Of a DNA stretch of 64,000 bases, positions 1-64,000 are shown piece by piece. Numbering within the stretch: position 1 is the first letter of the stretch; each line of letters starts with the position of its first letter. The stretch spans positions 12,980-76,979 of the forward strand of contig CBDBEO010000006.1 of NCBI GenBank assembly GCA_965204455.1, given 5' to 3'. The translations under genes were made by a program, and so were the position numbers. The notes beneath the pieces were generated by a model that was not told where the DNA came from, searched no databases, and saw only the letters and a list, made by a program, of their open reading frames with translations. The DNA is from an uncultured Candidatus Binatia bacterium. Its GTDB lineage: Bacteria > Desulfobacterota > Binatia > Bin18.

Positions 1-390
1 CAGCGCCCGTGGCCGGAAGACTTGAGCGAAACGGACAAACTGGAAAACGAGTTTATTCAAAGGTTCGACGAAACGGCGACTCCCGTTCAACGTCCGCAAT
101 ATGGAGAAGCCCTGGCAAGGCGGGCATCCAGCGAGTAAGTCCAATTCGCCGGATTTCAATTCCAACTTCTCCATCAATTCCTGCGGAACAACGTCCTTGA
201 TATCTTTCTTAATCACAGACATCTGTTCGTGGTCCCTCTCGTGGTTCCTTCTGTAGGTCGAGATCGAGAGGGGATCGTTATCGACGGCGGCCACGACCTC
301 GAATCCGGCGCCGCGCAGGCCCAGCGACAGTCCGCCGCAGCCGCAAAACAGGTCGATTGCCCGAAATGGTCCGCCCCGCAACGTCGTCAT
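1..390 (-). CDS. dcm: DNA (cytosine-5) methyltransferase, N-terminal part (runs off the window edge)
   Basis: Manual translation from ATG at 390: MTTLRGGPFRAIDLFCGCGGLSLG (motif I FxGxGG) ... LLAGCPPCQGFS (catalytic motif IV). Not in the ORF track because it is truncated. Confidence 0.93.
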   Translation of the reverse strand, partial: MTTLRGGPFRAIDLFCGCGGLSLGLRGAGFEVVAAVDNDPLSISTYRRNHERDHEQMSVIKKDIKDVVPQELMEKLELKSGELDLLAGCPPCQGFSILRTLNGSRRFVEPLNKLVFQFVRFAQVFRPRAL

Positions 391-404
391 CCTTCCACCC
401 TCCC

Positions 405-2222
405 CTAGCCGGCGAAATCCAGCCCAATCCGAGTAAGGGATACGCCCAGTTTTTGTATCAGGTTCAGCGCGTATTCATATCGAAGCTGGCCGACAACCCT
501 CGCTTCATGGGTTTTCGCGATCAGCCCGTCCTCTCCCGGTTCGATTCTCGATACGTCGAGCCGGAAGTCTTCCCCCGAAAACCGACCCGTATCTTCCGCG
601 TATAAGGCATGCCATTGGGGCGCCGACTCAACTTGTTCGTTGAAGCAAAAGACCTTAACCTCTCCGTCAATCCGCACAAAAACGTAACGGTTGGTCTGTA
701 TGTCCTCAAGCACTTTTCCTGCGGGTATCTTCCGCAACGGAACCGCAATGAATTGAAGTCGAGCGCCGAATGTTTCTTCGCGTTGCGAAGAAGGCCGAGG
801 CACCATATCGCAGGCAGGCGAGAGACAAACCCAGTGCTCGTCACACATGACAAAAATATGCCCCGTATCGAGATGCCAACCTTCCGGAGCCTTGCTGCAG
901 ACGAAGGCATTATGTTCGAGGATCGCCTCTCTCTTGTTTTTTTCGTCCGCCAAATTCACCTCGAAATGGGCTTCGCATATCCGCGCCGCGTCATCGCCGC
1001 CCTTACCCTCCTCTTCGATCAAACGCAGGACGAACTTTTCAACGTCCGGCAGGACGGCGCCCATCAATTGCTCCGAATGGCGCGAAACGCTTTCGGCCAC
1101 ACGCCAGCGTTGATCCGATCTATCGCCAGCGCGCAGAAGACGGTAGTACCAGTACGCCAAGGCCAAGCGGTTGCTTAACACCCGGCCTTGAGCCGCAATG
1201 CCGTGTTCGTCCATCTCCGCCCTGAGCTTCGTAAGGAGAAGTCTTGACGGCCTGGGATTCCAGTCGTCCAGAGCTTTCTGGAGGTCAACCAGTAGATCGC
1301 CGTCACTTACCTTTTTGTTGGAAAATGCGATGAATGCCGAATCGGACTTGATCCACTTGATGGAATCGGACGACCACAACGACGGGTAATACCATTCGTC
1401 CGACTCCGCCGCTTCGCTTCGATCCGCCTTTTTGAATTCGACCGCCTCCCGGTCCTTAAGAAAATATCGCAGAATGAGCTTTCGGGCTTTCGCCAACGAT
1501 CCGGCGGAGGCACCCGATTCCTTGAACAATTTCCCGAGTACGGAGTCGCATAATTCCTTGAACTCCGAATAAGGCGCCCTCCCTTTCGACATCGTTCGAG
1601 CGTAGGTCTTCGGATTCTTGCGGGAATAGAAATACTGCGCGCTATCCACGCTCTCCCTTAGGCGCTCTTCGAACCTCTTGCTATGATCCTCCCCCTCTTC
1701 GATCAATTTCTCGGCCCTCTCCGTCTCCTCCGCCGAAAGCGAATCGGGAGAGGGGTCTATCAGTCCCCACAACACCACCTCGAACGCGACATCAAGGTCC
1801 TCGTTTGTATAAATGACAACCAGATTGAAATGCCCTTCGTACATCAAGCCGCGGAGAATTTGGACCGCACGTCTCCCGTCGCCCTGCTTGTCCTTTTCCA
1901 ATTCATAATCGAGCACGAGAAGGTCGCATTGATGAAGATGCCGTGCCGAATTCGCTTCGTTCTCAAAACCGACGTTCGTCCCGTCATGGATGTCGACGAG
2001 CAGCGGAGGGTTGTTTTGGCGAAAATTCTTTATGACCTGCCTGATCCGTTTCGGATTCTTGTGCCAATCCTTCCCGTCCTTTATTTCCTCGCCCTCGTTT
2101 TTGGCAATCTGGGCTCTGAGAACCTCGTCGAACGTTGGGTAATCGTCGTCGACGATCAGAACGGATCGGATGGGTTTTACGAACGCTTCCTTAATGAACG
2201 CACTGTAATGCTCACCTGCCAT
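405..2222 (-). CDS. Large receiver-domain protein of the type found with paraMORC-histidine kinase / methyltransferase loci
   Basis: Start MAGEHYSAF at 2222, overlapping the upstream stop. VLIVDDD, LLVLDY (phospho-acceptor-like Asp), VVIYTN; C-terminal VCLSPACDM. Confidence 0.75.
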   Translation of the reverse strand: MAGEHYSAFIKEAFVKPIRSVLIVDDDYPTFDEVLRAQIAKNEGEEIKDGKDWHKNPKRIRQVIKNFRQNNPPLLVDIHDGTNVGFENEANSARHLHQCDLLVLDYELEKDKQGDGRRAVQILRGLMYEGHFNLVVIYTNEDLDVAFEVVLWGLIDPSPDSLSAEETERAEKLIEEGEDHSKRFEERLRESVDSAQYFYSRKNPKTYARTMSKGRAPYSEFKELCDSVLGKLFKESGASAGSLAKARKLILRYFLKDREAVEFKKADRSEAAESDEWYYPSLWSSDSIKWIKSDSAFIAFSNKKVSDGDLLVDLQKALDDWNPRPSRLLLTKLRAEMDEHGIAAQGRVLSNRLALAYWYYRLLRAGDRSDQRWRVAESVSRHSEQLMGAVLPDVEKFVLRLIEEEGKGGDDAARICEAHFEVNLADEKNKREAILEHNAFVCSKAPEGWHLDTGHIFVMCDEHWVCLSPACDMVPRPSSQREETFGARLQFIAVPLRKIPAGKVLEDIQTNRYVFVRIDGEVKVFCFNEQVESAPQWHALYAEDTGRFSGEDFRLDVSRIEPGEDGLIAKTHEARVVGQLRYEYALNLIQKLGVSLTRIGLDFAG

Positions 2223-5163
2223 TAAACTCCGCTCCCCTGAATGTGATAAGAAAATTCGCGCCCTCCAGCGGCATACCCTTCCCGGAAGGCTCGTACCTGA
2301 TCGTATGGCCTCCGGCCGCGAGGTTGGCGCGGCATAGATACAGGCCGACTCCCCGGCCGCCCCTGATTTTCCTGGTAAAGAACAGACTGAAGAGGCTATC
2401 CACGTCTTCCGGATCGACGCCCGGCCCGTTATCGGAAACGACCGCCTCCGACCCGACGATGTCGAGCACGATGCGCCGGTCGGCACGATCGCTCGTCCCC
2501 ACCCAATAGATGCTGTTGTTCAGAAGGTTGATGAACACCGGATAGAGGCGCGACCGCTGGTCGAACACGCGAAGCTTCAGAAAGTCGTCCGTGGCGGAGA
2601 GGGATATCTTGTTCTTTGCAAGCATGGAACCGAAGAATTCCGAGAGATAGTCTCGAATCTCCTCCCCGGTGATCCATCGCTGTATCTTCTGCCCCGCAAG
2701 CCGCAGGGGCGAGAGAAACCGCAGCCGATCGGCCAGTCCCTCGTATCCGAGTTGGATATCCCTGACGGCGCGGCCGTCGCGAATGTCTTCCGGAAGACGC
2801 CGTAATCCCGATTCGATCATGTCGTCGTAGGATTGCAGCTCGTGGGCCACGATCTCCACCGCTATGCCGAGCTGCGCCAGACCATTCAGCCTGTCCAGTT
2901 CTCCCTGCAATTCGCCGATCTCTTCCATGCCGAACGTTGCCAAATGCTCCAGATCGATGCTCTCCTGCAGGCTTTCGAGCGCACCGATGTAGGGGACGAA
3001 GATCACCCTGTTCTCCTCGTCCAGCCGCTCCTTGAGCCGATCCATCAGTTTCGAGACCTCCCCGTAGGACATCCCGCTTGTGGCGACGCGGTGGACCAGC
3101 GGCTCGGCCTCGGTATGGAACGCCTTATTCCGTCTGTCCAGGATTTCCCCGATCCGTTGAGCCTCCGCGTCCTGAAGCCGCTTGATGTCTTTCTTCCATC
3201 CCTGAATGCGGCGATGAATTTGCGCGGCTTGGCGAGCCAGCTGCTTCCGCAGAAGCTCCTGGGGCGAGGCGGGCTTGATTCGCTCGGCCCCGAGATCAAT
3301 GCTCTCGCCTAGACTTGCGACGGTCGTCTGAACCGCCCCCAGCGTAGTGCGGTAGTCGGCATACGTGTCCTTAAGAGTGCCGAGGTTCTTCGGGGCGCCC
3401 GGAAGCCTGAAGTCGGAAAGGCGCTCGCGGAACCCCTCCAGTCTGTGCCGTGCCCGGACAAGCTGCGCTTCGGTCTCGATGTCCAGGTCCTCCGCATAGT
3501 CCTCTACGTCCCGGGCGAATTCCGGCAGCTCCCGGGAATAGCGCCTGAGTTTCGACCGAAATTCCTTCCGTTGCCGCCTGCGCAGCTTGTCTCTGGCCTC
3601 GTCGGCCCGTCGACGGGCATTCTCGGCGGATATCTGGGGCAACAGTTCCTTCCGAACTTCGGACGCCGAACCGAAATAGCGGCGGGCCGACTGCATTAGA
3701 ATGTTGGCGACCAGGGCCTTAAGCGCCTTTGCCGCACGGTTGTCGATCAGGCCCTCCCGGCCCGCCTTGTCCTTCAGGTTCGGATTGTCCTCGCGGGTGA
3801 CGGCGAGACGGCCGAACATCTGGCGATGATTCCAGAATTCGCGTCCGGCGCTTTTGCTGCGGCGCGACTCGATCTCGAAGAAATCGTTGTCGGTGCGGCC
3901 GTACGGCAGGACGCGCAGGCCGTCCCGGAACACCATGAAGCCGGAGTATTTTGCGGCAAGGTCCCGATAGCGTTGGAACTCCTCCGGCGAATGGGTCGTA
4001 TTCTTCGACTCGAACTCCATCGACGCGATATAGAGATCCAAGGGGCCGACCCTGGTGTCGCGGCGGCGCGGGATCGACAAATCGTCGGGCGGCTCGATGA
4101 CACAGTCGTCGGACAGCCATTCGCCGAAGGCCCTGACGCGCCCCGTGAAGACGCCGCCGGAGTCGATCCGGCCCTCCAGAATGTGCTCCATGCCGTCGAC
4201 CTGGCGTCTATCAAATTGTTTTTCCGAGCCGAGGATTACTCGATGGTTGTCGCCCTCCCATACGCGGACGGCGTAGGAGAACTGCGGATCGTACCTTGCG
4301 GCGCCGGGATCGGCCGGATCAACGAACGGATCGACGAAGCTGGAAAGCGTCTCGAAAAAGCGCTCCTTTGCTCCCGCGGCCGACGTTTCGGCAACCTCTT
4401 CGTCCAGGTGGACGCGCAGGTCGTAGTTGATGCCGGAGACGAGTAGCGCCGTCCCGTGACCGCACGATCCCTCCCACACCGGCCATTGTTGAAGGTGCCG
4501 GAGATCGAAAGGCACGTTCTTAATGGTGGACAGAATATCCTCGGAAGGATGTTCCGTGCCATGGAGTCGGTCGAATGCCTTCCAGGCCGCCCGGAGACGG
4601 CTTTTGCGTCCCGCGTCGGAGCCGCCTTTCACATTCTCGGACAGGACGTCGACGAGATCAGGGAGTTGGTCGAAGACTTGCTCGGCATAGTCGAACTCCG
4701 TTACCGGAACGAGAATATCGGACAGATTGATGAAGGGATTTTCGAACAGACGCCAGTCGACCAGCGCGGCGACAAACGGGTCTTGCGTCCGCTTCGAGAC
4801 CAGCAACAGAACCGGTCCCAGATTGGCGCACGACAGCCGTCCGATCCCTTTCTGGCCCTGACGCGGACGAAGCCGCAAGCCGTGACGGTCCACGGGTGCC
4901 GTGGCGGCTCCGGTCGCCTTGGCTTCGGTCCCGACGACCAGCCAGCGCTCCGCGAACTCGCCGCGGTTCATGCCGTGGCCATCGTCGAGGATGGCCGCCG
5001 CCGGCTCCTCGCCGTCATAGATATTCAGCTCGACATTGCGGGCATACGCATCGAACGCGTTCTTCCACAGCTCGGAGATGGCGGTGGGACAGTCGGCGAT
5101 CTGCTCGCGGCCGAGATGATCGACCGTGCGGGCTCGCGCCTGGAACGCGCTTCCCTCAATCAT
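2212..5163 (-). CDS. GHKL/MORC-like ATPase fused to a C-terminal histidine kinase (paraMORC-HK)
   Basis: N-terminal ELWKNAFDA, DDGHGM, GQKGIG; central coiled coil; C-terminal VAHEL (H box), NLLNNS, DNGPG, GGRGVGL. ATG at 5163 overlaps the upstream TGA (ATGA). Confidence 0.88.
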   Translation of the reverse strand: MIEGSAFQARARTVDHLGREQIADCPTAISELWKNAFDAYARNVELNIYDGEEPAAAILDDGHGMNRGEFAERWLVVGTEAKATGAATAPVDRHGLRLRPRQGQKGIGRLSCANLGPVLLLVSKRTQDPFVAALVDWRLFENPFINLSDILVPVTEFDYAEQVFDQLPDLVDVLSENVKGGSDAGRKSRLRAAWKAFDRLHGTEHPSEDILSTIKNVPFDLRHLQQWPVWEGSCGHGTALLVSGINYDLRVHLDEEVAETSAAGAKERFFETLSSFVDPFVDPADPGAARYDPQFSYAVRVWEGDNHRVILGSEKQFDRRQVDGMEHILEGRIDSGGVFTGRVRAFGEWLSDDCVIEPPDDLSIPRRRDTRVGPLDLYIASMEFESKNTTHSPEEFQRYRDLAAKYSGFMVFRDGLRVLPYGRTDNDFFEIESRRSKSAGREFWNHRQMFGRLAVTREDNPNLKDKAGREGLIDNRAAKALKALVANILMQSARRYFGSASEVRKELLPQISAENARRRADEARDKLRRRQRKEFRSKLRRYSRELPEFARDVEDYAEDLDIETEAQLVRARHRLEGFRERLSDFRLPGAPKNLGTLKDTYADYRTTLGAVQTTVASLGESIDLGAERIKPASPQELLRKQLARQAAQIHRRIQGWKKDIKRLQDAEAQRIGEILDRRNKAFHTEAEPLVHRVATSGMSYGEVSKLMDRLKERLDEENRVIFVPYIGALESLQESIDLEHLATFGMEEIGELQGELDRLNGLAQLGIAVEIVAHELQSYDDMIESGLRRLPEDIRDGRAVRDIQLGYEGLADRLRFLSPLRLAGQKIQRWITGEEIRDYLSEFFGSMLAKNKISLSATDDFLKLRVFDQRSRLYPVFINLLNNSIYWVGTSDRADRRIVLDIVGSEAVVSDNGPGVDPEDVDSLFSLFFTRKIRGGRGVGLYLCRANLAAGGHTIRYEPSGKGMPLEGANFLITFRGAEFNGR

Positions 5164-5444
5164 GCCAGCCGTCGCTGTTTTGGCCCGGGCGTCTCGGGTG
5201 GCGCTCCGTTTTCCCGTGACCGGCCGCCCCTTTCCGATCCACCGATCGCGGAGTGAACCAGCGGCAGACGGAGTTGATTCAAGGATGCTCCCTGGCAAGC
5301 GAGGAAATCCATGATGGCTCGCCGGGCAATCTGGGCTACTGGCGCATCTTCATGATCGGCGATGGCCCGCAACGTCGAATAGGCCCGATCATCGAGATTG
5401 ACCGTTACCCGGGCAGTCTTAATCCGTCCTTTGGGCCTTGCCAT
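5160..5444 (-). CDS. Ribbon-helix-helix (CopG-like) regulator, first gene of the MORC-HK/Rec/Dcm operon
   Basis: RVTVNLDDRAYSTLRAIADHEDAPVAQIARRAIMDFL fits the RHH pattern; translationally coupled to the next gene. Confidence 0.75.
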   Translation of the reverse strand: MARPKGRIKTARVTVNLDDRAYSTLRAIADHEDAPVAQIARRAIMDFLACQGASLNQLRLPLVHSAIGGSERGGRSRENGAPPETPGPKQRRLA

Positions 5445-5744
5445 GAATGCAGTTTAATGCAGCAATAAACCCCTGTCAAATCGGACTTTCAGAAGCCTCG
5501 TCCCTCTGAAGTGTACAACACCCGGGCCTTTCACCAGCTGCATCGGCACGCTCCTTGGGCACATCCTGGGCCTGCTCCCTCCCCTCCCCGCTGGTCCTGT
5601 TATGACCAGGAACAATACGGCGTCAGATAAATGTTCGTCGCATAAGCGTTTATTCAGAATCGTGGTTGCTGTTCAAATTCCCCTGCCAGTCCTATAAAAG
5701 AGGCCAGCGCAAATCAGGCGAACGAAGGAGAGGATGAGGAGCCC

Positions 5745-6482
5745 ATGCTGACCTTTGAGCCCGGCCGCAAGTACACTCGACCTGCCGTCAAAGAACTGGC
5801 GGGTCTTCCACCGAATGCCAAAGGCGGAATCTGGGATACTGGGATTGTGGAGCATAGTGGCGAGTTCTTGATCTTCGCCAATGTAGGCATTGAAGGGCGA
5901 ACCGGACACGACTACAGCAACCGTTGGGAGGACAAACTCTTTCGGTGGTACCACAAGAACGGCTCCCATCTTGGCTGGGAAAGCTGCAAGAGATTGCTGG
6001 AAGAGGGGCGCATTGTTCACGTGTTCTGGCGCGGCTCCAACACATCCGCTTTCGAATATGCAGGTACCGCGAAAGCGGTCGAGGTTGTGGATTCCTCACC
6101 AGTGGAGATCCTCTGGGCGTTCGGTACCACCGATTTTCATCAAATCCCGGAGCAGGTTTTATCCATGGAGTATCGAGAAGGGGATGTCCGGCGAGTGCTG
6201 GTGAATGCATACGAACGAGATCGTGCCGCGCGCCGGGCGTGCATTGACCACTTCGGGGCGATCTGCGCTGTGTGTAATTTCCGATTCGAGGAGCGATACG
6301 GCCCACTCGGCTCAGGTTTTATGCACGTGCATCACCTTGTGCCCTTATCGGAGATCAAAGCTGACTCCAAGGTTGACCCGATACGCGATCTCCGCCCGGT
6401 TTGTCCCAACTGTCACGCGATGCTCCACCGACGACAGCCACCGTTTTCAATTGAAGAACTTCGCAAGATGCTCCGCGATTAG
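5745..6482 (+). CDS. McrA-like HNH endonuclease with an N-terminal putative modified-base reader domain
   Basis: YERDRAAR..CAVC..HVHH..DLRPVCPNCHAMLH is the McrA-type HNH signature; GAGGAG RBS. Confidence 0.85.
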   Translation: MLTFEPGRKYTRPAVKELAGLPPNAKGGIWDTGIVEHSGEFLIFANVGIEGRTGHDYSNRWEDKLFRWYHKNGSHLGWESCKRLLEEGRIVHVFWRGSNTSAFEYAGTAKAVEVVDSSPVEILWAFGTTDFHQIPEQVLSMEYREGDVRRVLVNAYERDRAARRACIDHFGAICAVCNFRFEERYGPLGSGFMHVHHLVPLSEIKADSKVDPIRDLRPVCPNCHAMLHRRQPPFSIEELRKMLRD

Positions 6483-6695
6483 GCGGCCTCGGAGCGTCGC
6501 TAGAGTATTTTCATTAATTTTAGCGTGAAGCGGCCGTGGAGCGCTCCGGAGGACTGGGAGGCCAAGCCGCCGCCGAGCTGAAGATTTTTAGGCGGAGCCC
6601 GCCGTGTATCCGCGATTCATTCAGTCGGGCGTGACACGTTCAGCGACGTAAGTCCTTAATTTCCCTCTACCGCGTCTCAGCCGCGCCGCCCGCAG

Positions 6696-6723
6696 TGTCC
6701 GAATAACGCCCAATGTGTCGAGT
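6696..6723 (+). other. Degenerate dif/Xer-like 28-bp site
   Basis: TGTCCGAATAA-CGCCCA-ATGTGTCGAGT (11-6-11 layout); similar to 8734-8761. Confidence 0.35.
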
Positions 6724-6786
6724 TTGAGAGCGTGGGGGTACTGTCCTAATTAGGGTAATAACATACTTGCCTAATCCACGCGTCGT

Positions 6787-6996
6787 GTGGTAGGTTCCCG
6801 CCCCATGAAGCGGCGTCCCCCTCCGGCCAGAGAGTACCTTGAAGGCCCCGAAGCGATCCAGCGCTTTGAGACCCTGGCGAAACGGATGCTGACCACCCCG
6901 CCCCTACGCCCGAAGGCGCGCCGGACGGGGCGGCCGAAGCGCAGCCATGCGGTGGTCCCTGCCCAGCAGACCGTGCACCGTTTGACGGGCGGCTAA
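6787..6996 (+). CDS. Small passenger ORF inside the IS1595
   Basis: Lies inside the left end, convergent with the transposase; EYLEGPEAIQRFETLAKRML; function unknown. Confidence 0.4.
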   Translation: MVGSRPMKRRPPPAREYLEGPEAIQRFETLAKRMLTTPPLRPKARRTGRPKRSHAVVPAQQTVHRLTGG

Positions 6997-7947
6997 GTCC
7001 GCGAGGTCTCCCTCGCCGATCAACTGCTGAGAGGGGAGCCGGTTGTCCGCCAGCGCGCGGGCCACCACCACAAAGCGATCCGCGTCCCGTCCGCCCCGCG
7101 CAGTGAAGCGAAAGACCTGCTCATCCAGATACCGGCGCAGAGGGAACGGCTCCACACTGACAGACGAGCCTTTGATGGTGCGTTTGAGCAAGGCCCAGCA
7201 GTTCTCCATACGGTTCGTGGTGACGTGATCCCGGACATACGCCTCGGCATGGTTGATGATCTGATGCACGTAGGCTTCGTCCAGCCCCCGGTAGCCGCTG
7301 TACTCATCGGTATGGAGTTCGCTGCCTGGGGTGACGTGCTGGCGCACTTCCTGGTGCAACGCTCCCCGCTGCGTGTTCGGGAACACCGTCGCATGAACCC
7401 GGCTCGTGCGAGGGCCGTGGGGGCGCTCTAACAGCCCCATGACGGCCGTCTTGCCCGCCCCACCCGTGCCCGTGATCTTCCGCGCCTTGACCGCCTGATG
7501 CATGAACCGGGCCTTGCCGCCGATAAACGTTTCATCGGCTTCGACCTCGCCGCCCAGGGGCTCAGGCGGGTCATGTTGCATGGCGTACCGAATCCGGTGC
7601 AGCATGAACCACGCCGTCTTCTGCGTCACGCCCAGCGCCCGGTGCAGCTCGTAGGACGAGATGCCGGTCTTGCCGTTGGCCAGCAGCCAGATCGCCGGCA
7701 CCCACTTGGCCAGCGGGAGCGGGCTGTCTTCCATGACCGTGCCGACCTTGATGCTGAACTGCCGCCGGGCGTGTTTGGTCTTACACTGCCAGCGCCGTTG
7801 CGTGGCCAGGTAATGCACCTGGTCACTTCCGCAGGTCGGACACCTCACCCCGCCCGGCCAGCGCATCGTCACCAAGGCGTCAATGCAACGCTGCTCGTCG
7901 CTGAAATAGCAGATGGCGTCTTGCAGAGTGCGTGGGGGCGGTGGCAT
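6904..7947 (-). CDS. IS1595-family transposase (Zn ribbon, HTH, DDE)
   Basis: CPTCGS..WQC zinc ribbon, QKTAWFMLHRIR, EADETFIGG, LHTDEY, TNRMEN, YLDEQVFRF. Confidence 0.92.
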   Translation of the reverse strand: MPPPPRTLQDAICYFSDEQRCIDALVTMRWPGGVRCPTCGSDQVHYLATQRRWQCKTKHARRQFSIKVGTVMEDSPLPLAKWVPAIWLLANGKTGISSYELHRALGVTQKTAWFMLHRIRYAMQHDPPEPLGGEVEADETFIGGKARFMHQAVKARKITGTGGAGKTAVMGLLERPHGPRTSRVHATVFPNTQRGALHQEVRQHVTPGSELHTDEYSGYRGLDEAYVHQIINHAEAYVRDHVTTNRMENCWALLKRTIKGSSVSVEPFPLRRYLDEQVFRFTARGGRDADRFVVVARALADNRLPSQQLIGEGDLADLAARQTVHGLLGRDHRMAALRPPRPARLRA

Positions 7948-8025
7948 GCCGACAGTCTACCCCAGCCCCTCGCTTAGGCAAGTATGTTATTACCCTAATT
8001 AGCGCAAAGAAGAAAGGAGCACACA

Positions 8026-8424
8026 ATGACTACCCTTCCAAACTCGTGGCACAGGTCAGTCGTGACGATCCTGGATACCCTCGTTCGTCAGGCCAGGCAG
8101 CAGACACCCCTCACCTATCAACAGCTCGCTGACGAGATCGGATGGCAGCGACCTCTTCCCAACCTGGGGGAGCCGCTTGGCACGATTAACCTCGCTTTGC
8201 ACGTCTTAGGCAAGGCATGGGGCGAGCACATCCCGTCAATTTCGGCCCTCGTGGTTAGAACGCAAGATGGCCTACCGGGTGCGGGCTTTGCCGAGCTTAT
8301 CAATCGGGCACCAGACCAATATGCTGGGCTGTCCAGAACGGAGCGTCGCCGCCTCGTAAAGCCGATCCAACAGGCGGTGTATGCGTACAAGAAATGGGAC
8401 AAGGTGCGGCATGCGGTCAGGTAA
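8026..8424 (+). CDS. Hypothetical winged-helix-like protein
   Basis: AAGGAG RBS; LTYQQLADEIG...ISALVV...GLPGAGF resembles wHTH domains often found fused to nucleases. Confidence 0.6.
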   Translation: MTTLPNSWHRSVVTILDTLVRQARQQTPLTYQQLADEIGWQRPLPNLGEPLGTINLALHVLGKAWGEHIPSISALVVRTQDGLPGAGFAELINRAPDQYAGLSRTERRRLVKPIQQAVYAYKKWDKVRHAVR

Positions 8425-8733
8425 CGAGTGAGCCTGGGGAATGCTGCTCGCGGCTCGTCTCAGCGCGCTGGCGTAAGTGCCTGTTCTCTGGCGAGGGTCC
8501 AGGTAAGGGGCGGGCCGAGTACGGCTGGCTGGGGCCAATTCTGGTGCCCGGATTCCGCCGATTCGCCCGAGCGGCTCCGCTTTGGCCCGCAAACGGCGCT
8601 CAGAGGCCGGAACGCCCCCAGACGGCCACACGGGGCCGTCTGGGGGCCGGGGAAAGCCGCGACAGCCGCCCTAGGCGGCCACACAGCGGAATTGCAGGGG
8701 GCGCGGCGGGCCGCCGTTCCAGACGGGCCGATT

Positions 8734-8761
8734 CCGTCCGATAACGCGCAATGTGTCAACT
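8734..8761 (+). other. Degenerate dif/Xer-like 28-bp site
   Basis: CCGTCCGATAA-CGCGCA-ATGTGTCAACT; right arm has two mismatches to TTATGTCAACT. Confidence 0.4.
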
Positions 8762-8979
8762 TTGGGAGAGCAGGCGGGACCGGGCTCAGTGGGCAAGGGG
8801 AAGAGCCCGGCCCTGAGAGGAGAGGGTACCGTCATTGTACCGGGCCACGCCGGCACTCTCAAACGCGCGGCTGTGGGGAACGGCCAGGGGCTGAGAACGG
8901 GCAAGGTGTCTCCCTTTGGGCAGGGCTGCGGCCGAGGCGGCGGCCGTGCTTTACCTGGGCGGCCTTGTCCAGCTCTGCC

Positions 8980-9121
8980 GCCACGTGCCCGTCGGGGGAA
9001 GCAGATTCACGACGCCAACATCGTGGCCACCATGCTGGTATACGGGGAGCGTAGACTGCTGACGTTCAACGCGGACGACTTCCGCCGGTACGGCGACCGC
9101 CTCGAACTGGTCGTGGGATAG
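8980..9121 (+). pseudogene. VapC/PIN toxin, C-terminal fragment
   Basis: GKQIHDANIVATMLVYGERRLLTFNADDFRRY is a PIN C-terminus; no intact N-terminus in frame. Confidence 0.75.
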
Positions 9122-9248
9122 CCACGTCTTCGGCACCGTGTCAATGAAAATCCGCTCACGCTCTGGCTCCTCGGAGCAAATCATGAATTGCGGAACGGCC
9201 GGGGGCAGCCCTCACGGCCGCGCTGAAGGCTGCCTGGAAGGAGACGAC

Positions 9249-9550
9249 ATGCGTACGTTCGGCGCTGATCTGATCAGTCCCTCACGGAAGCGCTCGCCTA
9301 TGCCAAGGGCGAAGGGCGCGCCCTCGTCCACGCGCCCGCGACGCCGCGCGAGGTGCGGAAGCAGGCGAAGCTCACGCAGGCCCAGATGGCCCCGCTGATG
9401 GGCATGAGCCTCTCCGGCTATCGGAAATGGGAGCAGGGCACGCGGCGGGTCAGCGGCCCGGCCGCGACCCTGCTGCACGTGATTGAAAGGGAGCCGGAGG
9501 CTGTCCGGCGCGTCCTGCTGTCCCTCAGCGGCACGGGTCCACCCTCCTAA
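9249..9550 (+). pseudogene. HigA-like HTH antitoxin, frameshifted
   Basis: MRTFGADLI followed, after a 1-nt shift, by SLTEALAYAKG...VRKQAKLTQAQMA..SGYRKWEQG; AAGGAG RBS. Confidence 0.75.
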
Positions 9551-9657
9551 GCCCTTGCTCACCACGCTGAGGTGTGGTGCTATCCGCCGGAAAGGCTCTT
9601 GGTCGGTGACGGTGACAATCAACTGGTACCCCTGTCCATCTGGGGGATTAGTGCACT

Positions 9658-10788
9658 ATGCGCGCTGGGATTATCCAACGAGAGACGCCTAAAGGCATCT
9701 GGAGGGTAGGGTACTTCGTCTGTAGAATTACTCAATGCATCTGTAAAATCATTAAATGTCTGATAATTCCAATTTCAATCTTGATAGTCCTTCTTCTCCT
9801 TGCCCTCGAAATGTGCAAAGACCGCGCGAGTATTGAGCCGCTTCGAGTGCCGGATAAGTTCACAAAGAGAGGGTACACCTCTCATGTGGCGGCACAGCAT
9901 CTCATTGCGAATATTCTTAAAATTCAAGAAGACGCTGGCACGACCATGGAGAGAGCAGAGCTGGAGAGCGATTGGTCTGCGCCGGACTTCGTCCTTCCGG
10001 CCGCGGATGTGTCGATCAGGGCAACTGCCGAGTATCTGCGCCATCTGTTCGGGAAGCCATTTCCTGTAGTGACAGGTGCATTGTTGGCAACGGAAAAAGA
10101 GGGGACCGTCTGGCTACGCCTACAGGTCGATGGAAAGGAAGTCGCTGACATCTGCGAAAAAGATCAGCAAGCGGCGATGGATCGCTTGTTCGAGAAGGGC
10201 GCCCGTGAAGTCGTCAAAGCCACCGAACCATACATCCTCGCTTCGTATTATCATGCCAAAAAAGAGCGGAAAAAGGCCGAGGAAGTGATACGTTTTATCT
10301 TTAGAAAACACCCCGGCACTGATGACGAAGTTCGGGCAATCAATCTGCAAGGCATCTTACTTGGTAAAGAAGGGAAGTGGGGTGAGGCTATAGAAAAATA
10401 CGAGGAAGCCATCAAAATTGACAAGAAATTTGATCCGGCGTACAACAATTGGGGTTTCGCGCTTTCCAAAAAGGGTAAGTACAAAGAAGCGATCAAGAAA
10501 TACGAGAAAGCCATTGAAATTAACGGCGAATCTGCTCGGGCGTACAGTAACTGGGGTTTCGCGCTTTCCAAAAGCGACGATCCTGACGATCTTAAAGAAG
10601 CGATCAAGAAATACGAGAAGGCCGCGAGGCTCGATCCTACAAGGGCGTTGACATACTACAGGTGGGGCCTGGCGCTTCACAGCAAGGGTAAGTATCAAGA
10701 GGCGATCAAGAAATACGAGAAGGCCGCGAGGCTCGATCCCGAGAAATACAATTTTTTAATGGGTCGAGTGATACGCAAGATGATTTGA
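9658..10788 (+). CDS. Membrane-anchored TPR protein
   Basis: N-terminal hydrophobic helix; repeated AY.NWG.AL..KGKY.EAIKKYEKA units; lower GC than its flanks. Confidence 0.85.
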   Translation: MRAGIIQRETPKGIWRVGYFVCRITQCICKIIKCLIIPISILIVLLLLALEMCKDRASIEPLRVPDKFTKRGYTSHVAAQHLIANILKIQEDAGTTMERAELESDWSAPDFVLPAADVSIRATAEYLRHLFGKPFPVVTGALLATEKEGTVWLRLQVDGKEVADICEKDQQAAMDRLFEKGAREVVKATEPYILASYYHAKKERKKAEEVIRFIFRKHPGTDDEVRAINLQGILLGKEGKWGEAIEKYEEAIKIDKKFDPAYNNWGFALSKKGKYKEAIKKYEKAIEINGESARAYSNWGFALSKSDDPDDLKEAIKKYEKAARLDPTRALTYYRWGLALHSKGKYQEAIKKYEKAARLDPEKYNFLMGRVIRKMI

Positions 10789-11277
10789 CGCATGACTTGC
10801 TCCTGTCTGTCGCTCTATGACCTACCGATAGGCGAGGATACGGGATCATCAAAAACAGGGGGGCACGGACCCATCTCATTCGGAACCCTCATTTCCTGCT
10901 GAGCCTTCTGTCTCGCATTCCGCCAAGTCGGCAAGCAACTGCGTCACTTCCAGTTGGTCTACCGTCACAAAAGGCTGGCTGTAGGCTTGGCTTTCTGCCA
11001 GGTGGCGGAGGACAAACCCGCGCGGGTGATTGCGTCGCCACACATGATAGGTAGGGAGTTCTGAGCGGTAAGCCCGGCTCCACGGCCGCTTTCCAGACAA
11101 CAGTATAGAAGACCTCGCATGACACCCGATACCCGGTCCGGCTGTGATGCTGGGCGGCCAACGGCAGGCTATTGCGGGTGGAGGCTTTCCAGCCGCACGT
11201 GTCACAGACAGCTCACACATCCGGAACCGTGCTAAAGCTCGATTTGGTCCCGTAGGGGAAGAGGTCTGTTTTGTCCG

Positions 11278-11864
11278 TCATACTCCCGCCTCCACCATCC
11301 GGGCGTTGATAAGGTAGTCCGTCCACGGTGCTCCGGATAGATCAGCCGGCCAGCGGCGGCCGGACAGCAGGGCAATGATGTACTCGCGGTGTTGGATGAT
11401 ATGGCGGAGCTGGTTGAGCACCTCGGCGCTCAGCTGCCTCGTCTTCAATCCCTCGTCGAGATAGTCGTAGTTGTCCAGGATCAGACACACATACCGCTGT
11501 CGGCGCTGGGCGTCCTGCTCGATCTCGTCTAAGGTCAGGCTCAGAGTGCTGAACGGCCGCCCGCGAACAGCTCTTGCTTGGGGGCTATCGGTTGCGCGTC
11601 GGCGTCCACTTGGCGTACTCCCTCCACCAAGCACCGGGCGAGCTGGTAGCAGAAGATGAGATTACTCTCCCGCCACCGGGCGTCTTGGAGATCGGCCACC
11701 GCCACCGTGAACCGCTCGGCCAGCAGCGAGTGGAGTGCTGTAGGGTCCGGCTGGTGGCAGCCGGAGAGTAAGAGCGCCCCGGGCGGGCGGCGCTGCGCGA
11801 ACGGCTGCCGCACGTCATAGGTGACAAGGTGCTCCTCAATGGCGGCCATGATGCGGCTATCCAT
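11278..11864 (-). pseudogene. Fragmented STAND/AAA-type ATPase
   Basis: Two overlapping frames; Walker-B-like LILDNYD..LNQLRHIIQ; no Walker A. Confidence 0.45.
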
Positions 11865-12366
11865 GGGTCTGCCCCTCCCCGTTCATCAGCTCGACGACGG
11901 CCCATGTCACGCCGCGCTCGATCTCGCCAAGCCGGGTGGCTGTGGCCGCGGCCACCTTACGCTGGCCGGTGTGATGCACGGTGGCACACCACGGTGCCCG
12001 CGGCCGGTATAGCGGGTGGGTCACTGGCCGCCGGGGAAGCTCGTTCCGGCCGAGCCGATGGATCACCTCCCAGAGGGCCGCATCGACTTCGCTGTTGGTC
12101 CCCACGGCAAAGCTGACGAGATTTTTCTTTTCCCACCCGCGTCGCACGAAAAAGAGCGGTCCGGCGCTGTCCTGCGTGCCCGTCAGCTCAAAGGGGACAA
12201 AGGGAACGGGGAGGCGGAGCCAGGGAGGGTGGCCACCGGGCGGGCTGTTCAAGAGGCGTGCGACACGCGACCGGAGCACGCGCAGCGTCACCGGCCACCC
12301 CGCGTCTGAAGACTGAACGATCATCCGGCCGGTATTCGACGTGACGTGTAGCCTCCGTTGGCTCAT
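11857..12366 (-). CDS. Hypothetical protein (paralogous pieces at about 12480-12635 and 13600-14045)
   Basis: PWCATVHH..LGEIERGVTWAVVELM is shared with the 13487-14002 ORF; AGGAG RBS. Confidence 0.55.
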   Translation of the reverse strand: MSQRRLHVTSNTGRMIVQSSDAGWPVTLRVLRSRVARLLNSPPGGHPPWLRLPVPFVPFELTGTQDSAGPLFFVRRGWEKKNLVSFAVGTNSEVDAALWEVIHRLGRNELPRRPVTHPLYRPRAPWCATVHHTGQRKVAAATATRLGEIERGVTWAVVELMNGEGQTHG

Positions 12367-12699
12367 TATCTCACTCCTGCCCGGGTCTCGCGGGCGCTGC
12401 CCGCGGTGTGAGACAGCGCGATTTCCTTCCGTAGGGGAAGCGGGCGGTCTGGGTGGTCATGGTGGCGTCCTTGTGGAGAGGCAGGCCCGAGATCCGGCGT
12501 GAGCCAACAGCTCGCGGCCAGCCGGGATCGGCTCACTGGTCGCCCTTTCCGTGCATGATGTCTACCACGGCCCACGCCACCCCCCGCTCCAGCGCGCCGA
12601 GCTGGGCGGCCGTGGTGGGGTCGTGCAGCCACTCGATGTGTCAACTTCAGTCCAGCCGCTCGCCCCGTCGCCAGGCCCAGGGCTGACCCCGCCGCAGGT

Positions 12700-13416
12700 C
12701 TAGCCGACCACCACGGACTGCTCCGCCGCACCCTCCAGGCTGCCCAGTTTCCAGACCCGCCGCGCCAGCTTGGAAGAGCCTCCCTCTTTGTGCGCCTCGG
12801 CACGCAACTCGTGCATCAGCGACTTCGCGTTCTCGAAGCATCTGATCGTCTCCGAGCCAAAGCCGAAGGTCGCTTTCGGACGCCGCCTCTGATCGTGGGC
12901 AAAGACCAGGCACCCCGTCACCCGCGTTCCAGGCGCCCAGGCCCGAACCCTCTCGACGTTGGTCGCAATACGCCGCAAGGTTTCCCGGAACTCCGACGTG
13001 GGAACGCGCCCGTGCTTCGTTTCGATCACCCATAGCCCGCGCGGCGTCGCCACCAGGTGGTCGATGTCCCCGACGCTGGCGATCTCCTCCACATGGTGCG
13101 CCACCGCGCACGCCTCCCGTGTCAGCGCGTACTCAATCGCTTGCCCGACCGTCTCCTCCGCCCGTGCGCCCTTCTTCATGTCCGTCACCCGCCAGCCACT
13201 CCGCGCCTTGTACAACGCGGCTCCGACGAAAGCCCCGCCGGGGAGCAACAGCACAAACCAGATGGTCCATCCGGCCCCAAAGCCTCCGACAAGCGTGGTC
13301 CAGAACGCCGCTGCGCCGCCGCACAGCCATCCCATACCCAGTGTCGCGTGGACCACGGTGTTAACCGCTCGGCCTAGAAGCCGGTCACGGAGCCATTCGC
13401 CCGGGTTTCGTCTCAT
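12700..13416 (-). CDS. NERD-domain nuclease-related protein with N-terminal TM helices
   Basis: KGARAEETV..GDIDHLVATPRGLWVIETKH; two hydrophobic segments. Confidence 0.85.
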   Translation of the reverse strand: MRRNPGEWLRDRLLGRAVNTVVHATLGMGWLCGGAAAFWTTLVGGFGAGWTIWFVLLLPGGAFVGAALYKARSGWRVTDMKKGARAEETVGQAIEYALTREACAVAHHVEEIASVGDIDHLVATPRGLWVIETKHGRVPTSEFRETLRRIATNVERVRAWAPGTRVTGCLVFAHDQRRRPKATFGFGSETIRCFENAKSLMHELRAEAHKEGGSSKLARRVWKLGSLEGAAEQSVVVG

Positions 13417-13599
13417 TTCGTCTCTCTCGATTCGTCCGCAACAACGTGCGGTCGTGGAGCGCAGTTTGTTGTTTTGGCGCACGACTCTACCGCAGCGCCA
13501 GCGGCAGGACAATCGGCCGCGGCGAGGCGAAGTCCAGGAGCCGCGCTAGCGGCTTAACACGGGAGCGGCGGGGACGTTGCGGGAACATGCCGCTCCTCC

Positions 13600-14045
13600 G
13601 CTTTACGTCCGTCAAGCGGCTTCCCAGACCCGCTCGCGGGCGGGCGGGAGCGGCTCGCTGGCCACCCTTCCCGTGCATCAGGTCTACCACGGCCCACGTC
13701 ACTCCCTGCTCCAGCGCGCCGAGTTGGGCGGCCGTAGTGGCGTCGTGCAGCCGCTCGGTGCGGTGATGCACGGTAACGCACCATGGCGCGCGGCGTTGCG
13801 GGTGGCTGAGCGGCCGCCTGGACAGCTCGCGGCGGCCGAGATGGTGGATCAACTCCCACAGGTCCGCGCCCGTGCCCCTCATCGGTCCCCACGGGAAAGC
13901 GGCCGAGGGCTTTCTTGTCTCCGCCCCACCACACCCAAAAGAGCGGGCCGTAGGCGTGTTCTCCTGGGTATTCAGCTCGAACGGGAAAAAGGGATCCGGC
14001 AAGCCGAGGCAAAGAGCCGAGCCGGTTCGTCTCCGTCTTCATGTC
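13600..14045 (-). pseudogene. Frameshifted paralog of 11857-12366
   Basis: FFPFEL..LWELIH.LGRREL..PWC.TVHH homology, with the N-terminus in another frame. Confidence 0.5.
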
Positions 14046-14202
14046 TGTTCGTGTCGAGTGCCACCCTCCCCTACTCCTCAAGGTTTTGGTGCTCAACGAA
14101 GACGGAGTACGAGTAGGAGTCTCTGAGGCCGTCCGAGAAGATGACATTGGCAATCTCGACTTCGTAGAGCGTATCGGACTCTTTGCGGCCCGATCAGCGC
14201 AA

Positions 14203-15423
14203 TCAGTGGCTTCTGGGTAGGCTATCTTCCCCGACATCACCGGGAGTGCTTGCAGAAACCGCCAACACTGCCCGCGCCGCGTCAATCCGGGCCTGGACAA
14301 GAATTGCTTGATGCTTGTCCGGTCCGACCTGGGCGAGCATCGGTCGCATTTTCTCCAATTCCTCCTCGGCCCGGCGGTCGATTTCCCGACGCTGGTCCTC
14401 GGGTGCGGCCATATACTGCCGTAAGACTTCGTCCTCCTCCTGCTGGATTGCCGGGATGGGCCGGTCGGCCTGGGAGGCGGCCGCCCGCCCTGGTTTTGCC
14501 CCCTGCCCTCTCGTCACTTGCGCCTCAATGTCGCGCGCCGTAACCAGCGGCGCGCCGTTTTTCTCGAACGCAGCCTTGAGCCAGGCATTCGCATTGCGGA
14601 TAACCGTCTTGCCTTCCTTGGCCTGCTCGACCGCCCGCAACAACGACAGACGAAAAGTCGTCTTGTCCATCTCTGGATAGGCGTCGGCAATAGCAATGAG
14701 CGTTGCTTCCCGAATCTTCCACTCTTTCGGACATATTCCTAATAGTTGCGATACGTCTGTAGTTTGTATGTATGTATTCTTCTTACATACATACATACGG
14801 GGGGGGTTGGTCCTAAGCGCTTGGGACCGACGGTTAGGGGTAAGTCCTAAGCGTTTGACAATGCCGCGCGCCTCATTCAGCGTCCCTTTTCGGACCGGAA
14901 TCGTTGTTTCAAGCTCAACCTGAAAGCCCTGAACATCGGCGGTTCTGACGGCCGTTGTTCGCAGAATACCGACCTGCTTGAGCATGCGAATTGCCTTTTT
15001 AACCCCTTCAATAGAGGCTCCGAGCTGTTTGGCGATATGTCGGACCGAGATAATTCCCTGGCTGGCGGCAACCCCCTCAAGGAGCTGTTGGACCTCCCAT
15101 TGCAGGGGAGCTAGTAAGATGGCTTTTCCTTGTTGAGAAGAGGCTCCGGACCGACCGTCAGTCCCAAGCTTGTTTTTGGTGTCGGAAGGACCGACCGTTG
15201 GTCCTAAGGACTTACCCCTAGCCCCTAGTCCTTGCTCCGGACCGACCGTTGGTCCTAAGGACCTACCCTCAGCACTCTGATCTGCGGAATCGTCGGGATC
15301 CTCTTCCTGGGTCGGAGGGACGCCGACAAGGGACAAAAGCCGCTCTCGCCGGCGGGGCGCCGGGCGGTCGAACTGGTCTTTCCAGCGGTCTTGATCGGAC
15401 CGTTTTTTACGCAGCGCTGTCAT
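14203..15423 (-). CDS. wHTH protein downstream of ParA with DNA repeats inside its gene (replication or partition protein)
   Basis: SVRHIAKQLGASIEGVKKAIRMLKQVG HTH; RNANAWLKAAF C-terminal motif; SLGPTVGP peptide repeats produced by DNA repeats. Confidence 0.65.
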   Translation of the reverse strand: MTALRKKRSDQDRWKDQFDRPAPRRRERLLSLVGVPPTQEEDPDDSADQSAEGRSLGPTVGPEQGLGARGKSLGPTVGPSDTKNKLGTDGRSGASSQQGKAILLAPLQWEVQQLLEGVAASQGIISVRHIAKQLGASIEGVKKAIRMLKQVGILRTTAVRTADVQGFQVELETTIPVRKGTLNEARGIVKRLGLTPNRRSQALRTNPPRMYVCKKNTYIQTTDVSQLLGICPKEWKIREATLIAIADAYPEMDKTTFRLSLLRAVEQAKEGKTVIRNANAWLKAAFEKNGAPLVTARDIEAQVTRGQGAKPGRAAASQADRPIPAIQQEEDEVLRQYMAAPEDQRREIDRRAEEELEKMRPMLAQVGPDKHQAILVQARIDAARAVLAVSASTPGDVGEDSLPRSH

Positions 15424-16249
15424 GAGCCTGCCCACCCTCAGTCTCAGCCGCAGACTCATGGACGAGGGGCTCCAGGCCCAGGCGGCTCAAGACTTCCCTC
15501 CCCAGCGCCATGAAATCCCGGGCTGGCGTGCTTTTTCTGTCATGTTGGAAGATTGACTTTCCCTCCGCGATCGTCTCTTCGAGCTTGACCGAGGGGCTGA
15601 TGGTCGCATGGAAGGCTTTCGGGCCGAATTTCTGTTGAACACTGCTGAACATCGCCCGATGAATCTTTTTGCGGCCGTCGTGCATATTGAGCAAGACCCC
15701 GAGAATGTCCAGGTCTTCGTTGTAGGCCTGGATCTCGCTGATCAGGTTTTCCACCAGGTCAAAGCCGTCAAAGCTGAATCGGGAGCCTGAGGCAAACGGG
15801 ATCAGACAATACCGTGAGGCAACCAGCGCATTCACCGTCAAATAGGACAGGGAAGGAGGGCAGTCGATCAGGATAATGTGATCGTCCTCCAGGGACATTT
15901 TCCTGAGGCATTGCCGCAGGGTCAGCTCCGCGAATGCTTTGCTGCCCATCTCCCGCTCAAGAGCGGTCAGGCGGATGTCCCCGTAGATCAGTGAAACGCC
16001 GGGCTCGGACGTGGGATACCACGGCGTATAGAGCCCGTCCTCTATATCGCCGCGTAAGATCGTGTTGGCGGTCCAGCGCACCTCGCTGGGATGTTGGAGC
16101 CCGAGGCACAAAGACAGGTTCGCCTGGGGGTCCATGTCAATGGTGAGCACGGGATAGCCCATCCGGGCCAGCGCCGCCGAAAGCTGAAAGACGGTGGTCG
16201 TCTTCCCAACCCCGCCTTTCTGGTTGAGGGTGCTGATGATATGCGCCAT
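15407..16249 (-). CDS. parA: ParA/Soj partition ATPase
   Basis: NQKGGVGKTT, DMDPQAN, IDCPPSL; GGAGG RBS. Confidence 0.95.
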   Translation of the reverse strand: MAHIISTLNQKGGVGKTTTVFQLSAALARMGYPVLTIDMDPQANLSLCLGLQHPSEVRWTANTILRGDIEDGLYTPWYPTSEPGVSLIYGDIRLTALEREMGSKAFAELTLRQCLRKMSLEDDHIILIDCPPSLSYLTVNALVASRYCLIPFASGSRFSFDGFDLVENLISEIQAYNEDLDILGVLLNMHDGRKKIHRAMFSSVQQKFGPKAFHATISPSVKLEETIAEGKSIFQHDRKSTPARDFMALGREVLSRLGLEPLVHESAAETEGGQAHDSAA

Positions 16250-16439
16250 GCCTCCTCCCATCTTCCGTGACCTTCCTGCGAAAAGGCAGTATAGCGGAAT
16301 CCTGTCGAAACTACAACGTCGCTTTGTCGGGGATGTCAGAGACGAACACCGTAGATGGAAACAGTCGTCTACGGCTCGGTCCGGCCGCGCTGATTCCTCC
16401 AGCTCTCCCTGATCGTTCTCCTGGTTCCCGGTTAAGAAA

Positions 16440-16720
16440 CGTCAGCAAACAGCAAAAAGGGTAGGTCCTAAGTAAAAGGGCTAAAATCGTTGAATTTTAT
16501 AGGGTAGGTCCTAAGTTAAATATTGAATATAATTATAGTTTACTTAGGACTAACCGTTAGTCCTAAGTAAAGTTCTGAGGATAGACGACCGATAGATGGG
16601 AAAAGCGTGCCGGGAACACGACCGATAGGCGGGTAAAAATCTTCTAAACAATTGATTTTATTGAATATTTTTGCTACTAATAATACGATAACGTTAATCT
16701 ATAAACGCGTTGATACGTAA
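16440..16720. promoter_or_regulatory. AT-rich parA/rep intergenic region: putative origin and operator
   Basis: Perfect palindrome TTTACTTAGGACTAAC-C-GTTAGTCCTAAGTAAA (16539-16571), two GGGTAGGTCCTAAGT half sites, two ACGACCGATAG direct repeats, AT-rich tract. Confidence 0.65.
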
Positions 16721-16876
16721 GACCGGAATTATCTTCCTTGTCGGCTTGGCTTGGGTCTCTTTTTTTGTGAGGAGAGCAGGCGGGTGAGCTGGAATAACAC
16801 GAATTGACTATACTCAATTTGAATTGTTCCAGGGGTAAACCTCCCTATCAACTTCGACAGACCAGCCTACTACGAA

Positions 16877-17989
16877 ATGGACTTGGCCGATTTCCCCTGG
16901 GCTCGTTTCGGACGACCGCAGCGAGCACGGCAAACACCCTCCCGCCTGGAGCCCCACACGTTCACCGATGTCATCAACAGTCCGGACGGTCCCCTGGAGC
17001 GGTTCTGGGAGGTTCATCCGCACCCCGAGTACGGTTTTCCGTCCGAGAGTACCCAGCGGCTGTTTCTGGTACTCCTCGACCTGTGGGCGGCCGAGGACTT
17101 TCGCCCCACCCCCATCATCTTTCACTCTCTCACCCACCTGTACCACCGGCTCGGCGGCCGGGGGAATTGTCCTCAGAACCGTGCGTTGCGTATTCATCGG
17201 GACCTGCAAATCCTCGAACGCCTCACGATTCACGGCAAAAACGCGTTCTGGAATCCGACCGTCCGCCGCTATGTGGATATCGACAACTTCAGACTCTTCA
17301 GCGCGGCCGTCTACGCCGCGCCCAGGCCCGCCCGTCAGGGGCTGTCCTCGCCTCGACAGGGGAGGGCGGGCTATCTGACCGTCACGCCCACACTCCAGGC
17401 CGTGGCCCAGGCCAAAATCTTCTCCACCTCAGTGCCGCTCTCCACGGCGCTGACCCTGACCGGCCAGGAGGCCAAGCTCGCCTTTCACCTGGCGAAGCGG
17501 TTCCGGTTCTACGAGGTCTACAAACGGCGGGTGGACGACCTCTGCAAAGTCATCCCGATTGAGGCCGCCCGGGCGGACCATCGTCGCCAGCGCCTGCGCG
17601 CGGCGTGCCGGGGACTCCAGTTGGCCGGATTCAGCCTGCTCCGGTCCTGGCGCCTCACCAAAAAGCGTAACACCTGGCTGGTCGAGTTCATCCGCTCCAC
17701 TCCGTCCGTCTCGGCATCCTACACGGCCGAAATGCAAACGCTGGAGGCCCTGATACTGGAAGCGGGCGGCGATAGAAAATCGCTCGGCTACTGGCGGATG
17801 TGTATCCGCGCGCTGGGCAGCCAACTGATGTATCGGGCGGTCAGTGAGGCCAGGCTGTTTTGCCGGGAGACCCCGGGGGCGCACTTTCCCCGCGTGTTGA
17901 CGAGTCGCTGCGAGGCGATCGCGAAGGAGGTCGGCGTAGCCATCAATCCGCGGCGGCGGCCGAAAACGGTCCACACGGACAGGGCCTAG
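16877..17989 (+). CDS. Plasmid replication initiator (RepA/TrfA-like)
   Basis: MDLADFPW N-terminal motif, GFPS..TQRLFLVLL and wHTH-like pattern; divergent from parA across an AT-rich region. Confidence 0.65.
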   Translation: MDLADFPWARFGRPQRARQTPSRLEPHTFTDVINSPDGPLERFWEVHPHPEYGFPSESTQRLFLVLLDLWAAEDFRPTPIIFHSLTHLYHRLGGRGNCPQNRALRIHRDLQILERLTIHGKNAFWNPTVRRYVDIDNFRLFSAAVYAAPRPARQGLSSPRQGRAGYLTVTPTLQAVAQAKIFSTSVPLSTALTLTGQEAKLAFHLAKRFRFYEVYKRRVDDLCKVIPIEAARADHRRQRLRAACRGLQLAGFSLLRSWRLTKKRNTWLVEFIRSTPSVSASYTAEMQTLEALILEAGGDRKSLGYWRMCIRALGSQLMYRAVSEARLFCRETPGAHFPRVLTSRCEAIAKEVGVAINPRRRPKTVHTDRA

Positions 17990-18217
17990 CTACCAGCATG
18001 CACCGGGAAGCAGGAGAGGGCCGCCTCATTTTCCGTCTGTTCAATCGGTAGGAGGATTCGGCGGAATTACCGACTCTTGTTGTCGAATCTGAGAAGACTA
18101 TTTTCAACGATCTGACCTTCATGAGGTCCACTGGTCGCCTATATCCGACTCTCGGCTGACTGCGTGTGTGGCCCGCGTACTGGCCGAACACCATAGAGCA
18201 CTGGGCCGGTGAAGTTC

Positions 18218-18368
18218 TCAAGGCGCGGGATATTCACCCCCCCCCACCAGCGCCAGACCGGCCGCCGGTGGGGGGCTAAACCTTATTTCACCACGAAATC
18301 CTCCGCCCACAGCGGCGTGTCCGTCTCCACCGTCAAGCCGTCCGTCAGGGTGTAGACCATATAGCCAT
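18218..18368. repeat. Direct repeat (about 150 bp) of 21008-21150
   Basis: TCAAGGCGCG.GATATTCACCCCCCC and CACCACGAAATCCTCCGCC.ACAGCGGCGTGTCCGTCTCCACCGTCAAGCCG occur in both copies. Confidence 0.9.
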
Positions 18369-20985
18369 CGTCCTGTTCCACCCCGCTGGCGACAATGTCG
18401 GCCAGCGCCGGCCAATCCGCCCCCCTCAGCACAATCAGGTCGTCGCCGTCCCCAAAGTCGGTGATGATCTTCTCGCCCGTCTCCCCGGCGACAAACACGA
18501 AACGGTCAGCCCCCGGCCCGCCGGTGTAGGTGTCGTCCCCATCACCGCCCAGGAGTCTGTCGGCCCCCCGGCCACCGTCCAACTCGTCATCGCCCTGGCC
18601 GCCAAAAAGCGTGTCGGCGCCGCGCCCGCCGCGCAGGTCATCGTCGCCCTTGCCGCCGCGCAACTCATCCTTGCCGGCCAGGCCGCGCAGCACGTCGTTA
18701 CCCTTCTTGCCGATGAGTAGGTCGTTGCCGTCGCCGCCTTCGAGTGTATCAGGGCCGGTGGTGCCGGTCAGTTCCAGGGCCTGGGCTTTCCCCTTCTGCT
18801 CTTCCGGCGCGCCGCCCGCGTCGCCGTTGTTGGCATCGCCGCCGGACCCGGTCTGCGGGGTGTCGTCGTCCGTCACGGCTACGGCCACGGAGCCGACCGT
18901 GAGGCCGTCGTACTTGGCATCATCGCTGGCGGCCCAGTGGGTGACGCGGACGGACTCGTCCTCGGCGTCGTCGTCAGACACGCCGGACACGGTGAAGCTC
19001 CGGGCCGTGTACCAGTTGGCCGGCGTGAAGGTATGCGACGCCGGGCTGACCGTCGCCGCGCCGTCGTCGTCGCTGGCCGGGATGATGGTCACGTTGTGGG
19101 TGGGCTGGCTGTCCAGCACTACGGTGTAGGTGTTGCTGCCGCCCTCGGCCACCGCCAGGGGGTTGGCAGCCGTCACCGTCACCCCGGCGCTGTCGTTGTC
19201 GGTGATGGTGACGGTAGCGGGGCCACCAACCACTTGGTAGCCGGTGTCAGGGGCGACGGTGAGGGTCACGGTGAAGTCCTCGTCGCCCTCGGCCACGGCG
19301 TCATCGTGGATCAGGAAGACGCCCTCCACCGACGTCTCGCCGGCCGGGATACTGTAGGGGTCGTCGGAGAGCGTAATGTAATCGTCGCCCTCATCGGCAA
19401 AGAGATATCCGCCGGTGGCCGTGCCGTCCGTAGCCGCCAGGCGGAAGGCGACCACCGCCGTTGTGGGGCCGGTGCGCCGCACTTCAATGAGTACGTGGTC
19501 GGTGTCCTCGGTGGCGGTGAGGGACGTTTGGGCGAAGCTCAGCGACCCGACGTTGGCTGTGTCTTTGCCATTGTCATCGCCGTCGCGTTGGTTGGCCGTG
19601 CGCAGGCTACCGTATTGTAGCACCGGGTATTGGTCGCTGGTGCCAAAGTCCCAAGGGTCGTCCGGGCTGCCGTCGCCGTCCACGTCCACGTTCCAGTCGG
19701 CGTAGATGCCGGTATAGCCGGTGGGCTGCTTCAGGTCGCTGCTTGTCTTGCCGGTGCCGTGAGGGCTGCTGGCCTGACCCGAGGTCTGCGTGTCCCAATA
19801 GCTATCGTCATCGCTGGAAGGACAACTGTAGACACAGTTTGACACCAGCCCGCCGATCTTGAAGTCTCCACTTTCTCTCAGGTACTCGTAATACCCCTCG
19901 TAGGGTTCATCCTTCATGGACACGTTGCCCAAGGAGTAGCTGGTAGTGATAAAGCCGGCTGCATTCCCCGCCAGTCCGCCAACTCCGTTGGTCCCGGTCA
20001 CATCCCCCGTGGCGTAACTGGCGACAATCTGGCCTGTAGTCCCACCGGCATATAGCAGGGTAGCGCTTCCTGGTGCTTGGTTGCCCACCAACCCGCCGAC
20101 ATAACCCTTGCCGGACACATCCCCCGTGGCATAGCTGGCGAAGATGCCGCCAAAATTCCACCCTACCAATCCCCCGGTATGCCCTCCACCGGTCACACTG
20201 GCAGTAGAGTAACTGGCAATGATCGTACCAGTGTTCTCCCCGGCCAGCCCGCCGGTGTCATTTGATCCGGACACCGTTCCGGTCACATAGCTGTCGCTGA
20301 TTGTGCCGTCGTTTGTTCCTACCAGACCCCCAAGGCCCGTCACGCCACGGCCGCTGGGTGACACGTCGACAGATTCCAACCCAAGGTGGCGGATGACGGC
20401 GTCCGTGCCCGCATAACTGAACAACCCGACAAACCCATGACTTATAGTGTCAAATGCAATGATGCTGTGCAGGTTGATGTGCAGGTTGCTGATGGTGTGG
20501 CCGTTGCCGTCGAAAACAGCCTCGAACGGTGGGACGGGTACGGGGCGGCGGATCCCGGCTCCGAACCCGATGGGGGTCCAGCCCAGGCCCGCGTTCCAGT
20601 ACGTATCGCCGGCGTCGGCGTCGCCGCTGCCGTTGGTGTCGAAGTTCAGGTCAGCGGTCAGCTCGTAGCCGTCACATCCCGTGCTGGGGCAGCCCATCCC
20701 GGTCAGCGCGGCGGGAAAGGCGGCGTCATAGTCGTCGGAATGACTCCCGTCGTCAACCAACCCGTCGCCGTCAAGGTCCCACCGGATGGCGTTCAACTGG
20801 GCGAGGCTGGACACCTCGATCAGACCGTCGTCATCGGTGTCATAGTCCTGGTCGTCAACGATACCAACTGGCTGGGCCTGAGCGGGCGCCAGCGGTCCCG
20901 CGATGACAGACAGAGCGAGAAGGACGGTGGCAAAGCGAATGATGACTGGAATGCGACTTAGAATGGCCTGTGGCGGGTAGAGCAT
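18283..20985 (-). CDS. Secreted adhesin-like protein: GLUG repeats, Calx-beta, RTX Ca-binding repeats
   Basis: Signal peptide, DYDTDDDGLIEV, repeated GGLVG, Calx-beta-like EGDEDFTVTL, GGxGxDxL nonapeptides; AGGAGG RBS. Confidence 0.88.
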   Translation of the reverse strand: MLYPPQAILSRIPVIIRFATVLLALSVIAGPLAPAQAQPVGIVDDQDYDTDDDGLIEVSSLAQLNAIRWDLDGDGLVDDGSHSDDYDAAFPAALTGMGCPSTGCDGYELTADLNFDTNGSGDADAGDTYWNAGLGWTPIGFGAGIRRPVPVPPFEAVFDGNGHTISNLHINLHSIIAFDTISHGFVGLFSYAGTDAVIRHLGLESVDVSPSGRGVTGLGGLVGTNDGTISDSYVTGTVSGSNDTGGLAGENTGTIIASYSTASVTGGGHTGGLVGWNFGGIFASYATGDVSGKGYVGGLVGNQAPGSATLLYAGGTTGQIVASYATGDVTGTNGVGGLAGNAAGFITTSYSLGNVSMKDEPYEGYYEYLRESGDFKIGGLVSNCVYSCPSSDDDSYWDTQTSGQASSPHGTGKTSSDLKQPTGYTGIYADWNVDVDGDGSPDDPWDFGTSDQYPVLQYGSLRTANQRDGDDNGKDTANVGSLSFAQTSLTATEDTDHVLIEVRRTGPTTAVVAFRLAATDGTATGGYLFADEGDDYITLSDDPYSIPAGETSVEGVFLIHDDAVAEGDEDFTVTLTVAPDTGYQVVGGPATVTITDNDSAGVTVTAANPLAVAEGGSNTYTVVLDSQPTHNVTIIPASDDDGAATVSPASHTFTPANWYTARSFTVSGVSDDDAEDESVRVTHWAASDDAKYDGLTVGSVAVAVTDDDTPQTGSGGDANNGDAGGAPEEQKGKAQALELTGTTGPDTLEGGDGNDLLIGKKGNDVLRGLAGKDELRGGKGDDDLRGGRGADTLFGGQGDDELDGGRGADRLLGGDGDDTYTGGPGADRFVFVAGETGEKIITDFGDGDDLIVLRGADWPALADIVASGVEQDDGYMVYTLTDGLTVETDTPLWAEDFVVK

Positions 20986-21063
20986 TTTTGAACCTCCTAC
21001 AGTGTTGTCAAGGCGCGAGATATTCACCCCCCCACCGGCACCGGTGGAGCACGGACTAAATCT

Positions 21064-21180
21064 TATTGCACCACGAAATCCTCCGCCTACAGCGGCGTGT
21101 CCGTCTCCACCGTCAAGCCGGCCGCCAGGGTGTAGACCGTATAGCCGGCGTCACCCGCTGCCGTGCTGTCGTCGTTGCAG
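21064..21180 (-). pseudogene. C-terminal remnant of a paralogous RTX protein
   Basis: GYTVYTLAAGLTVETDTPL*AEDFVVQ versus GYMVYTLTDGLTVETDTPLWAEDFVVK in the intact gene. Confidence 0.8.
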
Positions 21181-21297
21181 TAGGGTATCGGCGGAGATTT
21201 TGCGGGCACTCCGCTGGGGGGCGGCAGGGCCGACGCGTCGGAGAATGGCCTGCTGCGTTTCAGGCCGGATGCCAGTGGCCGGGCCACGTTCGTGCCG

Positions 21298-21333
21298 TGA
21301 TGCCATGTATAAATGCAGTTATACACACTTTAT
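21298..21333. other. lox-like recombination site 1 (left arm degenerate)
   Basis: TGATGCCATGTATA-AATGCAGT-TATACACACTTTAT. Confidence 0.7.
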
Positions 21334-21344
21334 GTGCCTGAAAA

Positions 21345-22435
21345 TGAACGTGGCGAGGGGACAGAAAGCGCAGGGGACAGCGACGGGCGAATCCGGCCGG
21401 CACGCCGATTTCCGGCTCCGCGCGCCCCGTCCGGTTCCCGGAACCTCGGCTCCTGGCCAGCTCGTCATCACCCCCGTCGGGTCCGCACCACCAACAGCCG
21501 GTCTGACCCCATCCGGCCTCAGCCACCTCAATGCGGTGCTCGACCACGAAATTACCCGAAACACGCAGACGAACTACCGGGTGCAGTGGCAGCACTTCCG
21601 CGACTGGGCGCTGGGAAAGGGCCTCCGGGCGTTGCCGGCCCCACCGGCCCAGGTGGCCGTATACCTGGCCGAGCGGCTGGAGGCGGCTGGCCATAAGCCC
21701 GCCACCTTGCGGGTGGCCGCCGCGGCCATCGCGTTCGTCCACAAGACCGCGGGGGTGGCGGACCCCTGTGCCAGCCCGGCCGTGCAGCGGACGCTGCGGA
21801 GCGCGACCCGCAAGGCGGGGCAGGCCCAGAAGCAGGCCGAGGCGCTGACCACCGAGGCCCTGGCCGCGATCCAGTCTACGGCTTGTACCCCACGGCGCGG
21901 GCGGGGTGGCAGAGACGAGAGTCAGGAAACCGCTAACTATAGGGGAAATCTGGATATGGCGGTCATCCGCCTCATGCGGGACGCTATGCTGCGGGTGTCC
22001 GAGGCGGCTGGCCTGACCTGGCAGGACCTCAGGACCGAGGCCGACGGGACGGGCCGCCTGCTCATCCGCCGTTCTAAAACGGACACTGAGGGGACGGGGA
22101 CGGTAATGTTCGTGTCCGCCGAGACCATGGCGACGCTCCGGGTGATACGCAATGGAGCGAGCGAGACCGACCGGATATTCGGCCTCCGCCCGAACCAACT
22201 CTCGCGGCGCATCAAGCAGGCCGCGCAGGCGGCCGGGCTCGGGGACGGTTTCAGCGGGCATTCGCCCCGGGTGGGGATGGCGCGGGACCTGGCGCGGGCG
22301 GGCATCGAGCTGCCCCGCCTGATGAACGCCGGGCGCTGGCGCTCGCCCGTCATGCCGGCGCACTATACGCGGAATGAAACCGCCGGGAAGGGAGCGGTGG
22401 CGCAGTTCTACGGCTACGGCCGCTGCGGGGGCTGA
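21345..22435 (+). CDS. Cre-like tyrosine recombinase (start approximate)
   Basis: Core-binding domain plus MLRVSE (R), RRSKTD (K), GHSPRVG (HxxR), GRW, HY (Y). Confidence 0.9.
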
Positions 22436-22556
22436 CCGGGCCGGGATGAGGGGAAACCGGCCCGGTGACAGTGATTGACCGCCGCCAGGGGAATTTGGTA
22501 CGTTATTCACCTATCCGGCGGTGATTCACCACCGCACCCAGGAACCGAGGGAGGAC

Positions 22557-22592
22557 TTAAAGCGTGTATAACTGCATTTATACACGCTTTAA
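22557..22592. other. lox-like recombination site 2 (perfect arms)
   Basis: TTAAAGCGTGTATA-ACTGCATT-TATACACGCTTTAA: 14-bp inverted arms and an 8-bp asymmetric spacer. Confidence 0.8.
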
Positions 22593-23716
22593 CTTTGCGG
22601 GCTGAGCCTGATGGCAAACCTGAAGCGTCCTCTTCCCTTGGCTCCTTCCGGCAGCTGGTGACAGACCCCACTTACCCATCTCTCTTCTCCTGATTGACTG
22701 TTACTTTCTGCCTCTTAATCATACCATAGCTTCATAATCTGAAGGCCGAGGTGGAGGGGACAGAGGCGGCCACCAGTTTGTTGCGGGCGGCGTCTTGCGC
22801 GTCGAGCGTGGCGACCCTGCTCGTGAGCTGCCATCACAGGGCAACCCGCCCGCTCAGGTCTACCGGGAACGGGGCCATTGCCGGCGGGAATCCAGCCTGT
22901 CCTGCCTGGGTGTTGACAGCAGCGTGAGTCATGATGCGTCTTGCGACGGGTGAAGGGCAGGGCGGAGATTATGACCGACTCGGGGCTGCTCGCCCCCCTG
23001 GTCGTGGACCGGAAAGCCCCGCTCTCCGGACTGCCGATCAGCGTAGAGGCCGTCTTCCTGCATTGCGATAGGGCGCTGATCCGCTCCCGGATTTGGGAGC
23101 CTGCGGGCCAGATTGAGCATTCCGGCTACCCTACGTATGGCCAAGTCCTCGCTGACCAGATCCCGGGAGCTGATGCCCGAGAGATCGACCAATCCGGGGA
23201 CGAAGCCAACCGGCAACGCCTCTCCTGAGGCGAGCGAGCCCTCCTATATCCCGGCTCCTACAGATGCCTATCCCACGTTGAACGGCGGGCACGGACAACC
23301 TATACGTGAAGCTCTCCGCCGTTGAGGAGCTGTTTCCGCGGCTTCCTGGACGTGCAGGTTAGTAGGCCGTGTAGGGAAACACGAGAGGCCTGAGCGGAGA
23401 GAGTCAATCAGTTTTCCCTTAATTCAGACCACCCACACCACCGCCTAACCAGCCAAGGACCCCCAAACCGCCCACACCACCACCGGTCCCAGCGCCGGCG
23501 TTGTCCCCGTGTATGCCGACATTCAGGGCGGGATAGGCGTTGCTGTTAATAGGAATCTCGGGAGTTTCAGAAGGAATCTCCGGCAGCTCGGCCGAGCCAT
23601 TCCCTGTAGAAAGAGCGCCAGGCCCGGAACACGGACAAGAATCTGGTTCGACATAATCCCCTCTTTCACTGTTTTCCGTCTCATATAAAAGTACAGGCGA
23701 GTTACCATATAAATCC

Positions 23717-23785
23717 TTGACTGACTCTAAATATCCTGCTAAAGCAGTAATTTAACTTAGGACCTACCGTCAGTCCTAAGTAAAC
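23717..23785 (+). promoter_or_regulatory. Putative sigma70 promoter and palindromic operator of the T4SS operon
   Basis: TTGACT-17 bp-TAAAGC with extended TG, then ACTTAGGAC-CTACCGTCA-GTCCTAAGT, matching the 16539 palindrome. Confidence 0.7.
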
Positions 23786-23830
23786 TTGGCCCGGCCTATA
23801 AATGCCGGGAGAAAACTCCAGGAGGTTCAC

Positions 23831-24064
23831 ATGCCTCGATTGCTTTTCTCTGAGGTAGACATCCCTCAATTGCTCCGCCCCGCAGCTCCCTTTCTCCTTC
23901 TCTTCTCCGGTCTTTACCCTCCAGCCCTGTCCCGGGCGCAAGGTGTGGCGGATATGTTCGTGGACTTCCTGACCAGCCCATTCACGCGCGTAGTGGCCAT
24001 CATCGGCCTGGCCATCTGTGGTTTTATGACGATGGTAGACAGGCTCCCCAGGGGAGCCGCCTGA
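23831..24064 (+). CDS. Truncated VirB2-like pilin paralog
   Basis: QGVADMFVDFLT..AIIGLA.CGFM is nearly identical to VirB2; second TM helix missing; AGGAGG RBS. Confidence 0.65.
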   Translation: MPRLLFSEVDIPQLLRPAAPFLLLFSGLYPPALSRAQGVADMFVDFLTSPFTRVVAIIGLAICGFMTMVDRLPRGAA

Positions 24065-24113
24065 CCGGAGCGCCCAAATCCCTTCTTTCTCGGGAGGCAC
24101 ACGGGAGGCACAT

Positions 24114-24851
24114 ATGATTGTTTCTGCTTTCATCGCTCTGGTCCTCGTTCTGCAAGCGCTGTCGGCTCGGTCAGCCCTAGCCGTCTCACTGGCCGAGTGT
24201 GAAGCCTGGTTGTGTCTGCCAGCCGGTTTCTCCGTCTCGGAATGTTCCCCAGCCAGAAGCGCAGTCCTCCGGCGGCTGCGGCTCAACATGGACCCGCTGC
24301 CGCCGTGGTCGAGCTGCGCGGCGCAGTTCGGCTGGGACGCCGCCAACCTGGCCTGGACCTTTCCCACCCAGGAAAGCTGTCCGCATGGGGGCAGCTTGAA
24401 CGGCGGGGTCTGTACCGGCACGGACGGGGATGGCTGCACCTACACCTACACCCCTCGCAATCATGGCCACGTGTGGGTCTGGGTAGACGGCGCCCAAACC
24501 GGCGAATCGCTGCCCCACACCCTGGCCGCCGCCGGGTCTCCCACTATAGACACCGATTCGTGTTCGCCCCCTGACACCACCAACGTTTGTCTTAGCTGCG
24601 CCGACGATCCCGGCGACCCCCACACCTGCCTGGAGGGGTGGTTCTGGAGCGAGGGCCTGGGCAAGTGCGTTAATCCTTTGGTGGTCGGTCCACCTGTCCC
24701 CGGATGTAACACCATCAGCTGTCCCCATGTGCAGCACACCTGGGGAGCGAACCCGCTGGAAATCGACTGGACACTCCGGGCGGCGGTGCCCCCAACTAAT
24801 CGGTACGCCCCCCGGCCTATCTCTCAGACACACCGCAAGGGAGGTCTCTGA
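24114..24851 (+). CDS. Secreted Cys-rich protein with a TrbM/KikA-like N-terminus
   Basis: Signal peptide; CEAWLCLPAGF..SECSPA..LPPWSSC; Cys-rich extension; stop overlaps the virB2 start. Confidence 0.6.
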   Translation: MIVSAFIALVLVLQALSARSALAVSLAECEAWLCLPAGFSVSECSPARSAVLRRLRLNMDPLPPWSSCAAQFGWDAANLAWTFPTQESCPHGGSLNGGVCTGTDGDGCTYTYTPRNHGHVWVWVDGAQTGESLPHTLAAAGSPTIDTDSCSPPDTTNVCLSCADDPGDPHTCLEGWFWSEGLGKCVNPLVVGPPVPGCNTISCPHVQHTWGANPLEIDWTLRAAVPPTNRYAPRPISQTHRKGGL

Positions 24852-25153
24852 TGCACCCACACAGCCGATTCTTCCCAGCGGCCCTCATCCTAACCGCATT
24901 CCTCATGCTGCTCGCCCCAGACCTGGCCTGGGCGCAAGCCCTCGACCCGGTCCAAGGCGTGGCGGATATGTTCGTGGACTTTCTGACCGGCGCCTTTGCC
25001 CGCTCGATGGCGATTATTGGCCTGGCCGTCTGCGGCTTCATGGCGATGATGGGCCGGCTGCCCTGGAGTGCGGCGCTGGCCGTCATCGGCGGCATCATCC
25101 TGGTCTTTGGTGCCGCCGCGCTCGTCGATGAGATCTCGGGCTTCGCGGGGTAG
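24851..25153 (+). CDS. virB2: T4SS pilin VirB2/TrbC
   Basis: Signal peptide, two TM helices, GIILVFGAAALV; sits before virB3. Confidence 0.9.
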   Translation: MHPHSRFFPAALILTAFLMLLAPDLAWAQALDPVQGVADMFVDFLTGAFARSMAIIGLAVCGFMAMMGRLPWSAALAVIGGIILVFGAAALVDEISGFAG

Positions 25154-25159
25154 GGCGGC

Positions 25160-25441
25160 ATGGCGCAACGACACGACACGCTGTTCCTGGCGCTCACCCG
25201 CCCGGCGATGGTCTGGGGCGTCACCTACTCCTTCGTCGTCCTGAACCTCGTCGCCACCGGGATGGTGTTTGTCTGGACCGGTAGCTTCTGGACCATCCTG
25301 CTCGGCGGCCCGGTGCATCTGGTGGGCTATCTCGCCTGCCTGCGGGAGCCGCGCCGCTTCGATCTGTGGTGGGTCAAGCTCCGCCATGCCCTGCCCGCGC
25401 CCACCCGCTTTTACTGGGGCGCGAACTCATACCGGCCCTAG
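25160..25441 (+). CDS. virB3: T4SS VirB3
   Basis: LFLALTRPAMVWGV ... FYWGANSYRP. Confidence 0.93.
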   Translation: MAQRHDTLFLALTRPAMVWGVTYSFVVLNLVATGMVFVWTGSFWTILLGGPVHLVGYLACLREPRRFDLWWVKLRHALPAPTRFYWGANSYRP

Positions 25442-25452
25442 GAGGTTCGCCT

Positions 25453-27858
25453 ATGTCTGCACATGCCCTGGCCCTCTCCCTCACCACCCACGGCAAAGTA
25501 TCCGCCCAAGAGAAAGCGCTGGCGGAGTTTCTGCCGTACACCCGCCATGTCGATCAGGCCACCCTGGCCACCAAAAACGGCGAACTCCTCCAGATCATCA
25601 AGCTGGACGGCTATCCCTTTGAAACCGCGGACGACCTGACCTTGGACGGCCTCAAGGAAGTCCGCAACACCCTGACCATTGCCCTCGCCTCCGCCCGGCA
25701 CATCCTCTACCATCATGTGATCCGGCGCGAAGTCGCGGCGGACATCGGCGGCGATTTTTCAGGTTTCGCCGCCGAAGTAGACCGGGCCTGGAACCGGCGC
25801 CTCACCCGCCGGCGGCTGTACGTCAACGACCTGTATCTGACCCTCCTCCGCCGTCCCGCGCCGGGCCTCGTCGGCCTGGTCGATAAGCTGCTGGGGCTGT
25901 TTACGGCCCGCGATCTGACCCGCCAGGAGCAGGACCGGGCCGACAGCCTGCGGGAGTTGCACGACGCAGCCGATACCATCGTCTCGACCCTGGCCTCGTA
26001 CCGCCCGCGTCTGCTGACCACCTATGAGCAAGATGGCCGGCTGTATTCCGCGCCGTTGGCGTTCCTCAGCTACCTGCTCAACCACGAAACCCGGCCGGTG
26101 CTGCTGCCGGCCGGGCCGATAGACGCCTACCTGCCCACCAAGCGGCCGCTGTTTGCACGGGAGTCGTTCGAGCTGCGCGGCGCCGCGCCGGCGGATCAGA
26201 CGTATGGAGCGGTCTTGTCGGTCAAGGAGTATGCCGCCCACACCTGGGCCGGCCTGCTCGACGACTTGACCCGATTGCCGTTTGAAATGGTGATTACGCA
26301 GAGCTTTGCCTATACCGAACGGCAAAACGCCCTCGACACGCTCGCCCGGCAGGGCCGGGTGTTGGACGCGGCGGCCGATGCGGCCGCCTCCCAGCGCCAA
26401 GACCTGATTGATGCAGCCGACGACCTGGCCTCCAACCGGATCGTCTTCGGCGGCCATCACCTGACCGTCACGCTCACCGCCCCGGATGCACAGCGCCTCG
26501 AACGTGCCTTGACCGAAACCACAGCCACCCTGACCAACCTCGGGGTCATCGCGGTCCGCGAAGACGTGAACCTGGAGCCGGCCTTTTGGGCGCAGTTCCC
26601 CGGCAACCACGCCTTCATTGCCCGCCAGAGCGAGATCTCGTCCTTGAATTGGGCGGGCTATGCCAGCCTGCATAACTTCCCCGCCGGCAAACGCACGGGC
26701 AACCATTGGGGCGACTGCATTGCCCTCCTGGAAACCACGTCCGCCACGCCCTACGCCTTCAACTTTCACAGCCGGGACGTGGGCAACTTCGTGGTGATCG
26801 GGCCGACCGGGACCGGTAAGACGGTGGTCCTGACCTTCCTCCTGGCCCAGGCCCAGCGCCACCAGCCGGTGTCCTACTTCTTCGACCGGGACCGGGGCGC
26901 GGAAATCTGCATCCGCGCACTCGGCGGCTGGTACGGGGTGCTGCGGCCCGGCGAACCCTCGGGGCTCAATCCCCTCCAGCTGCCCGACACGCCGGCGAAC
27001 CGGGCCTTTCTGCGGGACTGGCTCGGAACACTGCTCAGGCCGCTGGACGGCGCGCCCTTATCGGCGATGGATCAGGGCGTCATTGCCGATGCGGTCGCCG
27101 CCAATTATGACGTTCCTCTCGAACAACGTCGTCTGGTCCATGTGCAAGCGCTGTTCCGGGGCCATGAAGCGGATACGGGAGACAACAGCCTGGCGGCCCG
27201 GATCCGGCCGTGGTTTGGGGACGGGGAAAAAGCCTGGCTGTTCGACAACCCGACCGACGCACTGCCCCAGGCCCGCACCCAAGGCTTCGACCTGACCTAT
27301 GTGTTGGACGATCTGACCGTCGGCGTGCCGCTCCTGTTCTATCTCTTTCACTGCATCGAACAGGCGCTCGACGGCCAGAAAGCCCTGATCTTTTTGGACG
27401 AGGGCTGGCGGGCGCTGGATGATCCGGCGTTTGAGGAGCGGCTGCGGGAGTGGCTGAAAACCATCCGCAAGAAAAACGGCCTGGTCGGCTTCGGCACACA
27501 GAGCGCCACGGACGTGCTCCGGACGCGGATTGGGCCGACCATCATCGAACAGTGTCGGACCAAACTCTTCATGCCCAATTTCCAGGCCGACGCGGACAGC
27601 TATTGCCAGGGCTTCGGCCTGACCGAGCACGAACTCCGGCTGCTGCGGGAGGTCGGCGATACGTCGCGCTGCTTCCTGGTCAAGCACGACGCGACAAGCG
27701 TGGTGGCCCGGCTCGATCTCGCCGGGGCGGACGACATTCTGGCCGTGCTCTCGGGCCGAGAAGACACCATCCAGCTCTTAGACACCATCCGCGCCGAGGT
27801 CGGAGACGATCCGGGCGTCTGGCTCCCCGTTTTCCATGCGGAAAGGAGGAAGACGTGA
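25453..27858 (+). CDS. virB4: T4SS ATPase VirB4
   Basis: GPTGTGKT, FDRDRG, FLDEGW, IRKKNG; GGAGG RBS. Confidence 0.97.
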   Translation: MSAHALALSLTTHGKVSAQEKALAEFLPYTRHVDQATLATKNGELLQIIKLDGYPFETADDLTLDGLKEVRNTLTIALASARHILYHHVIRREVAADIGGDFSGFAAEVDRAWNRRLTRRRLYVNDLYLTLLRRPAPGLVGLVDKLLGLFTARDLTRQEQDRADSLRELHDAADTIVSTLASYRPRLLTTYEQDGRLYSAPLAFLSYLLNHETRPVLLPAGPIDAYLPTKRPLFARESFELRGAAPADQTYGAVLSVKEYAAHTWAGLLDDLTRLPFEMVITQSFAYTERQNALDTLARQGRVLDAAADAAASQRQDLIDAADDLASNRIVFGGHHLTVTLTAPDAQRLERALTETTATLTNLGVIAVREDVNLEPAFWAQFPGNHAFIARQSEISSLNWAGYASLHNFPAGKRTGNHWGDCIALLETTSATPYAFNFHSRDVGNFVVIGPTGTGKTVVLTFLLAQAQRHQPVSYFFDRDRGAEICIRALGGWYGVLRPGEPSGLNPLQLPDTPANRAFLRDWLGTLLRPLDGAPLSAMDQGVIADAVAANYDVPLEQRRLVHVQALFRGHEADTGDNSLAARIRPWFGDGEKAWLFDNPTDALPQARTQGFDLTYVLDDLTVGVPLLFYLFHCIEQALDGQKALIFLDEGWRALDDPAFEERLREWLKTIRKKNGLVGFGTQSATDVLRTRIGPTIIEQCRTKLFMPNFQADADSYCQGFGLTEHELRLLREVGDTSRCFLVKHDATSVVARLDLAGADDILAVLSGREDTIQLLDTIRAEVGDDPGVWLPVFHAERRKT

Positions 27859-28607
27859 TGACCGCCTCCACGGGTCTCTCGCATGTCCCAGCCCTGGTGC
27901 TGACGGGCGTGCTCCTGACGGCTGCGCCCCCTCCTGCGGCCGCCCAGGGCATTCCCGTTCACGACTCCACCAATCTCGCCCAGATTGCCGCCACCGTGGC
28001 GGCCCTGCTGGATATCTACGGCCGGCAAAACGAGGAGCTGATCGAAGCGCGCCGCATTATGCAGTCTGTGACGCAGCAATCCGGCCTGGGGCGTATCCAT
28101 GAAACCCCCGAGTTGATCCAGCTGCGCCGGCGCTTACCGGTGCTGCTGTTCGACCTCAACCGCCTGTCCGAACTGGCCGCCAACCCGGACCTGGCCCAAA
28201 CCCTGACCCTGTACGGCCGCCTGACCGACCGCTACGGCCTGCTCGAAGACGCGGCCTATGAACCACAAGCCCCGGACGACCCGTATGCGCGGGCCTGGGC
28301 GGCGGATCGGGACGCCCAGCTGGCGGCCGCCACCAGCGCCGAAGTGGTCTACGGCAACGTCAATGAGCGGGAAGACTTGTACGCCAACCTGATGACCGAG
28401 CTGGACACGCGCGACAACCTCAAGGAGTCGGTCGATATTCTGGCGCGGCTGACGGCCGAAAACGGCCGGCTGCTCATGGAGCTGATTCGGCTCCAGTCGG
28501 CGGCCACGCACGCCGGCGCCGCAGCTCAGCTCGCTCAACAAACCCACGACGCCCGCGTGCGGAGGATGGCAGACTATGAAGACTTGGCGATGGAAGACTG
28601 GCGCTAA
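27858..28607 (+). CDS. virB5: T4SS minor pilin VirB5
   Basis: Signal peptide then AQGIPVHD; helical body; lies between virB4 and virB6. Confidence 0.85.
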   Translation: MTASTGLSHVPALVLTGVLLTAAPPPAAAQGIPVHDSTNLAQIAATVAALLDIYGRQNEELIEARRIMQSVTQQSGLGRIHETPELIQLRRRLPVLLFDLNRLSELAANPDLAQTLTLYGRLTDRYGLLEDAAYEPQAPDDPYARAWAADRDAQLAAATSAEVVYGNVNEREDLYANLMTELDTRDNLKESVDILARLTAENGRLLMELIRLQSAATHAGAAAQLAQQTHDARVRRMADYEDLAMEDWR

Positions 28608-28812
28608 GGTGGCCGTGGCCGTGGCGCTCCTTGGGACGGCCGGCTGTGCCCATCGGGAGTTGACGGCGCCCTGCTCGGACTATAAGGCGGCCCGCTTTGC
28701 CCCGACGGCCGCCCAGCCGGGCGCCATCCCGTGTGACCGGCCGCTGCCGATGGCGCGGCCGCCCTGGACAGCAGCTCTGGATCAGCCTTTGGCTGGTCCA
28801 GTGGGAGGGTAA
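28576..28812 (+). CDS. Small lipoprotein (VirB7-like or entry-exclusion-like)
   Basis: Lipobox-like LLGTAGC; lies between virB5 and virB6. Confidence 0.6.
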   Translation: MKTWRWKTGAKVAVAVALLGTAGCAHRELTAPCSDYKAARFAPTAAQPGAIPCDRPLPMARPPWTAALDQPLAGPVGG

Positions 28813-28942
28813 GAGCATGGCCCTCCTACCTCGGGGCGCGGGTGGGTGTCTGATCCACCACCCGCCCGCGTCTTTTTCCTGCTTTCCACCCTGGACCGCA
28901 GCCCTGGACCACCCGACAGGTGAGTCAGTGGGAGGGTAGCGC

Positions 28943-29938
28943 ATGCCGGCGGTCCGCAGCATTATTGACCAGACCGAGGCCGCCACCCAGACGTATGTCC
29001 TGAACGTCTGGACCGCGTTCGACACCGCCGCCGAACCGCTCATCCTGACGGGGGCGACGGCAGCGCTGGCCGTCACCGGCTACGTGCTGCTGACCGGCCA
29101 ACTCGGGATGCGGGTGAGCGAGCTGCTGCCCCGGCTGGTACGCTGGGCGATTATCCTGACGCTGCTGCTCAACATGCCGCAACTCTTCGGCCTCGCCTTT
29201 CCGCTGGTCACGGACGTGCCGGAGGGCATTGCCCAATTCCTACTGACGCTCGCCCCGCGCGCGCCGACCGAAGCCGAGGTCATCGGCATGATCGAAGCGG
29301 TCATGCAGGCCGGGATCAACGCCGCCTCGCGGGTGTGGCAGGACGCCGGCTATTTCAGCCCGACGCCCTACATCATTGCCAGCCTGCTGCTGCTCACCGC
29401 CCTGCTCCTGGCCATCGTCGCCACGGTGCTGCTCGTACTGAGCAATCTGGCAGTCGGCATCCTCCTGGCCGTGGGGCCGTTCTTCCTGATCCTGCGCCTG
29501 CTCGATGTCGGCAAGGGCTTGTTTGAGGGCTGGCTCCGCCAACTCCTCACCTTCGCGCTGGTACCGATCTTCGTCTACAGCCTGATCGCCCTCAATTTCA
29601 CCATTCTGGAGGAGTCCCACCTCCAGCTCACGGCGGCCACCCAACCCGGCGCGATTGTCACGCTGACCACGGTGATTCCGTTTGTCCTGGTCGGGATCGC
29701 CAACCTGGTGCTGCTCACCCAAGTCATGTCCTGGGCCGGCGGCGTGGGCGGCGGGATCGCGCTGGCGGTCGGCGCCGGCACCGTCATCCACGGCGTCCAG
29801 CAGGCCGCCCAGGTCACGGTCGCCACGGGCCGGGCCGTGGGCCGGGCCACGGCGGCTGGCGTCGGGGCCGCGAGCGGCGCGGCCGTCAAGTACGGGCCGG
29901 GGATCGCGCGGCGGATCGGGATGGGGGGGCCATGGTGA
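28943..29938 (+). CDS. virB6: T4SS VirB6
   Basis: Polytopic membrane protein; LLAVGPFF..KGLFEGWLRQL. Confidence 0.9.
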   Translation: MPAVRSIIDQTEAATQTYVLNVWTAFDTAAEPLILTGATAALAVTGYVLLTGQLGMRVSELLPRLVRWAIILTLLLNMPQLFGLAFPLVTDVPEGIAQFLLTLAPRAPTEAEVIGMIEAVMQAGINAASRVWQDAGYFSPTPYIIASLLLLTALLLAIVATVLLVLSNLAVGILLAVGPFFLILRLLDVGKGLFEGWLRQLLTFALVPIFVYSLIALNFTILEESHLQLTAATQPGAIVTLTTVIPFVLVGIANLVLLTQVMSWAGGVGGGIALAVGAGTVIHGVQQAAQVTVATGRAVGRATAAGVGAASGAAVKYGPGIARRIGMGGPW

Positions 29939-29951
29939 AAGGAGCGCACAG

Positions 29952-30656
29952 ATGAAGCTGTGGCCGGCTTTTCTCGGCGGAAGCGCGGCCGCGCAAGATG
30001 CACCCTGGGACGCGGCGAAAACCTGGGAGCGGGAAACGTATCTTGCGCTCCGCCGCTCGACCCGCCGCGCCTGGGCCTGCGCCCTGGCCGCAACGCTCCT
30101 GGCCGCGCTGGCCCTGTGCGCTTTGATTCTGGTTCTGCCCCTGAAAGAGTTCGCCCCGTATGTCGTGACGGTCGATAAGAATACGGGTTGGCTGGAAGTC
30201 ACGCGGGGTCTCCATCCGGGCCATCTCCCGCACAGCGAGGCCCTGACCATTGCGAATATCGTGCGCTGCTTGACGGCGCGGGAGAGCTTTGATGCGACCG
30301 ACTACCCCCAGCGCTACCGGGAGGTCGGCCTGTGCATGACCGACCGGGCGCTGGACGCCTACCGCCGCCTCCACGCCCCGACGAACGAAAATGCCCCGGC
30401 CGCCCTGTACGGCTACGAGGGCATTGTCCGGGTGGAGATCAGCGCGGTGAATCTGCTGTCCGAGACCACGGCCCTGGCCTCGTTCCGCACGATCCTCGAA
30501 TACCAGGGCCGCGAAACCATCAACCATTGGCGGGCCGCGATGACGTTTGCCTACACCGACAAGCAGTTCACCATGCGGGATCGGTTCATCAATCCGCTCG
30601 GCTTTCAGATTTCGTCCTATCGGCGCGATCCCGACTTAGCCCCGACACAGGAGTAA
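29952..30656 (+). CDS. virB8: T4SS VirB8
   Basis: PLKEFAPYVVTVDKNTG ... NPLGFQISSY. Confidence 0.95.
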   Translation: MKLWPAFLGGSAAAQDAPWDAAKTWERETYLALRRSTRRAWACALAATLLAALALCALILVLPLKEFAPYVVTVDKNTGWLEVTRGLHPGHLPHSEALTIANIVRCLTARESFDATDYPQRYREVGLCMTDRALDAYRRLHAPTNENAPAALYGYEGIVRVEISAVNLLSETTALASFRTILEYQGRETINHWRAAMTFAYTDKQFTMRDRFINPLGFQISSYRRDPDLAPTQE

Positions 30657-30659
30657 GCT

Positions 30660-31601
30660 ATGTGTCACGTTTTCCTCACCCTGGCCCTCGTAGCTGCCTC
30701 GGCCGCCTCGGCCTTCGCTGCGGCCGACCCGTCTCCCGGCCACCTGGACCCGCGCCTGCGCTGGGTGGTTTACAACGAACGCGAGGTCGTGGAAGTCACG
30801 GGCCACTACGGCTACCAGGTCCTCGTGCAATTCGGGGCGACGGAGGAAGTCATCGACGTGTCGATTGGCGACGGCCGGGCTTGGCTGGTGGAGATCCCGA
30901 GCCGCAAAAATCTGCTCTTTCTCAAGCCAGCCGAGCCCCACGCCACCACCAACCTGACGGTCCTGACCAGCCGGGCGGCGCTCGACGGCTCGGGCGAACG
31001 AACCCGGATATACGTCTTCAGCTTGGTGGCGGCCGTACCGCGTCAGGAAGGCATTTCGGCCGCGCTCCGTGCAGCCGAACGCGAGGCCGCCATTCCCAGC
31101 AGCAGCCCACGGGCCGAGCCAACCACCGCCGCCGACTTTACCTGGCTCATCAGCTTTCACTACCCTGAGGATCAGGCCGAACGTCTGGCAATGCGGGTCC
31201 AGCGGAGCCAGGACCGCCACGCATCGCGGGTCAGCCCCGGCCGGGCCGGGACCGAGACGGGCATCGACCCGGCGGCCTGGAATTGGCAGTACACGTTCGC
31301 CGGCGCCAGCTCCCAAGCGCCGGTCAACGTCTTTGACGACAACGAGCACACCTACTTTCAATTCGACCCCAAGACGCGGGTGCCGGCCATCTTCCTCGTC
31401 CATCCGGACGAAACGGAAAGCCTCGTCAATGTCGTTCGCCGCGGCCGCTTTCTGGTCGTGCATGATGTGGCCCGACAGTTCACCCTGCGGAACGGAGAGA
31501 TCGAGACGTGTGTCTTCAATGAAGCCTGGGACCCGGAGCCGGGCCGGACGCTGAACAGTCCCCGGGAAGACCCGGCCTATCAGGACACCGGTCTGCTGTA
31601 A
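30660..31601 (+). CDS. virB9: T4SS VirB9
   Basis: DPRLRWVVY, LFLKP, TNLTVLT, VFDD..HTYFQF, PAIF. Confidence 0.95.
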   Translation: MCHVFLTLALVAASAASAFAAADPSPGHLDPRLRWVVYNEREVVEVTGHYGYQVLVQFGATEEVIDVSIGDGRAWLVEIPSRKNLLFLKPAEPHATTNLTVLTSRAALDGSGERTRIYVFSLVAAVPRQEGISAALRAAEREAAIPSSSPRAEPTTAADFTWLISFHYPEDQAERLAMRVQRSQDRHASRVSPGRAGTETGIDPAAWNWQYTFAGASSQAPVNVFDDNEHTYFQFDPKTRVPAIFLVHPDETESLVNVVRRGRFLVVHDVARQFTLRNGEIETCVFNEAWDPEPGRTLNSPREDPAYQDTGLL

Positions 31602-31614
31602 GGAGGAGGCGACT

Positions 31615-32787
31615 ATGGCTGAGCCGGAAGCGCCCCGCCCGGACAACGGCAACGGCGAGACCACCACCCGGATCGACCGGGACATGACCCCGCTGCGGGG
31701 GCCGATGAAACCCAACATCCCCCTCGCCCTCGGTGCGGCGGGGATCATTCTGGTGGGAGGCTTGTCGTTCGTCTTGTGGCGGGCGGGGGACAGCGGGCCG
31801 GAGGAACGCGCCCGGCAGGTCACTCCACAGGAAGCCCAGCCCATTACCCCGCCCTCCGAAGAACCGGCACCCGTGCTCCCCCTCCCGCCCTCAGCGCCCC
31901 CGACCGTTGCCGACCAGCCGCCGGTCGATCCGCTGGCCGAGCAACGCGCGCGCCTGTTGCTGGCCCGGATTCGCCGCCTGCAAAAAGAAATGGATGACCG
32001 CCGCCGTTCCAAGATGCTCGTCGTCTCGGAGTCCTCGGCGGCCCGCCCTGGCTCTGCACCGGTCGCGGTGCCTGCCAATGGAGCGCCCGGCTCGGCTCCG
32101 GCGCCGACCCTGCTGGGCGGCGCAGGGGCCGACACTACCCCGCGTATGGGCGATGTCGGCCCGGTCGAGCAGCAAGAGGCTGTCCCCGCCCGCCTCCTGC
32201 GCACCACAGCCTACACGATCACCGAAGGGACCGTCATCCCAGCCGTCCTGGAAACCGCCATCAACTCCGACTTGCCGGGCCTGGTCCGGTCCGTCAACGC
32301 GGCCGATGTGTACTCGCACGATGGCTCGCAGCTCCTCATCCCCAAAGGCTCCCGCCTCGTCGGTCGCTACCAGTCGGATATCCGCCGCGGGCAGGTCCGG
32401 GTGTTCATCATCTGGACCCGGATTATCCGGGCCGATGGCCTGTCGGTGATGATTAACTCGCCGGGGACCGATCCGCTCGGCCGGGCGGGGGTGGAGGGCG
32501 ATGTGGACACGCATTTCTTTCAGATTTTCGGGGCGGCGATTCTGCTGTCCATCCTGGACGGCGGGATAGACGTGGCGATTGAAATGGCCCGGCGGCAAGG
32601 CGATGACAGCACGGCCATCATGCAACGCGACCGGGGCATGAGCCGGGCCGCCGAGCTGGCACTACAGGACTCGATCCGGATTCAGCCCACCATTCACATT
32701 GACCAGGGCACGGCCATTTCCATCCAGGTGGCCCGCGATCTGGATTTTGAGGCGGTCGAAATGGCCCGCGCCGGGCAGGGGAACTGA
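31615..32787 (+). CDS. virB10: T4SS VirB10
   Basis: Pro-rich linker; GTVIPAVLETAINSDLPG; VARDLDF. Confidence 0.96.
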   Translation: MAEPEAPRPDNGNGETTTRIDRDMTPLRGPMKPNIPLALGAAGIILVGGLSFVLWRAGDSGPEERARQVTPQEAQPITPPSEEPAPVLPLPPSAPPTVADQPPVDPLAEQRARLLLARIRRLQKEMDDRRRSKMLVVSESSAARPGSAPVAVPANGAPGSAPAPTLLGGAGADTTPRMGDVGPVEQQEAVPARLLRTTAYTITEGTVIPAVLETAINSDLPGLVRSVNAADVYSHDGSQLLIPKGSRLVGRYQSDIRRGQVRVFIIWTRIIRADGLSVMINSPGTDPLGRAGVEGDVDTHFFQIFGAAILLSILDGGIDVAIEMARRQGDDSTAIMQRDRGMSRAAELALQDSIRIQPTIHIDQGTAISIQVARDLDFEAVEMARAGQGN

Positions 32788-32791
32788 CACG

Positions 32792-33898
32792 ATGGCCGAG
32801 CACGGACGGGAAACGGGCGTCTTCCTCAAGCGGTTTCTGCAACCGATCCAGCCCTGGCTGGAACAGGACAACGTGTCGGAGGTTGTCGTGAACCGGCCGG
32901 GGGAGGCGTGGGTGGAGGAGCAGGGCGCACGGGGCATGGTCCGCAAAGCGATTCCGGACCTGACCGACCGGTCGCTGGTCCAGCTCGCCCGCCAAGTGGC
33001 GGCCGCCTCGCATCAGGAAGTCAACGAACAGAAACCCTTGCTCTCGGCCGCGCTGCCGTCAGGCGAGCGGATACAAGTCGTGCTGCCGCCGACCGCCATC
33101 GACGGCGGGGGCTTTGCGATTCGCCGCCAGGTCGTCCAGAACCTCAGCCTGGACGACTACGCCGCGCGCGGCGCGTTTCAGCGCGCCCGGCTCACCGCGG
33201 CCGACCATCGCTCCCCGCTCGATCTCCGGCTTGCCGAGCTGCTGGCCAGCCGCGATTGGCCCGGTTTCCTGTCGGCGGCCGTGGCCGGCCGCAAGAACAT
33301 GCTCATTGTCGGCGGGACAAGCACCGGCAAGACCACCTTCTTCAACGCCATGGCCAAGGAGATTCCGGAGCATGAACGGCTCGTCTCGCTCGAAGACACG
33401 CCGGAGTTGGCGCTGCCACAGCCGAATGTCTTGCGGATGATCGCCAGCAAGGGCGGGCAAGGCCAGGCCCGGGTCACAATCCAGGACTTGTTAGAAGCGA
33501 GCCTCCGGCTGCGCCCGGACCGGATTCTGCTGGGCGAGCTGCGGGGCAGCGAGGCGTACACGTTTCTCCAGGCCGTCAATACCGGGCATCCCGGCTCGAT
33601 CTCCACACTGCATGCCGACAGCCCCCGCGCCGCGTTTGAGCGGCTGACGCTCATGGTCATGCAAGCCAACCTGGGCCTGCGCCGGGATGAAATCCTGGAA
33701 TATATCCGGTCGGTGGTGGAGGTCATCGTCCAACTGGCCCGGATGCCGAACGGAGAGCGGATCGTGAGCGAAATCTATTTTGCGCACGCGCCGCAAGGGT
33801 CGGAAGGGAAGCGAGGGGCGCCAAAGCGGCGCGGCCGCCCTCCCAAAGTCCGCGATCTTGAGAGGGCACGGACACCGGGAGGGGCGGCCGGTGGGTAG
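32792..33898 (+). CDS. virB11: T4SS ATPase VirB11
   Basis: GGTSTGKTT, LRLRPDRILLGELRG, NTGHPGSISTLHA. Confidence 0.97.
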   Translation: MAEHGRETGVFLKRFLQPIQPWLEQDNVSEVVVNRPGEAWVEEQGARGMVRKAIPDLTDRSLVQLARQVAAASHQEVNEQKPLLSAALPSGERIQVVLPPTAIDGGGFAIRRQVVQNLSLDDYAARGAFQRARLTAADHRSPLDLRLAELLASRDWPGFLSAAVAGRKNMLIVGGTSTGKTTFFNAMAKEIPEHERLVSLEDTPELALPQPNVLRMIASKGGQGQARVTIQDLLEASLRLRPDRILLGELRGSEAYTFLQAVNTGHPGSISTLHADSPRAAFERLTLMVMQANLGLRRDEILEYIRSVVEVIVQLARMPNGERIVSEIYFAHAPQGSEGKRGAPKRRGRPPKVRDLERARTPGGAAGG

Positions 33899-33990
33899 CG
33901 GCGCCTTCGTTATCTTCCTCCTGCTGGCCACGCTGTTGGGGCTGGTTCCACTGCTACGCTACAGCAAAGAACCGGAGTAGGGGGTGTCCG

Positions 33991-34185
33991 ATGGTTGGTT
34001 CTCTCATCGTCTACGCGCTCACGCTCATCGGCCCGGCCGCCTTGGCGGGCGGGTATCGCCCCGAGACGCGGGCTGGCCTGATGGTCGTCCTCATCATGTC
34101 GCTGGCCGCCGCGCTCACGCTCGGGATGCTCCTCGGCCGGTGGCTGTCTCAGCGGCCGTCCGGAGAGACAGGGAAGGGCGGTTAG
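33991..34185 (+). CDS. Small two-TM membrane protein
   Basis: Two hydrophobic helices; lies between virB11 and virD4. Confidence 0.5.
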   Translation: MVGSLIVYALTLIGPAALAGGYRPETRAGLMVVLIMSLAAALTLGMLLGRWLSQRPSGETGKGG

Positions 34186-34248
34186 TGGAGCGGTAGCGCT
34201 GCGGGTAGCGGTTGGCTGACGCAGGCGAGGGAGAAGAAGAGGTCTCCG

Positions 34249-36018
34249 ATGGACAATAAATGGCCGATCATCGGCGGGACATTCTTGGGGCTGCTGGTGG
34301 TGTCGTTCGCCTGGAGCGCGGCGCTGACTTTCCTCCTCACCCACTCAATAAAAGCGCTCAACGCCATGCAACCCTGGGCGGTCTACCATTTCATGTGGAC
34401 CTACGGGGTGACGGGCCGGGCCGGCACACTCTTGTGGCATTCGCTGGTAATCGCGGTCGTCTGCACGGGCCTGGCCTCCCTCCCATTCTTTTTCCTCCGC
34501 CAGCCGAATTGGTACGGGGACGCGCGCTGGGCGCGCTGGGGTGAGATTCGCCGGGCGAAGCTCACGGCCACGGCCGGGCTGATCCTGGGCAGGAAGGGCG
34601 GCAAGCCGCTGGTCAACGCCGAGCCCATTCATGTCTTAGTCGCCGCGCCGACCCGCAGCGGCAAAGGCGTCGGCGTGGTCATCCCGAACCTGCTGTTCTG
34701 GCAGGACAGCGTTGTTGTCTTGGACATCAAGCACGAAAACTACGCGGCCACGGCCGGGTATCGCCGCCAGCTCGGCGGTTCCACGGTTTTTAAGTGGTCG
34801 CCGATGGACGAACGCTCGCACCGCTATAACCCCTTTGATTTCATTGCCCAAGAAGGGCCGCGGCGGATCACCGATATGCAGCTGCTCGCCACCATCTTGC
34901 TGCCCACGGCTCCTCGTTCCGATCCCATGTGGACCAACGAGGCCCGGGACTTGTTCCTGGGGATCGCGCTGCTCGTGCTCGACGATCCGGACGTGCCCTC
35001 AACGCTCGGCCAAGTGTACCGGACACTCAAGCAGGAAATGAACCTCGCCGCGGTGGCGAAACTGGCGCTCGAACAGACCGACTTTCCGCTTGATCCCATC
35101 TGTCGCCAGGCCCTCGCCAATTTCGTCTACAAGGCGGACAAGGAGCAAAGCGGGGTCAAGTCTACGCTCACGTCCGCACTCAACCTGTGGGCGAATCCGC
35201 ACATTGACGCGGCTACGGCCGCCTCGGATTTTGACCTGCGGACGTTCCGCAAACAGCGCGCCTCGGTCTTTGTCGGCGTAGCGCAGGATCAGCTCATCAC
35301 CCTCGCTCCGCTCCTCAACCTGTTCTTCCAGCAGGCCGTGGCCACCTTGAGCCATGCCCTGCCCGGGGCGGACGAAACCCACGACGTGCTGTTCATGATC
35401 GACGAGTTTCCCATGCTCGGGAAAATGGACAGCCTGGCAAAGGGCCTGGCCCTGCTCGCCGGCTACAAAATCCGGATCGTCCTCATCACCCAGGGTCTCG
35501 GCCAGCTCAAGGAGATATACGGCCCGGGCGGCCAGGAAGGTATCCTCCAAAACTGCGCCCTCCAAGTCTTCTTTGCCAGCAACGATGATTCCACCACCAA
35601 CTACATCTCCGGCCGCCTGGGCACAAAGACGGTCCAGATCAAAAGCCGCAGCCAAGCGCAGGACTGGAAAACCACCACGTCTATGAGCTACATCGCCCGG
35701 CCGCTGATGGCGCCGGAGGAAGTCCGCCGCCTCGATCCGGCCAAAGCCATCCTGTTCAAGGAGGGCTCGCGCCCGCTCCTGGCCCGCAAGATCAGATATT
35801 ACAGCGACCGGCTGTTTACCCGCCGGCTGCTTGATCCGCCGGCGGTCCCCGTCCTGGAAATTCCCGCGCCGCCCTTGGGCCGCGCCGAGCGCGCGGGACT
35901 TGAGCTTGCAGAAATGATCCAGCGTAGCGCGCCCGCGCAAGAGCCGGGCGAGACGCCGACGCCGGCCGAGCTGGAAGCGATCTATGCCAGTTTCGGCGCG
36001 TCCCGGCCGGCCGCGTAA
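34249..36018 (+). CDS. virD4: Type IV coupling protein VirD4/TraG
   Basis: APTRSGKGVGVVIPNL, LDIKHEN, MIDEFPMLG. Confidence 0.97.
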   Translation: MDNKWPIIGGTFLGLLVVSFAWSAALTFLLTHSIKALNAMQPWAVYHFMWTYGVTGRAGTLLWHSLVIAVVCTGLASLPFFFLRQPNWYGDARWARWGEIRRAKLTATAGLILGRKGGKPLVNAEPIHVLVAAPTRSGKGVGVVIPNLLFWQDSVVVLDIKHENYAATAGYRRQLGGSTVFKWSPMDERSHRYNPFDFIAQEGPRRITDMQLLATILLPTAPRSDPMWTNEARDLFLGIALLVLDDPDVPSTLGQVYRTLKQEMNLAAVAKLALEQTDFPLDPICRQALANFVYKADKEQSGVKSTLTSALNLWANPHIDAATAASDFDLRTFRKQRASVFVGVAQDQLITLAPLLNLFFQQAVATLSHALPGADETHDVLFMIDEFPMLGKMDSLAKGLALLAGYKIRIVLITQGLGQLKEIYGPGGQEGILQNCALQVFFASNDDSTTNYISGRLGTKTVQIKSRSQAQDWKTTTSMSYIARPLMAPEEVRRLDPAKAILFKEGSRPLLARKIRYYSDRLFTRRLLDPPAVPVLEIPAPPLGRAERAGLELAEMIQRSAPAQEPGETPTPAELEAIYASFGASRPAA

Positions 36019-36028
36019 AGAAGAGACG

Positions 36029-37543
36029 ATGGATCAGGAGACGTTGAACAAGACCCTGGCCGCCCATCACATCTGGCTGGAGAGCGCCGGCCAGGACGGC
36101 CAGCGCGCCGACCTGTCGGGGGCGGACCTGCGCTTCCTCGATCTGAGTGGGGCGAGACTCAAGGAAGCCGTCTTACACGGCGCCGACTTAGTGGGCACAA
36201 ATCTGACCGACGCGGACCTCGAAGCAGCGGACCTCGAAGGCGCCACGCTGTTAGGAGCGCGGCTGGAAGGGGCAAACCTGGAGCGCGTTCACGCGCCGGG
36301 GGTGAACTTCTTTAGCGCCAATATGACGGCCGCCAGTCTGCGCGGCGCCGACTTGCGAGAGGCGCTCCTCCAAGAGGCGACCTTGACGCAAGCCAAGCTG
36401 CACGACGCGACCTTGACGGAGGCCAACCTCCTCAAAGCCATGCTGCGAGAGGCCGACCTCACGGCCGCTGATCTCCGGCGCACGGAGCTGACCCACGCCT
36501 ACCTTGGCTACGCCGGCATGGAGCGGGCGCAGGTGCAGGAGGCGACCCTACGGCATGCCTCACTGGAAGCGGCCGACCTGCGCGACGCCCGGTTTGACGG
36601 CGCGAACCTGGAAGGGGCCTGTGTCCGCGAGGCCCACGCCCCCGGTGTCATCTTTGCAGCGGCGAATTTGCACGAAGTCGATTTTACACAGGCCAATCTC
36701 CGCGGCGCCCGGCTGGACAAGGCGAACCTGGAAGGGGCGCTGTTTCTGGACGCGGATCTGGCTGGAATTACGCGGCAAGGCGCCACGCTCGGGCCGGAAT
36801 TTGACCAAGTGTTAGCCGAGCATCACGCCTGGATGCGAGCCCAAGGGGGGGAGCGCGCCGAACGCGTCACGGCTCAGCTCGCGGAAGTTGAATTATCGGA
36901 ATTGAGACATGCCGTGCGCCGGGCCAGCGACATGACGGATGCCTACACGTCCACACACTCCGACCTGGAGACCCTTCCGGCGGATGCTTCCCCCGACGCA
37001 ATAGCTCACGCCCAGAATTCCGCGCGCGGCTCTTTGAAAGAAGGCGACGATAGAGAGGCATACGAATACGCCTATCACGGATACCGCAGCGATGGCGGTG
37101 TCCCTTCCGGGACAGCATGGGAAGACCTGCGCCCCGCCTACTTTGATGCGTTCATACGCAACCACGGCCTCATTGAGCCGGAACCGACCCGCTGGGAGAG
37201 GATCAAGCAGCGCGTCGGAGCCTGGTTCTCGCGGGAGGACACGCCCGCCCCGAACCTCGACTGGGCGCCGGCCGCTGCGCCATCCCCCGAAAGCCACGCG
37301 GACCGCGATCCGGCCGTAGGCCAGCATCGCGCGCCCGCCAAGCGGACACCGACGCGGGAGGACGCCCAGGCGGCCTGTGCGCAGATTCTGGCCCAGCCCG
37401 AGGAGACCCGGGCGGCCATCGCGCAGATGGCGGACCCAGCCGAGCGGGCCAAAGCCGCACAGCTCTTGGCAATAGTCGAGCAAGACGCCGCCGCCCGCCA
37501 GCGAACGCCTGAGCGCGCCGCTGCCGCCGAGCGGGACCGCTAA
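36029..37543 (+). CDS. Pentapeptide-repeat protein with a candidate T4SS C-terminal translocation tail
   Basis: Long A(D/N)Lxx repeat tract; C-terminal about 115 aa shared with the next gene; ends RQRTPERAAAAERDR. Confidence 0.9.
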   Translation: MDQETLNKTLAAHHIWLESAGQDGQRADLSGADLRFLDLSGARLKEAVLHGADLVGTNLTDADLEAADLEGATLLGARLEGANLERVHAPGVNFFSANMTAASLRGADLREALLQEATLTQAKLHDATLTEANLLKAMLREADLTAADLRRTELTHAYLGYAGMERAQVQEATLRHASLEAADLRDARFDGANLEGACVREAHAPGVIFAAANLHEVDFTQANLRGARLDKANLEGALFLDADLAGITRQGATLGPEFDQVLAEHHAWMRAQGGERAERVTAQLAEVELSELRHAVRRASDMTDAYTSTHSDLETLPADASPDAIAHAQNSARGSLKEGDDREAYEYAYHGYRSDGGVPSGTAWEDLRPAYFDAFIRNHGLIEPEPTRWERIKQRVGAWFSREDTPAPNLDWAPAAAPSPESHADRDPAVGQHRAPAKRTPTREDAQAACAQILAQPEETRAAIAQMADPAERAKAAQLLAIVEQDAAARQRTPERAAAAERDR

Positions 37544-37555
37544 GAGGAGAGTCTT

Positions 37556-47632: not shown

Positions 47633-47935
47633 AGCTGAACCTCCCTTCCGGAAAAATTTGCTCACCCTCACAGCAAAAAAAGAGGCTCCGAAATCATGGG
47701 TTGCGAAGCCAGACGGCCGGCTTTTTTTGAGGCCCGGTTCAAAAAAAGGGGGGCGGCCTTGCCCATTGATTTTGGATTCTTTTTGCTAGACTGGAGCGAG
47801 CAAGGCAGGAAGGCACAACAACGCCGCAGCGGAGCGGAGCCTACGGAGCGCAGCAAGGCCACCTTGGAGACGCCAAGGGCCTTGGCTTGGCACAGCAAAA
47901 TGGGCCGGCTCGATGCCGGGCGATTTTGCCCTGGG
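47633..47935. repeat. Family B repeat, copy 2
   Basis: Same core as copy 1 plus TTTTGGATTCTTTTTGCTA and AAGAGGCTCCGAAA. Confidence 0.88.
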
Positions 47936-48190
47936 CGGTGGGGAGTGCCAGGCCGGGACAGCGCGAGTCTGGCCGGGCCGGCGCAGGGGGAGCGACGGAG
48001 GGCCGCTCCGAGGGCAGGAGGCAGGCGGAGGAGACGACACGAGGCCGTGCGGCCGAGCGAGGAGCCGCAGACCACGACGCAACGAGGGCCGGGCCGACCG
48101 AGCGGACAGAGTGGTGGACGGGAAAATGAAAAAGCAGGGGGTGGGAGCCCCCTGGCCGGGCTCTACCCCGCCCGGCTGGGGGAAGGGCGG

Positions 48191-48451
48191 CTAGGGAGGA
48201 TCGGAGCGGCGCAACAGCTCGGCCAACACTGCGCCTTGCCGTTCCAGCGCCCCGGTCATCGCGTCAAGCTGGCGGTCGCGCCGGTCGGCCGCGCGGTTCA
48301 TCTGCCGCAAGCCCCACACAATCACCCCGATCTGCCCAAAGCCGACACACCCGCCGACGATCACGCCGGCGATCTCCGCCCAATTCGGGGACGGCCCGGC
48401 CTGTAATGCGGCGACAGCCTCCCGCGCCAACTGGACCAGTTCCGTTTCCAT
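48191..48451 (-). CDS. Small membrane protein
   Basis: AGGAGG RBS; one TM helix and a coiled tail. Confidence 0.6.
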   Translation of the reverse strand: METELVQLAREAVAALQAGPSPNWAEIAGVIVGGCVGFGQIGVIVWGLRQMNRAADRRDRQLDAMTGALERQGAVLAELLRRSDPP

Positions 48452-48710
48452 AACGTCCTCCTTTCCGAAACTATGCCGAAACGGCCAGCAAAAAAAGAGG
48501 CTCCGAAAGCAAGGGCAGCAGAGCTGGGAGCGGAGCGACTGTACCCTTGCTTTTGGATTCTTTTTGCTAGACTGGGACGAGCAAGGCAGGAAGGCAGAAA
48601 AGACGCCAACCGGAGTCGGAGCTGGCGGTCGCGCCGGTCGGCCACCGTATAGACGCCAAGGGCCTTGGCTTGGCATGACACACACGACCGGCTTGATGCC
48701 GGGTGCGTGT
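48452..48710. repeat. Family B repeat, copy 3
   Basis: Same core; carries a 24-nt exact copy of downstream coding sequence. Confidence 0.85.
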
Positions 48711-49147
48711 GTCTCTGGCGGGGGGAGCGACCGGACCGGCTAGCGTCAGTCTGGCCGGCCGGAGCATGGGGGGCAGGGGACGGCAAACGCCCCGGCCCTG
48801 GCCGCTTGCCCCCGCGCGCGATCGCGTATTGTTGCAAGCGGAGCGAAAAAAGAGCGAATCTGAGGAAAATCAAGGACTTGTCGAGCTGCCATCCCGAGGT
48901 CCTGCACACTCGGGGTGGCAGCTCGGCGTTGCCCGGGCACAGGCGGCCGAGCTGGGCGGTGAGCTGTCAGCTAGCGCGTTCTCAGGGGGGAGGAGGGGTT
49001 AGTGGGAAGGCCAGCGTGCCTGTCGCGCGGGCCGGCCGGCGTGTGTGTTTCGGAAGAAACACACTGCACTGGCACGGGTCACAGACACCCCTCCATCTTG
49101 TGGTCGAGCACGGCCCTGTAGCAGCCCTCTGATCATAAGATAGAGGG

Positions 49148-49615
49148 TCAGGAGCGGGGCCGGAGGCCGCGCGCAAAGCGGAGCGCGTCCCGGTCGATGT
49201 TCTCCCGCTTTGCCCCGCGTTTCAGGGCTTGGGAGATTTTGCGGGCGACATAGCGCCGGGCGCGGTCGGTCATGCGCCGGGGGACGGCCACGCCATGCCG
49301 GCGAAGCGCGGCATGGGCGTAGTGTTCCGCCTCATATTCCTTCCGATGGGCGGGGATGCGTTTGGGCCGGCCTGGTCCCCCATGCCGGAGGGCGATATGT
49401 CCGCACTCGTGGGCGAGGATATACAGCCGCCGCCGCGTCGTGGTCGGCCAGGGGGCCGCAATGAACGGGGCGCCAAGCAGCCATTGGGCGTGGCCGCTTA
49501 GCCTGGTCCGGGGCTCAACTTGGCTCTCGGTCATACCAACTTCCGCTAAGAGCACACGGCCGAGCTCGGCGTAGCGGGCAGCAGCGGCCGCGCGGGCATG
49601 TTGCAAGTCCGTCAT
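49148..49615 (-). CDS. HExxH metallopeptidase (IrrE/ImmA-like), copy 1
   Basis: ILAHECGH..EYEAEHYA; GGAGG RBS. Confidence 0.7.
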   Translation of the reverse strand: MTDLQHARAAAAARYAELGRVLLAEVGMTESQVEPRTRLSGHAQWLLGAPFIAAPWPTTTRRRLYILAHECGHIALRHGGPGRPKRIPAHRKEYEAEHYAHAALRRHGVAVPRRMTDRARRYVARKISQALKRGAKRENIDRDALRFARGLRPRS

Positions 49616-49627
49616 ATGCGCCTCCCC

Positions 49628-49864
49628 TCAGCGGATAAAGCCGCCGTCTTCGTGCAGGTAGTAGCTGGCACGGTGCCGCTCGATCCGCACAACCCAGCCA
49701 GTCGGTCGCCCTGCGGTATCGTACTCCCACACGTCACACCGGGCCTGCTCGTGGGCGTGGGCCTCAGCAGCCGCCTCGGCCTCGGCCTGATCGGTGAAGA
49801 CGTGCGGCTCAAGGTGGGCCGTGCTCTCGCTCTGGTCTTTCTTCCGCCGTCGCGTCTGCCCCAT
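49628..49864 (-). CDS. Hypothetical protein, copy 1 (paralog 57680-57916)
   Basis: FTDQAEAEAAA..WVVRIER...YYLHEDGGFIR conserved in both copies. Confidence 0.7.
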   Translation of the reverse strand: MGQTRRRKKDQSESTAHLEPHVFTDQAEAEAAAEAHAHEQARCDVWEYDTAGRPTGWVVRIERHRASYYLHEDGGFIR

Positions 49865-49879
49865 CGCGTCTGCCTCCTC

Positions 49880-50092
49880 CTATTCCCACGGCTGGAGCGT
49901 CGTGAGGAATCGTTTCATGCCCCGCGCCTTTTTCTCGATGTCTGCGACCGACACCAGCAGGCTCCGGTAGGCGTCTCGTTGCCCCAGATGGCGGCCTCGG
50001 TATTCCTGCTCCCGCGCGATTTCCTCCGCTGTGCCCAGCTCGGCCACGATCACGCGCAAGAACTCGATTTGATTGCCGTTCATTTTCGCCAT
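49880..50092 (-). CDS. Hypothetical protein
   Basis: GAGGAGG RBS; fits the operon. Confidence 0.55.
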   Translation of the reverse strand: MAKMNGNQIEFLRVIVAELGTAEEIAREQEYRGRHLGQRDAYRSLLVSVADIEKKARGMKRFLTTLQPWE

Positions 50093-50113
50093 GTCTGTTG
50101 TCCTCCTCTCGGG

Positions 50114-50887
50114 TTAGGGGGTGATGCCGGTCATCTCCGGCAAGGGCTTTTTGCTCATACTCAGAGTGAAGCCGAGCCGCTGTTCGAGCGCGGCGTATCG
50201 GCGGTAGAGGTCCGGTTTGAGCTGGGCGGCCGTCCGCAAGTCCTGGGGGCTCGCCATGATGCAAAAGATGCAACTCAAGCGGCTCATGCCGGCCGCATAC
50301 GCCCAGTGCGGGCGCTGGCCGGCGGCCTCGATCTCGGCGAAGACCTCCGGCTTGGTCAGCGCATGGATGGGCAGCCAGTCGTACCAGGTCCGCCCCGCGC
50401 GGCTGTTCCGCTCGTTCTTGGTCAAGGTCTGGAGTTTGGAGCGGGCTGGGCTTTCCTCCGCGCGAAAGCCCAAGCAGTTGACGATCCGCCCGCGATACTC
50501 CGGGTGCTCCTGCAGAAAGCGCCTGACGAACGTCTCAATCGGGCCGCGTTTCAGGTCGCTGGTGCATTGGCGATAGCTGGGGCTGGGGAACATCCCGCGC
50601 TGCTCGGCCATGTCCAGCAAGCTCTTAGCGGCGGCCACGTAGTAGACCGGGTGCGTCGTGGTCGCCTCGATATGCTCAGGGATACCCGGCCAGTCTACTT
50701 CGTGCAGAATCGCATGGACGACAATCAACTGCCGGGCCGGGATCATGGGCGCGAGGCGCACATACATGGCCTGGCTGTCCTTCCCCCCGCTGTGGTTCAC
50801 CACAAACACAAAGCCTTGGTCGATCAGCCGCCGAATCTCGGCCTGCTCGTCAACCTGGCCGGTATCAAACATGCTGAGCTGCTTCAT
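50114..50887 (-). CDS. PAPS-reductase-family (PP-loop) protein, copy 1
   Basis: HSGGKDSQAM, RQCTSDLKRGP, GFRAEESPAR, SRLSCIFC; ATGA overlap with the HNH gene. Confidence 0.9.
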   Translation of the reverse strand: MKQLSMFDTGQVDEQAEIRRLIDQGFVFVVNHSGGKDSQAMYVRLAPMIPARQLIVVHAILHEVDWPGIPEHIEATTTHPVYYVAAAKSLLDMAEQRGMFPSPSYRQCTSDLKRGPIETFVRRFLQEHPEYRGRIVNCLGFRAEESPARSKLQTLTKNERNSRAGRTWYDWLPIHALTKPEVFAEIEAAGQRPHWAYAAGMSRLSCIFCIMASPQDLRTAAQLKPDLYRRYAALEQRLGFTLSMSKKPLPEMTGITP

Positions 50888-51279
50888 GCTTGCCCCCGGT
50901 AGTGGCTGAGGCAGGGGGTCCAACCGCCCCGCTGCGCGATCAGCGCCTTGGCGGCCTGGGTGTCGAACGTCCGGGCAGCACAGCGCCGGACATGCCGCTC
51001 GATCTCCCGCGCCTCGATGCCGGTGCCCAGATAGACCGCCACCGCCCGGCAAAAGCCCCGCACGGTGCGGGCCTTGCGGCGGCTGTTGCAATGCGTACAG
51101 GCGGTGACCAAGTTCGTGGCGTCGTGCCGGCCGCCCTGGCTGACAGGCTTCAAGTGGTCCAGGGTGAGCTGCGCGCCGTCCTCCAAGCTGTCGCCGCAGT
51201 ACGCACACGCCAGGCCATCCCGCAGGTACAGCGCCAGCCGTTTTTCCGGGCGAATCCAGTTGCGTCCGTAGCGATTCAT
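50884..51279 (-). CDS. Small HNH endonuclease, copy 1
   Basis: RDGLACAYCG..LTLDH..GG...NLVTACTHCN. Confidence 0.9.
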   Translation of the reverse strand: MNRYGRNWIRPEKRLALYLRDGLACAYCGDSLEDGAQLTLDHLKPVSQGGRHDATNLVTACTHCNSRRKARTVRGFCRAVAVYLGTGIEAREIERHVRRCAARTFDTQAAKALIAQRGGWTPCLSHYRGQA

Positions 51280-51283
51280 GGGA

Positions 51284-51630
51284 CCCCTCCACGCAAAAAA
51301 ACACGTTCTTTTTTTCCGGTTCTCACCCCACGTTCGGACCGGAAAAAAAGAGCCTGGCCGGCCCGCAGGGCCACCCGCTTCCGCAAGCCGGACTGATCGC
51401 GCGCCCCGTGACAGGGGCCTTGACCTGGCGCGGGGTACGCAAGGAAGGCGCTGTCTTGTGGGGCGTCTGCGCAGCCGTGACAGGGGCCTTGACCTGGCGC
51501 GGGTGCTGGGGGCTGGGCCATCGGCGTGGTGTGCCCGGACAACGGGAGGGCGCACGACGCCTCAAGACGGCCGTCGCCCTGGGCGGACTGGCTGGCCGCA
51601 GCCTGCGGAGGATCGGACACGGCTGCCCTG
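51284..51630. repeat. Family A repeat, copy 2
   Basis: All family A blocks present; abuts the HNH RBS. Confidence 0.92.
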
Positions 51631-52165
51631 GGCGCTCGGCTTCCGCTGGGCCTTGCCGGGGCGGTGGGAGCGACCGCCCCGGGCAGCGCGGGCCGGGCCG
51701 GCCTGGGCCGGAGCGCGGGTTGGGTGAGGCAGAATCGGCCACGGCGCGCGGCGCTGCCGACCCGAAGGGACCGTGGCGCACACGCCCTGGGGATGGGTAG
51801 GCCGGAGATCCACCGCATGGGCGATCTCCGGTCGGGGGACGGCTGCTGGACGCCGCAAACGCGCCGTCCAGCGATTCCGTAAATCCCTATTCTGTGGTGA
51901 GGGTCTTGGTATAGAGCGCACCGATTACGGGCAGCACAGGCGATTCTCGGCGGCCGGTTTTGGCCAGTGTGGGCCAACAGGAGGGGTGTGGGCGGATTCC
52001 TGGGTCAATGGGCCGGCTCGCCGGAGGGGATGGGGGAAAGGAAGGGGAAGGGGAAGGGCGTCGGCCAGGTCGACGCCCTGGCCGCGTTCGCCGCCGCCGC
52101 GCTGGTCGAGCGCGGCGGCCTGGTTGCTGGAAGCCTGCCCCGCTCGCGCGGGGCCTGGTCGTGGA

Positions 52166-52480
52166 TTACCGCGTGCGGATGCCGGTCATTGCCCGCTCAA
52201 GGCTGGCGTCTGGTGGGCCAAGCCGACAGTCTCGGCACACCTCATATGTCCCCTCAGCCGGGGTCATCACGGCGTTGCACTCCTGGCACCGGCGCTCAGC
52301 AGGGGCGAGGATGTCCTCCTCGCTCACTTCGATCTTGACGGTATCCCCAGCTCCCGGTGCCCAGCGCTCTTCGGCCTGCCTGACGATGTCGGAGAAGTCG
52401 ATGCCCTCGGTGGCGCTCTCGATGACAAAGCTGTCCGTCTCGCCGGCGGCCATCTGTAACGTGATTGTGAATCGGGTCAT
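52166..52480 (-). CDS. Small protein with a C-terminal CxxC..CxxC zinc finger
   Basis: CQEC..MTPAEG..VCRDCRLGPPDASLER. Confidence 0.65.
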   Translation of the reverse strand: MTRFTITLQMAAGETDSFVIESATEGIDFSDIVRQAEERWAPGAGDTVKIEVSEEDILAPAERRCQECNAVMTPAEGTYEVCRDCRLGPPDASLERAMTGIRTR

Positions 52481-52496
52481 GGCGTGCCCTCCCCTG

Positions 52497-52526
52497 CGCA
52501 AAAAAAGGCGGGGCCTACGCCCCGCC
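52497..52526 (-). terminator. Intrinsic terminator after ssb copy 1
   Basis: GGCGGGGC-GTAG-GCCCCGCC followed by a T-tract on the minus strand; equivalent element at about 61072-61103. Confidence 0.6.
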
Positions 52527-52532
52527 GTGTGG

Positions 52533-52913
52533 CTACCCGTTCGCGCCGGGTTCCGGGTCGTCCTCCTGGTGGCTCCCGCCGTTGCCGTTGCTGCCCAGGA
52601 ACTTGACCTCCCGAGCCACGATTTCGGTGGTGAAGCGCTTCCCCCCCGCGTCGTCCTCGTAGCTGCGGGTCTGCAAGCGGCCCTCCGCGTAGACCTGGCG
52701 GCCTTTCTTGAGATACTGCCCACACGTCAGGGCCAGTTTCCCCCACACCACCACCCGATGCCACTCGGTGTATTCCTTGCGCTCCTCGCCGCTACCCCGG
52801 CCCTCGGTCGTGGCGATGGAAAAGTTGGCGACCGCGTTGCCGGCCTGCGTGCTGCGGACTTCGGGATCGCTGCCCAGGTTGCCAATCAGCATCACTTTGT
52901 TGAGACTCGACAT
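52533..52913 (-). CDS. ssb: Single-stranded DNA-binding protein, copy 1
   Basis: [32 protein letters not shown]; lacks the acidic DDVPF-type tail. Confidence 0.96.
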
Positions 52914-53002
52914 GGTACATACCTCCTACGTCTATGGGGCATTCCGCCCAGTTAGGTTACAAGATCACGAACCCACGTTCGACTGTTCTTCGCCTACACG
53001 GC

Positions 53003-53350
53003 CTCCTTTCCCCCGCAAAAAAACATGTTCTTTTTTCCCGGTTCTCACCCCAGGATCGGACCGGGAAAAAAGAAACGGACGGCGCGAAGCGCCACCCGAT
53101 GTTGGGAGCCGGACTGTCCGCGTGCCCCGTGACAGGGGCCTTGGCCTGGCGCGGGGCACGCAAGGAAGGCGTGGCCTTGTGGGGCGTCTGCGCAGCCGTG
53201 ACAGGGTTTCCCTGGCGCGGGTGCTGGGGGAGGAGGCCATCGGCGTGGTGTGCCCGGACAACGGGAGGGCGCACCACGCCTCAAGAACGCCGTCGCCCTG
53301 GGCGGGCTGGCCGGCCGCAGCCTGCGGAAGAGCGGACACGGCCGCCCTGG
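53003..53350. repeat. Family A repeat, copy 3 (upstream of ssb)
   Basis: All family A blocks present. Confidence 0.92.
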
Positions 53351-53641
53351 GCGCACGGCTTCCGCTGGTCCGTCGCAGGTGGGGCAGCGACAGAGGGCGG
53401 CAGCGGGGGACAGAGGGGGGAGCCAGGGACAGAGGGCGGAATGCTGGCGACAAAGGGCGGAAGCGGCCAGGGCCTGGCCTGGCCGACCCGCACCGACAGA
53501 CCGCCGCGATCCCCCGACAGACCCCGACCCGCACCGACAGAGCGGGGCAGGGAGCGACGGAGGGCCGCCCCGAGAGCAGGGCCAACCGAGCGGGGCGGGT
53601 GAGAGAGCCGGGCCTGACCCCGCCCGGCTGGGGCTAGGCCA

Positions 53642-53857
53642 CTAGGCCAGGTCGGCGGCTTCCAACCCACACCCTGCACACCGGCCGTTCCACCAACTCA
53701 TGTCCTGGCAGGAGGGACACGCCGGCCCGGAGACCTCCACCGCCCACTCTACATCCTGCGTGTGGCGTTGGCTCCTGAGTCCGCTCAGGTACTCCTCAAT
53801 CCGTCCTATGTCCGTCGCGGCGGCCAAGGCGAGCGCGTTTGCTGCGGTCTGGTTCAT
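53642..53857 (-). CDS. Small zinc-ribbon protein
   Basis: AGGAGG RBS; CPSC..CAGC. Confidence 0.6.
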   Translation of the reverse strand: MNQTAANALALAAATDIGRIEEYLSGLRSQRHTQDVEWAVEVSGPACPSCQDMSWWNGRCAGCGLEAADLA

Positions 53858-54115
53858 CGCTGCACCTCCTTCCGAAAAATTTGCCCACCCGCAAAGCAAA
53901 AGAAGAGGCTCCGAAATCAAGGGCAGCGGAGCTGCGAAGTTTACCCTTGATTTTGGATTCTTTTTGCTACGCTGGGAGGAGCACGCCAGGCAGGAAGGCC
54001 CACAGATGCCACCTGGAGCGGAGCCTGCGGAGCGCAGGGCGGCCACCTTGGTGACGCCACGGGCCTGGGCTTGGCCTGAAAAGATGACCCGGCTCAATGC
54101 CGGGGCATTTTTCCC
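53858..54115. repeat. Family B repeat, copy 4
   Basis: AAGAGGCTCCGAAA, TTTTGGATTCTTTTTGCTA, GGCAGGAAGGC, GGCCACCTTGG. Confidence 0.85.
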
Positions 54116-54314
54116 AGGGGGTTCGAGGGGGCCACTATCTCCCTCGTCGATCTCGGCGGCCGCCGAGTCGATTCCTGGGTCTATGGTGCGGGGGGGCAGT
54201 CGAGCAGGCCGGGGATCATCACCATTTTGTAGCCGGGCGCGCTGCCCGGGCCACGAAAAACCACCAGATATGGTGTCGGGGGGAGGCCGCTGCGCCGGGG
54301 CCGGCCTGGCCGGC

Positions 54315-54623
54315 TCAGCGCTCCTCCCGACACCAAGCCACCATTGCCGGGTTGCGGTCGTACAGACGACGGGCCAGGTTGCGCGGCAAGCCGAGGGTGC
54401 CGCCGTTGTTGATGTCATACCCGGGCCACTCGTGATGCGGCCGCCAGTCGTCTTGCCCGGCCGGACTCCACTCGTAGTCAAGATAGCGCTCGGTCCGGGT
54501 GGCCAGCATGGTGAGGGTTTCGATCCGTTTCAGCCGCCAGTCGTGATTCCCGATGCGGACGGGCGCGGAATACCAGGGCAGCGCCGGGGCCTGCGCGGCG
54601 GGGAAGAGACTTCTCTGCTTCAT
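54315..54623 (-). CDS. Hypothetical protein
   Basis: Family C hairpin-RBS upstream; Trp-rich, WPGYDINNG. Confidence 0.6.
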   Translation of the reverse strand: MKQRSLFPAAQAPALPWYSAPVRIGNHDWRLKRIETLTMLATRTERYLDYEWSPAGQDDWRPHHEWPGYDINNGGTLGLPRNLARRLYDRNPAMVAWCREER

Positions 54624-54628
54624 AGCGG

Positions 54629-54656
54629 GTTCCTCCTGCGCCCCGCGCGGGGGCGC
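54629..54656 (-). repeat. Family C hairpin-RBS element (also 55032-55058, 62394-62420, 62963-62989)
   Basis: Minus strand GCGCCCC-G(C/T)GC-GGGGCGC-AGGAGGAAC immediately before start codons. Confidence 0.85.
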
Positions 54657-54689
54657 TGTCGAGTTGGGCGTGCAGGTCAGGGCCGTTGC

Positions 54690-55025
54690 TCAGGCTTCGC
54701 GTAGCCCGCTCTCCTCGATCAGAAACATGGTGAGGCTGTAGCGGATCGCCTCAATGGTCGTACACGCGCCAGGGTCGATGCCCCAGGCTTCAAGATCGCC
54801 GGTCAAGCCGTACAGATTGCCGGAGTCGAGCAGACTATAGTTGGCCGCAAAGAGCGCCGCCAATTCCTGCGAAGCGGACAAGCAGTCGCGGGCGAGGAAC
54901 GCCAGCTCTTTGACTCGCTCCGCGTTGTCCAGGGCTTTCAGCTCGTCCTCGCGGACACAGGCTTCCTGCACAAAGGCGTCTCGAAGCTCGACCAACTCAG
55001 CGGTCATTGTGGATTCCTCAGTCAT
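54690..55025 (-). CDS. Hypothetical acidic protein
   Basis: Family C RBS; weak similarity to 62436-62960 (LFAAN..L / IRY.LTM). Confidence 0.6.
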   Translation of the reverse strand: MTEESTMTAELVELRDAFVQEACVREDELKALDNAERVKELAFLARDCLSASQELAALFAANYSLLDSGNLYGLTGDLEAWGIDPGACTTIEAIRYSLTMFLIEESGLREA

Positions 55026-55071
55026 CGCGGTGTTCCTCCTGCGCCCCGCGCGGGGCGCGGGGCGGGGTTCG

Positions 55072-55638
55072 TTACTCGGCCATCTGCCAGACGCGGACGG
55101 GCAGCGAGACATGGACGGCACAGCCGGCACATAGGCGGTCATGGTGCGCAATCCAGAACGCGGCGGGCTGGCGTTCCTCGGTCGGCTCGGGGAAGGGCAG
55201 GAGCGGGTCCAGGCTCCCGGAAAAGGACGTGTGGCCGTCGCCAAACGCGAACGATCCCGCGCCATCCTTCCAGACCGGCTGCCAGCCATCCGGCCAGATA
55301 TGCGCCACGCGCCGAGTGCTCCCGTCTGCCAGGCGGACCAGATCCCCCACCTGGAGCGCTGATTCGGCCAGCCGCTTGCGCGTCCAGGCGACGACGAGGC
55401 TGTAATTGATCAGGTCGGCGCGCGGGCCGGGCTCAAGCCGGACCTCCGGGACCGGGCCGTGGACCAGGGCGTCCAGCAAGAGGGCAGCGTTGACGGCAAG
55501 CCGCTGTTCGTGTGGGCCGTATCCGCCCAGCTCGACAACGGGCCGGTAGGTGGTCAGGTCTACGACTGACCAGCCCCGCACCCTGCGATTCTCCTTCTCC
55601 TCTCTGTGGCGGTTGTAGATGGTAGGCTGATAGGGCAT
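55072..55638 (-). CDS. Hypothetical protein (DUF4121-like C-terminal domain, tentative)
   Basis: VGDLVRL..GSF..G..SFSGSLDP..FWIAHHD..V.LPVRVW; AGGAGG RBS. Confidence 0.55.
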   Translation of the reverse strand: MPYQPTIYNRHREEKENRRVRGWSVVDLTTYRPVVELGGYGPHEQRLAVNAALLLDALVHGPVPEVRLEPGPRADLINYSLVVAWTRKRLAESALQVGDLVRLADGSTRRVAHIWPDGWQPVWKDGAGSFAFGDGHTSFSGSLDPLLPFPEPTEERQPAAFWIAHHDRLCAGCAVHVSLPVRVWQMAE

Positions 55639-55653
55639 GGGGGCCTCCTTTCG

Positions 55654-55929
55654 CTAGAACGAGCTTGGCTGATCGGGGACAGGCACAATCAGATGGTCGG
55701 GAATACTGGCCGTCCTCGGCCGCCAGCGCCGATTGGGGGAGCAAAAAAAGCGGTGAATCTTCCGCGTCACTCCGTCAGACGTATATGGCGCGGTCTCGTA
55801 CTCCGCGGTGAACCAGAACGCGTCCGCCCGGCCGTAGGCAATCGTGCGACCGTCCGGGCCGATAGCGACCGCCTCCAGTCGTCCGGGGCGGACGGGGTCG
55901 CGCTGCACGTGAAACGTGATGGTGGTCAT
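55654..55929 (-). CDS. Hypothetical protein
   Basis: AGGAGG RBS; fits the operon. Confidence 0.55.
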   Translation of the reverse strand: MTTITFHVQRDPVRPGRLEAVAIGPDGRTIAYGRADAFWFTAEYETAPYTSDGVTRKIHRFFCSPNRRWRPRTASIPDHLIVPVPDQPSSF

Positions 55930-55968
55930 AGCGTCCTCCTTTCTGGGTAAAGGTGCCCGCTCTGGCCG

Positions 55969-56160
<192 letters not shown>

Positions 56161-56171
56161 GGCTCTCCCTC

Positions 56172-56393
56172 CTAACGGTTTGTGTACGTGTGGGCGGGCG
56201 TGGCTTCGCCCGTCTCGATGTAGACCACGGAGCCGATGCCCTGGGGCACATGCCACGGCTTGATCCCATAGCGGTCGTGAGAGAGGTTCCCGCTCAGGTA
56301 CACGAGCGTTCCCCAGCCCTGCATCTGCACGGCCGAAAGGACTATGGAAGTCGGGACGACGAGCGGCGTGATGGTGGCGTTGGCCTCATGCAT
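56172..56393 (-). CDS. Hypothetical protein (paralog of 63360-63587)
   Basis: GWGTLVYLSG..GIK..VPQGIGS.V.IETG conserved in both copies. Confidence 0.7.
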   Translation of the reverse strand: MHEANATITPLVVPTSIVLSAVQMQGWGTLVYLSGNLSHDRYGIKPWHVPQGIGSVVYIETGEATPAHTYTNR

Positions 56394-56399
56394 GTGTTG

Positions 56400-56770
56400 C
56401 CCTCCTCTGCGCAAAAAAAGAAGTTTTTTCCCGGTTCTCACCCAAAATTCGGACCGGGAAAAAACGATTTGGACGGCCCGTAGGGCCACCCGCTTCCGCC
56501 AGCCGACTGATCGCGCGACCCGTGACAGGGGCCTTGACCTGGCGCGGGTTGCCAGAGGGAGGCGCTGTCTTTAATCGGGACAGGCCGCTGTCGGCAGCCG
56601 TGACAAGCTGTGCTTGGCGCGGGTGCGCGGGCTGGACCATCGGCGTGGTGTGCCCGCAACAGCGTGCAGGGCGCACGACGCCTGAGACTGCCGGCGCCCG
56701 GGGCGGGCTGGCCGGCCGCAGCCTGCGGAGGATCGGACACGACCGGCCGGGGCAGCCGGCCACCACTGGC
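56400..56770. repeat. Family A repeat, copy 4
   Basis: All family A blocks present. Confidence 0.92.
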
Positions 56771-57213
56771 CTTTCACGGGGGACGCGACAGCGGGCGACC
56801 CGTACCGACAGAGCGGGCGAGGGGTGCCGGGAGCGGGAGGAGGGGGAGAGCAGATGCCTCGGGGGAAGGCCCGAGATCCGGCCCTCGGCCAGTATCTCGG
56901 CCGTGTCTTGCCGGCGAAGGCCAAACTCTCAGGTTTGGCTTGGTTCCTGGCTCATGGCTAGGAACGCCGGCCGCACGGCCAGGCCGGAAAAAAGGCGGGG
57001 GGCTCAGACAGGAGGAAGGGGCGGCACGCTGGCGTAGCGAGAGCCACCAGCAAGGCTCGGACAAGCCGACGCGAGAGAGTGGGGAGGGGGGACAGGAGGG
57101 GGACGGATTCCCCGTATCTTGTAGGCAGCCGAGCTGGTCGAGCCACAAGATATGGTGGGTGGGCCAGACCCTGGAGACGCCTCCGGCTACCAGAGAGCGG
57201 GATGGGGAAGCGG

Positions 57214-57666
57214 TCAGCGGCCGCGCGCAAAGCGGAGCGCTTCACGGTCGATGTTTTCAGGCTTCGCCCCCCGTTTGAGGGCCTGATAGATTTTGCGGCC
57301 GACATAGCGCCGGGCGCGGGCGGTCATGGCCCGGGGCACGGCTACGCCATGTCGGCGTAGCGCGGCATGGGCGTAGTGTTCGGCCTCGTACTCCTCCCGG
57401 TGGCGGGGCTTACGCCTGGTTCCCCGGCGGCCGTGGGCATAGTGCACATGGCCGCACTCGTGGGCCAGAATATACAGCCGCTTCCTGGTGGTGGTCGGCC
57501 AAGGCGCCACGATGAACAACGCGCCGAGCAGCGTTGTCACCCGGCCGTTCAGGCCGCTGCTCGGATGCACCTGGTTCGGGCTCAGACCGACCTCGGCCAA
57601 GAGCACACGGCCGAGCTGGGCGTAGCGCTCAGCCGCGGCGGCGCGGGCGTGTTGTAGGTCGGGCAT
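57214..57666 (-). CDS. HExxH metallopeptidase, copy 2
   Basis: ILAHECGH..EYEAEHYA. Confidence 0.7.
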   Translation of the reverse strand: MPDLQHARAAAAERYAQLGRVLLAEVGLSPNQVHPSSGLNGRVTTLLGALFIVAPWPTTTRKRLYILAHECGHVHYAHGRRGTRRKPRHREEYEAEHYAHAALRRHGVAVPRAMTARARRYVGRKIYQALKRGAKPENIDREALRFARGR

Positions 57667-57679
57667 GGCTGCTCCCTTC

Positions 57680-57916
57680 TTAGCGGATAAAGCCGCCGTC
57701 TTCGTGCAGGTAGTAGCTGGCAAGGTTCCGCTCGATCCGGACAACCCAGCCGACCGGTTGCCCTGCGGCGTCGTAGTCCCACACGTCACACCGGGCCTGC
57801 TTGTCGGCGTGGGCCTGGGCGGCCGCTTCGGCCTCGGCCTGGTCAGTGAAGACCTTAGGCTCAAGATGAGCTGTGCTCTCGCTCTCCTGCTTGCGTCGTC
57901 GCCGCGCCTTCCCCAT
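57680..57916 (-). CDS. Hypothetical protein, copy 2
   Basis: Paralog of 49628-49864. Confidence 0.7.
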   Translation of the reverse strand: MGKARRRRKQESESTAHLEPKVFTDQAEAEAAAQAHADKQARCDVWDYDAAGQPVGWVVRIERNLASYYLHEDGGFIR

Positions 57917-57920
57917 CGGC

Positions 57921-64000: not shown

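Follow-up and report, generated by a model that had tools for sequence, protein, structure and literature searches.

A recombinase gene enclosed by two inverted lox-like sites

The window, i.e. the whole stretch of 64,000 nucleotides that was analysed, corresponds to bases 12980-76979 of an 80,634-bp contig. Positions 21298-22592, hereafter the cassette, hold a recombinase gene with one lox-like site on each side. The features of the cassette and of its surroundings are the following:

15407-16261, minus strand: ParA
18283-21027, minus strand: RTX/Calx-beta protein of 914 aa, directed away from site 1
21298-21333, no strand: site 1, lox-like, composed of outer arm, spacer and inner arm; overlaps the first possible start codon, ATG 21332
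21298-21311: site 1 outer arm, TGATGCCATGTATA, degenerate (9/14 positions as in the site-2 arm, hand count)
21312-21319: site 1 spacer, AATGCAGT
21320-21333: site 1 inner arm, TATACACACTTTAT, good (12/14 positions as in the site-2 arm, hand count)
21332-22435, plus strand: Cre-type tyrosine recombinase gene, 367 aa from ATG 21332 or 363 aa from ATG 21344
22436-22556, no strand: non-coding stretch of the cassette, 121 bp from the stop codon to site 2
22557-22592, no strand: site 2, lox-like, perfect 14-8-14 palindrome (arm symmetry 14/14)
22557-22570: site 2 inner arm, TTAAAGCGTGTATA
22571-22578: site 2 spacer, ACTGCATT, exact reverse complement of the site 1 spacer AATGCAGT
22579-22592: site 2 outer arm, TATACACGCTTTAA
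21312-22578, no strand: predicted invertible segment, 1,267 bp from spacer to spacer, as deduced from the Cre mechanism and from the breakpoints at the sites in relatives
22941-23228: PPOX-type flavoprotein, C-terminal half only, to the right of the cassette
24851-29938: homologs of VirB2, VirB3, VirB4 and VirB6/TrbL (type IV secretion)

The architecture of both sites is that given in the preliminary description: site 2 is a perfect palindrome around its spacer, and site 1 combines an exact reverse-complement spacer with one good and one degenerate arm. Read inverted, the two spacers show 0 mismatches, and 2 when read direct. The sites are cognate, inverted relative to each other, and their crossover regions match. 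Site 2 is located 121 bp past the recombinase stop codon, and no inverted repeat longer than 30 nt was found at the cassette of the window.

Sites were scanned for with the pattern GTGTATA-N8-TATACAC, allowing up to 2 mismatches. Within the window this core pattern matches sites 1 and 2 only, with 0.00 matches expected (100 shuffles). In the whole genome of the organism (5,197,363 bases, 6 contigs) it matches these two sites and nowhere else; the reversed control pattern gave 1 match per strand on the same genome.

The recombinase is related to Cre and its target has the geometry of loxP

The reading frame of the recombinase is intact between the two sites. ATG 21332, which falls within the inner arm of site 1, is the start of the database gene call P0002, and the MY[LV][KH] N-terminus that it yields is common to relatives. 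The ORF matches PF00589 (Phage_integrase, E 2.4e-15). In NCBIfam its Xer matches are below threshold only, and PADLOC gave no match for it. A sequence search of the PDB returned Cre and Cre-derived chains only (17 distinct sequences, best E 1.5e-14), the match to Cre spanning residues 88-249 and 302-354 of the recombinase. Residues R217, K245, H306, R309, W332 and Y341 (363-aa numbering) align with R173, K201, H289, R292, W315 and Y324 of Cre, numbered as in section 14 of PMC10250229; these six catalytic residues are invariant across 31 aligned relatives.

The AlphaFold model of the recombinase is of low confidence (mean pLDDT 60.6, below 50 at residues 1-54 and 307-363); residues 1-54 vary in length among relatives and are poorly modelled. 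Searched with this weak model, Foldseek placed Cre or Cre-derived structures at all ranks from 1 to 30 (best E 7.7e-10, TM 0.28-0.32, about 318 columns aligned), followed by XerA, XerD and lambda integrase. Together with the length of 363-367 aa, these matches agree with a two-domain Cre-like fold of 300-400 aa that lacks an arm-binding domain. By every feature that sequence and prediction make testable (sequence, fold, catalytic residues, site geometry) the recombinase is Cre-type, and the assignment made in the preliminary description stands.

Cre/loxP is the closest solved relative by sequence and by fold, with the same six catalytic residues. The loxP site annotated in X03453 has the same arm-8-arm geometry, and the GTATA/TATAC that adjoins its spacer, as given for loxP in the preliminary description, is also found in the sites of the window. 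Beyond this geometry the two targets differ: the arms, of 14 bp in the window, match those of loxP at 7/13 positions (hand count), and the spacer is different. The arrangement differs as well. In P1 one loxP lies about 400 bp upstream of cre (X03453), whereas in the window two inverted sites bracket the gene.

Identity of the recombinase to Cre amounts to 27%. PLSDB contains 1,125 plasmid records that match it, every one below 60% identity; among the matches listed the best reaches 36.5%. Viral contigs hold only 2 distant relatives (37% and 29% identity), which argues that the cassette is not phage-borne. Judged against Cre and the plasmid and phage collections, the predicted recombinase/site pair is new, as had been proposed; the approximately 500 predicted pairs of Supplementary Table S2 of PMC10250229 stand outside this comparison.

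Genomic setting

The contig appears plasmid-like, since it carries ParA and a VirB set and since its VirB4 is closest to those of conjugative alphaproteobacterial plasmids (44-50%). The genome holds one copy of the cassette, with a single recombinase gene, in the window. In 40 relatives of this genome, 7 of them of the same genus, the DNA match to the cassette never exceeds 27 nt; all that they share here is the gene fragment 22947-23233, which leaves no empty site to read in them.

A consensus scan found promoter-like sites flanking the cassette (minus strand, 21011-20984; plus strand, 22694-22722) and none within site 1 or the 3' stretch of the cassette. Because there is one such site on each side, nothing in the window points to a regulatory effect of a flip. 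Promoter candidates read by hand were dropped as too weak.

The bracket is conserved among relatives

Among 8,000 candidates scored, 991 relatives were found at E ≤ 0.001, the best 120 being 66-100% identical. The loci for which DNA was used comprise 7 from Dehalococcoidia MAGs, 4 from Acidimicrobiia MAGs and 41 from metagenome contigs, to which whole-genome searches were added. An inverted bracket is present in 20 of the 23 complete loci (recombinase at least 54% identical, window included): one lox-like site lies just 5' of the start codon and the second, inverted, past the stop codon. The bracketed loci belong to Dehalococcoidia and Acidimicrobiia MAGs and to metagenome contigs. The three complete loci with no detectable bracket are L009a, L010 and the frameshifted L090. 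Left out of this count were L040 and L041 (same sequence as L039), the truncated L049, L050 and L013, and L045, of which the right flank is only 140 nt and site 1 is present.

Of 16 loci in which the distance from stop codon to spacer was measured, 14 fall between 90 and 220 nt (135 in the window, 217 in L043, 220 in L039); it reaches 582 nt in L046, whose frame stops early. The sequence of the 3' stretch is not conserved between the window and its 72-75% identical relatives, and DNA similarity between loci is limited to the gene and the sites. The flanks are unrelated from locus to locus and rich in transposases and defence-type genes. In L004, L087 and L089 the sites lie at the inner ends of long inverted repeats (0.45-1.4 kb).

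Two of the contigs carrying relatives are large (1.66 Mb and 2.06 Mb). Other genomes contain 1-3 copies of the cassette; in a sample of 301 genomes of the class to which the L003 genome belongs, only 5 carry it (E ≤ 1e-80). No bracket was found in the plasmid relatives of cultured alphaproteobacteria (Roseomonas, Acuticoccus and Methylobacterium, 30-36% identity) nor, by the same scans, in paralogs at most 52% identical in metagenome loci.

An inactive paralog adjoins many cassettes, which hints at an accessory or regulatory partner.

The spacers of the two sites co-vary

In 18 of the 20 bracketed loci the spacers of sites 1 and 2 are exact reverse complements of each other; the two others show 1 mismatch (L004) and 3 mismatches (L089). 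These spacers are of 11 types: AATGCAGT is found in 7 loci, ATTGCCGT in 4, and nine others once each; AATGGAGT is another natural spacer type. Spacer positions 2 and 4-7 vary across loci. In six of the types, 4-6 of the 8 positions change when the spacer is reverse-complemented, so the inverted reading is unambiguous.

When site 1 of one locus is paired with site 2 of another, the match is exact in 48 of 380 pairs. In a shuffle test 0 of 200,000 permutations reached 18 matches, the maximum being 11; the loci are mutually related, so that these co-variation counts are not fully independent; the 11 types are independent. Comparison of the two sites of each locus gives agreement at 156/160 positions of the spacer, but only at 209/280 of the inner arm and 173/280 of the outer arm. 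Such matching of spacers is the pattern expected if both sites must exchange strands together, and is one that an operator or a relic would not need. An operator role of site 1 leaves it unexplained, because an operator needs arms and not a matching spacer.

Both orientations are found in related loci

We compared the flanks of related loci, which come from MAG and metagenome assemblies of different strains and represent no single population. If L007 is written A-[cassette]-B, the cassette of L044 is co-linear with it (84%) while both flanks are swapped and reversed: the left flank of L007 (3698-3823) matches the reverse complement of the right flank of L044, and its right flank (5077-7466) the reverse complement of the left flank of L044. 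L006 and L008 show the same arrangement, i.e. both flanks swapped and reversed around a co-linear cassette. In the pair L043 and L045 the single testable flank is reversed (93.7% over 2,619 nt). These Acidimicrobiia pairs present three unrelated right-hand contexts beside the same cassette. Flank identity is 77-92% within pairs and about 50% between pairs; the recombinase cores, 88-93% identical, diverge about as much as the flanks. In Dehalococcoidia, the neighbouring paralog of L085 lies upstream and is co-directional, and that of L086 and L011 lies downstream and is convergent.

The orientation breakpoints of the relatives fall in the sites. An error of the assembler does not explain the swaps, because the longest exact match between upstream and downstream flanks in the Acidimicrobiia loci, a 12-nt word in L008, is too short to mislead it.

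An exchange of cassettes between L043 and L045 had been suspected from the 84% identity of the cassettes against 94% for the flank. It was ruled out: the cores are 91% identical, like the flank, and the low figure comes from the variable 5' part.

Orientation of the cassette in read-derived contigs

The orientation of the window itself was checked on the Logan contigs of four runs (X17, X18, X1 and X2). The stretch is contained in two runs of the source organism. Of its sequence words, metagenomes of sponge, coral and marine origin contain only small fractions, in part derived from relatives.

A contig of X17 runs across site 1 in the assembled orientation without a single difference, and none of the joints listed for the Logan contigs of the four runs changes strand. 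Because such contigs drop rare variants, they neither support nor exclude inversion in the organism itself. Evidence for both orientations, which the preliminary description proposed to look for in reads, is thus found in the loci of relatives, whereas the joints listed for the window show the assembled orientation only.

In the coral run X2, a 1,278-nt contig spans exactly 21306-22584, from site to site, at a depth of 53.8 versus 4-9 for the flanks. The cassette is therefore a discrete unit that is present in other contexts.

A predicted invertible cassette

We consider it likely, from comparison of the sequences, that 21298-22592 is a self-contained invertible cassette in which a Cre-type gene lies between two inverted cognate lox-like sites. 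By analogy with Cre, recombinase monomers would bind the arms of both sites, and the sites would then synapse with their asymmetric spacers aligned. Strand exchange within the matching 8-bp spacers would flip the gene-bearing segment of about 1.27 kb (21312-22578); the inner arms would move with the gene and the outer arms would remain with the flanks. That the enzyme flips its own gene, as first suggested, is supported at the level of the family by the bracket (20/23), the matching spacers (18/20) and the occurrence of both orientations. It is probable for the locus of the window, where the joints listed for the contigs of the organism itself include no flipped form.

The degenerate outer arm of site 1 (9/14) might slow or prevent recombination. 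It need not block a flip, because site arms at least as degenerate occur in those Acidimicrobiia loci that are found in both orientations. Site 1 probably also serves in autoregulation, to judge by its position only: enzyme bound there would repress its own expression, since the site extends into the start codon, so that there is no space for a 5' leader.

As to what a flip may do, L007 and L006 offer an indication. In both loci a gene of a Type IIG restriction-modification (R-M) system (PADLOC PDLC03628, E 2e-88 and 1.6e-75 respectively; two ORFs in L007) starts 39 nt from the site-2 spacer, and such a short distance leaves it no room for a promoter of its own. This spacing fits a switch. Alignment of 3' stretches from five Acidimicrobiia loci revealed a conserved block; no conserved outward promoter and no convincing -35/-10 were found.

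Alternative explanations

The preliminary description had also considered the resolution of plasmid multimers, as by Cre/loxP of P1. Under this explanation site 2 would be the working site, site 1 an operator or pseudo-site, and no inversion would take place here. It suits an 80,634-bp contig with ParA, a VirB2/3/4/6 type IV secretion set and a VirB4 akin (44-50%) to those of conjugative alphaproteobacterial plasmids. It also suits the contrast between a perfect site 2 and a site 1 that is degenerate in one arm and extends into the start codon, as well as the absence of inversion among the joints listed for the Logan contigs. Resolution through site 2 may well occur on a plasmid-like contig such as this one, but cannot account for the presence of the bracket on contigs of 1.6-2.1 Mb: a resolution system would be confined to plasmids or plasmid prophages, with one site per replicon, and we found two sites per locus and chromosomal relatives on the 1.66-Mb and 2.06-Mb contigs. 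It further leaves unexplained the matching of spacers in 18 of 20 loci and across 11 types, of which an operator, needing its arms only, has no use, and the two orientations of related loci. We therefore hold it improbable as an account of the whole arrangement. At the far end of the scale, chance resemblance, or a site 1 that is a functionless relic of a duplication, could draw on the degenerate outer arm of site 1 (9/14), but with 0.00 pattern matches expected by chance and a bracket that recurs in 20 loci with co-varying spacers it is very improbable.

The sites could instead delimit, as terminal inverted repeats, a small mobile element that has the recombinase as its sole gene. Its main activity would be to move between replicons, perhaps through exchange at lox-like sites or capture by them, and inversion would be a side reaction. 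The distribution of the cassette speaks for mobility: it is sporadic over at least two phyla (Dehalococcoidia and Acidimicrobiia MAGs), to which is added the window contig with its VirB4 of alphaproteobacterial-plasmid kinship; only 5 of 301 genomes of one class carry it, and the 40 relatives of the window's genome never match it over more than 27 nt. So do its surroundings, i.e. unrelated flanks rich in transposases and defence-type genes, three unrelated right-hand contexts beside the Acidimicrobiia cassette, and the coral contig that runs exactly from site to site at a depth of 53.8 against 4-9. But recombination of the conservative type cannot cut out a segment whose two sites are inverted, and no mechanism for such movement is known. 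A transposable element would be expected to leave several copies, target-site duplications and empty sites. We found 1-3 copies per genome only, and came upon no empty site, solo site or target duplication; the genome of the window has its two sites only. This explanation is in our view unlikely, and the invertible cassette remains the preferred reading.

Comparison with known systems

The cassette is closest to Cre/loxP of phage P1 and to the other Cre-type pairs (Dre/rox, Vika/vox, Nigri/nox, Panto/pox, and YR1-12 of PMC10250229); its sites fit a Cre-type target of 13-15-bp inverted arms around an asymmetric 8-bp spacer, and they lie within 150 bp of the gene. Section 15 of the same article reports a G(T)-A-T(G)-A motif in active Cre-type sites, and the T-A-T-A beside the spacer in the window fits it. 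The portions of PMC10250229 concerned nominate single palindromes at most 1 kb from the gene and make no mention of bracketing pairs. Our full-text literature search found no Cre-type gene bracketed by inverted lox-like sites, and we could not find in print a tyrosine recombinase inside its own inverted segment as a compact multi-phylum unit.

Several systems resemble the cassette in part. In the Hin/hix H segment of Salmonella, the Hin gene lies inside the segment of about 1 kb that it inverts, between short inverted sites. Hin belongs to the serine recombinases and depends on an enhancer and on Fis; fljBA is expressed from an outward promoter within the H segment. The cassette shares with it the gene inside its own segment and the size of about 1 kb, and differs from it by its tyrosine enzyme and by the outward promoter, none of which was found here. 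In the Rci/sfx shufflon of IncI plasmids, which are conjugative, the enzyme is a tyrosine recombinase and inversion is all that it brings about. The spacer and one arm of the sfx sites are conserved, the other arm varies; the rci gene is adjacent to the invertible segments and not inside them, and the shufflon rearranges the coding ends of pilV. In the cassette, by contrast, no coding sequence is moved except that of the recombinase itself.

Among R-M invertons, the pneumococcal creX/psrA arrangement is an example that has its invertase gene. PMC7672463 describes 'epigenetic invertons' of Type I R-M systems whose locus includes an invertase gene. Like the cassette, they have a tyrosine invertase gene in a locus bounded by inverted repeats, and they are linked to R-M. 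The Acidimicrobiia relatives, where the cassette abuts the Type IIG R-M gene, are akin to them in that link. In R-M invertons the repeats are inside hsdS and a flip swaps target-recognition domains, whereas the cassette has compact lox-like sites and the recombinase gene alone would be flipped.

FLP/FRT of the yeast 2-micron plasmid combines a tyrosine recombinase with two inverted targets flanking the gene, FRT being inside the 2-micron repeats. L004, L087 and L089, with their sites at the inner ends of 0.45-1.4-kb inverted repeats, resemble this arrangement; in the window the inverted repeat does not extend beyond 30 nt, and the host is bacterial. With sites 1.26 kb apart, an FLP-like role in copy-number amplification is unlikely. 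RIT (recombinase in trio) elements carry three tyrosine recombinase genes in tandem between inverted repeats; pdif modules, known from plasmids of Acinetobacter, have no recombinase of their own. Both resemble the cassette as units bounded by inverted recombinase sites or repeats and sporadically distributed; the window differs from RIT elements in having one recombinase gene.

Significance

The locus offers a candidate for a new Cre-type recombinase and, with it, a target of 36 bp. The 11 natural spacer variants, each matched within its locus, suggest a ready set of mutually orthogonal pairs for genome engineering.

The presence of so compact a unit in at least two, perhaps three phyla raises the questions of how it spreads and whether it is a portable phase-variation switch. 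It is conceivable, though we regard it as doubtful, that the cassette represents, as the first example seen, a class of minimal, portable flip switches that spread horizontally. Such switches would toggle between two states at any place of insertion and thereby phase-vary their neighbours in these phyla. If so, the Type IIG restriction enzyme would be phase-varied in Acidimicrobiia and, in the organism studied here, perhaps the RTX-like surface protein or the conjugation genes.

Genes flanking the cassette

The genes on either side of the recombinase cassette in the window, and those further along the contig, include:

12700-13512 (-), NERD-domain protein
15407-16261 (-), ParA
18283-21027 (-), 914-aa protein with RTX nonapeptide repeats, a Calx-beta domain and a GLUG motif, directed away from site 1
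22941-23228 (+), part of a PPOX-type FMN flavoprotein
24851-29938 (+), VirB2/B3/B4/B6 conjugation gene set

With its NERD-domain protein, ParA and VirB2/B3/B4/B6 set, the contig looks like a conjugative plasmid. A promoter-like site (21011-20984) falls within the listed ORF of the 914-aa RTX/Calx-beta protein, the real start of which is thus probably downstream of the listed one. On the other side, ORF 22941-23228 is a truncated gene, since it covers only residues 104-196 of the 197-residue model TIGR04025. No other part of the 3.3-kb query is conserved at the DNA level across several members of the genus and family (77-86% in four genomes; shorter or weaker matches in two).

In run X2, a coral metagenome assembly, a contig of 1,278 nt corresponds to window 21306-22584 with 74 differences, and both its ends fall inside the sites. 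The depth of this contig is 53.8, against 4-9 for the contigs matching the flanks.

Flanks of the related loci

In all Acidimicrobiia loci, about 115-170 bp adjoining one outer arm are kept irrespective of the context on the other side, i.e. left of site 1 in L006, L007 and L043 and right of site 2 in L008 and L044. The conserved unit therefore exceeds the invertible part on that side. In L007 the start of a Type IIG restriction-methylase lies 39 nt from the site-2 spacer, and this Type IIG/nuclease flank is found in L044 at the opposite end of the flipped cassette. The L007 genes are:

5088-6350 and 6375-8357 (+), Type IIG restriction-methylase, split in two ORFs
8362-8919 (+), PLD-family nuclease

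The relative locus L009 carries a tandem pair of recombinase genes of the same family as that of the window. The first (1199-2574) has matched sites on both sides; for the second (3398-4918; 68% identical to the window recombinase) a bracket was looked for and none was found.

Recombinase paralog and long inverted repeats

In four Dehalococcoidia loci a recombinase paralog (44% identity across residues 72-323) adjoins the cassette:

L004, 2263-3333 (+)
L004, second copy, 5359-6315 (-)
L011, 5357-6163 (-)
L085, about 15-830
L086, about 2941-3756

Judging from its residues the paralog is catalytically dead: it has E in place of H306, lacks Lys at the position of K245 and ends before W332 and Y341. 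A Pfam search of the paralog gave no match. Perhaps it partners the recombinase in an accessory or regulatory role.

In L004 and two further relative loci, L087 and L089, flanking sequence forms long inverted repeats (0.45-1.4 kb, 70-93% complementarity) whose inner ends carry the lox-like sites:

L004, 2213-3646 and 5043-6462
L087, 890-1338 and 2725-3172
L089, 768-1100 and 2898-3248

L087 and L089 belong to one genome, yet their repeats are unrelated to each other. Recombination between sister copies, site 1 of one with site 2 of the other, could have left such repeats as scars.
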